This document shows positions 1 through 44,728 of a stretch of DNA of 44,728 nt, in pieces (positions within the stretch are counted from its first letter, which is position 1; the number at the start of each line of letters is the position of its first letter). The notes beneath the pieces were generated by a model, which saw only the letters and a program-made list of their open reading frames with translations, had not been told where the DNA came from and did no database searches. A program made the translations under genes and the position numbers. This DNA is from Bdellovibrionales bacterium (GTDB lineage: Bacteria > Bdellovibrionota > Bdellovibrionia > Bdellovibrionales > UBA1609). The stretch covers positions 1 through 44,728 of the forward strand of contig JBPCUO010000026.1 in assembly GCA_051011135.1 (NCBI GenBank), read 5' to 3'.

Positions 1-2
1 GC

Positions 3-962
3 CAAAGAGATCGAACTTTTTTAGAAGTTTTAAATCTTTATGAAAAAGAAAAAATGCCTTTGTTTGCCAAATCCACTCAAGATACTTTTTTTGGAAAGTT
101 AATTTATCTTTCTGAAAGTCCTTTAACGCAAGTTCGGATTCAAGATTTAAGATCTGAACATATTGATATGTGGTTGGATTGGATTAAAGTTCATCCTAGG
201 GTGGATCACAAAAAAAGAAAAACTTTTGTTCAAGAATTAAAACTTCTGGGCCATGTGCTTCATTGGTATCATCACTTCCATGATTCGTCTTTTGTTGTAC
301 CTATTACAAGAAGACATAAATTAAAATGTTTTTACAAACGAATTGTACCGAGACGACCTGATTATTATATGAAACCTAGAGATGTTCGAAAATGGATCAA
401 GTGGTTGAAAAAAAGAAGAACTCCTGTCTATTGGAGATTAGCGAGTTTTATGGTTTTAACAGGAGTTCGAGTCGGTGAAGCTTGTGGACTCAAATGGGAT
501 GCTTTGGATTTAAAAAGAGGAGTTGTTAATATCTTTCGTATTGTAGGCTGGGAGAGATGTTCTAAAAAACCTTATCTAGAAGACAGAGTTAAAACCAATC
601 AATCTTTTAGAACGCTGGTTTTACCAAAAACAATTGTTGAAATGCTAAGAGAGATGAAAAAAGAAAACCCTCGACAACAACTTGTATTTGCAGATGCTAA
701 AGGAAATTTATTAAACTACACTGCCGTTAGAGATGCTTTTACAAGAGGTTTTAAATCTGTAGGACTTCCGTGGAAAGGAACGCATATTTGTCGTCACACT
801 TATGCAACAATGGCTTTGTATGCCACAAGAGATATCTCTTCTGTACAAGCTCATCTAGGACATACAACATCACAGATGACAGAAAAATATGCCAAACTTG
901 CTAAGATGATTTCTTCTAAAACCGCTGAGAAAACAGCAAAGGTGTTTGATTTATTTTTATAA
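3..962 (+). CDS. Tyrosine recombinase / site-specific integrase (5' end probably outside window)
   Basis: Catalytic set present: TGVRVGE (R), HICRH (HxxR), LGH, TEKY (Y). Frame is open from position 3 to the ATG at 54, so the true start may lie upstream of the window. Confidence 0.9.
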   Translation, partial: QRDRTFLEVLNLYEKEKMPLFAKSTQDTFFGKLIYLSESPLTQVRIQDLRSEHIDMWLDWIKVHPRVDHKKRKTFVQELKLLGHVLHWYHHFHDSSFVVPITRRHKLKCFYKRIVPRRPDYYMKPRDVRKWIKWLKKRRTPVYWRLASFMVLTGVRVGEACGLKWDALDLKRGVVNIFRIVGWERCSKKPYLEDRVKTNQSFRTLVLPKTIVEMLREMKKENPRQQLVFADAKGNLLNYTAVRDAFTRGFKSVGLPWKGTHICRHTYATMALYATRDISSVQAHLGHTTSQMTEKYAKLAKMISSKTAEKTAKVFDLFL

Positions 963-1069
963 TTTTTATTAAAGGGGGAAGATTATTTTTCAAAATTTAA
1001 TAGGTGTTCGTTTTTTATAAAGATTTCTAAAAAACTAACTAAGGCTTATAAAAATTGCAAAATAAATTA

Positions 1070-1303
1070 TTACTGAATGCTATGATTTTTCACTCGAACT
1101 AAAGTCATGCAGTTATGGCATTGAGCTCGCTCAACTGCAAAACGAGTTGAAGGAATATGCTCCACATAAGTATCTAAAGAATGTCCACACAAGTAACATT
1201 CGTTTTGTATTTTTAAAAAACTTATTTTTGAATCTTTTGGACTTAGCTTTTGATGAGCTTGATCCATAGAAATATCTTTTTTTAAAGTTGCACTTTTATC
1301 CAT
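1070..1303 (-). CDS. Small zinc-ribbon protein (two CxxC), hypothetical
   Basis: CYLC...CHNC motifs. Start moved from 1363 to ATG 1303, which has AGGAGG 6 nt upstream and a sigma54-type promoter further up. Confidence 0.7.
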   Translation of the reverse strand: MDKSATLKKDISMDQAHQKLSPKDSKISFLKIQNECYLCGHSLDTYVEHIPSTRFAVERAQCHNCMTLVRVKNHSIQ

Positions 1304-1346
1304 CTCAATCCTCCTGATGCTGAAAAATCCATCTACAATAAAATTA

Positions 1347-1362
1347 TGCAAACTGGATTCCA
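1347..1362 (-). promoter_or_regulatory. Sigma54-type -24/-12 promoter
   Basis: Minus strand TGGAATCCAGTTTGCA = GG-N10-GC with TTGCA, about 45 nt upstream of ATG 1303. Confidence 0.55.
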
Positions 1363-1417
1363 AAACAGGGTCAGGGAGGTCTAGTTTTTAAAAGATTTTA
1401 AAAGCTGTGAAAAAAGA

Positions 1418-2041
1418 TTATGTTTTTCGAGCTGCGTAGTACTCTGTAAAAAGTCCCGTATTAAAAGGAAAAGGAATATGCTCAACACCTGGCTCTGCTT
1501 GAACCACTCCTACAATTTGTCCCTTTTTCTCTTCTTTTCTAAGAAAATCAGGAAGTTCTAAGCGAGGACTTTGTAAGCCTTGAAGTACATTTTGGTTTTT
1601 TTGAGATTTATCTCGAACGGAAACCTCTTGATTGGGTTTCATCACAAAAGACGGCGAATTCACCTTCTTTCCATCAACCAAAATATGCCCATGAGTCACT
1701 AATTGACGAGCCGCCATCATACTAGGCGCAAAACCTACACGAAAAATGACATTATCTAGTCGTCTTTCGAGCAAAGATGCCAATTTATTGACCCAATGAG
1801 TGCTTTGTCCCTTTTTAGCATTATGGATAAAGCGTCTCAGTTGCTTTTCTTTTAATACATAATTTTGTCTTAATTTTTGTTTTTCCTCTAATCGAAGAGC
1901 ATAATCGGAATACTTTTTTCTTTTATTCCCACTTTCTCCCGGAGGATAAGGGCGACGATCTAAAGCACCTGACTTCCCTAAACCTGGAAGTTCCGTCCCT
2001 AATCGTCTTTGTATTTTAAATCTTGGCTTTCTTAATGCCAT
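1418..2041 (-). CDS. rpsD: 30S ribosomal protein S4 (Cys-free type)
   Basis: RRPYPPG, SDYALRLEEKQKLR, LERRLDNVIFRVGFA, AARQLVTHGHILVDGKKV. Start at ATG 2041 with GGAG upstream. Confidence 0.97.
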   Translation of the reverse strand: MALRKPRFKIQRRLGTELPGLGKSGALDRRPYPPGESGNKRKKYSDYALRLEEKQKLRQNYVLKEKQLRRFIHNAKKGQSTHWVNKLASLLERRLDNVIFRVGFAPSMMAARQLVTHGHILVDGKKVNSPSFVMKPNQEVSVRDKSQKNQNVLQGLQSPRLELPDFLRKEEKKGQIVGVVQAEPGVEHIPFPFNTGLFTEYYAARKT

Positions 2042-2155
2042 ATTTCTCCAAAACAAATATTACAAGGCTCTTTATATAAGTTTTATTTTCAAATTTGTCT
2101 AGTCAAAAATAGAAACTTGTCATCAAGGACTTCTCTATGATAAGTGTAAGCCCTT

Positions 2156-2497
2156 ATGAAAAAAGACATTCATCCAAAAACTCAAGAAGTTGTTTTTAAA
2201 GACGCTTCCACAGGGTTTCAAATCATTACAACATCGACTGTTTACACAAAAGACAAAATCGAAGTGAATGGAAAAACCTATCCTTGTGTGAATTTTGATG
2301 TATCCAGCTCTTCTCATCCTTTTTATACAGGAAAACAAAGGCTTTTAGATACAGAAGGCCGAGCAGAAAGATTTATGAAGAAATATAAAATTTTTGGCGC
2401 TGGTAAAACACCAGGCGCTAGTAAAGCGCCAGAAAAAAACCCTAACCCAGAAGAGAAAGCTAAAACTCCCACAAAAGACGATAATTCTAAAAAGTGA
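2156..2497 (+). CDS. rpmE2: 50S ribosomal protein L31 type B with C-terminal low-complexity extension
   Basis: MKKDIHP...VVFKD...DVSSSSHPFYTGKQR...GRAERF; no CxxC Zn ligands. Confidence 0.95.
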   Translation: MKKDIHPKTQEVVFKDASTGFQIITTSTVYTKDKIEVNGKTYPCVNFDVSSSSHPFYTGKQRLLDTEGRAERFMKKYKIFGAGKTPGASKAPEKNPNPEEKAKTPTKDDNSKK

Positions 2498-2555
2498 AAA
2501 TCTCTTAAATTTTTTAATTCTATATTTCTAAATTTGTTTTTGGTAAAATCAAAAT

Positions 2556-3392
2556 ATGAAATGGCAATGGATTTTTTTTCTTTTTCTAATTAACTGTGAC
2601 AGTACTAATGTTTCTAATCCCACTCAAGCTATTAAACCAATTTGTTCTTCTGAGCGAAAAGTACTTACTTTCGAAAATTTATGTAACTATCCAAAAGCTA
2701 AATCTCAACATGCTTATACTAATCATTGGAAAAGTTGGGCGTTTTTTAAAACTCCTTGTAATGGTTCTAACTATAGTAACTTAGCGATAGGAATTGTATC
2801 CTTTGGATTCAAGGGTATCTATGTCAGTTTAGATACTGTTCATATAAAAGCCTGGGCTAATCAAGATTTTTCTTATGCAGGTGAAGTTGTTAATTTACAA
2901 AACTCCTCTATAAAAGTAGGAGCTTTTCAATCCAAATATAGTTTTTATGATAAACATGGAGAACATGTTTCTCCTTATCGATTAGATAATCGAGGTCGTT
3001 TTGAATATGGAAATACAAAATTAGTACAAAATGCTTCTGGTTTAACAAGAGTAGATCCGCGAAGTAATACTAATCAAGTTGTGTTTCTTCCCATCGTTGA
3101 CGATAAAGATGTTGTCCCTACTGCGTCTTATGCCATTAATCTTTTACTTAAAAATAATCAGTCTGGATCTACTATGCGTTTTGATGGGCCTGTTTTAAAA
3201 GACTTTGCAGCTCTATTGCAACAATCTCAAGCGCCTAACACGCAAGAGTTAGGTCTCGGTAAAATGTTAAATCCTGCTCATGAAGGCAGTATCTTTCGTT
3301 GGATTGCAAAAGGCAGAAAACATAACCTTTGCCGTCATAAAATTATAAGCCCTTCATACAGAAATATTCTAAACAATAGGCTCGGTTTATAA
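2556..3392 (+). CDS. Hypothetical exported protein, possible lipoprotein
   Basis: 278-aa ORF; short hydrophobic N-terminus ending in LINC (weak lipobox); no recognised domain. Confidence 0.6.
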   Translation: MKWQWIFFLFLINCDSTNVSNPTQAIKPICSSERKVLTFENLCNYPKAKSQHAYTNHWKSWAFFKTPCNGSNYSNLAIGIVSFGFKGIYVSLDTVHIKAWANQDFSYAGEVVNLQNSSIKVGAFQSKYSFYDKHGEHVSPYRLDNRGRFEYGNTKLVQNASGLTRVDPRSNTNQVVFLPIVDDKDVVPTASYAINLLLKNNQSGSTMRFDGPVLKDFAALLQQSQAPNTQELGLGKMLNPAHEGSIFRWIAKGRKHNLCRHKIISPSYRNILNNRLGL

Positions 3393-3436
3393 AAAAAATA
3401 TCTTAATATCTCCCTCCTATTTGTTATCCTAAATCT

Positions 3437-4009
3437 ATGATTGCTGGATTGTTTTTATTTTTAAAAGGTCTTTTACCTATCGCTTATTTTTTAAAAGGAC
3501 TAAACTTTTTTTTTGGAACTTTTTATAAATTTTCAAAAGGGATTCAAAAAATAGATTTTAATATCCAACTCCTAGATGATTTAAAATTACCCGATGGGCA
3601 TTTTTTAAAAGAAGTAGGTATTTTTGATATTAGAAATGCAGGTTACCCTTCTGTGTCTTTAAAAAATGATAAATCCAAAAATCCTTATCAAGCCATTACT
3701 CTTTATGCAGAACTTAGTTTTTCAAAAAGAATTTTAAGCCAAATCAAAAATAAACTTTTTAAAAGAAAAGAAAGTCACATTAAAGAACTTGCAATTCAAC
3801 TGAATGAAAAACAAGATCCTCAATCTAATGAAGTGTTTTTAAAAAAAGGAGATAAGATCCAAGTCTCTTTTAGTTATAAAAATTGTAAAGATTTTTTTAT
3901 AAATGGAAAATCTTTTTTTGTGGAAGATGTTTTTGGAGAAAGACATTACATAAGAAGAGGAAATATAAAACATATCCAAGAAGTTTTAACTCCTCTTGCT
4001 AAAAAATAA
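3437..4009 (+). CDS. Hypothetical protein with hydrophobic N-terminal anchor
   Basis: 190-aa ORF filling the gap; extended -10 (TGtTATCCT) 6 nt before ATG. Confidence 0.6.
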   Translation: MIAGLFLFLKGLLPIAYFLKGLNFFFGTFYKFSKGIQKIDFNIQLLDDLKLPDGHFLKEVGIFDIRNAGYPSVSLKNDKSKNPYQAITLYAELSFSKRILSQIKNKLFKRKESHIKELAIQLNEKQDPQSNEVFLKKGDKIQVSFSYKNCKDFFINGKSFFVEDVFGERHYIRRGNIKHIQEVLTPLAKK

Positions 4010-4045
4010 AGTTACAAACCTAAATAGGAATTGGGATAAAATAAT

Positions 4046-4960
4046 ATGCCTAGAACAAGAAGAGGTAAGCTCTTAAAAAAATTAAATAAAGATTTTTTTA
4101 AAGCTGTCAAAAAAGGTGATCTGGTTCTAATTCAATCTCTTATTAAACAAGGTGCGGATGTGAATGCTCGATCTTTTAGTTCGCTCTCATCGATCTGGGC
4201 AGTATTGATGTATGTTTTTGGGATTTCTAGATCTTCTAGTTGGTTCTCATCGAGCTGGACAGCATTGATGTATGCTGCTTGGAATAATAATAAAAAAGTT
4301 GCCAAAATCTTGTTGGAACATGGGGCGAATATCCATGCAAAAAATAATAAGGGACGAACAGCTTTAATGTTAGCTGCTTGGAGAGATCATGCAAGTTTTG
4401 CCAAAGTCTTGATCAAAAAGGGCGCTAAGGTGAATGCGAAAGATAATAAGGGACAAACAGCTTTTATGGAGGCTGCTTGGAAAGGTCATTTAAATTTTAT
4501 CAAATTCTTGATGGCACATGGTGCGAATATGAATGCGAAAGATAATAAGGGACGAACAGCTTTGAAGTTAGTTAGTAGTTTGAGATTTAATCCGCTGGAT
4601 GTCAGCAGAGATGCCTCTGATATATATCGAATAGTTCAATTTCTTCGCAAAGCAAGCACTACTAAAAATTATGAAGTTTATAAGGATGTAAAAAACAAAT
4701 GCAAAAGATGCAAAACAAAGATTACAAACCTCGAAGTAAAATCTTGCCCTTCTTGCGGGGTAAAAAATCCATTAAATAATCCTCACCCATTTATTGAGAT
4801 TCTTGTTTTTACTTTTGTTATCCTTAGTTTCATTGTATTGCTTGTCATAGCTTTTTGGGAACCATTTAAAGGAATAAAACTATTAATAGAGTTCTTGGTA
4901 GAATTATTAGTAGATAAAATAATACCTGCTGTTTCTCCCCTTCTTCCTTTCTCAAAATAG
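4046..4960 (+). CDS. Ankyrin-repeat protein with C-terminal Zn ribbon and transmembrane helix (copy 1)
   Basis: Repeats GRTALMLAA...LIKKGAKVNAKD; CKRC-x11-CPSC; hydrophobic helix ILVFTFVILSFIVLLVIAFW. Confidence 0.93.
   Translation: MPRTRRGKLLKKLNKDFFKAVKKGDLVLIQSLIKQGADVNARSFSSLSSIWAVLMYVFGISRSSSWFSSSWTALMYAAWNNNKKVAKILLEHGANIHAKNNKGRTALMLAAWRDHASFAKVLIKKGAKVNAKDNKGQTAFMEAAWKGHLNFIKFLMAHGANMNAKDNKGRTALKLVSSLRFNPLDVSRDASDIYRIVQFLRKASTTKNYEVYKDVKNKCKRCKTKITNLEVKSCPSCGVKNPLNNPHPFIEILVFTFVILSFIVLLVIAFWEPFKGIKLLIEFLVELLVDKIIPAVSPLLPFSK
4169..4288 (+). repeat. In-frame 60-nt tandem duplication within ankyrin gene
   Basis: 4169-4228 vs 4229-4288: 46/60 identical; single copy in the paralogue (from 5881). 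Confidence 0.9.
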
Positions 4961-5054
4961 TTAAAAAAATATCTGCTAGTTCTTCTTTTAAGTTTCAAAT
5001 TCAATTGCAGATTCATCTGTAATAATGAAAAGATTTTTGAATCTATGAATAACT

Positions 5055-5621
5055 CTAGAAATTTACAGAAAGACCTAGGGTTCCATTTAAGTTCAAATAG
5101 GTAACACTTGAATCATTTCCTGGAACATTTGAAGCTATCTTCAGATCAGATCCTAAAATAGAGTCAACTCGAAACACAACTGCTAATCGATTTAAAAAAT
5201 AATATCTCACTGAAGGAGAAATTCCAATCATCGGATGAGCAGAATATCTTCCAAGAGATCTACTGTGATTATAAGCGATACCAGTTTTGACGGACATAGA
5301 AGGAATCAATTTTCTCCGTTTGTTATTATTTATAAAATTATGTGTTGTGATTACACCAATAATTAAAAGATCAGAACTTAGTTCAGTAAAATATCCATAT
5401 TCAAAGTAACCAAAGTTTTTAGAATAAGACATTCCCATTCTGAATCGAGTAAACCCATTGAGAGTTAAAAAGTTTGTAGTTGATTTTAACTTTTTAATAT
5501 CACCTAGATCATAATGTATATGCCCTGCCCCTAAATAGATTGCAAAGTTATTGCTTCGTTTATTTTTATTTGCAAAACCTTGAAAGCAAAAAAAGATTGA
5601 TAATAAAATTAAAGATCTCAT
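5055..5621 (-). CDS. Putative small outer-membrane beta-barrel protein
   Basis: Signal peptide, alternating amphipathic strands rich in G/Y/F, C-terminal ...LNGTLGLSVNF (BAM-type terminal Phe). Confidence 0.65.
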   Translation of the reverse strand: MRSLILLSIFFCFQGFANKNKRSNNFAIYLGAGHIHYDLGDIKKLKSTTNFLTLNGFTRFRMGMSYSKNFGYFEYGYFTELSSDLLIIGVITTHNFINNNKRRKLIPSMSVKTGIAYNHSRSLGRYSAHPMIGISPSVRYYFLNRLAVVFRVDSILGSDLKIASNVPGNDSSVTYLNLNGTLGLSVNF

Positions 5622-5723
5622 AAATGACTTATCGGTTATTTGGCCTTTTAATCAAGGCAAAAACTCTTAATTCTCATATTGAGACTTTTGAAATAAAGCC
5701 TATATAGGGTTTCAAAACAAAGT

Positions 5724-5750
5724 TAAAAAACTAAAAATTGATTCCGATAA
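5724..5750 (+). promoter_or_regulatory. Sigma28 (FliA)-like promoter
   Basis: TAAA-N15-TCCGATAA vs consensus TAAA-N15-GCCGATAA; ends 7 nt before ATG 5758. Confidence 0.45.
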
Positions 5751-5757
5751 TAATAAT

Positions 5758-6585
5758 ATGCCTAGAACAAAAAGAGATAAACTCTTAAATCAATTAAATA
5801 AAGATCTTTTTGAATCTGTCAAAAAAGGTGATCTGGTTTTAACTCAATCTCTTATTAAAAAAGGTGCGAATGTGAATGGTAGATCTTCTCATTGGTTTTT
5901 TCCAAACTGGACAGTATTGATGTATGCAGCTTGGAAAGGATATACAAAATCTGCCAAAGTCTTGTTGGAGCATGGGGCTGATGTCCATGCAAAAAATAAT
6001 AAAGGACGGACAGCTTTAATGGTTGCTGCCAAAAATGATTATCTAAAATTTGCCAAAGTTTTAATTCAAAAAGGTGCAAGGGTTAATGAAACAGATCGTA
6101 AAGGACAGACAGCTTTAATCCATGCCGCTTGGAAAGGTCATTTAAATTTTATAAAATTCTTAATGGAACATGGCGGAAAGGTGAGCATCAGAGATAATAA
6201 GGGACGAACAGCTTCGAGATTAGCTTTTTACTCAAGTCTATTAGATTCTTTAACACGAAGTGGAAGAAGATATGGTCCATCTATTAGCATGACTGAAACG
6301 GTTCAATTTCTTCGTAAAGTAGGCACTACCAAAGATTATATAGCTAAACAAAAGGAAAAAAATAAATGCAAAAGATGCAAAACAAAGATTACAAATCTCG
6401 AAGTAAAATCTTGCCCTTATTGTAATGTAAAAAATCCATTAAATAGTCTTCACCCATTTCTTTCTCTTCTTATTAGCATTGGTTTTATTCTTGCATTTAT
6501 TTTTTTAATTGTAATTGAAGTCTTGGGTTGGTTTAAAATAGATGGAATGCAAATATTAATAGATTTCATACTAAAAAAACCGTAA
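5758..6585 (+). CDS. Ankyrin-repeat protein with C-terminal Zn ribbon and transmembrane helix (copy 2)
   Basis: Clear paralogue of 4046-4960; 6364-6418 matches 4697-4751 at 54/55 nt; CKRC...CPYC; C-terminal hydrophobic helix. Confidence 0.93.
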   Translation: MPRTKRDKLLNQLNKDLFESVKKGDLVLTQSLIKKGANVNGRSSHWFFPNWTVLMYAAWKGYTKSAKVLLEHGADVHAKNNKGRTALMVAAKNDYLKFAKVLIQKGARVNETDRKGQTALIHAAWKGHLNFIKFLMEHGGKVSIRDNKGRTASRLAFYSSLLDSLTRSGRRYGPSISMTETVQFLRKVGTTKDYIAKQKEKNKCKRCKTKITNLEVKSCPYCNVKNPLNSLHPFLSLLISIGFILAFIFLIVIEVLGWFKIDGMQILIDFILKKP

Positions 6586-6723
6586 TACACAAAAAAGAAT
6601 TTTTAGAAAAAAAACTATTACAATCTGTTTAAAAATAAGAAAATATCTCAAATTCCTAAAAAAATATTTAAAAAAAATCGAGATTATAGTAAGTTTAATA
6701 AAACAATTAAAAAGGAGAAATTT

Positions 6724-7374
6724 ATGAACAAAATGAAACAAACTTCTTATGCATTGGTCGCGTTGATCATGTTATTTACTTTATCCAACTCAGAAGCATT
6801 TCTTTGGGCATCAAATTCTCTTCTCATAAGAGCAGCTAAGAAAGGAAATGTATCTGAAGTGAAAAAATTACTAGCAGAAGGTGCGGATGTGAATGCGAGA
6901 GATAGTGATGGAAGAACGGCTTTACTAGCGACCATGTTATCGGTGGCAAAAGGAACGCCAGAAGAACAGCTCCAGATTATAAATATATTGCTGGCAGCAG
7001 GTGCAGATGTGAATGTAAGAGGTAATGATTTTGGAAAAACGGCTTTGATGAGATCCGTTGATCCATGGTCGCTTGGATCTGGAAATACCAGGATTATAAA
7101 TGTATTAATAGTAGCAGGTGCAGATCTGAACGCGAGAAGTAACTGGGGAAAAACGGCTTTAATGTATGCCGCCAGTAATTATCTCAAGGCTGTAAATGTA
7201 TTAATAGCAGCAGGTGCAGATGTGAATGCGAAAGATAATGATGGAAAAACAGCTTTAATGTATGCCGCTGGTTCATGGGCAAATGGAAATATCAGGATTG
7301 TAAATGCATTGCTGGCAGCAGGCGCAGATGTGAACGCAAAAGATAATAAGGGAAGAACTTACCTCGATTATTAA
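6724..7374 (+). CDS. Secreted ankyrin-repeat protein
   Basis: Signal peptide (...LSNSEA); about five repeats GKTALMYAA...LLAAGADVNAKD; AAGGAG RBS. Confidence 0.93.
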   Translation: MNKMKQTSYALVALIMLFTLSNSEAFLWASNSLLIRAAKKGNVSEVKKLLAEGADVNARDSDGRTALLATMLSVAKGTPEEQLQIINILLAAGADVNVRGNDFGKTALMRSVDPWSLGSGNTRIINVLIVAGADLNARSNWGKTALMYAASNYLKAVNVLIAAGADVNAKDNDGKTALMYAAGSWANGNIRIVNALLAAGADVNAKDNKGRTYLDY

Positions 7375-7424
7375 TTAAAATTGATAATAACAAATAAGCC
7401 TTTTGAGGCTTGAACTTATTCAAC

Positions 7425-7459
7425 AAAAAAAAAGACTACTTTAAAAGTAGTCTTTTTTT
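7425..7459. terminator. Bidirectional intrinsic terminator
   Basis: A-tract-GACTACTT-TAA-AAGTAGTC-T7 perfect hairpin between convergent ankyrin genes. Confidence 0.85.
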
Positions 7460-7484
7460 ATTTAAAATTATTTATTAATGTTTA

Positions 7485-8039
7485 TTAATTTCGATATGAA
7501 ATTAAAGCCTTTACGACATCTGAATGACCTGCTCTCTCAGCATATTTTAAAGCAGTATGTCCTACATTATCTCTAGCATTCACATCCGCTCCATTAGACA
7601 CTAAATAGTCTACTACTCTTAAAAAACCTCTATCCGCTGTTAACATTAAAGCAGTTCTTCCTTGTATATCTTGCTCATTTATATTCGCTCCTGCAGATAT
7701 TAAAAGAACTGTTAAAGCTATATAACCACCTGAAGATCCACCCATTAAAGCAGTATATCCTACATTATCTCTAGCATTCACATCCGCTCCAATAGCTACT
7801 AAATACTTTACCACATTGTAATAACCATCATAAGCCGCAAGCATTAAAGGAGTCTGTCCTTTTTTATTTCTTGCGTTCATATCTGCACCTTCCGATACAA
7901 GTGTGTTAGCAAGTTCTGCATTTCCTGTTCTAGCTGCTGTTAATAAGCATTGATTTTTAGTTTTAAATATACATGTTATCGATCCCCATGACGGGACTGA
8001 AAATAACAGAATATTTAAAATCATTAATTTTTTTAACAT
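7485..8039 (-). CDS. Secreted ankyrin-repeat protein
   Basis: Signal peptide (...VPSWG); repeats GQTPLMLAA, GADVNARDNVG x2; AGGAG RBS. Confidence 0.93.
   Translation of the reverse strand: MLKKLMILNILLFSVPSWGSITCIFKTKNQCLLTAARTGNAELANTLVSEGADMNARNKKGQTPLMLAAYDGYYNVVKYLVAIGADVNARDNVGYTALMGGSSGGYIALTVLLISAGANINEQDIQGRTALMLTADRGFLRVVDYLVSNGADVNARDNVGHTALKYAERAGHSDVVKALISYRN
7547..7791. repeat. Near-identical 47-nt direct repeat, 198 nt apart (two ankyrin units)
   Basis: 7547-7593 vs 7745-7791 differ at one base. Confidence 0.85.
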
Positions 8040-8081
8040 AATATTTTACTCCTATATTTTTTATTAATTTTTAATTACTTT

Positions 8082-8588
8082 TTACTCAGTTCCATTTGGT
8101 TGAATTACTTTTTGCCAAGTTTCATCAGCTTTTAACATTAAATCATAATGTAAATGCTCAAGCCATTTCTTCTTTGTATTATTCCCCCAAGAATTATAAA
8201 AAAGATAAAGTGACTTTTGTCCGTAAACATTTTCTTCAATGAGAAAAGTATCATAGTTTACAGAAACTCCAGTTTGCCCTTGAGCCATAGCCCAAGCACA
8301 CCATCCTCCATAAGCAGGAATGTACTTCTCAGGGTCAGCATCAAAATTATCTTTATTTTCTTCAGATACAAAATAATAAGTCACATCCATGATCTTTGTA
8401 GAAAACTTTTTAGTACCTTTGGTTCCTCTTTCGATTCCTCTTTCGTGATTTTGAAAATAAGCCACAACATCATATCCCTCTAAAGCAACTCCATTTTTTT
8501 GATTGGAATCTCCAAAGGCACTTGCACCAATTAGTAAACTTGCTACAAAAGTTACAATCAAACTTCCTTTTAAAATTATTGATTTCAT
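8082..8588 (-). CDS. Exported YHS domain-containing protein (Cys form of the YHS (seleno)protein family)
   Basis: GYDVVAYF, YYFVSEENKDNF..DPEKYIPAYGGWCAWAM; signal peptide. Confidence 0.88.
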   Translation of the reverse strand: MKSIILKGSLIVTFVASLLIGASAFGDSNQKNGVALEGYDVVAYFQNHERGIERGTKGTKKFSTKIMDVTYYFVSEENKDNFDADPEKYIPAYGGWCAWAMAQGQTGVSVNYDTFLIEENVYGQKSLYLFYNSWGNNTKKKWLEHLHYDLMLKADETWQKVIQPNGTE

Positions 8589-8731
8589 AAATCCTCCCTT
8601 TATATTTCAAAAAAGTATAACAGAATAATTCCTCTATGAGAATAGTTTGGCCAGAAAAAAAGGTTTCTTTTAAAGAAAAAAGAGATTTTTTAGGAAATTA
8701 TGTCTCATATGTCTCGTATAAGGTTCATTTT

Positions 8732-10897
8732 TTAAAATAAAGCCTCTAATCCTACACCTACCGATTGATGATCTTCCTTTTGTTGATATTTTCCCTCATA
8801 AAAGACACCTAATTTAAAACGACTATGAATTTGATAAGATAGCAACATTTCTAATTTATTTTTGTAGATTTTAAAATCTTTTGTTTTGAGCTCATATTCC
8901 ATATCTAAACCCAATCGAGATATGATAGGAATTTCTTTTTCTAATTCTACTTCTAATTCTTTATTTGTTTTTATCAAAGCTTCCAAATAGATCAATAAAG
9001 GAAGCTTATAAGTTAAACCTAAAACTCCTAACCATTTTTGATCCTGATAAAAAGCTCCTCCTAATAGGTGCATATTCTTAGAAACTTTTCGACTTGCTTT
9101 TGTTTCCAGCTTAAAAGCTTTAGGATCTTTTAAAGATTCGAAGTCTTTAAAAGATTTAAAATCTTTAAATTCAATGCCGTCCACTTTTCCTTTGATGGAG
9201 AATTTTAATTTTTTCTTTTTAGCACTCCATTTTATTTCAGATTGATTAGTGAATAAAAGTAAATGGGTTTTAAAAAACCAACTTGAATCTTTAATAAAAT
9301 CTTTAGAAAATAATTTTTCTTCTTCTATTAAGTCTTGAGGTCTTTTAAAATCCTCGTACTTAATGAGTCGACCCATTCCCATTTTCATATGGTAGAGATT
9401 ATGACAATGAAACATCCATAGACCTGGTGCATTCATATAAGCTTCAATAGTAATTTTTTCAAAAGGTTTGACATCTACAGTATGAAATAAAGGAGAATAA
9501 TTTTTTTGACCATTGAGAACGCGAAAAAAATGACCATGAAGATGCATAGGGTGAGTCATCATTGTTTTGTTTGCAAAATGAAAGCGAACAACATCACCTT
9601 TTTTAACATTAATATATTTATCTTGTGAAAAAGTTTTACCATTTAAAGACCAAGTATAATTCGACATGCTTCCACTTAATTCTAAATCGATATCATGGCG
9701 AGGGTATTTGTTGCTGTAGTTAGTTTTTGTAAGAGATTTTAACATGTTATAATCCAAGCTTTTTTTCATAGATTGAGTTTTTATTTTGGAGTGATCATGT
9801 TTCATCTTAGAATGATCATGTTTCATTTTGGAGTGTTTCATCTTGGAGTGATCACCATGTTTCATCTTAGAGTGATCATGGTCCATCTTGTAAGGATTTG
9901 GTTTTGCAAAAGAAGGAGCTTTTTCATATTTTTGATCCTTTCCAAAAATTAAACTGCCATGACCTGTAAAATCACTTGCCGTGGCTCGAAATTCTAAACC
10001 TTGCGTGATTGGAGGCATTTTAAAAGACAAATCATAAGTTTCACCCATGCCTAAAAAAACTTCATTCACACGGACAGGTGAAACGCCCATTCCATCTTTT
10101 GAAATGACTTTAAAAAATCTATGCTGACCTAAGTTTAAATAAAAATGAGTAGAAGCTGCAGCGTTAATAACTCTTAACCGAACTCTATCTCCTGATTTAA
10201 TTTTAGAAAAAGTAGCCTGCTGTTTTCCATTAATTAAAAAAGCATCATAGCCCACATCACTTAAATCCATAACCCCCATACCTGTCCATTCTCCTTTAAT
10301 AAAATCTTTAAAAGAAGATTTGAAAATGGCATCTAAAAGCGATGGAAAGAATTTTTTCTTAAAAGAATAATACTCTCCCTCTTTTTTAAGATTTTTTAAA
10401 ACTTGTATGGGTTTTTCATTGGTCCAATCACTAAGAACAGCCACTAGATCATGTTTAAAATAATATCTAGGTCGAGGCTCTTCAATAACAATAGCCCCAT
10501 ATAAGCCTCTTTGTTCTTGAAGGTTTGTATGAGAGTGGTACCAATAAGTCCCTGCGTGTTTGATAGGAAATTGAAAAGTAAAAGTTTCGCTAGCTTGTAT
10601 CAGTTTATTGTTAGAAAAAGCAGGGCCATCCATATTCCAAGGAACAAGAATTCCATGCCAATGAAGAGTGGTTGGTTCATTGGTTTTATTAGTCACATGA
10701 ATAACAGCGGTATCTCCTAGTTTAAATCGTAAAGTAGGTGCAGGAATAGAGCCATTAATCGCTAAAGCATGTTTAACATCTTTTCCTGTGAGATTAACCA
10801 GCTTATTTTCAACAGTTAAATGATAAACCTGATTCTTACTATAAGAAGAAAAAGTGAAAAAAATAATAAAAACAAAAAAAGCAGAAGTAAATCTCAT
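8732..10897 (-). CDS. Multicopper oxidase (CopA/PcoA-like) with His/Met-rich insert and barrel-like C-terminal domain
   Basis: All four Cu motifs: HWHG, WYHSH, HPMHLHGH, HCHNLYHMKMGM; signal peptide. Confidence 0.93.
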   Translation of the reverse strand: MRFTSAFFVFIIFFTFSSYSKNQVYHLTVENKLVNLTGKDVKHALAINGSIPAPTLRFKLGDTAVIHVTNKTNEPTTLHWHGILVPWNMDGPAFSNNKLIQASETFTFQFPIKHAGTYWYHSHTNLQEQRGLYGAIVIEEPRPRYYFKHDLVAVLSDWTNEKPIQVLKNLKKEGEYYSFKKKFFPSLLDAIFKSSFKDFIKGEWTGMGVMDLSDVGYDAFLINGKQQATFSKIKSGDRVRLRVINAAASTHFYLNLGQHRFFKVISKDGMGVSPVRVNEVFLGMGETYDLSFKMPPITQGLEFRATASDFTGHGSLIFGKDQKYEKAPSFAKPNPYKMDHDHSKMKHGDHSKMKHSKMKHDHSKMKHDHSKIKTQSMKKSLDYNMLKSLTKTNYSNKYPRHDIDLELSGSMSNYTWSLNGKTFSQDKYINVKKGDVVRFHFANKTMMTHPMHLHGHFFRVLNGQKNYSPLFHTVDVKPFEKITIEAYMNAPGLWMFHCHNLYHMKMGMGRLIKYEDFKRPQDLIEEEKLFSKDFIKDSSWFFKTHLLLFTNQSEIKWSAKKKKLKFSIKGKVDGIEFKDFKSFKDFESLKDPKAFKLETKASRKVSKNMHLLGGAFYQDQKWLGVLGLTYKLPLLIYLEALIKTNKELEVELEKEIPIISRLGLDMEYELKTKDFKIYKNKLEMLLSYQIHSRFKLGVFYEGKYQQKEDHQSVGVGLEALF
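9787..9888 (-). repeat. Coding minisatellite (HDHSKMK-type units of 15-24 nt)
   Basis: MDHDHSKMKHGDHSKMKHSKMKHDHSKMKHDHSK; repeated gatcatgtttcat-like units on the + strand. Confidence 0.85.
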
Positions 10898-10930
10898 TAA
10901 ATTTACTTATAATATATAAAATGAAATTGC

Positions 10931-10967
10931 AAAAAAAAAAACCAAGCTAAAAAATATCTTAGCTTGG
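10931..10967 (-). terminator. Intrinsic terminator of the mlaC-like gene
   Basis: Stem CCAAGCTAA/TTAGCTTGG with 8-nt loop, followed by an 11-nt T-tract on the minus strand. Confidence 0.8.
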
Positions 10968-10983
10968 GTCTACATAATAAAAG

Positions 10984-11628
10984 TTATTTTTTTAAATCAG
11001 CTAAAAATTGATCTACATCTCCACCCACTTTGCTTAGCATATCACCATAGATGTTGCGAGAATTAAGAATAAGACTAACATTTGCGATAACAATATCTAC
11101 AATTTGATAAGTATTATCGGATTGTTTTTCAAGAACACGAACTAAAATAGTCAGCTCTGGAGCTCCTGGATTTAATATAACATCTGTTTTAGCCTTGTAT
11201 CTAACATGGCCCTTTTTCTCAACCGATTCAATAACTTGAAAATCTTTAATAGAGACCTCGCTTAAATCAGTTCCTTCTTTCTTTAAAAGAGCGACTAATT
11301 GTTTCGCTGCCAATGTTGTAAAGTAATTAACAAATTCATCAAATTGAGCAGGACTAAAACTTTTGTAGTGACGGCTTAAAACGACTTTAGAAATCCTTTT
11401 AAAATCAAAATATTTTTGACTAGACATTATTAATTTTTTTTCCAACTCTTCCGCTGATAAATCCTTATAAGAAACGAAATTTAAAATTTCATTCACAAAA
11501 GATCTTAAAAAATCTTCTGGTGCATTATAAGATAGTAATTGCGTTTCTTGAGCTGAAACTTTTGTAGTAAAAGTTCCAAAACCAAATGCTCCTAATACGA
11601 GCATATAAAGTATAGTTTTTTTAAACAT
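10984..11628 (-). CDS. mlaC: MlaC/Ttg2D-family periplasmic phospholipid-binding protein
   Basis: Signal peptide; YFDFKRISKVVLSRHY...QFDEFV..F; YQIVDIVIANVSLILNSR matches the family pattern. Confidence 0.75.
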   Translation of the reverse strand: MFKKTILYMLVLGAFGFGTFTTKVSAQETQLLSYNAPEDFLRSFVNEILNFVSYKDLSAEELEKKLIMSSQKYFDFKRISKVVLSRHYKSFSPAQFDEFVNYFTTLAAKQLVALLKKEGTDLSEVSIKDFQVIESVEKKGHVRYKAKTDVILNPGAPELTILVRVLEKQSDNTYQIVDIVIANVSLILNSRNIYGDMLSKVGGDVDQFLADLKK

Positions 11629-11751
11629 AAATGACTCCTTTTTTAATGTTATAAAAGAATAAATGATAATCTCTATTTTAGAAAGAAAAAATTATAAATA
11701 TTTTTAAATCTTTAAAAAATAATTAGAAAATCTTTATAACTGTAAGATTTT

Positions 11752-12948
11752 TTAATAATCCTTTAGTCTAACTGTCTCATAAATAGAATTTAAAAAGACT
11801 AATAAATTATCAGAAAAACCTCTCAATGATTTTCCATTCACAAAAAAACTAGGCGTTCCTTGAATATCAGCCTTAGTTCCTGATTGTGCCATATCTTGAA
11901 TCGCTTTCTTAGCTTGGGGGCTTTCTAAACAACTCAAAAAGCTTTTAGAATCCAAGGCGACATCTTGAATCCTGTCTCGAATCAAATCTAAAACCTTGTT
12001 CTTATCCGCTTGATAGTTCCTAAAAGCGTCTTGATTATCAAAAATAAAATCATGAACTTTCCAACCTTGATTTTGTTTTTGAGCACAAAAAACTGCTTGG
12101 CTCAATAAGCAAGTTGTGCCGGTTCCTCGAAAAGAAATCGCTTTGTTACAAGATCCATCCAGAGGAAAAGCATAAAAATGAAAAGCCACATCCGGATGAT
12201 TTTTAAAAAAGGTCTTTAATGAAGCTTGAACTCTTTGACAGCTAGGACATAAAAAATCAGCAAATTCCACCAAGGTTATTCGGGCCCCCTCCGGACCTTT
12301 TTTTAATAAAGGAGCTTTAGAAAAAGTTATAGCTTCTTCATATTTCCAATCTAATAAAAGAGCTTTAATCTGTTTTTTATGATCTTTAATATCAAAATGA
12401 GTCACAAAAATCATATGAAGAAAAAAAGAAAATGCAAAAATACAAGCGGCTAAATAAAAAAAACTTTTTTCACGAACAAGAATAAGTAGATCTTTAAAAA
12501 AATTATTAAAAACATCTTTTCTAAAAACCCAAAGCAAGCAGACAAGATTTATAAAAGATAAAATATAAGTTGCCCAACACATAGGGCAGTAAAGATTTTT
12601 TAAAAGAGAAAGAGCTAGCATCACTAAAGACGCAAAAGCCACAAAACCTGATAAAGAAACAACCAGCTTTCTCCAAGAAGAAGTTCTAAAAAAACCCACA
12701 AGCGAGCAGAATAATAGAAAAGAAAGAACTAAATTAAAACTTACACCAAAGCTAGATAAAGAGACCCCAAAAATCTTAGAATAAGGAGATAACAAAGCCT
12801 GATCACAATTTATTTTTTCACTGATGTTGCAAATGGAACTTGTTTGAGCCGTACCTGCTTGCAGCTGATAAGTGCGCTTTGTGAGATAAAAATGCAACCC
12901 ACTTGATATAAAGGCTGTAATAAATGATAAAATCAACCATTTCTTCAT
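11752..12948 (-). CDS. Vitamin K epoxide reductase (VKOR) - DsbA/thioredoxin fusion
   Basis: C-x7-C loop, SPYS, CPMC in a TM region; C-terminal EFADFLCPSC and IQGTPSFFVNG. Confidence 0.9.
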   Translation of the reverse strand: MKKWLILSFITAFISSGLHFYLTKRTYQLQAGTAQTSSICNISEKINCDQALLSPYSKIFGVSLSSFGVSFNLVLSFLLFCSLVGFFRTSSWRKLVVSLSGFVAFASLVMLALSLLKNLYCPMCWATYILSFINLVCLLWVFRKDVFNNFFKDLLILVREKSFFYLAACIFAFSFFLHMIFVTHFDIKDHKKQIKALLLDWKYEEAITFSKAPLLKKGPEGARITLVEFADFLCPSCQRVQASLKTFFKNHPDVAFHFYAFPLDGSCNKAISFRGTGTTCLLSQAVFCAQKQNQGWKVHDFIFDNQDAFRNYQADKNKVLDLIRDRIQDVALDSKSFLSCLESPQAKKAIQDMAQSGTKADIQGTPSFFVNGKSLRGFSDNLLVFLNSIYETVRLKDY

Positions 12949-13031
12949 AGTTTATTTTTTACTCAATAATAGCTTATTATGCAAAAGTTTTTCTTGTTTT
13001 AAAACAATGCACAGACCATAATATTTTAAAA

Positions 13032-14747
13032 ATGTCCTTTTCTATTAAAAACCAAGGATCTTTTTCTGAAATTAAAAAAGATCTATCTGTTTATCTTTCA
13101 AAAATTCTTGATTTTAAAGAATCAGAGATTTTTAAACTTTTAGAAAAACCCCTTAATAAAAGTCATGGTCATTTATCCCTGCCTGTTTTTACTTTTTCAA
13201 AATTAAAAAAGCAAAATCCTAAAGACCTTTCTCAAGAAATGGTCTTGCAAATTCAAAAACATCCACTTCCTTTTTTAGAAAAAACAGAAGCTCTTTCTGG
13301 ATTTGTTAATTTTAAATTTACTCCAAGCTATATTAAATCTTTATTAGAAAAAACAATGTCTCAAAAAGAACTGGCCTCTTTTAAAAATCCTCAAAAAGAA
13401 CACTGGATTATAGATTTTGCATCTCCCAATGTTGCTAAATACATGAATGTAGGGCATTTAAGAGCGACTGTCATTGGCCAAGCGATTGTTAATTTAACTT
13501 TGCAAATGGGTTACAAAGTGACCTCTTTAAATCATCTTGGAGATTGGGGAAGTCAATTTGGGAAACTGTTATGGGCTTATAAAAAATGGGGGCAAGAATA
13601 TAAGTTTAAAAAGCAGCCTTTTGAAACTCTTGTTCAACTTTATGTCAGGTTTCACAAAGAGGCTGAGCAAGATCCTCAAAAACTTAAAGAAGCAACCGAT
13701 TTATTTCAAAAATTAGAAGCAGGAGACTCTTCTTTAAAAAAACTTTGGAAGACTTTTGTTAAATTATCTTTAAAAAATTATGACCAGTATTGGAAAATTT
13801 TAAACACTAAACATGATTTAGTTTTAGGAGAATCTTTTTATAGAAAATTTACAAAAGATTTAGCATATCGTTTAAATCACGAAAATCTCTTAGAAAAAAG
13901 TGAAGGAGCCGAAGTTGTTTTTTTAGAAGATATGCCTCCTTGTATTATTGTTAAAAGTGATGGAGCTTCCACTTATGCCGCAAGAGATTTATGTAGTGCT
14001 ATTTATAGATTTGAAAAATTAAAAGCCGATAGAAATATTTATATTACAGGTACAGATCAAAATTTACACTTTAAACAAATTTTTAAAACTTTAGAAAAAA
14101 TAAATCCCTCTTGGAGTCAAAACTGCTTGCATCTTTCTTTTGGAATGTACCGCTTTAAAGGAGAGGGTAAAATGTCCACAAGAAAAGGACAATCGATCTA
14201 CCTCAAAGATGTTATTGAACAATCTATTGAAAGAGTTAAAAAAATTATTGAGGAAAGAAGACCTGAATTAAAAAATAAAAATAAAATTGCAGAGCAAGTT
14301 GGAATTGGAGCTATTGTATTTAATGATTTAATAAGTGATCGCATTAAAGATGTTGATTTTGATTGGAATAAAGTTTTAGATTTTGAAGGAAGCTCTGGGC
14401 CTTTTATTCAATACACTCATGTTCGTTGCTTAAGTTTATTAAAGAAAGTTCCAAAAATTAAGAAAAAAAAGTTCTCTGAAAATTTCCCTCAAGGAGAAGA
14501 AATACACTTAATGTGGTTACTTCTTCAATTTGAAGAAGCTATTTTGCAATCTTTTCAACATTTTAAACCTCATATTTTAGCAAGATATCTTCTTGATCTC
14601 TCTAAAGAGTTTAATCGTTTTTACGCTTCAGAGCGAATTTTAGATTCAAAAAATCAGGAAGATCTCCTGCTTCTGGTAGATACAGTTCGTCGCACTCTCA
14701 ACCAAGGACTTCGTCTTTTAAATATTCCTGCCCCTTCTGCGATGTAG
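13032..14747 (+). CDS. argS: Arginine--tRNA ligase
   Basis: DFASPNVAKYMNVGHLR (HIGH region), NHLGDWGSQFG, KMSTRKG, anticodon domain ending PSAM. Confidence 0.98.
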   Translation: MSFSIKNQGSFSEIKKDLSVYLSKILDFKESEIFKLLEKPLNKSHGHLSLPVFTFSKLKKQNPKDLSQEMVLQIQKHPLPFLEKTEALSGFVNFKFTPSYIKSLLEKTMSQKELASFKNPQKEHWIIDFASPNVAKYMNVGHLRATVIGQAIVNLTLQMGYKVTSLNHLGDWGSQFGKLLWAYKKWGQEYKFKKQPFETLVQLYVRFHKEAEQDPQKLKEATDLFQKLEAGDSSLKKLWKTFVKLSLKNYDQYWKILNTKHDLVLGESFYRKFTKDLAYRLNHENLLEKSEGAEVVFLEDMPPCIIVKSDGASTYAARDLCSAIYRFEKLKADRNIYITGTDQNLHFKQIFKTLEKINPSWSQNCLHLSFGMYRFKGEGKMSTRKGQSIYLKDVIEQSIERVKKIIEERRPELKNKNKIAEQVGIGAIVFNDLISDRIKDVDFDWNKVLDFEGSSGPFIQYTHVRCLSLLKKVPKIKKKKFSENFPQGEEIHLMWLLLQFEEAILQSFQHFKPHILARYLLDLSKEFNRFYASERILDSKNQEDLLLLVDTVRRTLNQGLRLLNIPAPSAM

Positions 14748-14751
14748 TGAT

Positions 14752-14780
14752 TTGTAAAATAAATATTTTTTTGTTATAAC
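14752..14780 (+). promoter_or_regulatory. Sigma70-type promoter of prpD (leaderless geometry)
   Basis: TTGTAA-N17-TATAAC with TG extension, 6 nt before ATG 14787; no SD. Confidence 0.6.
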
Positions 14781-14786
14781 AAAAGT

Positions 14787-16283
14787 ATGAAAAAACATAC
14801 TGTCCGAGTTTATCCTTCTAAAAAAAAACTTCCTAAAGAAGAACAACTTGCTTGGAAATTAACAGAAGCGGCTCTCGATCCCGCTCCTATTTCTGAAAAT
14901 GTCAAAGATATGCTGATCAATCGTATTATTGATAATGCCGCTGTGGCTATGGCTTCGATTCATCGTGATCCTGTTGTGCATGCAAGAGAGCAAGCTTTAG
15001 GACATCCTGTAAAACAAGGAGCTTGTATTTTTGGAATCAATAATAAATATAAATTCAGCGCTGAATGGTCTGCTTGGGCTAATGGAACTGCTGTCAGAGA
15101 ACTGGATTTTCATGATACTTATTTAGCGGCAGATTACTCTCATCCAGCAGATAATATTCCTCCTCTTTTAGCCGTTGCTCAACAAACTCAAAAAAATGGA
15201 AAACAATTACTGGAAGCTTTAGTTGCTGCTTATGAAATTCATATCAGTTTAGTTAAAGGGATTTGTCTTCATAAACATAAAATAGATCATATCGCTCATC
15301 TTTGCCCTGCTCAAGCCGCTGGTTTAGGGGTTTTATTAAAAATGCAGCCGGATCGTTTGTACCAAGCTCTACAACAGGCTGTTCATGTTTCTTTTACAAC
15401 TCGTCAATCACGCAAAGGAGAAATTTCTAGCTGGAAAGCTTACGCTCCTGCTTTTTCTGGAAAAATGGCGATTGAAGCTATTGACCGAAGTCTTCGTGGA
15501 GAGAATTCTCCATCCCCTATTTATGAAGGAGAAGATTCCGTTATCGCTTGGATGTTAGATGGAGCTAAAGCTTCTTATGAAATTCCACTTGTCGAAAAAG
15601 GAGAAGAAAAAAAATCTATTTTAGAAAGTTATACCAAAGCTCATTCTGCAGAATATCAATCTCAAGCTTTAATTGATTTAGCTTTTGAATTGAGGAAAAA
15701 AATAAAAGACTTTTCAAAAATTAAAGACATTACTATTTATACTTCTCACCATACTCATTATGTTATTGGGACAGGAGCGGGTGATCCTCAAAAAATAGAT
15801 CCCAATGCCAGTCGAGAAACTTTAGATCATAGTATTATGTATATCTTTGCTGTCGCTTTAGAAGATGGTCGATGGCATCATATTGATTCTTATACCCAAA
15901 AACGAGCTCATCGACCAAGCACTATAGAACTATGGAATAAAATCAAAACTTGTGAAGAAGAAAAGTGGACCAAATATTATCATGATCCCAATCCTCAATC
16001 TCGCTCTTTTGGAGGACGAGTTCAAATTAAACTTGAAGATGGCAGTATTATAGAAGGAGAGAAAAAAGTGGCTGATGCTCACCCTAATGGCTCTAAACCC
16101 TATAACAGGCAGGATTATATTAATAAATTTCGTGCTTTAACAGCATCTATTGTTGATCAAAAAGAACAAGATCGTTTTTTAAATTTAGTTCAAGATTTAG
16201 CTAGTTTAAATACAAAACAAATTTGTGAATTAAATGTAGAGGCCGATTTACCTATTGTTTCACAAACAAAAGGAATTTTTTAA
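14787..16283 (+). CDS. prpD: MmgE/PrpD-family 2-methylcitrate dehydratase
   Basis: ANGTAVRELDFHDTYLAADYSHPADNIPP, RQSRKGEISSWKA, SAEYQSQA, ETLDHSIMY. Confidence 0.93.
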   Translation: MKKHTVRVYPSKKKLPKEEQLAWKLTEAALDPAPISENVKDMLINRIIDNAAVAMASIHRDPVVHAREQALGHPVKQGACIFGINNKYKFSAEWSAWANGTAVRELDFHDTYLAADYSHPADNIPPLLAVAQQTQKNGKQLLEALVAAYEIHISLVKGICLHKHKIDHIAHLCPAQAAGLGVLLKMQPDRLYQALQQAVHVSFTTRQSRKGEISSWKAYAPAFSGKMAIEAIDRSLRGENSPSPIYEGEDSVIAWMLDGAKASYEIPLVEKGEEKKSILESYTKAHSAEYQSQALIDLAFELRKKIKDFSKIKDITIYTSHHTHYVIGTGAGDPQKIDPNASRETLDHSIMYIFAVALEDGRWHHIDSYTQKRAHRPSTIELWNKIKTCEEEKWTKYYHDPNPQSRSFGGRVQIKLEDGSIIEGEKKVADAHPNGSKPYNRQDYINKFRALTASIVDQKEQDRFLNLVQDLASLNTKQICELNVEADLPIVSQTKGIF

Positions 16284-18217
16284 TTTAAAATAATAGTGAT
16301 CGTTTGACTGGGAGGTATAGGCTCTCCTGCAAAAGGAATTGTTCTTATCACACGGTTAGATCCATAAATTTTTAATTGAATATTTTTATTTTTAATTCGA
16401 CTCAAAACTTCCCTTAAAGTTAATCCTTTTAAATCAGGAACTCGATTTGAAAACGCTAAATATCTTTTTACTTTTTTTTCTTTATTATGAAATGAAGACA
16501 GAACTAAATTCTTTTCTTGTAATAAAGTAGGAGATAATCCCGCTTTTCGAACAGCATAAGAAGAAATTTTAGAAAACACAGGGGCTGCTATTGTAGAAGC
16601 ATAAAAACGAGTCTTAGGCTCATCAATAGCAACATAAATAACATACTTGGGTTTATGAGCAGGAACAAATCCTACAAAACTAGAGACATAATCCTGCTTT
16701 TTATAACCTCCTTTTTGAAGGTCAACTTTTTGAGCGGTTCCTGTTTTTCCTGCTGTTAAATATCCCGGTATAGCTGCTCGAACTCCTGTTCCTTGATCTT
16801 CTGATGTTACAGAAGTAAGCATTAAAGTCACCATTTGAGCTTCATCTTCTGTTAAAGTTCTACGAATCGTTTTTGATTCAAAACTTCTTTCTTCTCCATT
16901 GTAAGGATTTCTAATTTGCTTAATTAATTTTGGCTCCATTAAAAGACCACCTCTAGCAATAGAGGCATAAGCATTTGCTGTTTGTAAAATCGTTGTAGAA
17001 ATACCATGACCAAAACTAATATTTGCTGTTTCAATAGGTTGCCAAGGGATTTGTCTTAAATAACCCCCAGTTTCTCCAGGGAAATCAATACCTGTTTTTT
17101 GACCAAAACCAAATTTCAAAAGTGTTTTTCTTAATTTTTTAGAACCAATATCAAGAGCAATTAAAGAAGCTCCTATATTAGAAGAATGGGACAAAATATC
17201 TGTCATATTTAAAAAAGGAGGAAATTCTTTTTTTTCATCAGCTTCTCTAATAATTTTTTTTCCAATTTTTAATTTACCTTTATGAGTAGGATATTTTTTA
17301 CTGGGAAGAATACCAGATTGAATGGCGGAAATAATTGTAAAAGTTTTTAAAACACTTCCTAATTCAAGTCTATCTGTAATAACTCGGTTTCTTCTATCAT
17401 TTTTATTTTTAACTTTAGTAGGATAGTTAGGATCATAATTAGGAATATTAACCATTGCTAAAACTTCAGATTGATCCACTGATAAAATCACTCCCATCGC
17501 AGATGCCGCTTGAGAAGCTTGCATTGCTTTATAAAGTTCTTTTTCAAAATAAAACTGTAAGTCACTATCTATAGTAAGATAAACATCAAAACCACTAACT
17601 TGATTTATAAAAGGAGTAAAGTCAGCAAACAAAAGTCGTCCTCTAGCATCTTTTTTAACCATGATTCTTTGCTGCTCTCCTTGTAAAACTTTATCATACT
17701 TTTTTTCTATACCTTCTAAACCATGACCATCAATATTTGTAAAACCAAGAACTTGAGAAAGAGACTTCCCTTTTGTATAAAACCTCTTAGACTCTTTAAT
17801 AAAATGAAGTCCCTCAAATTTAAAAGATTGAATCAGTTTTATTTCTTTTTCAGTTAAGTGTCTTTTAATCCAAACAAATCGTTTTTTTTTATTTAATACC
17901 TTTGAAAGGAGCTTCTTTTTTGGGAGCTTTAAATGTTCTGATAATTTTTTAGCCACATAATAAGGTTTTTTAATTTTTAATGGATCTGCGAACAAAGATT
18001 GAGAGGGAGTGGAAATAGCTAAAGACTTGCCATACCGATCATAAATAACACCTCTTCTTGGAGTTATCTTAACAGTGGTTTCAAATAATCTTTGTCTTAA
18101 TTGAGTCAGTCGATCTTGAGGAAGTAATTGTAAAAAAACACTTCTAAGAATGAGCACACTAAAAATGAGTCCAAAAAAATAGACAACAAAAAGGAGCCTA
18201 AATTTGATTATTTTCAT
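16280..18217 (-). CDS. ftsI: Penicillin-binding protein 3 (septal transpeptidase) with PASTA domain
   Basis: N-terminal TM, RRGVIYDR, GLEGIEK, SVLK (SxxK), SSN, KTGT, C-terminal VPDLKGL; follows rsmH-ftsL. Confidence 0.95.
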   Translation of the reverse strand: MKIIKFRLLFVVYFFGLIFSVLILRSVFLQLLPQDRLTQLRQRLFETTVKITPRRGVIYDRYGKSLAISTPSQSLFADPLKIKKPYYVAKKLSEHLKLPKKKLLSKVLNKKKRFVWIKRHLTEKEIKLIQSFKFEGLHFIKESKRFYTKGKSLSQVLGFTNIDGHGLEGIEKKYDKVLQGEQQRIMVKKDARGRLLFADFTPFINQVSGFDVYLTIDSDLQFYFEKELYKAMQASQAASAMGVILSVDQSEVLAMVNIPNYDPNYPTKVKNKNDRRNRVITDRLELGSVLKTFTIISAIQSGILPSKKYPTHKGKLKIGKKIIREADEKKEFPPFLNMTDILSHSSNIGASLIALDIGSKKLRKTLLKFGFGQKTGIDFPGETGGYLRQIPWQPIETANISFGHGISTTILQTANAYASIARGGLLMEPKLIKQIRNPYNGEERSFESKTIRRTLTEDEAQMVTLMLTSVTSEDQGTGVRAAIPGYLTAGKTGTAQKVDLQKGGYKKQDYVSSFVGFVPAHKPKYVIYVAIDEPKTRFYASTIAAPVFSKISSYAVRKAGLSPTLLQEKNLVLSSFHNKEKKVKRYLAFSNRVPDLKGLTLREVLSRIKNKNIQLKIYGSNRVIRTIPFAGEPIPPSQTITIILN

Positions 18218-18240
18218 ACCACTACCTCTTAAGTATAACT

Positions 18241-18531
18241 TTAATCTATAATGAAAGCTTTTCCATCTATAACTTGTATAATCTGTCCTTTTTTCTTTTC
18301 ATTTAAAGACTTTTGTTTTGCTAAGTTCTCCAGCCTTTCCGTTCGAACCAATTGACCATATTCTCTTAAATGAAAAAAGTATTCATCTTGCAGACGATCA
18401 AATTTTCTATTTTCCTGATACAAAGAGTAACTCAATCGCCTTAAAGTTATTTTTAAAAATGTCATCAAAAATAGAAGCAGAAGGATGCATAAAACACTAT
18501 AAAAAGGTTTCAAATTTTTTTCTCTTAACAT
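18241..18531 (-). CDS. ftsL: Cell division protein FtsL-like
   Basis: Short cytoplasmic tail, one TM, coiled coil ending ERLENLAK; lies between rsmH and ftsI. Confidence 0.75.
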   Translation of the reverse strand: MLREKNLKPFYSVLCILLLLFLMTFLKITLRRLSYSLYQENRKFDRLQDEYFFHLREYGQLVRTERLENLAKQKSLNEKKKGQIIQVIDGKAFIID

Positions 18532-18532
18532 T

Positions 18533-19462
18533 TTACCTCTTGCAAAAGACTCTCATTTTTGCACTACGACTTCTTGGGTTTGATTGTCTTTCTTCCTGTG
18601 AAGCTCTTATAACTTTTTTAAAAATTAAGCTGCCCTTTTCATCAGAAACAAAATCTTTAAAAGTTCTTTTAACAATACGATCTTCTAAAGAATGAAAACT
18701 AATCACAATAAAATAAGCTCCTGATCCAAGAAAAGGCAAAAAAGAAGGCAGGCTTTCTTTTAATCCTTCCAACTCTTGATTCACAAATAAACGAAGAGCT
18801 AAAAAATAAAGTGTCGCAGGGTGGCGACCCGAAAAGCCTCGAGAATGATGTTTTTGTATAATGTCCACTAACTCTTTAGTAGTTTCAAATTTTTTTTTCT
18901 TTCTTTGTTGAAAAATACTATCTACTACTGCAAAAGGTCTTTTAATTTCACCATAAGAAGAAAACAAATCCTCTAATTCTTTTTTTGAAAAACTATTTAC
19001 TATATCCGCTGCTGTTAATTTTTGACTCTGATCCATGCGCATATCTAAAGGCCCTTCGTTATTAAAACTAAATCCTCTTTGTGGAGATTCTAATTGAGGA
19101 GAGCTCACTCCTAAATCCATTAAAATAATATCAAATTCCTTTTTTTCTAAATAGTTCTTGGAAAAATCATGAAAATTCATTTTTAAGAAACGAGCCTTCT
19201 CGCCTAAATTTAAATTTTGACCATGATCAATCGCTTCTTGATCTCTATCTAATGCAACCAGATTTAAATCGGGATATTTTTTTAAAAGCTCTAAAGCATG
19301 GCCTCCTCGGCCAAAAGTACAATCCAAAAGATTTTTTGGAGAAAAATTTTCTGGAAAAAGAGATAACATTTCAGAAACTAAAACAGGTGTATGCTGGTAA
19401 CCAGTCTTTGAAATTTTTTGACTTATGTCTTGAGTGATTTCAAAACCTCCTACAAAACTCAA
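18533..19462 (-). CDS. rsmH: 16S rRNA m4C1402 methyltransferase (start uncertain)
   Basis: HTPVL, DCTFGRGGH, DLGVSSPQL, GPLDMRMD, ISFHSLEDRIVK, NPRSRSAKMR. Confidence 0.97.
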   Translation of the reverse strand: MSFVGGFEITQDISQKISKTGYQHTPVLVSEMLSLFPENFSPKNLLDCTFGRGGHALELLKKYPDLNLVALDRDQEAIDHGQNLNLGEKARFLKMNFHDFSKNYLEKKEFDIILMDLGVSSPQLESPQRGFSFNNEGPLDMRMDQSQKLTAADIVNSFSKKELEDLFSSYGEIKRPFAVVDSIFQQRKKKKFETTKELVDIIQKHHSRGFSGRHPATLYFLALRLFVNQELEGLKESLPSFLPFLGSGAYFIVISFHSLEDRIVKRTFKDFVSDEKGSLIFKKVIRASQEERQSNPRSRSAKMRVFCKR

Positions 19463-19513
19463 GTTTAATGTTATAAAATTTAAAAAAAAACATCAATGAA
19501 AAATATTAAAAAC

Positions 19514-19542
19514 TTGAAATAAAGATATATCTTTATTAGACT
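19514..19542 (+). promoter_or_regulatory. Sigma70 promoter of hpt containing a perfect 20-bp palindrome
   Basis: TTGAAA-N17-TAGACT; AATAAAGATATATCTTTATT (19518-19537) is self-complementary. Confidence 0.6.
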
Positions 19543-19566
19543 ATTATTTCTCATTGAGGTTTAATT

Positions 19567-20088
19567 ATGAAACATAAACTATTATTTTCAGAAGAAGAAA
19601 TTCAAAAAAAAGTTCAAGAATTATCTGATCAAATCATGCAATTCTATGGATCTCAAGAGATTTTAGCGATTGGTGTTTTAAAAGGAGCTTTTGTATTTTA
19701 CTCAGATCTTCTTAAATACTTAGGATCCAATGTGGTTTGTGATTTTATGTCTATTTCTTATTATGGAGACTCCAAGACAGCTTCTAAAGAGGCTTCTATT
19801 CATCTTGATGTCACTCAAAAAATAGAGAATAAAAAAATCCTCTTAATTGATTGTATCATTGATCAAGGTCGTACAATTCAAACTGCAAAAAAACATATTG
19901 AACAAAGAAATCCTGAATCCATTCATATTGTTGGTCTTGTTACAAAACCTGCCGCTCATAAAAATATCCAAGTTGATTTCTCAGGTTTTAAAATTGAACA
20001 AGATGCTTTTGTTATAGGTTATGGAATTGATTACAAAAATCAAGGACGCAACCTTCCTTATTTTGCTCAAGTTCTTGATCTTAATTAA
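19567..20088 (+). CDS. hpt: Hypoxanthine phosphoribosyltransferase (divergent PRPP motif)
   Basis: IGVLKGAFVFYSDL, FVIGYGIDY, GRNLPY; PRPP loop reads IDCIIDQGRT. Confidence 0.85.
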   Translation: MKHKLLFSEEEIQKKVQELSDQIMQFYGSQEILAIGVLKGAFVFYSDLLKYLGSNVVCDFMSISYYGDSKTASKEASIHLDVTQKIENKKILLIDCIIDQGRTIQTAKKHIEQRNPESIHIVGLVTKPAAHKNIQVDFSGFKIEQDAFVIGYGIDYKNQGRNLPYFAQVLDLN

Positions 20089-21499
20089 ATTCCTTAAAAA
20101 ATCTATTATTTTTTTTCCTTAAAAAATCTAGGATATCATCAAATAAACCCTTAGCTTGATCTCTATTTTTTGGAGATCCGTTATAAATAAAAGTAAATAG
20201 AATTCTTCGATTCTTTGGTAAAAGGATATAACCAGACAAGCCTAACACTCCAGAAATAGAACCTGTTTTTGCTCTTAAAATCTGAGAAAACTTAGGATGA
20301 TATTTTTTTTCTAAAGTCCCTACTCCACCGGCAATAGGATAAGAAACAAATATTTCAGGATGATAGAATCGAGAAAAATCATGTTCTAAAATTTTTTGAA
20401 AATGATTGACAGAAAAACGATTGTCTCGACTCAAACCAGAAGGTTCAACCATTTTATAATTTTTTAATCCTATCTGTTTTTTTAAATATTTATTAATCCA
20501 GTGAATACCCTGATCCAGATCTCCTTGTTTTTTCCCTAATCTTAAAGGAAGATAAGCCGTCAACATACGAGTCACAAAATTACTAGAATATTTCATCATG
20601 TTATAAGAATGAAATGCAAAAGCACGACTTTTAAAAGTTGCTAAAGTTTTGCATTTAGAACAACTTCCTTTTTTGACTCGCCCTCTTACAATAATACCTC
20701 TTTGTTTTAAAAAGTTTTTTAAATTATGACCCATCCAAAAAGAAGGGTTTTGAGTGTTTGTATATTTAACAATCTCTTTACTTTTATGAGAAATGGTTCC
20801 TGTAAATAAAAAAGTTTCTCCTTTTGAAGAGTATTTAATTCTTTTTAAAGAAATATTATTTTTAGAACGAGAAGTTGTTTTAATTTTATTAATGATTTTT
20901 ATAAAATCATTTTCAGGATCTAAATGAATCTGAGCTAAAGAATTTACTTTAGAATTTGGCCTAATCCAAAAAGTTAATGAATTCCAATTAAAAGAAGCAG
21001 CATTAACAGGCGCTGTATAACTTCTATCGGTATAAGGTAAAAAATAAGTTTTTTTGAAAAGAGTATCATCAATCACTAAATCCCCTTTAATCTCTTTAAT
21101 ACCTGTTCGAACAAAATTATTAACCAATTTCCACAAGCTTTCTGAAGTGAACCCCGGATCCCCTGATCCTTTAATAAATAAATCTCCCTCAAGTTGATTT
21201 TTATTGATTGAAGCAGAAGATACTAAAACAGTTTTAAATCTAAAATAAGAAGGGTAATAATAATAAAAAGCAGATAAAACAGCGACTTTTGCTAAAGAAG
21301 CGGGAATAAAAAGCTGATTTTCATTAAGTTGATATAAAACTTTTTTTTTCGGAACTTCTTGAGTAAGACTTAAACCCAAAGACTCAAGAGGCAAACCTCT
21401 TTTTTGAATCCATCTATTCATTTTCTTATCAAGAGGATTTTTTGCATAACTCAACAAGGAAAATGAAAAAAGGAATAAAATAAGAATTTTTCTATGCAT
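20081..21499 (-). CDS. dacB: D-Ala-D-Ala carboxypeptidase/endopeptidase PBP4 (peptidase S13)
   Basis: PASLAK (SxxK), GSGDP, YSSN (SxN), SGLSR, AKTGS; signal peptide. Confidence 0.93.
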   Translation of the reverse strand: MHRKILILFLFSFSLLSYAKNPLDKKMNRWIQKRGLPLESLGLSLTQEVPKKKVLYQLNENQLFIPASLAKVAVLSAFYYYYPSYFRFKTVLVSSASINKNQLEGDLFIKGSGDPGFTSESLWKLVNNFVRTGIKEIKGDLVIDDTLFKKTYFLPYTDRSYTAPVNAASFNWNSLTFWIRPNSKVNSLAQIHLDPENDFIKIINKIKTTSRSKNNISLKRIKYSSKGETFLFTGTISHKSKEIVKYTNTQNPSFWMGHNLKNFLKQRGIIVRGRVKKGSCSKCKTLATFKSRAFAFHSYNMMKYSSNFVTRMLTAYLPLRLGKKQGDLDQGIHWINKYLKKQIGLKNYKMVEPSGLSRDNRFSVNHFQKILEHDFSRFYHPEIFVSYPIAGGVGTLEKKYHPKFSQILRAKTGSISGVLGLSGYILLPKNRRILFTFIYNGSPKNRDQAKGLFDDILDFLRKKNNRFFKEFN

Positions 21500-21555
21500 A
21501 TTCGTATTATACCTATTGAAAGTCTAAAAGAAACCTCTTAGAGTAAAAACTTATA

Positions 21556-23034
21556 ATGAGACTTTATATTTGTTTATTTTTATTAACTTTATGCCACTGC
21601 GAAAAACAAAAACTTTCTAAAGATACACTCTATGTTGCTTTAGATGCAGAGGTAAAAAATTTAGATCCTCGGACAGCGACAGATGCAAACAGCATGAGAA
21701 TTTCTGAGCTTATTTTTTCTGGGCTTGTTAAAATAGGACCTCAGTTAAAAGTTCTTCCTGATAGCGCCTACAAATGGGAACAAAAAAATTTAGATTATAT
21801 CTTCTACCTTAAACCTCTCAAATTCTCTAATGGACGATCCGTTACAAAAAAAGATCTATTATTTAGTTTTAATGAGTTTATGCGGAAAGGAAGTCCCTTT
21901 TTTTCAGCTTTTAAACAAATCCAATCGGTTCAAGTTTCAAAACAAAAAGAAAATTGGATTGTTAAAATCAGACTCAAAGAATTTTCTGCAACTTTTTTAT
22001 CTTCAGATCTACCAGTGATTAAAATTTTACCTCAACTTGAAATTATGAAATCGAAAAAAGATTTTTTAAAATCTCCTATAGGCTCGGGCTCTTATAAGGT
22101 TGTTCATAAAAACTCAAGAGAGCTTTTATTAAAAAGAAGACACGCTTTGCCTCATAAACCTGATTATTTATCTTTCCAGTTTATTAGAGATAGTTTTACT
22201 CGAACACAAAAAATGCTAACGGGGCAAATAGATATCTCTCCCTCTGTAATTCCCTTAGATAAAATACATCGATTTCCAAAAGATAAATTTCAAATTCTAA
22301 CTCAAGCGAGCTTATCTACAACTTACCTGCTTTTAAATTTAAAAAATAATCTTCTTAAAAATAAAGAAGTGAGACGAGCTTTATCTCTTTCTTTAAATAA
22401 AAAAGAGATTATCAAGTACAAACTCAAAGGCTTTGGAATTCCTGCTTTATCTATTCTTCAACCTGAAAACAGATTCTTTAATCCTGCTTTAAAAGCTTAT
22501 CCCTATGACCTTCATCAATCTCAAAAAATTATTGAAAAATTAAATTTAAAAGGCAAAGTCTTAAAACTTACAACAACTAATAATCGAGATTCTATTAACA
22601 AAGCAAAAATCTTATCCAATCAAATAAAGCAATCTGGATTAAATATCCAGATAGAACAATATGAATGGGGAACTTTTTATAAAGATCTTAATCGAGGTCA
22701 TTATCAAATCGCTCTTATGAAATGGGTTGGAATTACAGATCCAGATATTTATCGAATTGCTTTTCATAGCGAAAACCAAGCTCCTCAAGGCAGAAATAGA
22801 AGTTTTTATAGTGATAAAAATATGGATCAACTTTTAGAAACAGGTTTAAAATTAAAAGATCAAAATAAAAGAAAAAATATTTATAATAAAATTCAACGGC
22901 AAATTTTTAAAGATATCGCTATTATTCCTTTATGGCATGATATGGAAGTATCTATTTTAAAGAAAAATATTAAAAATTATCAATTATTCATGAATGGAAG
23001 CTTGCTTGCTTTAGAACAGGTTTCCAAAGAATAG
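21556..23034 (+). CDS. ABC transporter substrate-binding protein, family 5 (OppA/DppA-like), probable lipoprotein
   Basis: NLDPR, LIFSGLV, FSNG..VT..D, PIGSGSYKV, VRRALSL; no permease genes adjacent. Confidence 0.9.
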   Translation: MRLYICLFLLTLCHCEKQKLSKDTLYVALDAEVKNLDPRTATDANSMRISELIFSGLVKIGPQLKVLPDSAYKWEQKNLDYIFYLKPLKFSNGRSVTKKDLLFSFNEFMRKGSPFFSAFKQIQSVQVSKQKENWIVKIRLKEFSATFLSSDLPVIKILPQLEIMKSKKDFLKSPIGSGSYKVVHKNSRELLLKRRHALPHKPDYLSFQFIRDSFTRTQKMLTGQIDISPSVIPLDKIHRFPKDKFQILTQASLSTTYLLLNLKNNLLKNKEVRRALSLSLNKKEIIKYKLKGFGIPALSILQPENRFFNPALKAYPYDLHQSQKIIEKLNLKGKVLKLTTTNNRDSINKAKILSNQIKQSGLNIQIEQYEWGTFYKDLNRGHYQIALMKWVGITDPDIYRIAFHSENQAPQGRNRSFYSDKNMDQLLETGLKLKDQNKRKNIYNKIQRQIFKDIAIIPLWHDMEVSILKKNIKNYQLFMNGSLLALEQVSKE

Positions 23035-23037
23035 ATA

Positions 23038-23367
23038 TTAAGAAAAATCTTTTTCTTGTAAAGAATTAATAGAAGATAACAGATTAGAATGCGCTTGGGA
23101 TCTTAAACCTGTGTATTTTTCTAATTGCTGTAAGCGAGTTTTCATCATCTCTTTTTCCGCTTCCATTTTTTTCATTCTGATATACATATCATCTGCTGAT
23201 TTTTCAAAAGAGAGTCTAAGAGTTTCTAAAAGATGTATTGTTCTTTCACTTTGATGATTTAAAGTTCTGATATGACGAGCAATACGCGAAGAACGCATTT
23301 GAAAAAACTTCCAAATCAAATAACAAAAAGGAAATTGAATACTAATTAAAAATATAAAATATTCCAT
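23038..23367 (-). CDS. Hypothetical membrane-anchored coiled-coil protein
   Basis: N-terminal hydrophobic stretch, helical charged C-terminus; GAGG RBS and TGgCATAAT upstream. Confidence 0.6.
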   Translation of the reverse strand: MEYFIFLISIQFPFCYLIWKFFQMRSSRIARHIRTLNHQSERTIHLLETLRLSFEKSADDMYIRMKKMEAEKEMMKTRLQQLEKYTGLRSQAHSNLLSSINSLQEKDFS

Positions 23368-23434
23368 ACGAAACCTCTTTTTCGATTATGCCAATGAATA
23401 TCTTTTATTGCACAAAAAAGCAGGTTTTAACAAG

Positions 23435-24631
23435 CTATGTCAAATCTGAAACAAACTCAGAAAGCCGAGAAATAGCTTTTTTAAGGATTTCTTTTTTCAA
23501 TCCATAAGTAAATCTTAAATACCCAGGAGTTCCAAATTCTTCTCCCGGTAAGCAGACAAGATATTTTTCTTCTAATAAAAGATTCATGACATCTTTAGAA
23601 GATTGAATTTTAAAATCTTTATATTTTTTCCCCACGAGACCCTGAACTCCAACCCATAAATAAAAAGCTCCTTTTGAAGGATGCACTTTAAGAAGAGGTA
23701 TTTTTTGAAGACCTTGTGAAAAAAAGTCCCTTAATTCTTTTAATTCTGAAACCATATTTTTTAAATCTTTCTGACAAAGATGCAAGCTATCTTCTGCCGC
23801 TTTTTGCGCTATGGAATTAACACAACTGATAGATTGGCTTTGAAAAGAAGAAACAATCTTAATAAAATCAGCAGGGCCAAAAACCCAACCTAATCTCCAA
23901 CCTGTCATAAGATAATTTTTAGAAGCTCCATTAACAGCAATCACTCGATCTTTGAGATCAGGACAAACACTATAAAAATGAGGAGCTCGATCCCCTGAGA
24001 AAACAATTTGATCATAAATATCATCTGTCACTATCAGAACTTGAGGATGTTTTTTAAGAACCTCTCCTAATTCTTTTAATTCCTCTTCTGTGTGAATGGA
24101 ACTTGTAGGATTATTGGGAGAGTTTAAAAGAAAGATTTTTGTTTTTGGAGTGATTGCTTTTTCTAATTGCGATGCTGTAATTTTGAAATGAGTCTTTTCA
24201 TCTGTAGGAACAATGACAGATCGAGCTCCACTGAGTCCAATAATGTCAGGATAACTCATCCAATAAGGAGCTTGAAAAACAACTTCATCATCAGGGTTAC
24301 AAAGAGTTTGAAAAATAACAAAGAGAGCATATTTACAACCTGCTGAAATAGCAACATTGCTCATTTTAATATCCCAATTATAAATAGAAGAAAACTGGTT
24401 AGCAATTTGTTCTCTAAAAGATTCTCGACCAGCAGAGCCTGTGTATTTTGTATAATTTTCATCAATGGCTTTTTTGCCAGCCGCTTTAATAGGCTCGTAA
24501 GTTCCTTTATCCAGTTCGCCAACAGATAAGCTGATAATATCTTTTCCTTCCGCTTTCATTTGCTTAGATTTTTTTAAAAGTTCAAAAACAGGAGAAGGTC
24601 TTAAGCCACTAACTCTTTTAGAAAATTTCAA
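23435..24631 (-). CDS. aspC: PLP-dependent aminotransferase class I (aspartate aminotransferase-like)
   Basis: PYWMSY, NSPNNPT, DDIY, SKNYLMTGWRLG (PLP lysine); TTG start. Confidence 0.9.
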   Translation of the reverse strand: MKFSKRVSGLRPSPVFELLKKSKQMKAEGKDIISLSVGELDKGTYEPIKAAGKKAIDENYTKYTGSAGRESFREQIANQFSSIYNWDIKMSNVAISAGCKYALFVIFQTLCNPDDEVVFQAPYWMSYPDIIGLSGARSVIVPTDEKTHFKITASQLEKAITPKTKIFLLNSPNNPTSSIHTEEELKELGEVLKKHPQVLIVTDDIYDQIVFSGDRAPHFYSVCPDLKDRVIAVNGASKNYLMTGWRLGWVFGPADFIKIVSSFQSQSISCVNSIAQKAAEDSLHLCQKDLKNMVSELKELRDFFSQGLQKIPLLKVHPSKGAFYLWVGVQGLVGKKYKDFKIQSSKDVMNLLLEEKYLVCLPGEEFGTPGYLRFTYGLKKEILKKAISRLSEFVSDLT

Positions 24632-24670
24632 AATATCACCCTTTGAGATTTGTTTTGATTTAAATAAGCG

Positions 24671-25231
24671 TTACTTTCTTGCTTCATAAAACCATATCTT
24701 TTTATCATTAAAATCTTTTTTTGAAAAGAGGTAAAAACAAGAGTAACGATCTTTTAAATTCTCTTTATCACTTGTTTCTAAAACAAAAATAGTTCCTACA
24801 ATATAAAGATGACTGGAAACTAATGTTTCTAATATTTTTTCTCCACATTCTAGAGGAAAGGGAGGATCGGCAATAATAATATGAAAAGGCCCTAATCTTG
24901 ATTTTTTTAAAAAATCAAAAACATCACTTTTATGCACCATAAGCTGACGAGGATTTTTTAATTTTTTTTGATTTTCTTTTATAATTTTTATGGAATGCTT
25001 ACTCATCTCTACAGCGTGAGCTTCTTTTGCTCCTCGTGAAAGAGCCTCCATGGATAAACTTCCTGTGCCTGAAAATAAATCTAAAAATAAAACATCTTTA
25101 TTAAAATAAGCTTGTAACACATTAAAGACAGTCTCTTTAACCCGATCTGTCATTGGTCGAATAGAAAATCTTTCGGAAGATTTCCAAGACACTAATTTCA
25201 AACCTTTTAATGCTCCTGCAATAACTCTCAT
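24671..25231 (-). CDS. rsmD: 16S rRNA m2G966 methyltransferase
   Basis: MRVIAG..KG, RPMTDRVKETVFN, LDLFSGTGS, EALSRGA, ADPPF. Confidence 0.95.
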   Translation of the reverse strand: MRVIAGALKGLKLVSWKSSERFSIRPMTDRVKETVFNVLQAYFNKDVLFLDLFSGTGSLSMEALSRGAKEAHAVEMSKHSIKIIKENQKKLKNPRQLMVHKSDVFDFLKKSRLGPFHIIIADPPFPLECGEKILETLVSSHLYIVGTIFVLETSDKENLKDRYSCFYLFSKKDFNDKKIWFYEARK

Positions 25232-25608
25232 TGTTTTAATTTTTTTTGAACGAGATTCTCTCCCTGTTGAACCAATAAATAAATATCCTCAAAAGGTTTT
25301 TTAACAAAAAGATCTACTTTTGTCTCTTTAATTTTTTGATCATCTAAATCATCATGAGCAGACATCATAACAATTTTTGCTTTTGATTTTTTTGGTTTCT
25401 CTCTTAAAACACCAAATCCATCTTTGCGAGGCATAAGAACATCTAAAAAAACCAGATCCGGATTAAATTTTTTCCAAATTTTAAGAGCTTCTACTCCATC
25501 TAAAGCTCCTTTAACGAGATGGCCTCGGCTTTGAAGAGCTAATTTAAATATTTTTTGAATCAAAACTTCATCATCTATGATTAAAACATTCAAAGGCTTT
25601 TGTTTCAT
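25228..25608 (-). CDS. Single-domain response regulator (CheY-like receiver)
   Basis: IIDDE, FLDVLMP, SA, KKPF. Confidence 0.92.
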   Translation of the reverse strand: MKQKPLNVLIIDDEVLIQKIFKLALQSRGHLVKGALDGVEALKIWKKFNPDLVFLDVLMPRKDGFGVLREKPKKSKAKIVMMSAHDDLDDQKIKETKVDLFVKKPFEDIYLLVQQGENLVQKKLKQ

Positions 25609-27083
25609 TTGTTATTAACCTGACAAGGAAGACTAATTGAAAAACAAGTCCAATCCTTGAATTCTTTACAAAGCTCAAGCTCTCCTCCATATTTACGAAC
25701 AATTTGACGAGAAATTCCCAAACCTAAACCTGTACCCTCTCCCTCTTTTTTAGTTGTCCATAAAGGTTGAAAGATTTTTTCCAAATATCTGTGTTGAATT
25801 CCTGGTCCATTATCTCTGATTTGTAAAATCACCTTGGAATCTTGTTGATCTAAATGAATAATAATTTTTGACTGCTCTTGTTTTTTACAATCTTTAAGAG
25901 CCTGACAAGAATTAATAATGAGATTATAAATCACTTGTTGTAATGCTGAAAAGTCTCCTACTACTTTTTGACTTTTTGAAAAATTTTTCAATTCTATTTC
26001 AATCCCAGAAGTCATTGTTTTAAGAAGAGGGAGCGTATCTTTCACCACTTCATTTAAACAACAGTAACAAAAATCTTGTTTTTTTTGTTGAGAAAAAGTC
26101 AGAAGATTATCTATAATTTTTTGAGATCTTGCTGTCGCTTGTTCCACAGCTTTAAAATCTTCAGAAAACATTTTTAAACTTTCATAATGAGATAAAATTT
26201 GAGACATAGATCGAATTCCTGTTAAAGGATTATTTAATTCATGAGCAATATTTCTTCCTAACTCATAAAAAGCAGACATCTTTTCGCTTTGAAAAAATTT
26301 TTCTTTTAAATCGTAATGGACTGTCATGTCCTGACAATAAAAAATACCAACATCTTTAAAATCTCTTAATTCAGGAATGGGATAATAATGAATTTGATAA
26401 ATTTTATTTTTAACATTTAATAGTTTTGGATTTTTTTTCAAATCTAATAATTGAGGATAGCTGCTGATAAGATGATCAAAGGGATGATTAGATTTCATCA
26501 CTTGAGAATCTTTTAAAATCGCTAAAGGCTCTCCGTATTTTCCAAAGACAGAACTCCATAGATAAGAAATAAGAGATACACTTGTATTCAAAAGAATACG
26601 ATTTAAAACTAACTCTAATAAATCTTGGACTTCACGCAAATACTCCTGAAGATTTGTATCTTTTGGAGAGGCTTGAAGTATTTCTAAAAATAAACATGGT
26701 TTTACAGAACCATAAAAAGCAATTTGAGAAGAAAGGAAAAAGGGGCATTGAATCATTTTATGAAAAATCCGTCCCATTTCTTGTGTGACATAATAAGTTT
26801 CTTTTTTAGAAGCATAATCAATGCAAGGAGGAACAGACCAAATATTTTTAACAGCCTCTTCATAAAACATACCAGATCTTATATAAGCTCTTCTTAAACC
26901 AAATTGTTTAGATTCATAAAATAAAATAACCTCTCCTATTTTAAATTTTTTAGGAAGATGAGCGGTTAAAAAAAGAAGGAATTCTTCAATCGTAGAAACT
27001 TTGCAAATTTTTTCGCTAAAAGAAAATAAAGATCGTCGATCTTTAGAAGAAGTCATTTGAATATTTTCTACTAACTTAGCCAT
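25605..27083 (-). CDS. Sensor histidine kinase (NtrB-like, no clear TM)
   Basis: AHELNNPL (H box), NLIINS (N), DNGPGI (G1), TTK..G.GTGLGL (G2). Confidence 0.93.
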   Translation of the reverse strand: MAKLVENIQMTSSKDRRSLFSFSEKICKVSTIEEFLLFLTAHLPKKFKIGEVILFYESKQFGLRRAYIRSGMFYEEAVKNIWSVPPCIDYASKKETYYVTQEMGRIFHKMIQCPFFLSSQIAFYGSVKPCLFLEILQASPKDTNLQEYLREVQDLLELVLNRILLNTSVSLISYLWSSVFGKYGEPLAILKDSQVMKSNHPFDHLISSYPQLLDLKKNPKLLNVKNKIYQIHYYPIPELRDFKDVGIFYCQDMTVHYDLKEKFFQSEKMSAFYELGRNIAHELNNPLTGIRSMSQILSHYESLKMFSEDFKAVEQATARSQKIIDNLLTFSQQKKQDFCYCCLNEVVKDTLPLLKTMTSGIEIELKNFSKSQKVVGDFSALQQVIYNLIINSCQALKDCKKQEQSKIIIHLDQQDSKVILQIRDNGPGIQHRYLEKIFQPLWTTKKEGEGTGLGLGISRQIVRKYGGELELCKEFKDWTCFSISLPCQVNNK

Positions 27084-27179
27084 CTTTATCTATGTTAATA
27101 GATTTCATTTATTCCTTCTTCAAGATACGAATTTAGAAATAAGAAAGAAGCAGGAAACAAGACTTCTGTCTAAATTGTT

Positions 27180-27872
27180 TTAGATAGAGAATTTGAAATG
27201 ATCTTCAATAGGAGATGCTTTCTTATAAGAAGTCCATTTTTCTTTTAAATAAGAAGCTTTGGAATAATGAGGATCTAAATCTAAACAACGAGATAAGCAC
27301 CCTATAGCAATTTCTTTATCTTCTAAAAAATATCTACTGATGGCCAAGCCTAGCCATGCTTGTTTCGATTCAGGAAATGTTTTAACAAGTTTCTCAAAAA
27401 GATTTTCTGATTCTTTATAATTTTTTTCTTTTATCTTTAAAAGTCCTCTATGGAATTGAAGAGATAAAGAATGTGGATTTAAAGTATAAGCTTTATTATA
27501 GTACTCTTCAGCCATAGGGTAGTTTTTATCCCAAACATAAATATGACCAAGATATTTATGAATTTTATAGAGTATAAAACAAGGCTCTGAAATGTATCGA
27601 ATAGCCTCTAAAAAACACTCCTCAGCATCTTTAGATTTAAATTGATTCATCAAAGCATTTCCCAAACAAAAAAGATCTATAACTTTTTTTCTTCTTTCTA
27701 ATAAACAAGAAAAAATATTTTCAGCAATATCCCAATAACGATTTTCTAAAGCGAGAAAACCTCCCCATTCTAAAATTCGATTATCAGCCGTATCATCTTC
27801 TAAAAGTTTTCTTAAAAAACTTTCTTGATCTTCTGGAGACGTAAATTTCTTTTTATTTTTATCACTATTCAT
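27180..27872 (-). CDS. Tetratricopeptide-repeat protein
   Basis: LGHIY...AEEYYNKAYTLNP, AWLGLA...CLDLDP TPR patterns. Confidence 0.85.
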   Translation of the reverse strand: MNSDKNKKKFTSPEDQESFLRKLLEDDTADNRILEWGGFLALENRYWDIAENIFSCLLERRKKVIDLFCLGNALMNQFKSKDAEECFLEAIRYISEPCFILYKIHKYLGHIYVWDKNYPMAEEYYNKAYTLNPHSLSLQFHRGLLKIKEKNYKESENLFEKLVKTFPESKQAWLGLAISRYFLEDKEIAIGCLSRCLDLDPHYSKASYLKEKWTSYKKASPIEDHFKFSI

Positions 27873-27884
27873 ACTTCTATATTA

Positions 27885-27900
27885 TGCAATTTTTATGCCA
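27885..27900 (-). promoter_or_regulatory. Sigma54-type -24/-12 promoter
   Basis: Minus strand TGGCATAAAAATTGCA, close to consensus TGGCAC-N5-TTGCW; 12 nt before the TPR ATG. Confidence 0.65.
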
Positions 27901-28022
27901 AAAAAAATCAGGACTTTAAACTTAAAATCACGCCCTTTTTCATCTTAAAAGATCAAAAAAATGACATTTTACCCTAAGGGGTTTTGACAGTTTGATAGAT
28001 AGCAAACTCTAGGCTTAGAAAT

Positions 28023-28370
28023 CTAAGACGCTATGGAAGGATGTTTATTTTTTAATTCTTCTACTAAAGACATGATTACTAAATCTTGATCTAAAATAGA
28101 AGAAGTCATATCTCTTTTCATTCTTAAAATTTCTACTAATTTCTTTTTTTCTTCTGGATTGGCTTGAACATCGTTATATCTAGATAGTTTGTTATCTATC
28201 CGATCGATAGCATTTAATAAAATCTCTCGACTATAATAAAAATTTTCAAAATTATCTATACAACCCTCATTCAGTCTATCCATTTCATTGACATTGATTT
28301 TATGAAATTCTAAAAGATAAGAATTCCTCTGCTCAAGTATTTCTAATAATGTTACAACTTCTTTTCCCAT
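28023..28370 (-). CDS. Small helical protein, FlgN/FliT-like flagellar chaperone candidate
   Basis: All-helical acidic protein with FY..RE.LL motif; ATG 28370 has GGGAG RBS. Family call is from recalled similarity only. Confidence 0.5.
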   Translation of the reverse strand: MGKEVVTLLEILEQRNSYLLEFHKINVNEMDRLNEGCIDNFENFYYSREILLNAIDRIDNKLSRYNDVQANPEEKKKLVEILRMKRDMTSSILDQDLVIMSLVEELKNKHPSIAS

Positions 28371-28479
28371 AAATAATACTCCCTTCAAGTTCTATTATGA
28401 CACAAAAAACAGGAATATTTATGTCAATAATATGGCCTTGTCTATAGACGGGAAATCCCTAAAAATCTTTTAAAATTAG

Positions 28480-28526
28480 ATATTTACAAGATGACAAAAA
28501 TATTTACAGGACTGACAAAAATATTT
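28480..28526. repeat. Intergenic tandem direct repeat (20-21 nt period)
   Basis: ATATTTACAAGA-TGACAAAA / ATATTTACAGGACTGACAAAA / ATATTT. Confidence 0.7.
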
Positions 28527-28532
28527 TTAAAC

Positions 28533-30113
28533 TTAAGAATCACTCCAAATGGAAAGATAATCCTTAAAAACTTGATCTGTACTTTTTTGATCTGGACAAA
28601 TCTCTAAAAGAGAAGAAGTCTCATTTTGATCCACACGAAACCCCTCAAAATCTTTAAAACATTTATAATCAAAATTCCAAAATTGAGCCAAAGAAGAAAA
28701 AGACAAATGATGTTCATTTAAAAAAGCTTTATTTTTAAAAAGACGAGAGAATATCTGACCTCCAGAGTTATTCATAATAAATAAAGTCCAAGGAGGAATG
28801 TTTTTACCAATCCAAAAAGCGCTTAAGTCATAAAGGGCGCTGATATCACCTATAATACCAAAATTAGGATGTGATTTTTTACACTCCCCAAAAAATCGAG
28901 AAATTAAACCATCAATTCCATTCACTCCATTTTGACCTGTCACAGATAAATTATGCTTACAAACTAAAGAGGCTTGATCCCATAAACGAATGGGCAAGCT
29001 ATTTCCTAAAAAAACATGAGAGTTTTTTGGAAAAGATTTTTTCAATCGTCTTATCCATGCTTCTTCACTCCTGGGGTATTTTTCTAAAATTTTTATCCAT
29101 TTTTCAGATTGTTCTCTATCGTAATTAATGAGATTTTCACTGTGATTGTTTAAATTCAAAAGATGTTTTTTTAACAGCTCTAAATGATCCCATAAAGAAA
29201 AATGAAATGTCTCCCTCGATAATCCTGCATAAAAAGGAGGAGATGATAAATTTAAAACTTCTATATCTGTCGTTTCTAAATCTCTCCAAAATCGAGAACG
29301 AGGAATCCCTCCTAGGCGAATCACCCCATCTATTTCCTTTTTTTTAACAGCATAGTTTAATATTTTTTCACCTGATAAAAGTCGTTCTTGAATATGATGA
29401 AGTTGAGATAAAGCTTCCAGATAAAAAGGCTGTTGACTTGTTTTTAAAAAATTTTCAACCAAAGGTTTTTCTCTTTCTTTTAATTCACCAACAAAAATTA
29501 ATGGTTTTTTACATTTTTTAAAAAAACTTTCAAAACCTTTATGATCTTTTTTAGAAAGATCTGAATAAATAGATCCGCCTTTTTTTATGGAAGTTTTTGA
29601 AAAATCTAAATTTTGAACAGCCGAATCTAATAAAGGCTCGTTCAAACAAACATTCAAATGAAGATGACCCTGTTTTGGAATCCAAGAAGATAGACTGACA
29701 TCTTTGGGCTGATATAAGTCCAAAGAGCAATAGCTATAATCTTTAAAAAGAGCAATAGGATCTTTTATAGTTTGAGGAGTCGCTTGTTTTCTATAAGAGG
29801 GAGGACGATCTGCTGTGATTAACACTAAAGGAATTCCACTGTAATAACCCTCTATTACACTAGGAAGCAATTCCGCAACGGCTGTTCCTGAAGTTGTAAT
29901 AACAGCAATAGGAGCTTGATCTCTTCGAGCTCGTCCTAAAGCAAAAAAACCACAAGATCGTTCATCATAAAAATAACAAATCTCGATACCTTTTGCCCTC
30001 GATAAAACTTCTATAAAAGGAGCGCAACGACCTCCGGGGCTAACACAAAAAGTTCTGACACCCATCGAAACAAGTTTTTGAATAATATCTTCTGCTAATT
30101 TAATATTTTTCAT
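28533..30113 (-). CDS. menD: SEPHCHC synthase (menaquinone biosynthesis, ThDP enzyme)
   Basis: VSPGGRCAP, DERSCGFFALG, TTSGTAVAEL, TADRP, GNSLPIR, NGIDG, GD...YD, NNSGGQIF. Confidence 0.95.
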   Translation of the reverse strand: MKNIKLAEDIIQKLVSMGVRTFCVSPGGRCAPFIEVLSRAKGIEICYFYDERSCGFFALGRARRDQAPIAVITTSGTAVAELLPSVIEGYYSGIPLVLITADRPPSYRKQATPQTIKDPIALFKDYSYCSLDLYQPKDVSLSSWIPKQGHLHLNVCLNEPLLDSAVQNLDFSKTSIKKGGSIYSDLSKKDHKGFESFFKKCKKPLIFVGELKEREKPLVENFLKTSQQPFYLEALSQLHHIQERLLSGEKILNYAVKKKEIDGVIRLGGIPRSRFWRDLETTDIEVLNLSSPPFYAGLSRETFHFSLWDHLELLKKHLLNLNNHSENLINYDREQSEKWIKILEKYPRSEEAWIRRLKKSFPKNSHVFLGNSLPIRLWDQASLVCKHNLSVTGQNGVNGIDGLISRFFGECKKSHPNFGIIGDISALYDLSAFWIGKNIPPWTLFIMNNSGGQIFSRLFKNKAFLNEHHLSFSSLAQFWNFDYKCFKDFEGFRVDQNETSSLLEICPDQKSTDQVFKDYLSIWSDS

Positions 30114-30134
30114 TTCATGACCCTATAGTAAAAT

Positions 30135-31166
30135 CTAAAGAAATATTTGACGAACCTGCTTCCTTTTTAGAAATAATTCTTCCCACTCTTTTTGTAAAAC
30201 ACTATCACGAACAATACCAGCGCCTGAGTAAATTCTTATTTTAGAATTCATCCATTCCATATTTCTTATACTCACAAGACAAAAAGCCCGATCTTTACCA
30301 TTGAAATAACCAAAAGGAGCTCCAAAAAAATGCCTTGGTTTTTGCTCCTGATTCAACCATGAAAAAGCTTCTTTTTTAGGGTAAGATCCTAAAGCGGCTG
30401 TGGGATGAAGTTGGTGACATAATTTTACATAATCTAATGGCCCCAATAATCTCCCTTTTTTTTGAGTGCACAGATGCTTTATTTTACCAAAAACCTTTTC
30501 ATAAGTTTTTTGCTCTGTCCAATGAACTAAGCCTTTTAAACTTTCTTCAATACTTTGAATCACATACTGATGCTCCATCATTTCTTTTTGATTTTCAAAT
30601 AAAGAGGCTCCTGGATAAACGGAAGTCCCTGCTAAAGCCATTGTTGAAAAAGATTCTTTTTGATAAGAAAATAAAATTTCAGGAGATAAACCCACCAAAC
30701 CTCTTTGAGAATTCCAATAACCATACAAGTAAGAATCTTGATAAAAGAATGCCTTTTTTTTATAAAAATTTTTTAAAAAATAAAGAATATCTGGTTTTTG
30801 ATCTAATTCTTCAAAAAAAACAGGAACCATTTTTTTAAATTTAGAAGAACGAATTTGATTTTTAATTTGATAAAAAGCCTGTTGAAATTCTATAAAACTA
30901 GGAGGCTTAATCAGGGAAAAAGTCTTTTTTGTGTCAGAAACCTCTGTTCCTAAAAATTTTAATAATTCCTCTTTTGAGACTTTACAAATTGCCTTAGCTT
31001 GAAGCCAAGCTTGTTTTTCTTTTAAAAAAAAATCTGTTATATAGAATCCTAAACAAGGCTTGGAAGAGGTTTTAAAAGGACCTTCCCCTAGTAAATATTG
31101 ATCTTTTGAAATTTGTAGTAAAATCCCCTCTTTCAACCATGCCTTTTTATTGATAGAAATCACCAT
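30135..31166 (-). CDS. menF: Isochorismate synthase (chorismate-binding enzyme)
   Basis: SPEIL, TMALAGT, KE..EH, HL.T, LHPTAAL...P, VSIR, GAGIV, EW.EL..K; directly upstream of menD. Confidence 0.88.
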   Translation of the reverse strand: MVISINKKAWLKEGILLQISKDQYLLGEGPFKTSSKPCLGFYITDFFLKEKQAWLQAKAICKVSKEELLKFLGTEVSDTKKTFSLIKPPSFIEFQQAFYQIKNQIRSSKFKKMVPVFFEELDQKPDILYFLKNFYKKKAFFYQDSYLYGYWNSQRGLVGLSPEILFSYQKESFSTMALAGTSVYPGASLFENQKEMMEHQYVIQSIEESLKGLVHWTEQKTYEKVFGKIKHLCTQKKGRLLGPLDYVKLCHQLHPTAALGSYPKKEAFSWLNQEQKPRHFFGAPFGYFNGKDRAFCLVSIRNMEWMNSKIRIYSGAGIVRDSVLQKEWEELFLKRKQVRQIFL

Positions 31167-31263
31167 TTCAATCTATAACATATCTTCAAATTTGAAAAAT
31201 AAATAGAAATCTTTTAAAAAAGATATTGCTCAAAAAAACGAGGGACTATATATTTTAAAATCT

Positions 31264-32049
31264 ATGAAAACCACATCTATCCAAATAGGCTCTCAAACTA
31301 TAGACGATCATTCTTTTCAAGTTTGGGCTGGCCCTTGCTCTATCGAAAATCAAACACAGTTTGATAAGATTATAAAGTTTGTTACCCAACAAGGAGCCTC
31401 TGGGATTCGAGGAGGTATTTATAAGCTAAGAACTGATAAAAATAGTTTTCAAGGTTTAAAAGAAGAAGCTTTTCCTATTATTAAGAATTTTAAATCTCAG
31501 CATAAAGACACTCCCTTTATTAGTGAAGTGACAGATCCTCGACAAATCGAAACATTAAATGAAATGGTAGATGTCTTTCAAGTGGGAACAAGGAATATGT
31601 TCAACTATGAATTGCTTAAAGAGTTAGGAAAAACAAATAAACCTGTTTTATTAAAAAGATTTTTTTCTGCTCGTATCCAAGAATGGATTAAAGCCGCTGA
31701 GTATGTTTTTCAAGGTGGAAATTCAAAAGTGATTCTTTGTGAAAGAGGAATTAGAACTTTTGAAACAGCCTATAGAAATACTTTAGATTTTAATGCCGTT
31801 GCCTTTCTTAAAAAAGAAACCTCTTTTCCTGTATTTGTAGATCCCTCTCATGGAACTGGTTTTCGCTCTTTAGTTCCTGCTTTAACAAAAGCAGCTTTAA
31901 CATTAGGAGCCGATGGGGTGCTTATAGAAGTTCATAATGAACCTGAAAAAGCTCTCTCTGATTCTCAGCAAAGTCTTAATTTTGAAGAATTTGAAAATCT
32001 TATGACAGAACTTAAAAAAATAGCACCTCTTGCCAACAAACGATTGTAA
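31264..32049 (+). CDS. aroF: DAHP synthase type I-beta, catalytic barrel only
   Basis: AGPCSIE, RGGIYKLRT...FQGL, QVGTRNM, LCERGIRTFE, DPSHGTG, EVH..PEKALSD. Confidence 0.95.
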   Translation: MKTTSIQIGSQTIDDHSFQVWAGPCSIENQTQFDKIIKFVTQQGASGIRGGIYKLRTDKNSFQGLKEEAFPIIKNFKSQHKDTPFISEVTDPRQIETLNEMVDVFQVGTRNMFNYELLKELGKTNKPVLLKRFFSARIQEWIKAAEYVFQGGNSKVILCERGIRTFETAYRNTLDFNAVAFLKKETSFPVFVDPSHGTGFRSLVPALTKAALTLGADGVLIEVHNEPEKALSDSQQSLNFEEFENLMTELKKIAPLANKRL

Positions 32050-32082
32050 GATTCTTAAAAAAAATTTAATATAAAAAAAGAT

Positions 32083-32997
32083 ATGATCATTCTTATAACA
32101 GGTGGAACTGGTTTTGTTGGTTCCGCTTTAATTCAAAAACTAAAAAAAGAAAAGCATAAAATTTATTTATTAGTGCGCTCTTTTACAAAACAAAAAGACT
32201 CTTCTTTAAAAGAGTTTTTATGGTTGGATACAAATCAAGAATTACCTTTGGAAGCTTTCCCAAAAGAGGAAGACTACGGAATCATCCATTTATTAGGAGA
32301 GCCTATTTCTCAATGGCCTTGGACTTCTCATAAGAAAAAAAAGATTTATGACTCTCGAGTGATGGGTACAAAAAATCTTGTAGAAACTATAAAAACACTT
32401 CCCAATAAACCTCAATTTTTTTTAGCGGCTAGCGCTACAGGAATTTATGGAAATCAACATTCTAAAGAAGTATTTGAAAATTCTCCTATTGATAATCCTC
32501 ATTTATTTTTACAAAAAGTTTGTCAGGATTGGGAAGAAGAGGTGTTAAAACTTCAAGAACTATCAAGGGTGATCATTTTAAGATTAGGTTTGGTTTTATC
32601 TTTTCAAGGAGGGTTTTTGAAAACCCAATTAAAATGGTCTCAAGCTTTTGTTCCTATTGTGATGTATCGGGATAAATTATGGTTAAGTTGGATTCATAGG
32701 GAAGATTTAGTTTCTCTTATCTATTGGATACTCTTTAAAAAACAGATCAAAGGAATCTACAATGCAACATCGCCTCAACCCTTTGATATGAATTCTTTTT
32801 TTGATCATGTTTCTACTCACTTGAAAAAGAAATACTTAAGAATTCCTCAACCTCTTTTTTTAATGCGACTTTTAGGAGGAGAAATGATAAAAAATCTTTT
32901 GGTCAGCTGTTATGTGAGTTCTAAAAAAATTCTTGAGGAAGGATTTGAGTTTAAATATAAAAATTTAGAAGATGTTTTTAAAAACCCAGATCTTTAA
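32083..32997 (+). CDS. TIGR01777-family NAD-dependent epimerase/oxidoreductase
   Basis: ITGGTGFVG, W....K..IYDSRV, ASATGIYG, VCQDWE, SWIHRED. Confidence 0.9.
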   Translation: MIILITGGTGFVGSALIQKLKKEKHKIYLLVRSFTKQKDSSLKEFLWLDTNQELPLEAFPKEEDYGIIHLLGEPISQWPWTSHKKKKIYDSRVMGTKNLVETIKTLPNKPQFFLAASATGIYGNQHSKEVFENSPIDNPHLFLQKVCQDWEEEVLKLQELSRVIILRLGLVLSFQGGFLKTQLKWSQAFVPIVMYRDKLWLSWIHREDLVSLIYWILFKKQIKGIYNATSPQPFDMNSFFDHVSTHLKKKYLRIPQPLFLMRLLGGEMIKNLLVSCYVSSKKILEEGFEFKYKNLEDVFKNPDL

Positions 32998-34025
32998 ATC
33001 TGATCCAAGCGCTTTAAAAGAATATGATCAGCAATGACCAAACAAGCTATAGCCTCTACAACACAAACAGCACGAGGGCCAATGCAAGGATCATGTCGTC
33101 CTTGTTGAGCAATAGAGCCTAGAGAAGAAGGGGCTTTAAAAGCAACTCTCACAACAACACGCTCTCCTGAAGTTAAGCCACCTCTAATCCCTCCATAATT
33201 TTTAGAATCTTGATGAAACACAGTTCCTTTTATAGGAAGGCAAGAAAAACCTGAGCCAATCTCGACACCACAAGAAGCTCCTAAACTCATTAAAGCTTGT
33301 GTTAGATCTGATTTAAATTTCCAAAAAATAGGCTGACCTAAAGATTTTGGAACACCCTCTATCCAAAGTTCTACAACAGAGGCTAAACTTTCTCCCTGTT
33401 CTTTAGAGGCCATTAAAAGATCTGAAACTTTTTGAGATTTTTCTTTATGAGGAAAACAAGCTGGATATTCTTCTGATAAAATCTTTTTTTGAAATAAATC
33501 TTCTGCAATTTTAAACTCTGAATCTTCTAAAGCAATCTTTCCAATTTGCCGAACAAAAGCCATAACTTTAAAATTTTTATGCAACTGTTGCAGTAACATA
33601 CGAGCTATAGATCCTGCCAACACTCGAGACAAAGTCTCTCTTCCAGAAGAGCGACCTCCTCCTCTATGATCGACATGCTGAAATTTATCTTTCCATAAAT
33701 CATCAGCATGACCTTTTCTAAATTTTGTTTTTATAGATTCATAATCTTTAGATCGAGCTCCTTGATTTCGAACTAAAATAGCAATAGGCGTTCCTAAAGT
33801 TTTTCCTTCATAAATACCACTTAAAATTTCTGGCTGATCCAACTCAACTCGAGAAGAAGTCCATGGCCAACGACCGGGGCGGCGACGATCAAGTTCTTTT
33901 TTTAAAAGATCCAAGGAAAAAGACACTCCCGATGGACAGCCTTCTATAACAGCACCTAAAGCCGGCCCATGACTTTCTCCAAAACTGTGAAATTTAAAAA
34001 TATGACCAAAAGTATTTTGACTCAT
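32994..34025 (-). CDS. aroC: Chorismate synthase
   Basis: FGESHGPA, RRRPG, GKTLGTPI, RGGGRSSGRET, GGIRGG, GRHDPC. Confidence 0.97.
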   Translation of the reverse strand: MSQNTFGHIFKFHSFGESHGPALGAVIEGCPSGVSFSLDLLKKELDRRRPGRWPWTSSRVELDQPEILSGIYEGKTLGTPIAILVRNQGARSKDYESIKTKFRKGHADDLWKDKFQHVDHRGGGRSSGRETLSRVLAGSIARMLLQQLHKNFKVMAFVRQIGKIALEDSEFKIAEDLFQKKILSEEYPACFPHKEKSQKVSDLLMASKEQGESLASVVELWIEGVPKSLGQPIFWKFKSDLTQALMSLGASCGVEIGSGFSCLPIKGTVFHQDSKNYGGIRGGLTSGERVVVRVAFKAPSSLGSIAQQGRHDPCIGPRAVCVVEAIACLVIADHILLKRLDQI

Positions 34026-35797
34026 TGTTGTTCCAAATCTAAAAAAATCTCTCTTTGTCTTTTTGCCTGCTCTTTAAAAATAAAATCTCCTGCTTGATAA
34101 GAAATATTACTCATTAAAGCATACTCTCGACCTGGAGAATCTTCTACATAATTTAAATCTATAATTTGTTGAACTTTCCAGTTTTTAGGAGGCCAAAGAC
34201 AATTTTTCATACGCTTTCTACCAACAGCCCATATTAAAATATCATAATTTCTGTTTTTTTCTCCTTGAATTACCTCTCCTGTTCTTGCGGAGTAAAAATC
34301 AGCATCTGGAAAAGCTTCTTTTAAAGGATCTCGAACTCCTCCACCTCCCCAAACACAGATCGATTTATTTTTGAGTCTCTTTTTTAAGGATTGAAAAGCA
34401 TAGAAATCTGTATTGTAAGCCTTCCATTGATTATCATGAAAAATCAAAGTGTTAGCACTTTTTAAAAGAGTAGATTTCTCATCTCTAACATTCGCTTGAA
34501 AACTGGCTTCCTGTTTTAAGGGAGAGGTCACTGCAAAAAAAACAAATCCTAATTTTTTAAAAATATTTAAATTTTCTTTAGTGAGTTCTCCTTCTTTTAA
34601 AAGAAGAGGAAAAATAGGGATCGATCGACTCTTGTAAAAAAACAAACTTTGCTCGCTAGGAGTTGCTGAAAAATCTATGGGATCACCAATAACAGCTCCT
34701 AAATTTTTTTTAGTTTTTGAAAAATAAACAGCTTCTGAAAAAAAGGGTTGATCTAAAACTGAAGCAGCTCCTTCTCTTATAAAATGCAAAAAATTTTCTG
34801 AACCAAAAGCATTACGAAACCATCTCCATCGCCCCTTGGAAGATCGAGGTAAAAAACTTCTATTGGAAGGATCTTCTTGCTTCCATTGCCACCCCATTTC
34901 TAACTCTTTAAAATCAAAAATCTCTATCGCTAATTTTAAATGATAATTTTTATAAGAAGAAAATTTTTTGAGTAAAGACTGTAAATCCTCCTCCCCTCTT
35001 TCGTGAAGAGATAAAATAGAAACACCTTTGGGGGGCTCCCCTAACTTTAAATCCCAACTCCAATGGATTTTATCTGGAATCTCACAAAACAATCGATTCG
35101 AATAAGAACTAAAAAGGAGTTTATTTTTAGGAAGAATTTTTGAGACTTGATTTGTAAATGCTTCATGAGTTGTGGAATCATGAATTTCAAAAAAACGAAT
35201 TCCCCAAGACATTCTTTTATTCAAATACTCCTGTAATTTTTCGTCCTCTTTGGGAAGATTGTTAGGATTTAAAGATAAACAAAACAAATCTTTAGAATAA
35301 GATTCAAGACCTAAAAAAACTTTATCAAAATTTTCGGCTTTTTCAAAATGCTCTAACCGACAAAAAGTTTCATCACACTGCTCTAAGTAGTATTTGTTTC
35401 TTTCTAAATAAAGATCTTTAGACTCTTGAAAAGGATTTTTATCTGTTAAAAAAGGCCGGTTAAAAAACAACCTTCCTGCCTGATCTGTGGGGCGAGTTAA
35501 AAATATAACATTCCAATCTTTTTGTTTTTTAAATTTAAATCCAGCACCTACCGAAATATAATTATCATTTTTAGCATCAATATTTTTAATTATTTTTTGA
35601 AAAACTTTTTGTTCCAAATCTCTAAAAAGATCCTCTCCTTTAAGGAAAATATCTTGAATAGAGGATGAGAATTCTTTTTCAATTTCTTGATCTAAATCAA
35701 AATAAGCAGCTTTTTTATCTTTATTTTTTAAGCTTTCAATAATTTTCAACCAATGAGTTTTTCCTGTTCCTCTATGACCTATAATGAGGTTTATCAT
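34022..35797 (-). CDS. Trifunctional fusion: shikimate kinase (AroK) + type I dehydroquinate dehydratase-like (AroD) + shikimate dehydrogenase (AroE)
   Basis: N-terminal GHRGTGKT, DLDQEIE, FRDLE; middle ILSLH...LKLA (His and Schiff-base Lys region); C-terminal GDPI..S, VTSPLK, ANTL, NTD, WGGGGV, DLNY. Confidence 0.82.
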   Translation of the reverse strand: MINLIIGHRGTGKTHWLKIIESLKNKDKKAAYFDLDQEIEKEFSSSIQDIFLKGEDLFRDLEQKVFQKIIKNIDAKNDNYISVGAGFKFKKQKDWNVIFLTRPTDQAGRLFFNRPFLTDKNPFQESKDLYLERNKYYLEQCDETFCRLEHFEKAENFDKVFLGLESYSKDLFCLSLNPNNLPKEDEKLQEYLNKRMSWGIRFFEIHDSTTHEAFTNQVSKILPKNKLLFSSYSNRLFCEIPDKIHWSWDLKLGEPPKGVSILSLHERGEEDLQSLLKKFSSYKNYHLKLAIEIFDFKELEMGWQWKQEDPSNRSFLPRSSKGRWRWFRNAFGSENFLHFIREGAASVLDQPFFSEAVYFSKTKKNLGAVIGDPIDFSATPSEQSLFFYKSRSIPIFPLLLKEGELTKENLNIFKKLGFVFFAVTSPLKQEASFQANVRDEKSTLLKSANTLIFHDNQWKAYNTDFYAFQSLKKRLKNKSICVWGGGGVRDPLKEAFPDADFYSARTGEVIQGEKNRNYDILIWAVGRKRMKNCLWPPKNWKVQQIIDLNYVEDSPGREYALMSNISYQAGDFIFKEQAKRQREIFLDLEQQ

Positions 35798-36966
35798 AGA
35801 GAAGAACCTACTAAAGAAAAAAAGTCAGGAAAACTTTTGTTGATAGCCTCTTTTCCTTGAATATCAATAGGAACACTTAAGCTTTTCACTAATTGAGCTG
35901 CCATGACCATTCGGTGATCATGATCGCTTTTAAAAGAAAAAGAAGGTATAGAAGACCAATTTTCTTTTCCATAAATCCATAAAGTATCTTTTTTTAATTC
36001 TGTTTGAATCCCTGATAAATTTAAAAGCTCTATCACTTTTTCCAATCGATGAGATTCTTTAAAAGCTTGATGAGATAACCCCGATAACTGACTCGCTCCT
36101 TCAGCTTTAGCGCATAAGACAGATAAAACAGGAAACAAATCAGGACTCCCTGATAAATCTACATTAATATTTTTTAAATTTTTAGTTTGAAAAATAGAAA
36201 TAGTTTCGTTTTTTAATTCAATACCAACTCCCATGTTTTTTAATAGATCTAAAAAAATGGAGTCAGGTTGTAAGCTTTTCGATTCCCAATTTGTAAAAAC
36301 AACTTTTCCATTTAAAACAGCCAAAGCAGCCAAAGCAAATAAACAACTTTGATCTTGCTCAACTTTATAATAAAACTTTTTTAAAGTTTGATTCTTTGGT
36401 ATATAAAATTCTTTTCCTGATTGTTTAATTTCCATTCCTAATTGTTTCACAAAATCAATAGTCATTTTAAAATACAAATAAGATATTTTTTGACTTGTTA
36501 AAGAAAAATAAATATCTCTTTCATAATTCCAACTGTTTAAAACAAGAGCCGAGGCATACTGACTGCTGACTTGTGAAGGAACCACCAAATAATCTCCTTG
36601 AGGCTGCCACCCTTGAGACACTAAACACCAACCCTCAGAAGTCTTAAAAATTTCCACTCCTAATTGAGATAAAATTACAGAAAGGTCCTTGAAAGGCCTT
36701 CTCCATAAAGCATCCTCTCCTTTTAATAAAAATCTGCCTTTTTTTCTAGAAAGTCTTAAAGCTAAAAAACGAAAAGCTGTTGCGCTTAAACCGCAATAAA
36801 AATCTTGGCTCGTATCTAAAGAAGCAATGGCTTTTTTCATAACTTGAATATCATCGCATAAATTATCGCCTTCAATAATCAACCTTGGAAACCAACTCTT
36901 CACAATAAGAGCTCGATTTAAAAGAGATTTAGAAGGAGGAGCTTGTCCTAAAAAACGAAAAGACAT
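35794..36966 (-). CDS. aroA: EPSP synthase
   Basis: PPSKS, SATAFRFL, RRP, SSQYASAL, PDL, KESHR, DHRMVMA, KSFPDF. Confidence 0.93.
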   Translation of the reverse strand: MSFRFLGQAPPSKSLLNRALIVKSWFPRLIIEGDNLCDDIQVMKKAIASLDTSQDFYCGLSATAFRFLALRLSRKKGRFLLKGEDALWRRPFKDLSVILSQLGVEIFKTSEGWCLVSQGWQPQGDYLVVPSQVSSQYASALVLNSWNYERDIYFSLTSQKISYLYFKMTIDFVKQLGMEIKQSGKEFYIPKNQTLKKFYYKVEQDQSCLFALAALAVLNGKVVFTNWESKSLQPDSIFLDLLKNMGVGIELKNETISIFQTKNLKNINVDLSGSPDLFPVLSVLCAKAEGASQLSGLSHQAFKESHRLEKVIELLNLSGIQTELKKDTLWIYGKENWSSIPSFSFKSDHDHRMVMAAQLVKSLSVPIDIQGKEAINKSFPDFFSLVGSSL

Positions 36967-36968
36967 TT

Positions 36969-37976
36969 TTAAAAGATTCCTTGTCGTTGAGCTTCTTGAA
37001 TGATTTCTTTTTCAGATACTGATTTTATAAAAACCTTCCCAGGTTTTTTGATAAAAACAAAATCTATTTGATGAGAAGATTTGTATTTTTTATCTTTTCT
37101 TAAAAATTTGATAAATTTATTTTTTGAAACTTTTTTTAAAGAAACAGGTATTAAAGATTTTATCTCATCAAAATCTGCTTGATTTAAAAAGTTTTTTTTA
37201 AAACTCCATGTTATAGAAAATAATAACCCCTGTAAGACGGCCACTCCATGAGGAAGACCATAAACCGATTCAAAGATATGACCTATCGTATGCCCTAAGT
37301 TTAATACTTTTCTTATTCCTTTTTTTTCATAAGGATCTTTTTTAACAATTTTCATTTTTAAAACAATAGCGGCTTGAGTCATTGAATCCGAGATTTGAGG
37401 AGATTTTTTTAGATTTTTATAAAAGCTTCCTCCTCCTATCAAAGCCATTTTTAATAACTCTCCATATCCAGATTGAACTTGTTTTTTAGAAAGAGTTTTG
37501 AAAAAATCTTTAACAATAAAAACAGCTTTTGGAAAATGATAAGATCCAATAAAATTTTTTATATTTTGAAAATTTAAAGCTGTCTTTCCTCCATGAGCAG
37601 AATCTAAGGCTGCTAAATAAGTTGTAGGAATATGCATGACAGGAGATCCTCTTTTATAGACAGAGGCTAAAAAACCTGTCACATCCCCTATACTACCTCC
37701 ACCTATACTTATAAATGCAAAATCGGTATGACAAGTTTTTTCAGAAATTTTTAAAATTTCTTTGAGATGAACCCCCAAAAATTTAACAGACTTAATCGAC
37801 TCACCTGATGGAATAAAATAAAAATGAAATCCTTTTTTTTTAAACCAACTTTTTAAAATCTTTTTGTTTTTAAATTTAGAATCACAAATGACAATAAAAT
37901 GCTTATAGGAATCGTCTAAGAGATTAGAAATTTCAGAAAATCTAGGTAATTTTGAACTCGATAAAACAGAAAACAT
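36969..37976 (-). CDS. aroB: 3-dehydroquinate synthase
   Basis: GGGSIGDVTGF, PTTYLAALDSAHGGKT, GELLK, LNLGHTIGH, HG.AV. Confidence 0.95.
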   Translation of the reverse strand: MFSVLSSSKLPRFSEISNLLDDSYKHFIVICDSKFKNKKILKSWFKKKGFHFYFIPSGESIKSVKFLGVHLKEILKISEKTCHTDFAFISIGGGSIGDVTGFLASVYKRGSPVMHIPTTYLAALDSAHGGKTALNFQNIKNFIGSYHFPKAVFIVKDFFKTLSKKQVQSGYGELLKMALIGGGSFYKNLKKSPQISDSMTQAAIVLKMKIVKKDPYEKKGIRKVLNLGHTIGHIFESVYGLPHGVAVLQGLLFSITWSFKKNFLNQADFDEIKSLIPVSLKKVSKNKFIKFLRKDKKYKSSHQIDFVFIKKPGKVFIKSVSEKEIIQEAQRQGIF

Positions 37977-38030
37977 GCTCCCTAGATAGCATAAACTAAA
38001 AATAAAGTCTCTATAAAAACAGAATATTAA

Positions 38031-38351
38031 TTAATGAATCTTTATATTTTGTTTCATGAGATCTATAAGGAAGTCTCTTTCTAAGTCATGATCTTCTTTT
38101 ATAAGATAAGACATTTTCTTTTGAGCTTCTTTTTGAGCTTTCATACAAGCTTCAACAACACTTAGTCCTTCTCCTTTGACTTTAAGATTAGAGAAACTCG
38201 TATCTATTAAAAAAGTAACACTATACTTTTTTTTATTTTGATCCATATAAATCACAACAGGAGCATTTAACTCTGAAGCTTTTTGATAAACAAAAGCCCG
38301 CTCTTCTTTAGAAGGTTTAAATTTTCCTATCAATTGAGATGCCGATACCAT
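38031..38351 (-). CDS. Hypothetical protein
   Basis: 106-aa ORF filling the gap; TTGACT-N16-CAAAAT 7 nt before ATG. Confidence 0.6.
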   Translation of the reverse strand: MVSASQLIGKFKPSKEERAFVYQKASELNAPVVIYMDQNKKKYSVTFLIDTSFSNLKVKGEGLSVVEACMKAQKEAQKKMSYLIKEDHDLERDFLIDLMKQNIKIH

Positions 38352-38430
38352 AGTTTTAATTTTGGGCTGAAATTAAAAAAAGTCAAGTTGGGATCTATAA
38401 AAGATACTTATACAAAAAGAAATAAACTCA

Positions 38431-41268
38431 TTAAACCAAAGTCTTTAACCAAGTTTCTATTTCTTTTTGGTCCTTATCATTGTAAGAATATTTTTTTATT
38501 TTTTTCTCAAAAGGATACACTTCACACATATAAATTGTTTCAACTTGATACATATTTTTTAAAACCCAACTGTAAAAAATCAACTGTTTTTTCGTGCTTT
38601 CAGAAAAGGAACTTTTGTAATCAAACAACCAAATTTCTTTGTCTTTTAAACCCCATAAGTCTATACGACCCTGTAAAGTAACATTATTTTTTCTAAATTT
38701 AAAATCCCATTCCGAATATCCTTGTTTTAAAAAATAAGAAAAATTAGGATCTTTTAATTCTAAAATAAAATCTAAACCTTTTTTGATATTTTCTTTTTTA
38801 TCTTGAGATAAGTGTGCCTGATTTAAAAATGAAGAAACATCCTCTAAAGAATGCCCCGATAAAAGTCTCAAATAATGATGAAGATGAATTCCTAAATTCA
38901 TCTTAGAAATTTTATTTTCAATAGGGCGAACACTAACAGATGTTGGTTTTAAATCTTTAACAAAATTTTGATACGAATTTGAAAAATCTTGTGAAGATTT
39001 TATATAACTTTTAGAAATGTCTTGAGGCTTATACAAAGGAACTGGCTTAACTTTATCTTGTGAGGGCTTCTTTTTAAAATCATACTTAAAATCATGTTTG
39101 ATTGAAAAACAATATTGATCTCGTGAGTAAATTCCCTCTTTCCATTCTTTTGTTTTTTTAGAATCCGATTCAGAATTTGAAATTGTTTCTAGTGATTGAA
39201 AAAAAGAATTTTGAATAAGCCAACTATTGCTCTTCATATCTTTATGAGAAGGAATCGCTAAAGCTAAGCTGTCTTGAGCTCTTGTCATAGCCACATAATA
39301 AAGTCGGTCTAACTCTTCTTTTTCTTTTTGTTTTTTACCTTCGATCATCTCCTTTTGAGGAAAAGATTTTATCTTTTTCATATATCGATTTCCAACAGGA
39401 ATGGAAAAAGCCATTTTTTTATTTTCGATATCAAAATTACAATGATTATCATTGGGAGGGTTGGGCTTTCCTAATGAGAAATCACATAAAATCACATGTT
39501 TAAACTGAAGGCCTTTGCTTTTATGAATCGTCATCAATTGAAGATCTTTTGAATCTAAAGCAGAAACTGCTTCTTGATCTCTAGAGGAATCTTCTTTTGA
39601 ATTTTCTTCTTCTAAAAAAGAATAAAAAACATCTAAAGGTTTTAAAGATGTTTTTAATAGAGATAAAAGCTTCCATAAATTCGCTTCAGAAACTCCTGAA
39701 GAATCCTGATAATAAGCGGTATCAAAATAAGATCTTTCTAAAAGAGCTTGTTCAAAAGTTTTTAATAAACCCTGATCTTTTTGAATCTCTAAATAGTTCT
39801 TCAAATCTTGAATCACTGATTCTTGCCCCTGTTTTTCCAATAAATAAGACCAAAAAGAAAGGGGGCTTTTCTCTTTATTATACTCATAAGATTTATCCAT
39901 GATTTTTTGATCTGTAAAATAAAAATAAGGAGTCCTTAAAAGAGAGGTTAAATTTAAATGATCATGAGGATTGATTAAAAATTTAAAAAGAAATAAAGCA
40001 TCTAAGATTAAACGATTATTAAAAAAACGAGAAGATCCATGCAAAACAAAATTCATTTTTTTCTTTTTTAAAAAAGAAGATACCTGATAAAGGTCTGAAT
40101 TTTTTCTAGATAAAATAGTGATATCGCTCAACTTAGACCCTTCATCTAAAAGTTGATGAATATAACAATAAAGAGCAGCAAAAAATTGTTCTTTGTCTTT
40201 GTTATAAGTAAGTATTTGAACACAGGGTTTTTTAGCATCACATATCTTGCCTTTAGGAGGTTGAAATTTGATAAACCCTTTTTCTTCTTTAAAAATATCA
40301 TTAAAAAAGTGAATCAATGAAGCTTGCGATCTGTAATTGGTGCTTAAATTTTGAATCTCACCCGATAAAGCCTTTCTTCTTCTTTGAAACACATTGGGAT
40401 CTGCTCCTCTAAAAAAATAAATACTTTGTTGAGGATCTCCTACACAAAATACATTTTTAAAATCATTCGTAAATGATTTCAGAATTTGTTCTTGAATCCA
40501 ACTCGTATCTTGGTACTCATCAATAAACCAGTAATCCCATTCTTTAAAATAAGCAGCAGCCACTTGAGGTTTTTTTCTCAGTAAATCTAAACTGAATAAA
40601 CCTAGGTCTTTCATCTCTAAACAGCCTTGTGTCTTTTTTTTCTCAATATATTCTAGAAAAAACTCATCTGCCATGAGTTTAAAATTCTTGAATAAAGGTA
40701 GAAAATTTTCTGCTTGATATTCCTCTTTATCCTCCTTTTTTAGATCCTTGTTTTTTAAAAAATCAGATTCATTTAATAAATCAATATTTCCATAAGCTAA
40801 TTTTTTTTCTATATAAAATTTTAAAGCCTCTTGAAGATCATTAAATTTTATCTTTTTTAAAAGATGAGAATGTTTTTCAAAAAAATAATCTTCAGATAAT
40901 TCATTAAATAATTTATTAATTTGTTGCGAGTCTTCTAAAGTAAAATCAGGATTTAATCCATACTCATAAGAATAATCTCTTAAAAAAGAACTTAATATAG
41001 AATCAATACTAGAAATACGAAAGCAAGAAGATTGAATGTAATTTAAAAAACCTGAGTCCGATTGCTCCTTAGCCCTTTCATAAAAACGCTCTTTGAGCTC
41101 TTGAGTGGCTTTAATAGTAAAAGTGCAAACAATCAAATAAGGTTTTTGTTTTTTATTTTCAAAACTTTTATAAGCTTGTATGACCTCATCAACAAGGTGA
41201 GTTGTTTTACCTGTTCCTGCACCAGCGCAAACAACTTTAGATTTTAACTGAAATGATGAGCTCGACAT
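38431..41268 (-). CDS. addA: UvrD-family helicase/nuclease AddA
   Basis: AGAGTGKT, DEYQD, VGDPQQSIY.FRGA, NYRS, TIHKSKGL, YVAMTRA, GRID...DYK. ATG 41268 has GGAGG RBS (track start 41286 less likely). Confidence 0.9.
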   Translation of the reverse strand: MSSSSFQLKSKVVCAGAGTGKTTHLVDEVIQAYKSFENKKQKPYLIVCTFTIKATQELKERFYERAKEQSDSGFLNYIQSSCFRISSIDSILSSFLRDYSYEYGLNPDFTLEDSQQINKLFNELSEDYFFEKHSHLLKKIKFNDLQEALKFYIEKKLAYGNIDLLNESDFLKNKDLKKEDKEEYQAENFLPLFKNFKLMADEFFLEYIEKKKTQGCLEMKDLGLFSLDLLRKKPQVAAAYFKEWDYWFIDEYQDTSWIQEQILKSFTNDFKNVFCVGDPQQSIYFFRGADPNVFQRRRKALSGEIQNLSTNYRSQASLIHFFNDIFKEEKGFIKFQPPKGKICDAKKPCVQILTYNKDKEQFFAALYCYIHQLLDEGSKLSDITILSRKNSDLYQVSSFLKKKKMNFVLHGSSRFFNNRLILDALFLFKFLINPHDHLNLTSLLRTPYFYFTDQKIMDKSYEYNKEKSPLSFWSYLLEKQGQESVIQDLKNYLEIQKDQGLLKTFEQALLERSYFDTAYYQDSSGVSEANLWKLLSLLKTSLKPLDVFYSFLEEENSKEDSSRDQEAVSALDSKDLQLMTIHKSKGLQFKHVILCDFSLGKPNPPNDNHCNFDIENKKMAFSIPVGNRYMKKIKSFPQKEMIEGKKQKEKEELDRLYYVAMTRAQDSLALAIPSHKDMKSNSWLIQNSFFQSLETISNSESDSKKTKEWKEGIYSRDQYCFSIKHDFKYDFKKKPSQDKVKPVPLYKPQDISKSYIKSSQDFSNSYQNFVKDLKPTSVSVRPIENKISKMNLGIHLHHYLRLLSGHSLEDVSSFLNQAHLSQDKKENIKKGLDFILELKDPNFSYFLKQGYSEWDFKFRKNNVTLQGRIDLWGLKDKEIWLFDYKSSFSESTKKQLIFYSWVLKNMYQVETIYMCEVYPFEKKIKKYSYNDKDQKEIETWLKTLV

Positions 41269-43943
41269 CTCTTCCTCCAAGAACATCTATCACAACTCTT
41301 TGGATCTTTAGGGATAGCGTAAAACTCCCCTTTCTCCATAGATTCAATATTTTGAGTAATTTTTAAATTTGATTTTTTAAGCAAATCATCAAAGAGTTCT
41401 CTTTTTTTAAAAAACTTTTTTCCTTTCCAAAAACTGTATCGAAAAGCATCTGCATCTTCTACATATCCTTTATAAGAAAAGTCTTTATAAGAATAATACA
41501 AAGCTCCAAAAATTCTAGATCCTTTTTCTATCCCTTGAATCAAACCCTTTTCTAAAGCTTGAGCGTATAAAAAAAGTTGAAAGTTTTCTTTTGTATCTTT
41601 AAGCCAACTGTCTATATTATCTAAAGAAGATCCTTTATAATCTAACATCAAGTAACCACGCTCTTTCTCATTATAATCGATACGATCTACCTTTCCTCTA
41701 AAAGGATAATTGCCTTTGGAATCCAGTTCAGATGTTTCTTTATTCCAAAAAGCTTCTATGCTTTTTTCAAAACTCCTAGGTTTTACATGAGGGCTTTCTT
41801 TTCTTTTTTGTATTTCTTTTTCTAAAAATTTTGAAGATAATTGGAGGATACTCTCTTTATAAAGATCCCATTGTTTTTGATTCAGAAATTTTTTATCTTC
41901 AGGCTTGGCGGAATCAATAATTTTTTCCAGATCTTGCCTCGATAAATCTAAAGATTTTTGTTTTAAAATCTGTTCAAATACTTTATGAATCAAAGATCCT
42001 GCATCTAAGGCGGACATCTCTCTATCTAAAACATTCAAATCTTTTATGTAAAAAAGATATTCCATGGCATATTTAAAAGGACATTCCGAAAAAAGATTTA
42101 GTTTTTTATGAGATAAGCCTAGATTTTTTATAGGGTAAGGAGATTCTTGATATTTAAAAAAATCTTGTATGCTTTCAGTAGTTTGTTTTGAAGAGTTTTT
42201 TAATAGAGAATCTAGATCTTTTTGTCTGTTTTGACTCTCCCAAGAGTTCTGACTAATATTTAATTCTCTTTTCTCTTTTGTTTCTGAAAAAATATAAAAA
42301 GAAGAGGGTGTTAAAATTTGTCCTAAAAAATTAGTTTTAGAAAAATTTAAAACAACTTCTTTAAAGTGAGAAGATTGCAAAAACCAAAACAAATTGTATT
42401 CTTTTTCTTTAGGATGAATCTCTGATAAAGCAAAACCAAGATCAGAAAAAAGAGCGTCTCTATCTTTTTGAGTGATAGAACTAGACACAAAATTTTGAAG
42501 AGAATCTTCATCTAAACCTAGTACGCAAATGTATTGCCCTCGAACAGAATCCATAGCATTAAAGCTTAAACAAGAAATACCTTCAGAGGGCTCTTCTAAA
42601 ACTTGTTTGGTTTTAGAAAAGATTTCCAATTCTAAAAGTTTTAACCAAGAACTCCATTTGAGTTCAAAATCTAGAGGAAAAGCTTGAAAACTTTGATATA
42701 TAAAATCCAGATCTAAAGCTTCTTTTTGAGGTAAAAAAGATAAAGCCCAATGAATAAACTCTTTGCCTTTGACTTTTTGATGAGCTGTTTTTTGGGAGGA
42801 TTTTTTGAGCCTATATTGAATATCTTTTAACCGAAAAGCTTTAGAGTATTGAGAAAAAAAATAAGAAAAAGAAGTGGTAGGATTATCATAAAAAGAATAT
42901 TCTTCTAATTTAGAAAAATCTAAAAAACCCAAATGCAAGTTTAAACTGGCTAACCAATATCTTATAAAAGGAAAATCTATGAATCGAGCGGTTACACTTT
43001 TTTTAACTCTTATATTTTCTTTTTTTAAATGAGCTTGAAGAGCAAACCAATAATCTTCTATTTGAGGAGCTAACAAAACAATCTGGCTTTCTTTTACCCC
43101 TTGCTCCAGCCATTGACGAACTTGTAAAGTGACTTTTTTAACTTCTTCTAAACAAGTTTTATGCTCTTGTTTAAAAATCCTAGTTTCTTTTTTGGATTCT
43201 TTAGAAAAACTTTGAATGCAAGAGGGAGGGATTTCATTAAAAAGAGTTTTATAAATATCTAAAGAATCCTTATAGATATTTGTGTCCTTTTTTAAATCTG
43301 GAACTATAAAAGTAAGCTCATTTTGAGAAGAGAATTCTTTTAATAAAACCAAATCACTTTCATCTAAACTAAAAGCTAGATCAATCTTGATTTTTTTCTT
43401 TGGAAAAGAAATGCTCCTTTGAGAAAGTTCATGAATTAAAAAACTTTTTAATCCTGATTTATGAATCATTTTTTGAGAAGATACATGTTTAAAAAAATCC
43501 TTGCACAAATTGTACCAAAATTTCCATCGATAAGACGCAGATCTTCCTTTGTCTTGAAACCATTCTTCTAAAAGTTCTGAGTTTTTAGGATGAAATAAAA
43601 TAGGCAAAAATTGTTCAAAATAATAAAGAATATTTTTAGAATCTTTAATTTTTCTTGCTCGAGAATTAGGATGAGTGGATAGAAATTCTAAAAAAACTTG
43701 AGCTAAAAAAGAATCTGAAACCAAGTTCCATTCTGGTTTTATTTGATAAAAAAGAGTTTCAAAAAATTCATAAATTCTTAAAACAGAATTATTTTTTAAA
43801 TACTTATTTTGTGTTAATAAATAATCCTCTACGGAAGATTTTGTTTTAATATCTGAAACGATAAAACATTCTTCTTCTGGATTAAATTCTTTTAAAATCT
43901 CCCATTTTTGATAAGGATCTTTGACTTTAAGAATATGAATCAT
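41244..43943 (-). CDS. addB: AddB-like PD-(D/E)XK nuclease with Fe-S cysteines
   Basis: ECPFKY, G.LIH..FE, GKVDRID, DYK, QL.LY, CDRC....RC; coupled to addA. Confidence 0.88.
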   Translation of the reverse strand: MIHILKVKDPYQKWEILKEFNPEEECFIVSDIKTKSSVEDYLLTQNKYLKNNSVLRIYEFFETLFYQIKPEWNLVSDSFLAQVFLEFLSTHPNSRARKIKDSKNILYYFEQFLPILFHPKNSELLEEWFQDKGRSASYRWKFWYNLCKDFFKHVSSQKMIHKSGLKSFLIHELSQRSISFPKKKIKIDLAFSLDESDLVLLKEFSSQNELTFIVPDLKKDTNIYKDSLDIYKTLFNEIPPSCIQSFSKESKKETRIFKQEHKTCLEEVKKVTLQVRQWLEQGVKESQIVLLAPQIEDYWFALQAHLKKENIRVKKSVTARFIDFPFIRYWLASLNLHLGFLDFSKLEEYSFYDNPTTSFSYFFSQYSKAFRLKDIQYRLKKSSQKTAHQKVKGKEFIHWALSFLPQKEALDLDFIYQSFQAFPLDFELKWSSWLKLLELEIFSKTKQVLEEPSEGISCLSFNAMDSVRGQYICVLGLDEDSLQNFVSSSITQKDRDALFSDLGFALSEIHPKEKEYNLFWFLQSSHFKEVVLNFSKTNFLGQILTPSSFYIFSETKEKRELNISQNSWESQNRQKDLDSLLKNSSKQTTESIQDFFKYQESPYPIKNLGLSHKKLNLFSECPFKYAMEYLFYIKDLNVLDREMSALDAGSLIHKVFEQILKQKSLDLSRQDLEKIIDSAKPEDKKFLNQKQWDLYKESILQLSSKFLEKEIQKRKESPHVKPRSFEKSIEAFWNKETSELDSKGNYPFRGKVDRIDYNEKERGYLMLDYKGSSLDNIDSWLKDTKENFQLFLYAQALEKGLIQGIEKGSRIFGALYYSYKDFSYKGYVEDADAFRYSFWKGKKFFKKRELFDDLLKKSNLKITQNIESMEKGEFYAIPKDPKSCDRCSWRKRCRAHHFS

Positions 43944-44563
43944 TTTTTTTGAATCTCTTTATAAATTTTTGAAAGAATTTGTTCTGCTTGTTGCTCTAAA
44001 AATGGCAGATCTTTATTATTTAAAATAAAAAAATCAACCAATTCTAAAATGTTTTTTTCTTCTTCTTGAGCCTGCCATCTTAAAAAAATATCTTCTTTTT
44101 TCCAGCCTTTTTTTTCTAATCTTTTAAGATTTAATTCCTTATCACTTTGAACCAAAACAATCGCATCAAAACGACCTTCCAAAGCTTTTTTAGACAGAAG
44201 AGGTACTTCATAAAAAATGATGCTTTGACTCTTTTGATCTTCTATAAATTTTTGAAATTTTTTTTGAACGAGAGGATGAATAATTTGTTCAACGGCTTTT
44301 AAAGTCGCAGGATTTTTAAAAAGAAAATCGGAGAGAATTTTTCGATCAAATTCTCCCTTTGAATTCAAAAAAGAATCTCCTAAAATCCCTAGTAAATTTT
44401 CAAAACAAGGCGTGTTTGGTTTCCATAAATCTCTAGACCATTGATCAGCTTTACAAACCACGAGCCCCTTAGATTTCATAAAATCAAGGACTTGGCTTTT
44501 CCCAGAGCCCATACGGCCTGTTATTAAGACAACAAATGTGGTTTTTTTCTGATTTAAATCCAT
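43940..44563 (-). CDS. coaE: Dephospho-CoA kinase
   Basis: ITGRMGSGKS, AD, DRK.L, EQIIHPLV, EVPLL. Confidence 0.93.
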   Translation of the reverse strand: MDLNQKKTTFVVLITGRMGSGKSQVLDFMKSKGLVVCKADQWSRDLWKPNTPCFENLLGILGDSFLNSKGEFDRKILSDFLFKNPATLKAVEQIIHPLVQKKFQKFIEDQKSQSIIFYEVPLLSKKALEGRFDAIVLVQSDKELNLKRLEKKGWKKEDIFLRWQAQEEEKNILELVDFFILNNKDLPFLEQQAEQILSKIYKEIQKK

Positions 44564-44580
44564 TCTTTACTAAGACTACC

Positions 44581-44608
44581 TAAAGTCTTAAGGGAATAAA
44601 ACCGATAA
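44581..44608 (+). promoter_or_regulatory. Sigma28-like promoter overlapped by inverted repeat TAAGACT-N6-AGTCTTA (44571-44590)
   Basis: TAAA-N16-ACCGATAA, 8 nt before ATG 44617. Confidence 0.5.
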
Positions 44609-44616
44609 AAATAGTG

Positions 44617-44728
44617 ATGAAAAAATCAAATAAGGTACATTTTAAATCTTTTGGAAAATACACTCTTATTAAAAAAATAGCATCAGGGGGTATGGCTGAT
44701 ATTTTCCTTGCTGTAGATTCTAATCCCT
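44617..44728 (+). CDS. Hanks-type Ser/Thr protein kinase, 5' part (runs off window)
   Basis: Own translation, not in the ORF track: MKKSNKVHFKSFGKYTLIKKIASGGMADIFLAVDSNP = subdomain I Gly-rich loop. Confidence 0.85.
   Translation, partial: MKKSNKVHFKSFGKYTLIKKIASGGMADIFLAVDSNP

Follow-up and report, generated by a model that had tools for sequence, protein, structure and literature searches.

LapB (YciM) of E. coli combines a repeat scaffold, a CxxC ribbon and one TM helix, and is described, in the available part of PMC11046580, as an adaptor retaining a cytoplasmic client at the membrane. Its plan of one inner-membrane helix, a cytoplasmic helical-repeat scaffold and a two-CxxC metal ribbon resembles that of two paralogous genes, A and B, in the window (the whole 44,728-nt stretch of DNA that was analysed), for which the ribbon is predicted. 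LapB has TPR repeats, an N-terminal anchor and a C-terminal ribbon and is conserved and essential (same part of PMC11046580), whereas A and B are built of ankyrin repeats, are anchored at the C-terminus with the ribbon beside the membrane, occur in one species, and give no match to the LapB-type ribbon PF18073 (the only match in the genome being a RadA-like ORF on contig C71); the likeness is one of analogy, not homology. E. coli inserts its own tail-anchored proteins into the inner membrane by SRP/YidC/DnaK, and in DjlC and Flk, as in A and B, a single C-terminal TM helix is the only targeting signal; their soluble domains are unrelated to those of A and B, and the tail of A exceeds the minimal anchor (comparison limited to the available part of PMC6794478).

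Among ankyrin proteins, those of sponge symbionts, Ankyphage ANKp (bioRxiv 10.1101/608950) and the genus's own arrays share short consensus-like ankyrin arrays with A and B. The signal-peptide type carries a signal peptide and neither TM helix nor ribbon (0/52 sampled in kin), the reverse of A and B. Bd3460 of Bdellovibrio bacteriovorus, from a probably related lineage, is likewise a small ankyrin binder; unlike A and B, it is periplasmic, has a signal peptide, adjoins its DD-endopeptidase target and lacks ribbon and TM helix (available part of PMC4686830). Bacterial ribbon-TM proteins (Zn_ribbon_3 PF13248, Zn_Ribbon_1 PF13240, DZR PF12773; P0011, PHROG 14275, 38187) share CxxC-x10/11-CxxC shortly before a single TM helix, but place the ribbon N-terminally; their helix is followed by another domain or ends the protein, and no sampled case includes ankyrin repeats. 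A chain that joins ankyrin repeats to a zinc ribbon, as predicted for A and B, is found in an ESM Atlas ankyrin + DZR cluster (58 members, Spirochaetota where known), which shares 124/256 features with A and B in a comparison blind to domain order and TM helix. The same pairing is found in animal DZANK1 (compared by name only), which differs from A and B in having its ribbons first and is not known to have a TM helix.

We give about even odds to the reading that A and B are two intact, species-restricted paralogues, produced by fusion and then duplication, that are tail-anchored in the bacterium's own inner membrane and bind a cytoplasmic protein there, the beta-barrel gene between them being an unrelated neighbour.

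Architecture of the two paralogues

A and B are 63% identical (Table 1). About five ankyrin units, CxxC-x11-CxxC and a C-terminal TM helix with no signal peptide had been read from the sequence in both, and Pfam, hydropathy and alignment confirmed this arrangement, with five units in each. The two had also been considered alignable from about 40 nt upstream of the ATG; by blastn, the alignment begins 43–44 nt 5' of it (4003 vs 5714). In the ankyrin part of each, an N-cap is followed by three full repeats and then by a fifth, degenerate unit that carries the C-cap, and its tandem 33-residue repeats place both proteins in the ankyrin-repeat family (PF12796/PF00023), with Ank_2 at E about 1e-26 and 91 bits vs a cut-off of 27.3 in both. 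The top structural matches of this part are DARPins, and the internal repeats show 42–50% identity to ankyrin proteins of the same genome and its kin. One ankyrin face of A is lined with W71, W79, W112 and W145, three of which are kept in B; this face is a putative binding surface. The tandem duplication in gene A was absent from the sequence-only reading.

Table 1. Coordinates of the features at the ankyrin locus (positions in the window).
Feature	Position	Strand	Description
Leader of A	4003..4045	+	duplicated along with gene A; overlaps stop of 190-aa ORF
Gene A	4046..4960	+	304 aa; basic N-terminal extension, five ankyrin units, CxxC-x11-CxxC, TM helix, 33-aa amphipathic tail
Tandem duplication in A	4157..4276	+	60-nt unit, 47/60 identical; adds 20 residues
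Knot core of A	4697..4751	+	54/55 nt identical to B
Predicted TM helix of A	4793..4858	+	residues 250-271; 9 K/R vs 3 D/E in preceding 40 residues
Possible rearrangement scar	5023..5077	+	55 nt, 50/55 identical to G000 contig C6 1135-1189; spans gap between A and barrel and barrel's last codons
Small outer-membrane beta-barrel gene	5055..5621	-	188 aa; convergent with A, divergent from B (136-bp gap)
Leader of B	5714..5757	+	paralogous to 4003-4045
Gene B	5758..6585	+	275 aa; architecture as in gene A, 19-aa tail
Knot core of B	6364..6418	+	counterpart of 4697-4751
Predicted TM helix of B	6454..6525	+	residues 233-256; 10 K/R vs 3 D/E in preceding 40 residues
Signal-peptide-type ankyrin gene	6724..7374	+	216 aa; usual architecture of genome
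Signal-peptide-type ankyrin gene	7485..8039	-	184 aa

The four-cysteine knot has two CxxC knuckles 10–11 residues apart, as in zinc ribbons (CKRC-x11-CPSC / CPYC in 4/4 sequences). Scores stay below the zinc-ribbon family cut-offs (DZR, 15.6–17.4 bits vs 27.3, E 0.005–0.02; Zn_ribbon_3, 11.4 vs 27), and pairwise HHalign to P0011, a DZR-TM protein, gave a probability of 95.9. Two AlphaFold models, built from shallow alignments, formed no ribbon and ran a low-confidence helix through the first CxxC (pLDDT 56–69), and a PDB sequence search with the knot-TM part returned no informative match. The label zinc ribbon, for which the spacing of the cysteines and profile matches below threshold are the grounds, is likely to apply; the knot may bind zinc or iron, and could serve as a structural spacer or as a shared docking site.

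Membrane anchor, topology and export

Each protein has one C-terminal hydrophobic helix (KD19 3.24 in A, 3.07 in B) and no N-terminal hydrophobic stretch (KD11 1.14 and 0.66; hydropathy rule, not SignalP). With no signal peptide and a single TM helix that ends 33 residues (A) or 19 residues (B) before the C-terminus, both are tail-anchored by the hydropathy rule. The other 18 of the 20 intact-start ankyrin ORFs of the genome have KD11 of at least 2.2, a signal-peptide-like start that is also found in 45/52 sampled in kin, and a C-terminal anchor is present in 2/16 complete ankyrin ORFs of the genome (A and B) and in 0/52 sampled in kin. Because a signal peptide is missing and basic residues precede the helix, an N-in topology is most likely, which would place the ankyrin and ribbon parts in the cytoplasm of the bacterium itself.

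Six marker families covering the T3SS/flagellar gate, VirD4, VirB4, TssC and phage sheath gave no match in this genome (G000), with TrwB matching only below cut-off. Since markers of type III, IV and VI secretion were all absent from the matches, A and B are most likely located in the inner membrane of the bacterium itself; with the genome 91% complete in 103 contigs, the assembly could lack a secretion system that the cell has. T2SS/type IV pilus/Tad-type systems are present (7 ATPase and 4 secretin matches over cut-off), and these move periplasmic substrates. The marker search weakens the proposal that A and B are host-interaction effectors, which would exit the cell through an unassembled secretion system, vesicles or lysis, tail-anchor in host membranes and bind host proteins. 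Ankyrin genes are indeed numerous in the genus (expanded in 10/10 genomes, with a repertoire that is mostly signal-peptide-bearing), a near-identical strain is present in a sponge metagenome (run X6, pieces about 94–99% alike), reduced sponge Bdellovibrionota are rich in ankyrins (available part of PMC9944714), TM segments occur in about a third of T4SS effectors (available part of PMC12981334), and the N-terminal extension is basic. Besides the missing T3SS, T4SS, T6SS and sheath markers, this proposal has to contend with the signal-peptide-like start of the other ankyrin ORFs, which A and B do not share, with Ankyphage ANKp, which has a signal peptide and no TM helix, and with the Legionella Ank families (Dot/Icm AnkA-Z), which match through generic repeats only (15–63 bits vs cut-offs of 500–1400). 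The best-matching metagenomic DNA is labelled cave metagenome, which makes a sponge habitat no more than possible, and we judge export to a host unlikely.

If A and B are instead tethered at their own inner membrane, the ankyrin groove would catch a cytoplasmic protein and hold it there, an adaptor role that may, by analogy, be like that of LapB, and the two copies may diverge in partner or affinity. A cytoplasmic adaptor limited to one species cannot be a core function.

Self-protection proteins had been proposed too, and would neutralise the cell's own lytic or toxic enzyme before its export, as Bd3460 does in the periplasm. Bd3460 sets a precedent for ankyrin proteins in such a role, but its signal peptide, periplasmic site and adjacent endopeptidase are all missing in A and B, and no toxin, hydrolase or DD-endopeptidase ORF was recognised beside them, which makes this role very unlikely here.

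Sequence variation between paralogues and strains

Differences between A and B had been described as clustered, and they are indeed not uniform along the genes; positive selection, however, did not emerge, with dN/dS at 0.45–0.61 between the paralogues (0.45 in the ankyrin part) and dS of about 0.4. A and B are under purifying selection, with dN/dS below 1. The concentration described just after the AA(W/K) helix was borderline (9/18 vs 21/81 positions, Fisher p = 0.053); at these positions A and B do not differ in the third internal repeat. The knot core was found to be near-invariant, as had been claimed, at 54/55 nt and at 19/19 residues over A217–235, with 0 replacement vs 2 silent changes between A and B (dN 0) and none between strains. 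The length of this run is unusual by codon shuffling, in a window picked post hoc (p = 0.004 when every aligned codon is used, p = 0.034 when only the well-aligned parts are). Gene conversion as its cause was not significant, silent divergence being 2/19 codons in the knot vs 31/136 elsewhere (p = 0.37). Over the whole alignment, silent divergence is patchy: about 2/27 sites differ at the 5' end, against about 50/137 in the remainder (p = 0.003), which suggests that some of the 'constant' segments could be due to gene conversion.

The two strains differ at 23/304 positions in A (7 of the 23 within residues 42–70), 18/275 in B and 1/188 in the barrel. An unrelated neighbouring gene is as variable between strains as A and B (21/278). 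Between strains, pN/pS of B is 0.54 vs 0.06 for the barrel (Fisher p = 0.06), a gap that relaxed constraint fits as well as a conserved adaptor role does. In the internal repeats, 4/6 strain changes of B fall directly after the AA helix (p = 0.012, post hoc) vs 1/5 in A.

Such variation bears on the proposal that the ankyrin face recognises a cytoplasmic phage protein while the invariant knot, with the helix, serves at the membrane for oligomerisation or for recruiting an effector. The changes in B, the cytoplasm-facing topology, the weak matches of the ribbon-TM part to PHROG phage families of no assigned function (E 3e-4) and the occurrence of ankyrins in defence models (MzaA, PDC-M72A) all fit. 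The strain changes of A and a dN/dS below 1 speak against it, as do the PADLOC matches, generic ones that the secreted ankyrin neighbours give at equal strength, and the MZA and PDC-M72 matches, which cover repeats only, in place of a full-length match with partner genes. A and B have no effector domain and only one TM helix, the knot pattern gave no match in viral contigs, and no defence gene was recognised among the neighbours, the integrase at 54–962 being set apart by rpsD and rpmE. With neither a toxic effector domain nor a defence neighbour in its support, we consider a phage-sensing role rather unlikely.

A and B could also be weakly selected shuffling products, of little function or a redundant one, in a genome that is small and prone to drift. 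Their restriction to one species, the tolerated, fast-changing 20-residue insertion, the pN/pS of B, the patchy silent divergence, the scar beside the barrel and a region downstream of rpmE that differs among kin would all be expected of such products. Against this, neither reading frame is broken in the two strains or across the silent distance that separates the paralogues, every indel seen is in frame, and the knot has no replacement change, its silent divergence being not significantly below the rest. We regard this as quite unlikely, and retain the inner-membrane adaptor as the preferred reading.

The barrel gene and the neighbourhood

An oppositely oriented small beta-barrel gene lies between A and B, as had been read. 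Its product has an OMP beta-barrel fold (ESM Atlas, TM 0.72–0.80), a signal-peptide-like start and a C-terminal Phe (...LSVNF), features of small OMP barrels (OMP_b-brl, PF13505-like), and no Pfam match. It is the third paralogue of a small-barrel family with closer members on contigs C79 and C41. Identification as a PagL lipid A deacylase was rejected, as the last 50 residues contain no His (the PagL marker being a His-Ser catalytic motif in the C-terminal strand region) and PagL makes up only 20% of one Atlas cluster.

Linkage of the barrel to the ankyrin genes did not hold up among kin, where 0/4 barrel loci had an ankyrin gene in the roughly 1.5 kb that flanks them on each side and the homologues adjoin rnc/serA or rluB/lspA. 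This, together with the opposite strands, the barrel's roughly tenfold slower evolution and periplasmic tails of 19–33 aa, too short to span the periplasm, makes it scarcely credible that A, barrel and B form one trans-envelope system, even though the three are adjacent, co-occur in a second strain, and the barrel shares a divergent gap with B. The barrel is likely an unrelated neighbour.

Kin differ from one another in the region downstream of rpmE. No joint deleting the barrel between A and B was seen among the contigs aligned to the region, and an apparent 6459-to-5050 joint was explained as the A copy mapping onto B. A promoter/terminator scan was at shuffle level (22 vs 21.5), and no tRNA gene was found in the window. 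Among the sequencing runs listed as matching this DNA, none was of RNA.

Distribution and origin

The supposed family of variable binders consists of two genes in this genome plus their orthologues in a second strain, and was found only within strains of this species. Sequence, profile and DNA-pattern searches found no other ankyrin-zinc ribbon-TM protein, an architecture that the sequence-only reading had not recognised; these searches were word- or pattern-limited, so that a distant family could escape. Against 5.8 billion proteins (candidate lengths 151–482 only), B residues 150–275 and 115–260 retrieved only the strain orthologue and A (2 matches among 88 and 142 candidates). The C-terminal 100 aa gave three matches among 1.84 billion representatives: P0001, P0011 (DZR-TM; E 1.4e-4) and P0012, the last consisting of Ig repeats and judged spurious. 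Among the best 120 of 7894 matches to a four-sequence profile, 0/118 non-self matches had a two-knuckle motif or C-terminal TM helix. The C-terminal part was matched in 0/40 relatives, the full profile at 1e-40 in 0/5 further genomes, and related-locus scans of genome and metagenome contigs, from which the own and very near genomes were possibly left out, confirmed nothing. The knot DNA pattern (17 + 14 + 0 loci) was in frame in 28/31, with an ankyrin within 1.2 kb in none and a TM helix within 45 residues in 1; a looser pattern gave 49 matches in 10 genus genomes, and among the 30 fetched, ankyrin motifs and a TM helix occurred together only in A and B. In the openly available literature, none of the titles or abstract starts listed describes the architecture.

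A ribbon followed by a TM helix is a common module: of 31 ORFs with the motif at the order's 30 best PF13248 loci, 11 have it. A conserved family of the order with an N-terminal ribbon and TM helix (14 sequences) was rejected as donor, since at E < 1 its profile matched neither gene in G000; the pairwise HHalign probability was 85. A and B are a new shuffle of known parts that are themselves ordinary; an ankyrin gene was likely fused to a generic zinc-ribbon and membrane-helix module, and the fusion then duplicated.

Implications

It is routine to class the ankyrin proteins of symbionts among host-directed 'eukaryote-like proteins', and A and B are an exception within such a repertoire: ankyrin counts can include proteins predicted to face inward. 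They represent a new domain combination caught soon after its origin. The reach is small, at two genes of one uncultured species and no conserved neighbourhood; A and B would gain in importance should the invariant knot turn out to be where sensors with different targets all dock. We consider it improbable, but of wider interest, that A and B are DARPin-like membrane-tethered receptors facing their own cytoplasm, in which a diversifying ankyrin face senses a phage or regulatory protein and the invariant knot docks one effector or builds A/B hetero-oligomers. If so, they would form a miniature repertoire of variable sensors on a constant stalk, a symbiont's secreted ankyrin arsenal turned inward.

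Architecture of the gene trio

Genes A and B (63% protein identity) are paralogues that share a leader, their alignment beginning 43–44 nt 5' of the start codon. Each product comprises an ankyrin part, a CxxC-x11-CxxC cysteine knot and a single strongly hydrophobic helix after the knot, 33 (A) or 19 (B) residues before the end, much as the sequence-only reading had described; of its roughly five ankyrin units, the first is an N-cap, the next three are complete repeats and the fifth is degenerate (Pfam Ank_2 score ~91 bits for each gene). A structural model of A, at a mean pLDDT of 66.7, shows ankyrin helices, and the top structural matches of the ankyrin part were DARPins. That reading had missed a tandem duplication of 60 nt in A, whose copies agree at 47/60 positions and which lengthens the protein by 20 residues. 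The near-invariance claimed for the knot corresponds to identity at 54/55 bases, in a window picked post hoc, a run longer than codon shuffles usually give (p=0.004 for all aligned codons, p=0.034 for well-aligned parts).

The small gene on the opposite strand between A and B encodes an outer-membrane barrel fold, as claimed (ESM Atlas TM 0.72–0.80), with no Pfam match. Contigs of sequencing runs X1–X3 span the barrel–B junction, and one X3 contig reads continuously from A's end across the barrel into B; since these contigs bridge the junctions, the gene order is no assembly artefact, although the best-matching runs may be the source sample. A tyrosine integrase occupies the contig start, with rpsD and rpmE between it and the ankyrin cluster, and no tRNA gene was found in the window. 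The YHS-domain and multicopper-oxidase-like pair adjoining the cluster likely serves copper handling.

Coordinates of the features, in the window unless another location is named
Feature	Position	Strand	Description
Integrase	54-962		tyrosine integrase (PF00589)
278-aa protein	2556-3392		probable exported protein, no Pfam match
190-aa ORF	3437-4009		hydrophobic N-terminus
Gene A	4046-4960	+	ORF, 304 aa
Knot region of A	4697-4751		
55-nt segment	5023-5077		gap after A and barrel's last codons
Counterpart of 55-nt segment	G000:C6:1135-1189		own genome, 3' end of 220-codon membrane-protein ORF
Barrel gene	5055-5621	-	ORF, 188 aa
Gene B	5758-6585	+	ORF, 275 aa
Knot region of B	6364-6418		
YHS/oxidase pair	8082-10897		YHS-domain protein; 721-aa multicopper-oxidase-like gene, His-rich repeats
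Further tandem signal-peptide ankyrin clusters, own genome	C51:1-3552; C48:2-3455; C80:15583-16892		
Ankyrin array of a relative	L076-L077 (G008:C1:1277000-1299000)		tandem, ~17 signal-peptide genes
Ribbon–TM family of the order	L052, L053, L056, L057, L061, L062, L067, L068, L070, L072, L074		~320–380 codons

Cysteine knot

The knot has zinc-ribbon spacing, yet its double zinc ribbon (DZR) score was 15.6–17.4 bits against a Pfam cut-off of 27.3. A search of 1.84 billion representatives gave a single outside relative, P0011, an 84-aa double-ribbon–TM protein (E 1.4e-4; pairwise HHalign probability 95.9 across ribbon and helix), and the knot part weakly matched (E 3e-4) the N-terminal ends of functionally uncharacterised phage families. 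In two AlphaFold models, from alignments of 4 sequences and 1 sequence, the first knuckle lay within a low-confidence helix. Taken together, these results make the claimed zinc ribbon likely.

Ribbon followed by TM is common: across the order's 30 best PF13248 loci, 11/31 motif ORFs have it, none with ankyrin. A conserved family of the order joins an N-terminal CPxCGFxQPxDxxCxxCG ribbon to one TM helix; its profile had no match in the own genome.

Occurrence among relatives

The own genome (1.2 Mb, 32% GC, 91% complete, 103 contigs) contains 25 ORF fragments with ankyrin similarity, and ankyrin matches occurred in 10/10 genus genomes (9 to 168 each). After exclusion of the 5/25 fragments lacking an intact start, 18/20 own ankyrin ORFs had a hydrophobic, signal-peptide-like start, unlike A and B, for which the claimed lack of a signal peptide holds; the C-terminal helix was confined to A and B among 16 complete ORFs. 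In the other genus genomes, 52 complete ankyrin ORFs were sampled (20 regions around best matches, 8/9 genomes, 28 ORFs from one genome), of which 45 began with a hydrophobic stretch; a C-terminal helix or two-knuckle motif was seen in none. None of 40 relatives matched the C-terminal 100 residues, and protein, locus and pattern searches for the architecture returned nothing except a second strain, in which A, B, the barrel and the two ORFs upstream all have orthologues. Run X3 carries variants identical to that strain's and therefore does not count as independent of it. The claimed paralogue family thus amounts to two copies of the C-terminal part in the own genome, and only two, plus these orthologues. 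The nearest sign of ankyrin with ribbon elsewhere was a 58-member ESM Atlas cluster (ankyrin and DZR, 124/256 features shared), known by domain content alone.

Runs labelled cave metagenome contain near-identical DNA, and one sponge metagenome contains DNA ~94–99% alike; reduced, ankyrin-rich Bdellovibrionota, cited as a kind only, are known from sponge (PMC9944714).

Members of the array in G008, a relative's genome, all begin with MKIFLISIFFLF and have ...KCRESF as a C-terminal motif; in G008 and a further relative, G006, many ankyrin proteins terminate in similar Cys motifs (CRNIF, CAKTF, CLKIF), possibly an export or processing signal. The 278-aa protein, strongly variable between strains, may be genus-specific, since homologues occurred in 4/9 genus genomes and 0/21 other relatives. 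The 190-aa ORF had one homologue among 30 relatives, just 5' of an ORF that we take to be DNA-methylase-like (G007).

Barrel gene and linkage

Barrel homologues were found in 3/9 genus and 3/80 family genomes, forming four distinct loci that adjoin rnc/serA or rluB/lspA-type genes. The linkage implied by the window did not recur, with no ankyrin ORF within ~1.5 kb on either side at any of the four, and the surroundings of rpmE showed no ankyrin gene in any of 9 kin, though in 4 the contig is short. The window barrel is only 25–34% identical to the kin barrels, whose closer orthologues in the own genome lie on C79 (44%) and C41 (40–43%), and is therefore an extra paralogue. The 55-nt segment matches its counterpart at 50/55 positions (E 6e-14), which suggests local rearrangement; it may be a scar of such an event or a shared terminator region. 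The barrel lacks the catalytic His motif of PagL, since its C-terminal strands hold no His. A trans-envelope system of A, B and barrel is highly improbable, and the barrel's position is best read as incidental linkage.

Sequence variation and selection

The A–B comparison gives an overall dS of 0.42 and dN of 0.255 (0.39 and 0.17 in the ankyrin part), and the knot core shows 0 replacement and 2 silent differences. Divergence claimed for linker and TM tail was recovered (linker, spacer, TM and tail pN 0.37–0.55). The clustering claimed after the AA helix is borderline: at the six positions following it, 9/18 differ, versus 21/81 in the rest of the internal repeats (p=0.053), and the third repeat has no difference at these six. 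Among them are the positions randomised in DARPin libraries, which vary in any ankyrin. Silent divergence in the knot is not significantly reduced (2/19 vs 31/136 codons, p=0.37), but the 5' end does show a deficit (p=0.003), which makes patchy gene conversion a possibility.

The two strains differ in B by 14 replacement and 7 silent changes (pN/pS 0.54), and in the barrel by 1 replacement and 5 silent ones (0.06; Fisher p=0.06), counted among 33 of the contig's 35 differences after setting aside 3 that fall at indel codons and 3 outside genes. Changes in internal repeats fell after the AA helix in 4/6 cases for B (p=0.012, post hoc) and only 1/5 for A; the unrelated 278-aa neighbour (21/278) varies as much as A (23/304) and B (18/275). 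The overall picture is purifying selection, tight at the knot and weaker over the remainder, with no sign of positive selection; that the pair is a weakly selected product of gene shuffling is unlikely.

Topology and proposed role

The lack of a signal peptide, the charge before the TM helix (9–10 K/R vs 3 D/E) and the short tail predict a tail anchor with the N-terminus inside, as in the E. coli tail-anchored proteins DjlC and Flk (PMC6794478). Flagellar/T3SS gate, VirD4, VirB4, TssC and phage sheath had no match in the own genome at 91% completeness, and TrwB matched only below cut-off; the ATPases and secretins found are of T2SS, type IV pilus and Tad kind. Such machinery could export the signal-peptide ankyrins but is not known to export a cytoplasmic protein. 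Given this and the predicted topology, A and B are judged, at about even chance, to be membrane-tethered binders inside the bacterium's own cytoplasm. Action as host effectors is also unlikely, though slightly less so than a shuffling product, and a phage-sensing role ranks between these two; NCBIfam and PADLOC matches of A and B were confined to generic repeats, and ANKp, the ankyrin protein of sponge phages, carries a signal peptide but lacks a TM (bioRxiv 10.1101/608950). Self-protection is distinctly improbable, its precedent Bd3460 being itself periplasmic and signal-peptide-bearing (PMC4686830).

As a tethered cytoplasmic binder, each protein would hold a partner in its Trp-lined ankyrin groove, the knot would stiffen the stalk or provide a docking site shared by A and B, and the helix would anchor the assembly in the membrane. 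For this tethering logic LapB (PMC11046580) offers a precedent, but it is not a relative. The boldest reading, an inward-facing receptor pair with a variable sensor on a constant stalk, is quite unlikely, ranking above self-protection and below a shuffling product.

The architecture, unrecognised by the sequence-only reading, was absent from the titles and abstract openings found in the openly available literature, and the ankyrin–ribbon–TM combination appears new: a shuffle of two common modules, carried by two genes of one species with no conserved neighbourhood.

Follow-up and report, generated by a model that had tools for sequence, protein, structure and literature searches.

A chorismate operon with an AroK-AroD-AroE fusion in Bdellovibrionales that follows the domain order of AROM, probably by parallel evolution

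A gene cluster on the minus strand of a Bdellovibrionales bacterium (UBA1609) carries, in transcription order, aroB, aroA, a single 591-amino-acid open reading frame joining AroK, a 3-dehydroquinate dehydratase (DHQase) and AroE, and aroC, as found by ORF calls together with Pfam and NCBIfam profiles. The window, that is, the whole stretch of DNA analysed here, comprises positions 1-44,728 of the forward strand of contig JBPCUO010000026.1 (assembly GCA_051011135.1) and belongs to the small (1.2 Mb), AT-rich and 91% complete genome of an uncultured member of the order of Bdellovibrio. The order of genes and domains at the locus is that of AROM, which runs DHQS-EPSPS-SK-DHQase-SDH according to PMC6851490, but it is spread over three ORFs with stop codons and not contained in one polypeptide. 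We consider it likely that the locus is a functional chorismate operon with a trifunctional K-D-E protein and that its likeness to the AROM order reflects parallel evolution, not common descent. The case is built on which genes are present and how they join, on the fold, the conserved catalytic residues and the distribution, and on the rejected AROM kinship of AroA and AroB. A previous sequence-only reading of this DNA had described the four genes in the same order, and the ORFs and profiles agree with it (Table 1).

Table 1. Features of the chorismate locus and its surroundings
Feature	Pathway step	Position	Strand	Evidence and remarks
menD, SEPHCHC synthase		28533..30113	-	TIGR00173 262 bits (cut-off 244.2)
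menF, isochorismate synthase-like		30135..31166	-	PF00425 146.9 bits; TIGR00543 177, below cut-off 224.75
DAHP synthase type I-beta	1	31264..32049	+	NF006421 351.3 bits (cut-off 335); TIGR01361 315 (cut-off 267.75)
aroC, chorismate synthase	7	32994..34025	-	343 aa; PF01264 322.2 bits; start overlaps the aroK-aroD-aroE stop by ATGA
aroK-aroD-aroE ORF		34022..35797	-	591 aa; SKI and Shikimate_dh_N domains
Shikimate dehydrogenase domain	4	34025..34717	-	residues 361-591; TIGR00507 E 1.6e-13
Divergent type I 3-dehydroquinate dehydratase domain (predicted)	3	34718..35302	-	residues ~166-360; fold and HHalign
Shikimate kinase domain	5	35318..35797	-	residues 1-160 of 591; PF01202 45.3 bits
ATGA overlap, aroA stop / aroK-aroD-aroE start		35794..35797	-	sequence read
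aroA, EPSP synthase	6	35794..36966	-	390 aa; PF00275 169.4 bits
aroB/aroA spacer, 2 nt (AA), TAA stop to ATG		36967..36968	-	sequence read
aroB, 3-dehydroquinate synthase	2	36969..37976	-	335 aa; PF01761 106.3 bits and PF24621 84.9, both above cut-offs

AroC also exceeds the cut-off of its equivalog model (NF003793, 322.6 bits, cut-off 321); AroB and AroA score below the cut-offs of theirs (TIGR01357, 242.4 bits, cut-off 305; TIGR01356, 233.5 bits, cut-off 287.25). Residues K13, S14, R18, D39, S135/Q136, D276, K303/E304, R307, H351/R352 and K377 of AroA are invariant in 25 relatives, and we take these positions to be the EPSPS active-site residues. The DAHP synthase gene is located about 1 kb from the operon on the opposite strand and is syntenic in L013, L020, L021 and L027; with it and the operon, all seven steps to chorismate are encoded, going by the predicted activities. 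The adjacent menF-like gene is the sole match to PF00425 (Chorismate_bind) in the genome, and the PDT, CM_2 and TrpA profiles gave no match in this 91% complete assembly. Judged from the gene content, chorismate in this reduced genome probably feeds menaquinone via the adjacent menF and menD and not the aromatic amino acids.

The junctions, a spacer of 2 nt and an ATGA overlap at each of the other two, are read in the sequence exactly as they had been reported: aroB/aroA is ATC TTT TAA AA ATG, aroA/aroKDE is CTATGATAA and aroKDE/aroC is CAATGAGTC. By our own ORF calls, 15 of the 28 loci with separate but adjacent aroA and KDE genes have the ATGA overlap between the two. The four genes are probably co-transcribed and, through the spacer and the overlaps, translationally coupled. 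With 26 promoter-like sites against an expected 26.2 and 3 terminator-like sites against an expected 4.4, the window does not depart from chance, and an Rfam search of it returned no match. Of the listed sequencing runs that contain this DNA, none is recorded as RNA.

It is extremely improbable that an assembly or homopolymer error masks a larger fusion in this organism, be it AroB-AroA or all five enzymes, even though the aroB/aroA junction sits in a T4/A5 run in which one added base joins the frames. The check for a homopolymer error proposed earlier was made on assembled contigs, not raw reads: contigs from four public runs of two independent studies cross 36966-36969 and 35794-35797 with substitutions only and no indels. 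Since the junctions are free of indels in all of them, aroB and aroA are separate genes and not a homopolymer artefact. The nearest relative (G008) likewise keeps the two genes apart by a 2-nt spacer, aroB and aroA are separate in 28/28 clade loci where they are adjacent, and among the best 150 representatives none is longer than 1125 aa.

The 591-aa product would consist of an N-terminal shikimate kinase, a central diverged Schiff-base dehydroquinase and a C-terminal NADP-type shikimate dehydrogenase. The AF2 model of the protein has a pLDDT of 94.2 and a pTM of 0.92. The kinase domain passes its Pfam cut-off (22.1 bits for PF01202), and all 43 homologues keep G7-K13, D34/D36, R59, G84-A85-G86 and R133 unchanged; we assign these to the Walker A motif, the D-x-D shikimate site, the GGG motif and the conserved Arg, respectively. 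The dehydrogenase domain scores below the cut-offs of PF08501 (22.2 bits, cut-off 27) and TIGR00507 (50.4 bits, cut-off 200.2), and the profile of its family matches shikimate dehydrogenases in the PDB with E-values down to 1.4e-21. In Foldseek it superposes on H. pylori AroE with a TMt of about 0.71. K428, T463, D464, G484 and G487 are invariant and N462, G485 and G486 nearly so, presumably representing the S-P-x-K and N-T-D motifs with the catalytic Lys and Asp, and the Gly-rich dinucleotide loop.

The middle domain does not match PF01487 in Pfam even at E<=10; thus, the AroD assignment had to come from a predicted structure and from comparing profiles. Both point to a very divergent type I dehydroquinase, so that the AroD identity given to it in the sequence-only reading holds by fold and HHalign, with the correction that Pfam does not recognise the domain. 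HHalign of the Bdello-type DHQ domain, the type found in the window, with 12 canonical bacterial type I enzymes gave an E-value of 1.2e-4 (55% probability) and paired E204, H265 and K288 with the canonical Glu, His and Lys. Together with R328, Q350 and P351, these residues are invariant in 43/43 homologues, down to about 32% identity; we assume K288 to be the Schiff-base Lys and H265 the general-base His, with E204 as the accompanying Glu. The window protein has H206 and Y232 where most family members carry Arg, and in the HHalign alignment both fall opposite two arginines of canonical type I sequences. Because of these replacements and the failure of Pfam, we count the dehydroquinase activity as inferred.

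The missing PF01487 match, the limited HHalign probability and the two replaced arginines would also fit a degenerate, inactive remnant or spacer, with step 3 absent or carried out by an unrecognised enzyme. We regard this as unlikely: the six residues named above are conserved throughout the family, the fold is predicted confidently (AF2, Foldseek), and the rest of the pathway is kept in a genome of 1.2 Mb. Moreover, no other DHQase, neither type I (PF01487) nor type II (PF01220), was found in the 91% complete genome.

The K-D-E fusion is not rare in the phylum. Of 151 genomes sampled from the phylum, 38 encode a full-length KDE protein, as do 33 of 41 relatives, and the fusion and the B-A-KDE(-C) order are probably an old trait, widely inherited in several families. 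The genes are contiguous as B-A-KDE in 28 of the 41 loci examined and in no locus (0/41) do they occur in another order, which upholds the conservation among relatives on which the earlier reading depended. However, the B-A-KDE order is not obligatory, since B-A and KDE-C are separate in six of nine genomes of the same genus; aroA has been relocated away in G018.

A further fusion one base away had also been proposed, and such proteins do exist. Sister families encode AroA-K-D-E four-enzyme proteins (L032 with 1073 aa, L220 with 1079 aa and 42 proteins, P0122-P0163), which probably arose by losing, more than once, the stop in the aroA/KDE overlap. In the AroA tree, one tetra-fusion is located inside the unfused clade (support 97), apart from the other 13 (support 99), and thus the A-K-D-E fusion or its fission happened more than once. 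An AroB-AroA fusion of 728 aa is encoded in G120 of the same phylum, and the AroB tree separates 13 BA-fusion and 13 Bdello-type sequences from 36 typical and AROM sequences (aLRT 100). An apparent B-A frame of 749 aa in G182 is not a fusion; there aroB is broken across two frames. A literature search, which included passages of PMC3018139, PMC6851490 and PMC9885046, returned no bacterial AroK-AroD-AroE or AroA-K-D-E fusion.

The sequence-only reading had offered two interpretations, kinship with AROM (as relative, intermediate or product of fission) on the one hand and a convergent arrangement on the other. Overall it is partly supported: the convergent arrangement stands, the kinship is not borne out. 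Per-domain phylogenies were evaluated with AU tests (iqtree2, LG+F+G4, fast search), in which AROM was represented by only three sequences, closely related and all of the fungal type. A clade of AROM with the Bdello-type sequences was rejected for AroA (deltaL 106.6, p-AU 1e-4) and for AroB (deltaL 103, p-AU 0.001); shikimate kinase (p-AU 0.20), SDH (0.50) and the concatenated SK+SDH alignment (0.22) did not reject it. The phylogenies thus speak against kinship with AROM for the first two enzymes and leave the other two compatible with it.

The identical domain order, which relatives keep in a fusion of four of the five domains, and the SK and SDH tests could be explained if the Bdello-type K-D-E and A-K-D-E proteins and AROM descended from one fused ancestor, either through a bacterial intermediate or through gene transfer, whichever its direction, and later fission. 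AROM is also the top Foldseek rank of the whole model (E 2e-21 against its SK-DHQ-SDH part), but it holds this rank because three domains match simultaneously. We judge a common fused ancestor improbable. Beside the rejections for AroA and AroB, no free tree unites AROM with the Bdello-type: in the SK tree they are eight nodes apart, and in the SK+SDH tree AROM joins the Planctomycetota D-E-K fusions (aLRT 100). Fungal AROM EPSPS falls within a set of 44 ordinary class I bacterial EPSPS sequences in the AroA tree (support 99), a placement favoured by the choice of the outgroups as best matches to AROM; it scores 268 bits against E. coli EPSPS and 88 bits against the window AroA. The SDH domain of the window scores 24.7 bits with the AROM-type model TIGR01809 and 50.4 with the generic aroE model, and the domains are packed unlike those of AROM (Foldseek TM 0.27-0.30, rmsd ~18 Å).

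The dehydroquinase domains argue in the same direction. HHalign gave an E-value of 0.32 between the Bdello-type and AROM domains, so no detectable profile similarity, compared with 8e-31 between the AROM domain, which is canonical, and canonical bacterial enzymes, and hmmsearch between the Bdello-type and canonical DHQase sets found no cross-match. As judged by these comparisons, the Bdello-type domain is no closer to AROM DHQ than to ordinary bacterial enzymes. One could still imagine a single ancient fusion behind K-D-E and the C-terminal SK-DHQase-SDH half of AROM, transferred between early eukaryotes and a Bdellovibrio-like bacterium that lived on or inside these hosts, with AroB and AroA replaced at a later time or acquired from another source and the bacterial DHQase diverging fast thereafter. 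The SK, SDH and SK+SDH tests are compatible with this scenario, to which we give a very slim chance. Bacterial loci in Desulfobacterota, Syntrophales and Ignavibacteria that match across AROM residues ~15-1573 were considered as well; their genes are unfused and run aroB-(aroD)-aroE-aroA-aroK and, as these loci are not colinear with AROM, they served as outgroups only.

How surprising is the shared order under parallel evolution? The chance that five independent genes match the AROM order is 1/120. D-E adjacency or fusion is recurrent, as seen in Ignavibacteria, Planctomycetota and plants, and therefore we estimate the residual coincidence ourselves at about 1/12, from the position of K before or after D-E and the 3! 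possible arrangements of B, A and KDE. Selection for co-expression or for proximity of the enzymes may have produced the likeness.

Compatible with parallel evolution is the idea that AroB, AroA and KDE form a non-covalent AROM-like complex and that the order reflects co-translational assembly. The fusion of two proteins is a usual hint that their separate forms interact, and here sister lineages fuse AroA to KDE and a related gene lineage fuses AroB to AroA. The closely overlapping gene ends also hint at translational coupling. Such a complex is possible, but we are inclined to doubt it: with the B-A and KDE-C loci apart in two thirds of the same-genus genomes and aroA moved elsewhere in G018, adjacency is dispensable.

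AROM is a textbook multi-enzyme fusion whose domain order is not that of the pathway. With parallel evolution as the preferred explanation, a large bacterial lineage would have reached the same order independently, and several stages coexist in it: unfused genes, the K-D-E and A-K-D-E proteins and, in a related gene lineage, B-A fusions. Such a natural series could be used to test assembly, stoichiometry and active-site proximity as possible reasons for the order. Since the dehydroquinase step is invisible to standard annotation, the shikimate pathway will be wrongly reported as incomplete in these genomes. The 591-aa family, going by sequence and model, would also give structure-function studies a type I dehydroquinase that has diverged very far.

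Among known systems, AROM/Aro1 (PDB 6hqv, 7u5s, 7tbv) unites these five activities in an identical order, and KDE aligns to its SK-DHQ-SDH part. It differs in being one polypeptide where the bacterium has three, in its canonical DHQase, from which that of the window has diverged far, and in its packing (TM ~0.3); AroA and AroB of the window are outside the AROM clade, and its operon includes aroC. The plant DHQ-SDH enzyme (Arabidopsis; PDB 2gpt, 2o7q, 2o7s, 6bmb) likewise has a type I DHQase N-terminal to SDH, and in Foldseek both domains superpose on the model (TM 0.58/0.68; TMq 0.57-0.59, TMt 0.67-0.68, rmsd 4.8-4.9 Å, ~490 columns). However, the plant protein is without a kinase domain, shares 18% identity and has a DHQase that is found by standard profiles. 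Other bacterial shikimate fusions combine different partners or orders, and none has the K-D-E order: AroK-AroB (NF010556, NF010627), AroB-AroA (P0165-P0208), whose AroB is kin to that of the window, and D-E or D-E-K in Ignavibacteria and Planctomycetota, with the kinase last in D-E-K. The Bdello-type AroA-K-D-E proteins of the sister families belong to the protein family of the window for AroA as well as for K-D-E, form one clade with the window genes (support 98) and are flanked by aroB and aroC in the same way; they have lost the stop that ends aroA ahead of KDE, which the window retains as the ATGA overlap.

On the minus strand of the window, four closely packed ORFs encode AroB, AroA, a fused AroK-AroD-AroE protein (KDE) and AroC. 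The aroB/aroA junction reads TAA-AA-ATG, and the aroA/KDE and KDE/aroC junctions are ATGA overlaps, exactly as the sequence-only reading had described them. The homopolymer error that this reading had considered was not found: contigs of four public runs from two studies covering the region span both junctions and carry substitutions only, with no inserted or deleted letters. Two of these runs come labelled as cave metagenome, possibly with the source sample among them; the other two bear an organism label and contain a strain about 98-99% identical to the window. The 106-aa ORF located 54 nt upstream of aroB occupies the same position in two related loci (L013, 53% identity; L024, 42%).

Features of the window (Pfam and NCBIfam assignments where indicated)
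Feature	Position	Strand	Remarks
Phage-type integrase	54-962	+	at window start, adjoining ribosomal protein genes S4 and L31
Ankyrin-repeat protein	4046-4960	+	first of four consecutive (4046-8039)
Ankyrin-repeat protein	5758-6585	+
Ankyrin-repeat protein	6724-7374	+
Ankyrin-repeat protein	7485-8039	-
Region of VKOR-DsbA/thioredoxin fusion, 721-aa multicopper oxidase and YHS-domain protein	8732-10897 and 11752-12948	-	fusion: quinone-dependent disulfide oxidoreductase by family
menD and isochorismate-synthase-like (menF-like) gene	28533-31166	-	menD over its cut-off
Type I-beta DAHP synthase	31264-32049	+	over its curated cut-offs; strand opposite to the aro genes
aroC, chorismate synthase	32994-34025	-	343 aa; Pfam, NCBIfam
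KDE protein	34022-35797	-	591 aa; N-terminal shikimate kinase (SK) domain, shikimate dehydrogenase (SDH) substrate-binding domain from residue 369 (Pfam, NCBIfam)
aroA, EPSP synthase (EPSPS)	35794-36966	-	390 aa; Pfam, NCBIfam
aroB, 3-dehydroquinate synthase	36969-37976	-	335 aa; Pfam, NCBIfam
106-aa ORF	38031-38351	-	no Pfam family; weak XseB-like NCBIfam match (E 0.036)

The middle of the KDE protein (residues about 166-360) had no Pfam match even at E<=10, and a bifunctional dehydroquinase (DHQase)/SDH NCBIfam model extends back to residue 260. An alignment of 43 homologues, with identity down to about 32%, revealed invariant residues in the SK domain (G7-K13, D34, D36, R59, G84-G86, R133), in the middle region (E204, H265, K288) and in the SDH domain (K428, T463, D464, G484, G487, with N462, G485 and G486 nearly invariant). 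Profile-profile comparison with HHalign matched the middle domain to 12 canonical bacterial type I dehydroquinases (E 1.2e-4, 161 columns) and paired E204, H265 and K288 with the Glu, His and Schiff-base Lys motifs of those enzymes. No other type I or type II dehydroquinase was found in the 91%-complete genome. Because of these conserved residues, the profile match, the failure to find another dehydroquinase in this genome and the fold seen with AlphaFold2 and Foldseek, the middle domain is predicted to be a highly diverged type I dehydroquinase and the 591-aa protein to be AroK-AroD-AroE. A caveat on the AroD identity is that the window's copy has His206 where 27 of the 43 sequences have Arg, and Tyr232, unique among the 43, where 29 have Arg.

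The sequence-only reading had asked whether the gene order is conserved, and in the loci compared it is. We compared 41 loci (the window and 40 relatives) using our own domain profiles; all are kin and all were picked for holding KDE, and none shows a different order of the genes present. aroB, aroA and KDE are contiguous in 28 loci: aroC is also adjacent in 18 of these, lies at least 1.1 kb off or outside the locus in eight, and in two aroA is fused to KDE (L032, 1073 aa; L220, 1079 aa). In our ORF calls, a 4-nt aroA/KDE overlap is seen in 15 of 28 loci in which aroA and KDE are separate neighbours. Among the remaining loci, two have aroA-KDE-aroC at a contig edge, one has aroB-aroA separated by 2.3 kb from KDE-aroC, and nine have KDE, with or without aroC, without a nearby aroB or aroA. 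Six of these nine belong to the genus of the window; in unlinked genomes of this genus aroA is located elsewhere in five of five and aroB in four of five, the two mostly still adjoining. In the last locus (L022, genome G018) aroB precedes KDE with a 10-nt gap and aroA is on another contig (G018:C3:115815-116957), thus the operon order can lose its middle gene. In a complete Bdellovibrio-like genome (L240, G182:C1:3402500-3411000) aroB is broken into two overlapping frames, of 189 aa and 170 aa, followed by intact aroA and KDE, through either a frameshift or a sequencing error.

Fused K-D-E was present in 33 of 41 relatives. Across 151 sampled genomes of the phylum, 38 encode it in full length, 38 have single-domain matches only and 75 have no match at E<=1e-10. 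By family, the full-length protein occurs in 12/12 (f1, including the genome of the window), 13/13 (f10, with nine single-contig genomes of 3.0-4.0 Mb among its members), 1/1 (f4), 10/14 (f15) and 2/10 genomes (f23), and homologues bear the names Oligoflexia, Bdellovibrionales, Bdellovibrionaceae and Pseudobdellovibrionaceae. With a four-enzyme relative as the query, an exhaustive search yielded 680 cluster representatives at E<=1e-30; among the best 150, 21 have at least 886 aa (AroA-K-D-E type), the others have 374-729 aa, and no representative is longer than 1125 aa. Other bacteria (Myxococcota and Ignavibacteria by name) encode AroB-AroA fusions of about 700-770 aa, as does one genome of the window's phylum (G120, 728 aa). 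In the full-text literature covered, from which the central paper on AROM origins was absent, we found neither AroK-AroD-AroE nor AroA-K-D-E proteins described from bacteria.

The order is that of the eukaryotic AROM protein, and the operon could accordingly be a relative, an intermediate or a fission product of AROM, as had been proposed from the sequence. We compared it with three of four AROM-like proteins found (the remaining one, P0199, is a fragment with 100% identity to P0201); these are fungal-type, since P0201 gives 2093 bits to Chaetomium AROM over its full length. The AroA tree (quick PMSF, 83 rows x 425 columns) kept 14 of 41 tetra-fusions, 13 of 38 AroB-AroA fusions and 39 of 82 outgroup rows after near-duplicate taxa were dropped; its outgroups were those 80 prokaryotic loci, out of 584 confirmed candidates, that matched AROM best, a choice that favours AROM-like EPSPS. 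It contains one Bdellovibrio-type clade (support 98), one AroB-AroA-fusion clade (100) and AROM (100), which falls within a set of 44 rows that are ordinary class I EPSPS (99). One four-enzyme protein is nested in the unfused clade (97) and the 13 others form their own (99), showing that fusion or fission at the aroA/KDE junction happened more than once. In the AroB tree, 13 AroB-AroA-fusion and 13 Bdellovibrio-type rows are split from 36 typical and AROM rows (aLRT 100), which makes the AroB of these fusions kin to that of the Bdellovibrio-type.

For SK, SDH, type I DHQase and AroB, outgroups came from 30 named genomes of AROM-matching records (at least 13 phyla; type I DHQase present in 11), and the SK and SDH tests used 16 of 121 KDE proteins and 10 of 42 tetra-fusions. 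We constrained AROM and the Bdellovibrio-type to one side of a branch and ran AU tests (LG+F+G4, fast search), which rejected this grouping for AroA (deltaL 106.6, p-AU 1e-4, 49 x 416) and AroB (deltaL 103, p-AU 0.001, 62 x 274), but not for SK (deltaL 25.6, p-AU 0.20, 73 x 137), SDH (deltaL 1.0, p-AU 0.50, 70 x 204) or SK and SDH concatenated by genome (deltaL 18.5, p-AU 0.22, 65 x 330). AROM and the Bdellovibrio-type clade were not united in any of the unconstrained trees. Raw similarity points in the same direction: AROM EPSPS gives 268 bits to E. coli EPSPS, 221 to an AroA-Cmk fusion and 88 to the window AroA, and the window SDH domain gives 24.7 bits with the AROM-specific model TIGR01809 versus 50.4 with generic aroE. 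For the dehydroquinase, hmmsearch found no cross-match between 184 Bdellovibrio-type and 27 canonical or AROM domains; HHalign gave E 0.32 for the Bdellovibrio-type domain against AROM and 8e-31 for AROM against canonical bacterial enzymes. The sequences thus offer no positive evidence for kinship with AROM and speak strongly against it for two of the five domains. In the SK+SDH tree, fungal-type AROM (P0201-P0203) groups with two Planctomycetota D-E-K fusion proteins (L171/L172; G056, G054; aLRT 100). The cause may be long-branch attraction, or the grouping may truly point to where the C-terminal half of AROM came from.

We read the locus as a real, inherited chorismate operon whose genes are translationally coupled and which encodes a trifunctional enzyme. 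The AROM-identical order is most economically explained by parallel evolution, in line with the convergent origin also put forward from the sequence. Since D-E linkage arises repeatedly, we estimate that only a modest coincidence, of about 1 in 12, is left to explain. Fusion is ongoing at overlapping stop/start junctions in this lineage, and in this way such an order can get fixed in one polypeptide.

Together with the DAHP synthase, aroB-aroA-KDE-aroC encode all seven steps to chorismate. Profile searches of the whole, 91%-complete assembly found the menF-like gene as sole chorismate-binding enzyme and no match for prephenate dehydratase, CM_2 chorismate mutase or TrpA, profiles that each match in 13-14 of 14 control genomes. 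Judged from this gene content, the locus most likely serves menaquinone synthesis. The VKOR-DsbA/thioredoxin fusion, located beside the multicopper oxidase and the YHS-domain protein, is consistent with retained menaquinone genes. The row of ankyrin-repeat proteins, the small genome of low GC content (1.2 Mb, about 30% GC) and the two organism-labelled runs together hint at a host-associated way of life.

The AlphaFold2 model of the 591-aa protein, built from the 43-homologue alignment, is confident, with a pLDDT of 94.2 and a pTM of 0.92. In Foldseek it matched the SK-DHQase-SDH portion of fungal AROM with E 2e-21, but at a TM of about 0.3 and an rmsd of about 18 A, thus the modelled KDE domains are packed differently from those of fungal AROM. 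Both domains of Arabidopsis DHQ-SDH superpose on the model (TMq 0.57-0.59, TMt 0.67-0.68, rmsd 4.8-4.9 A, about 490 columns).
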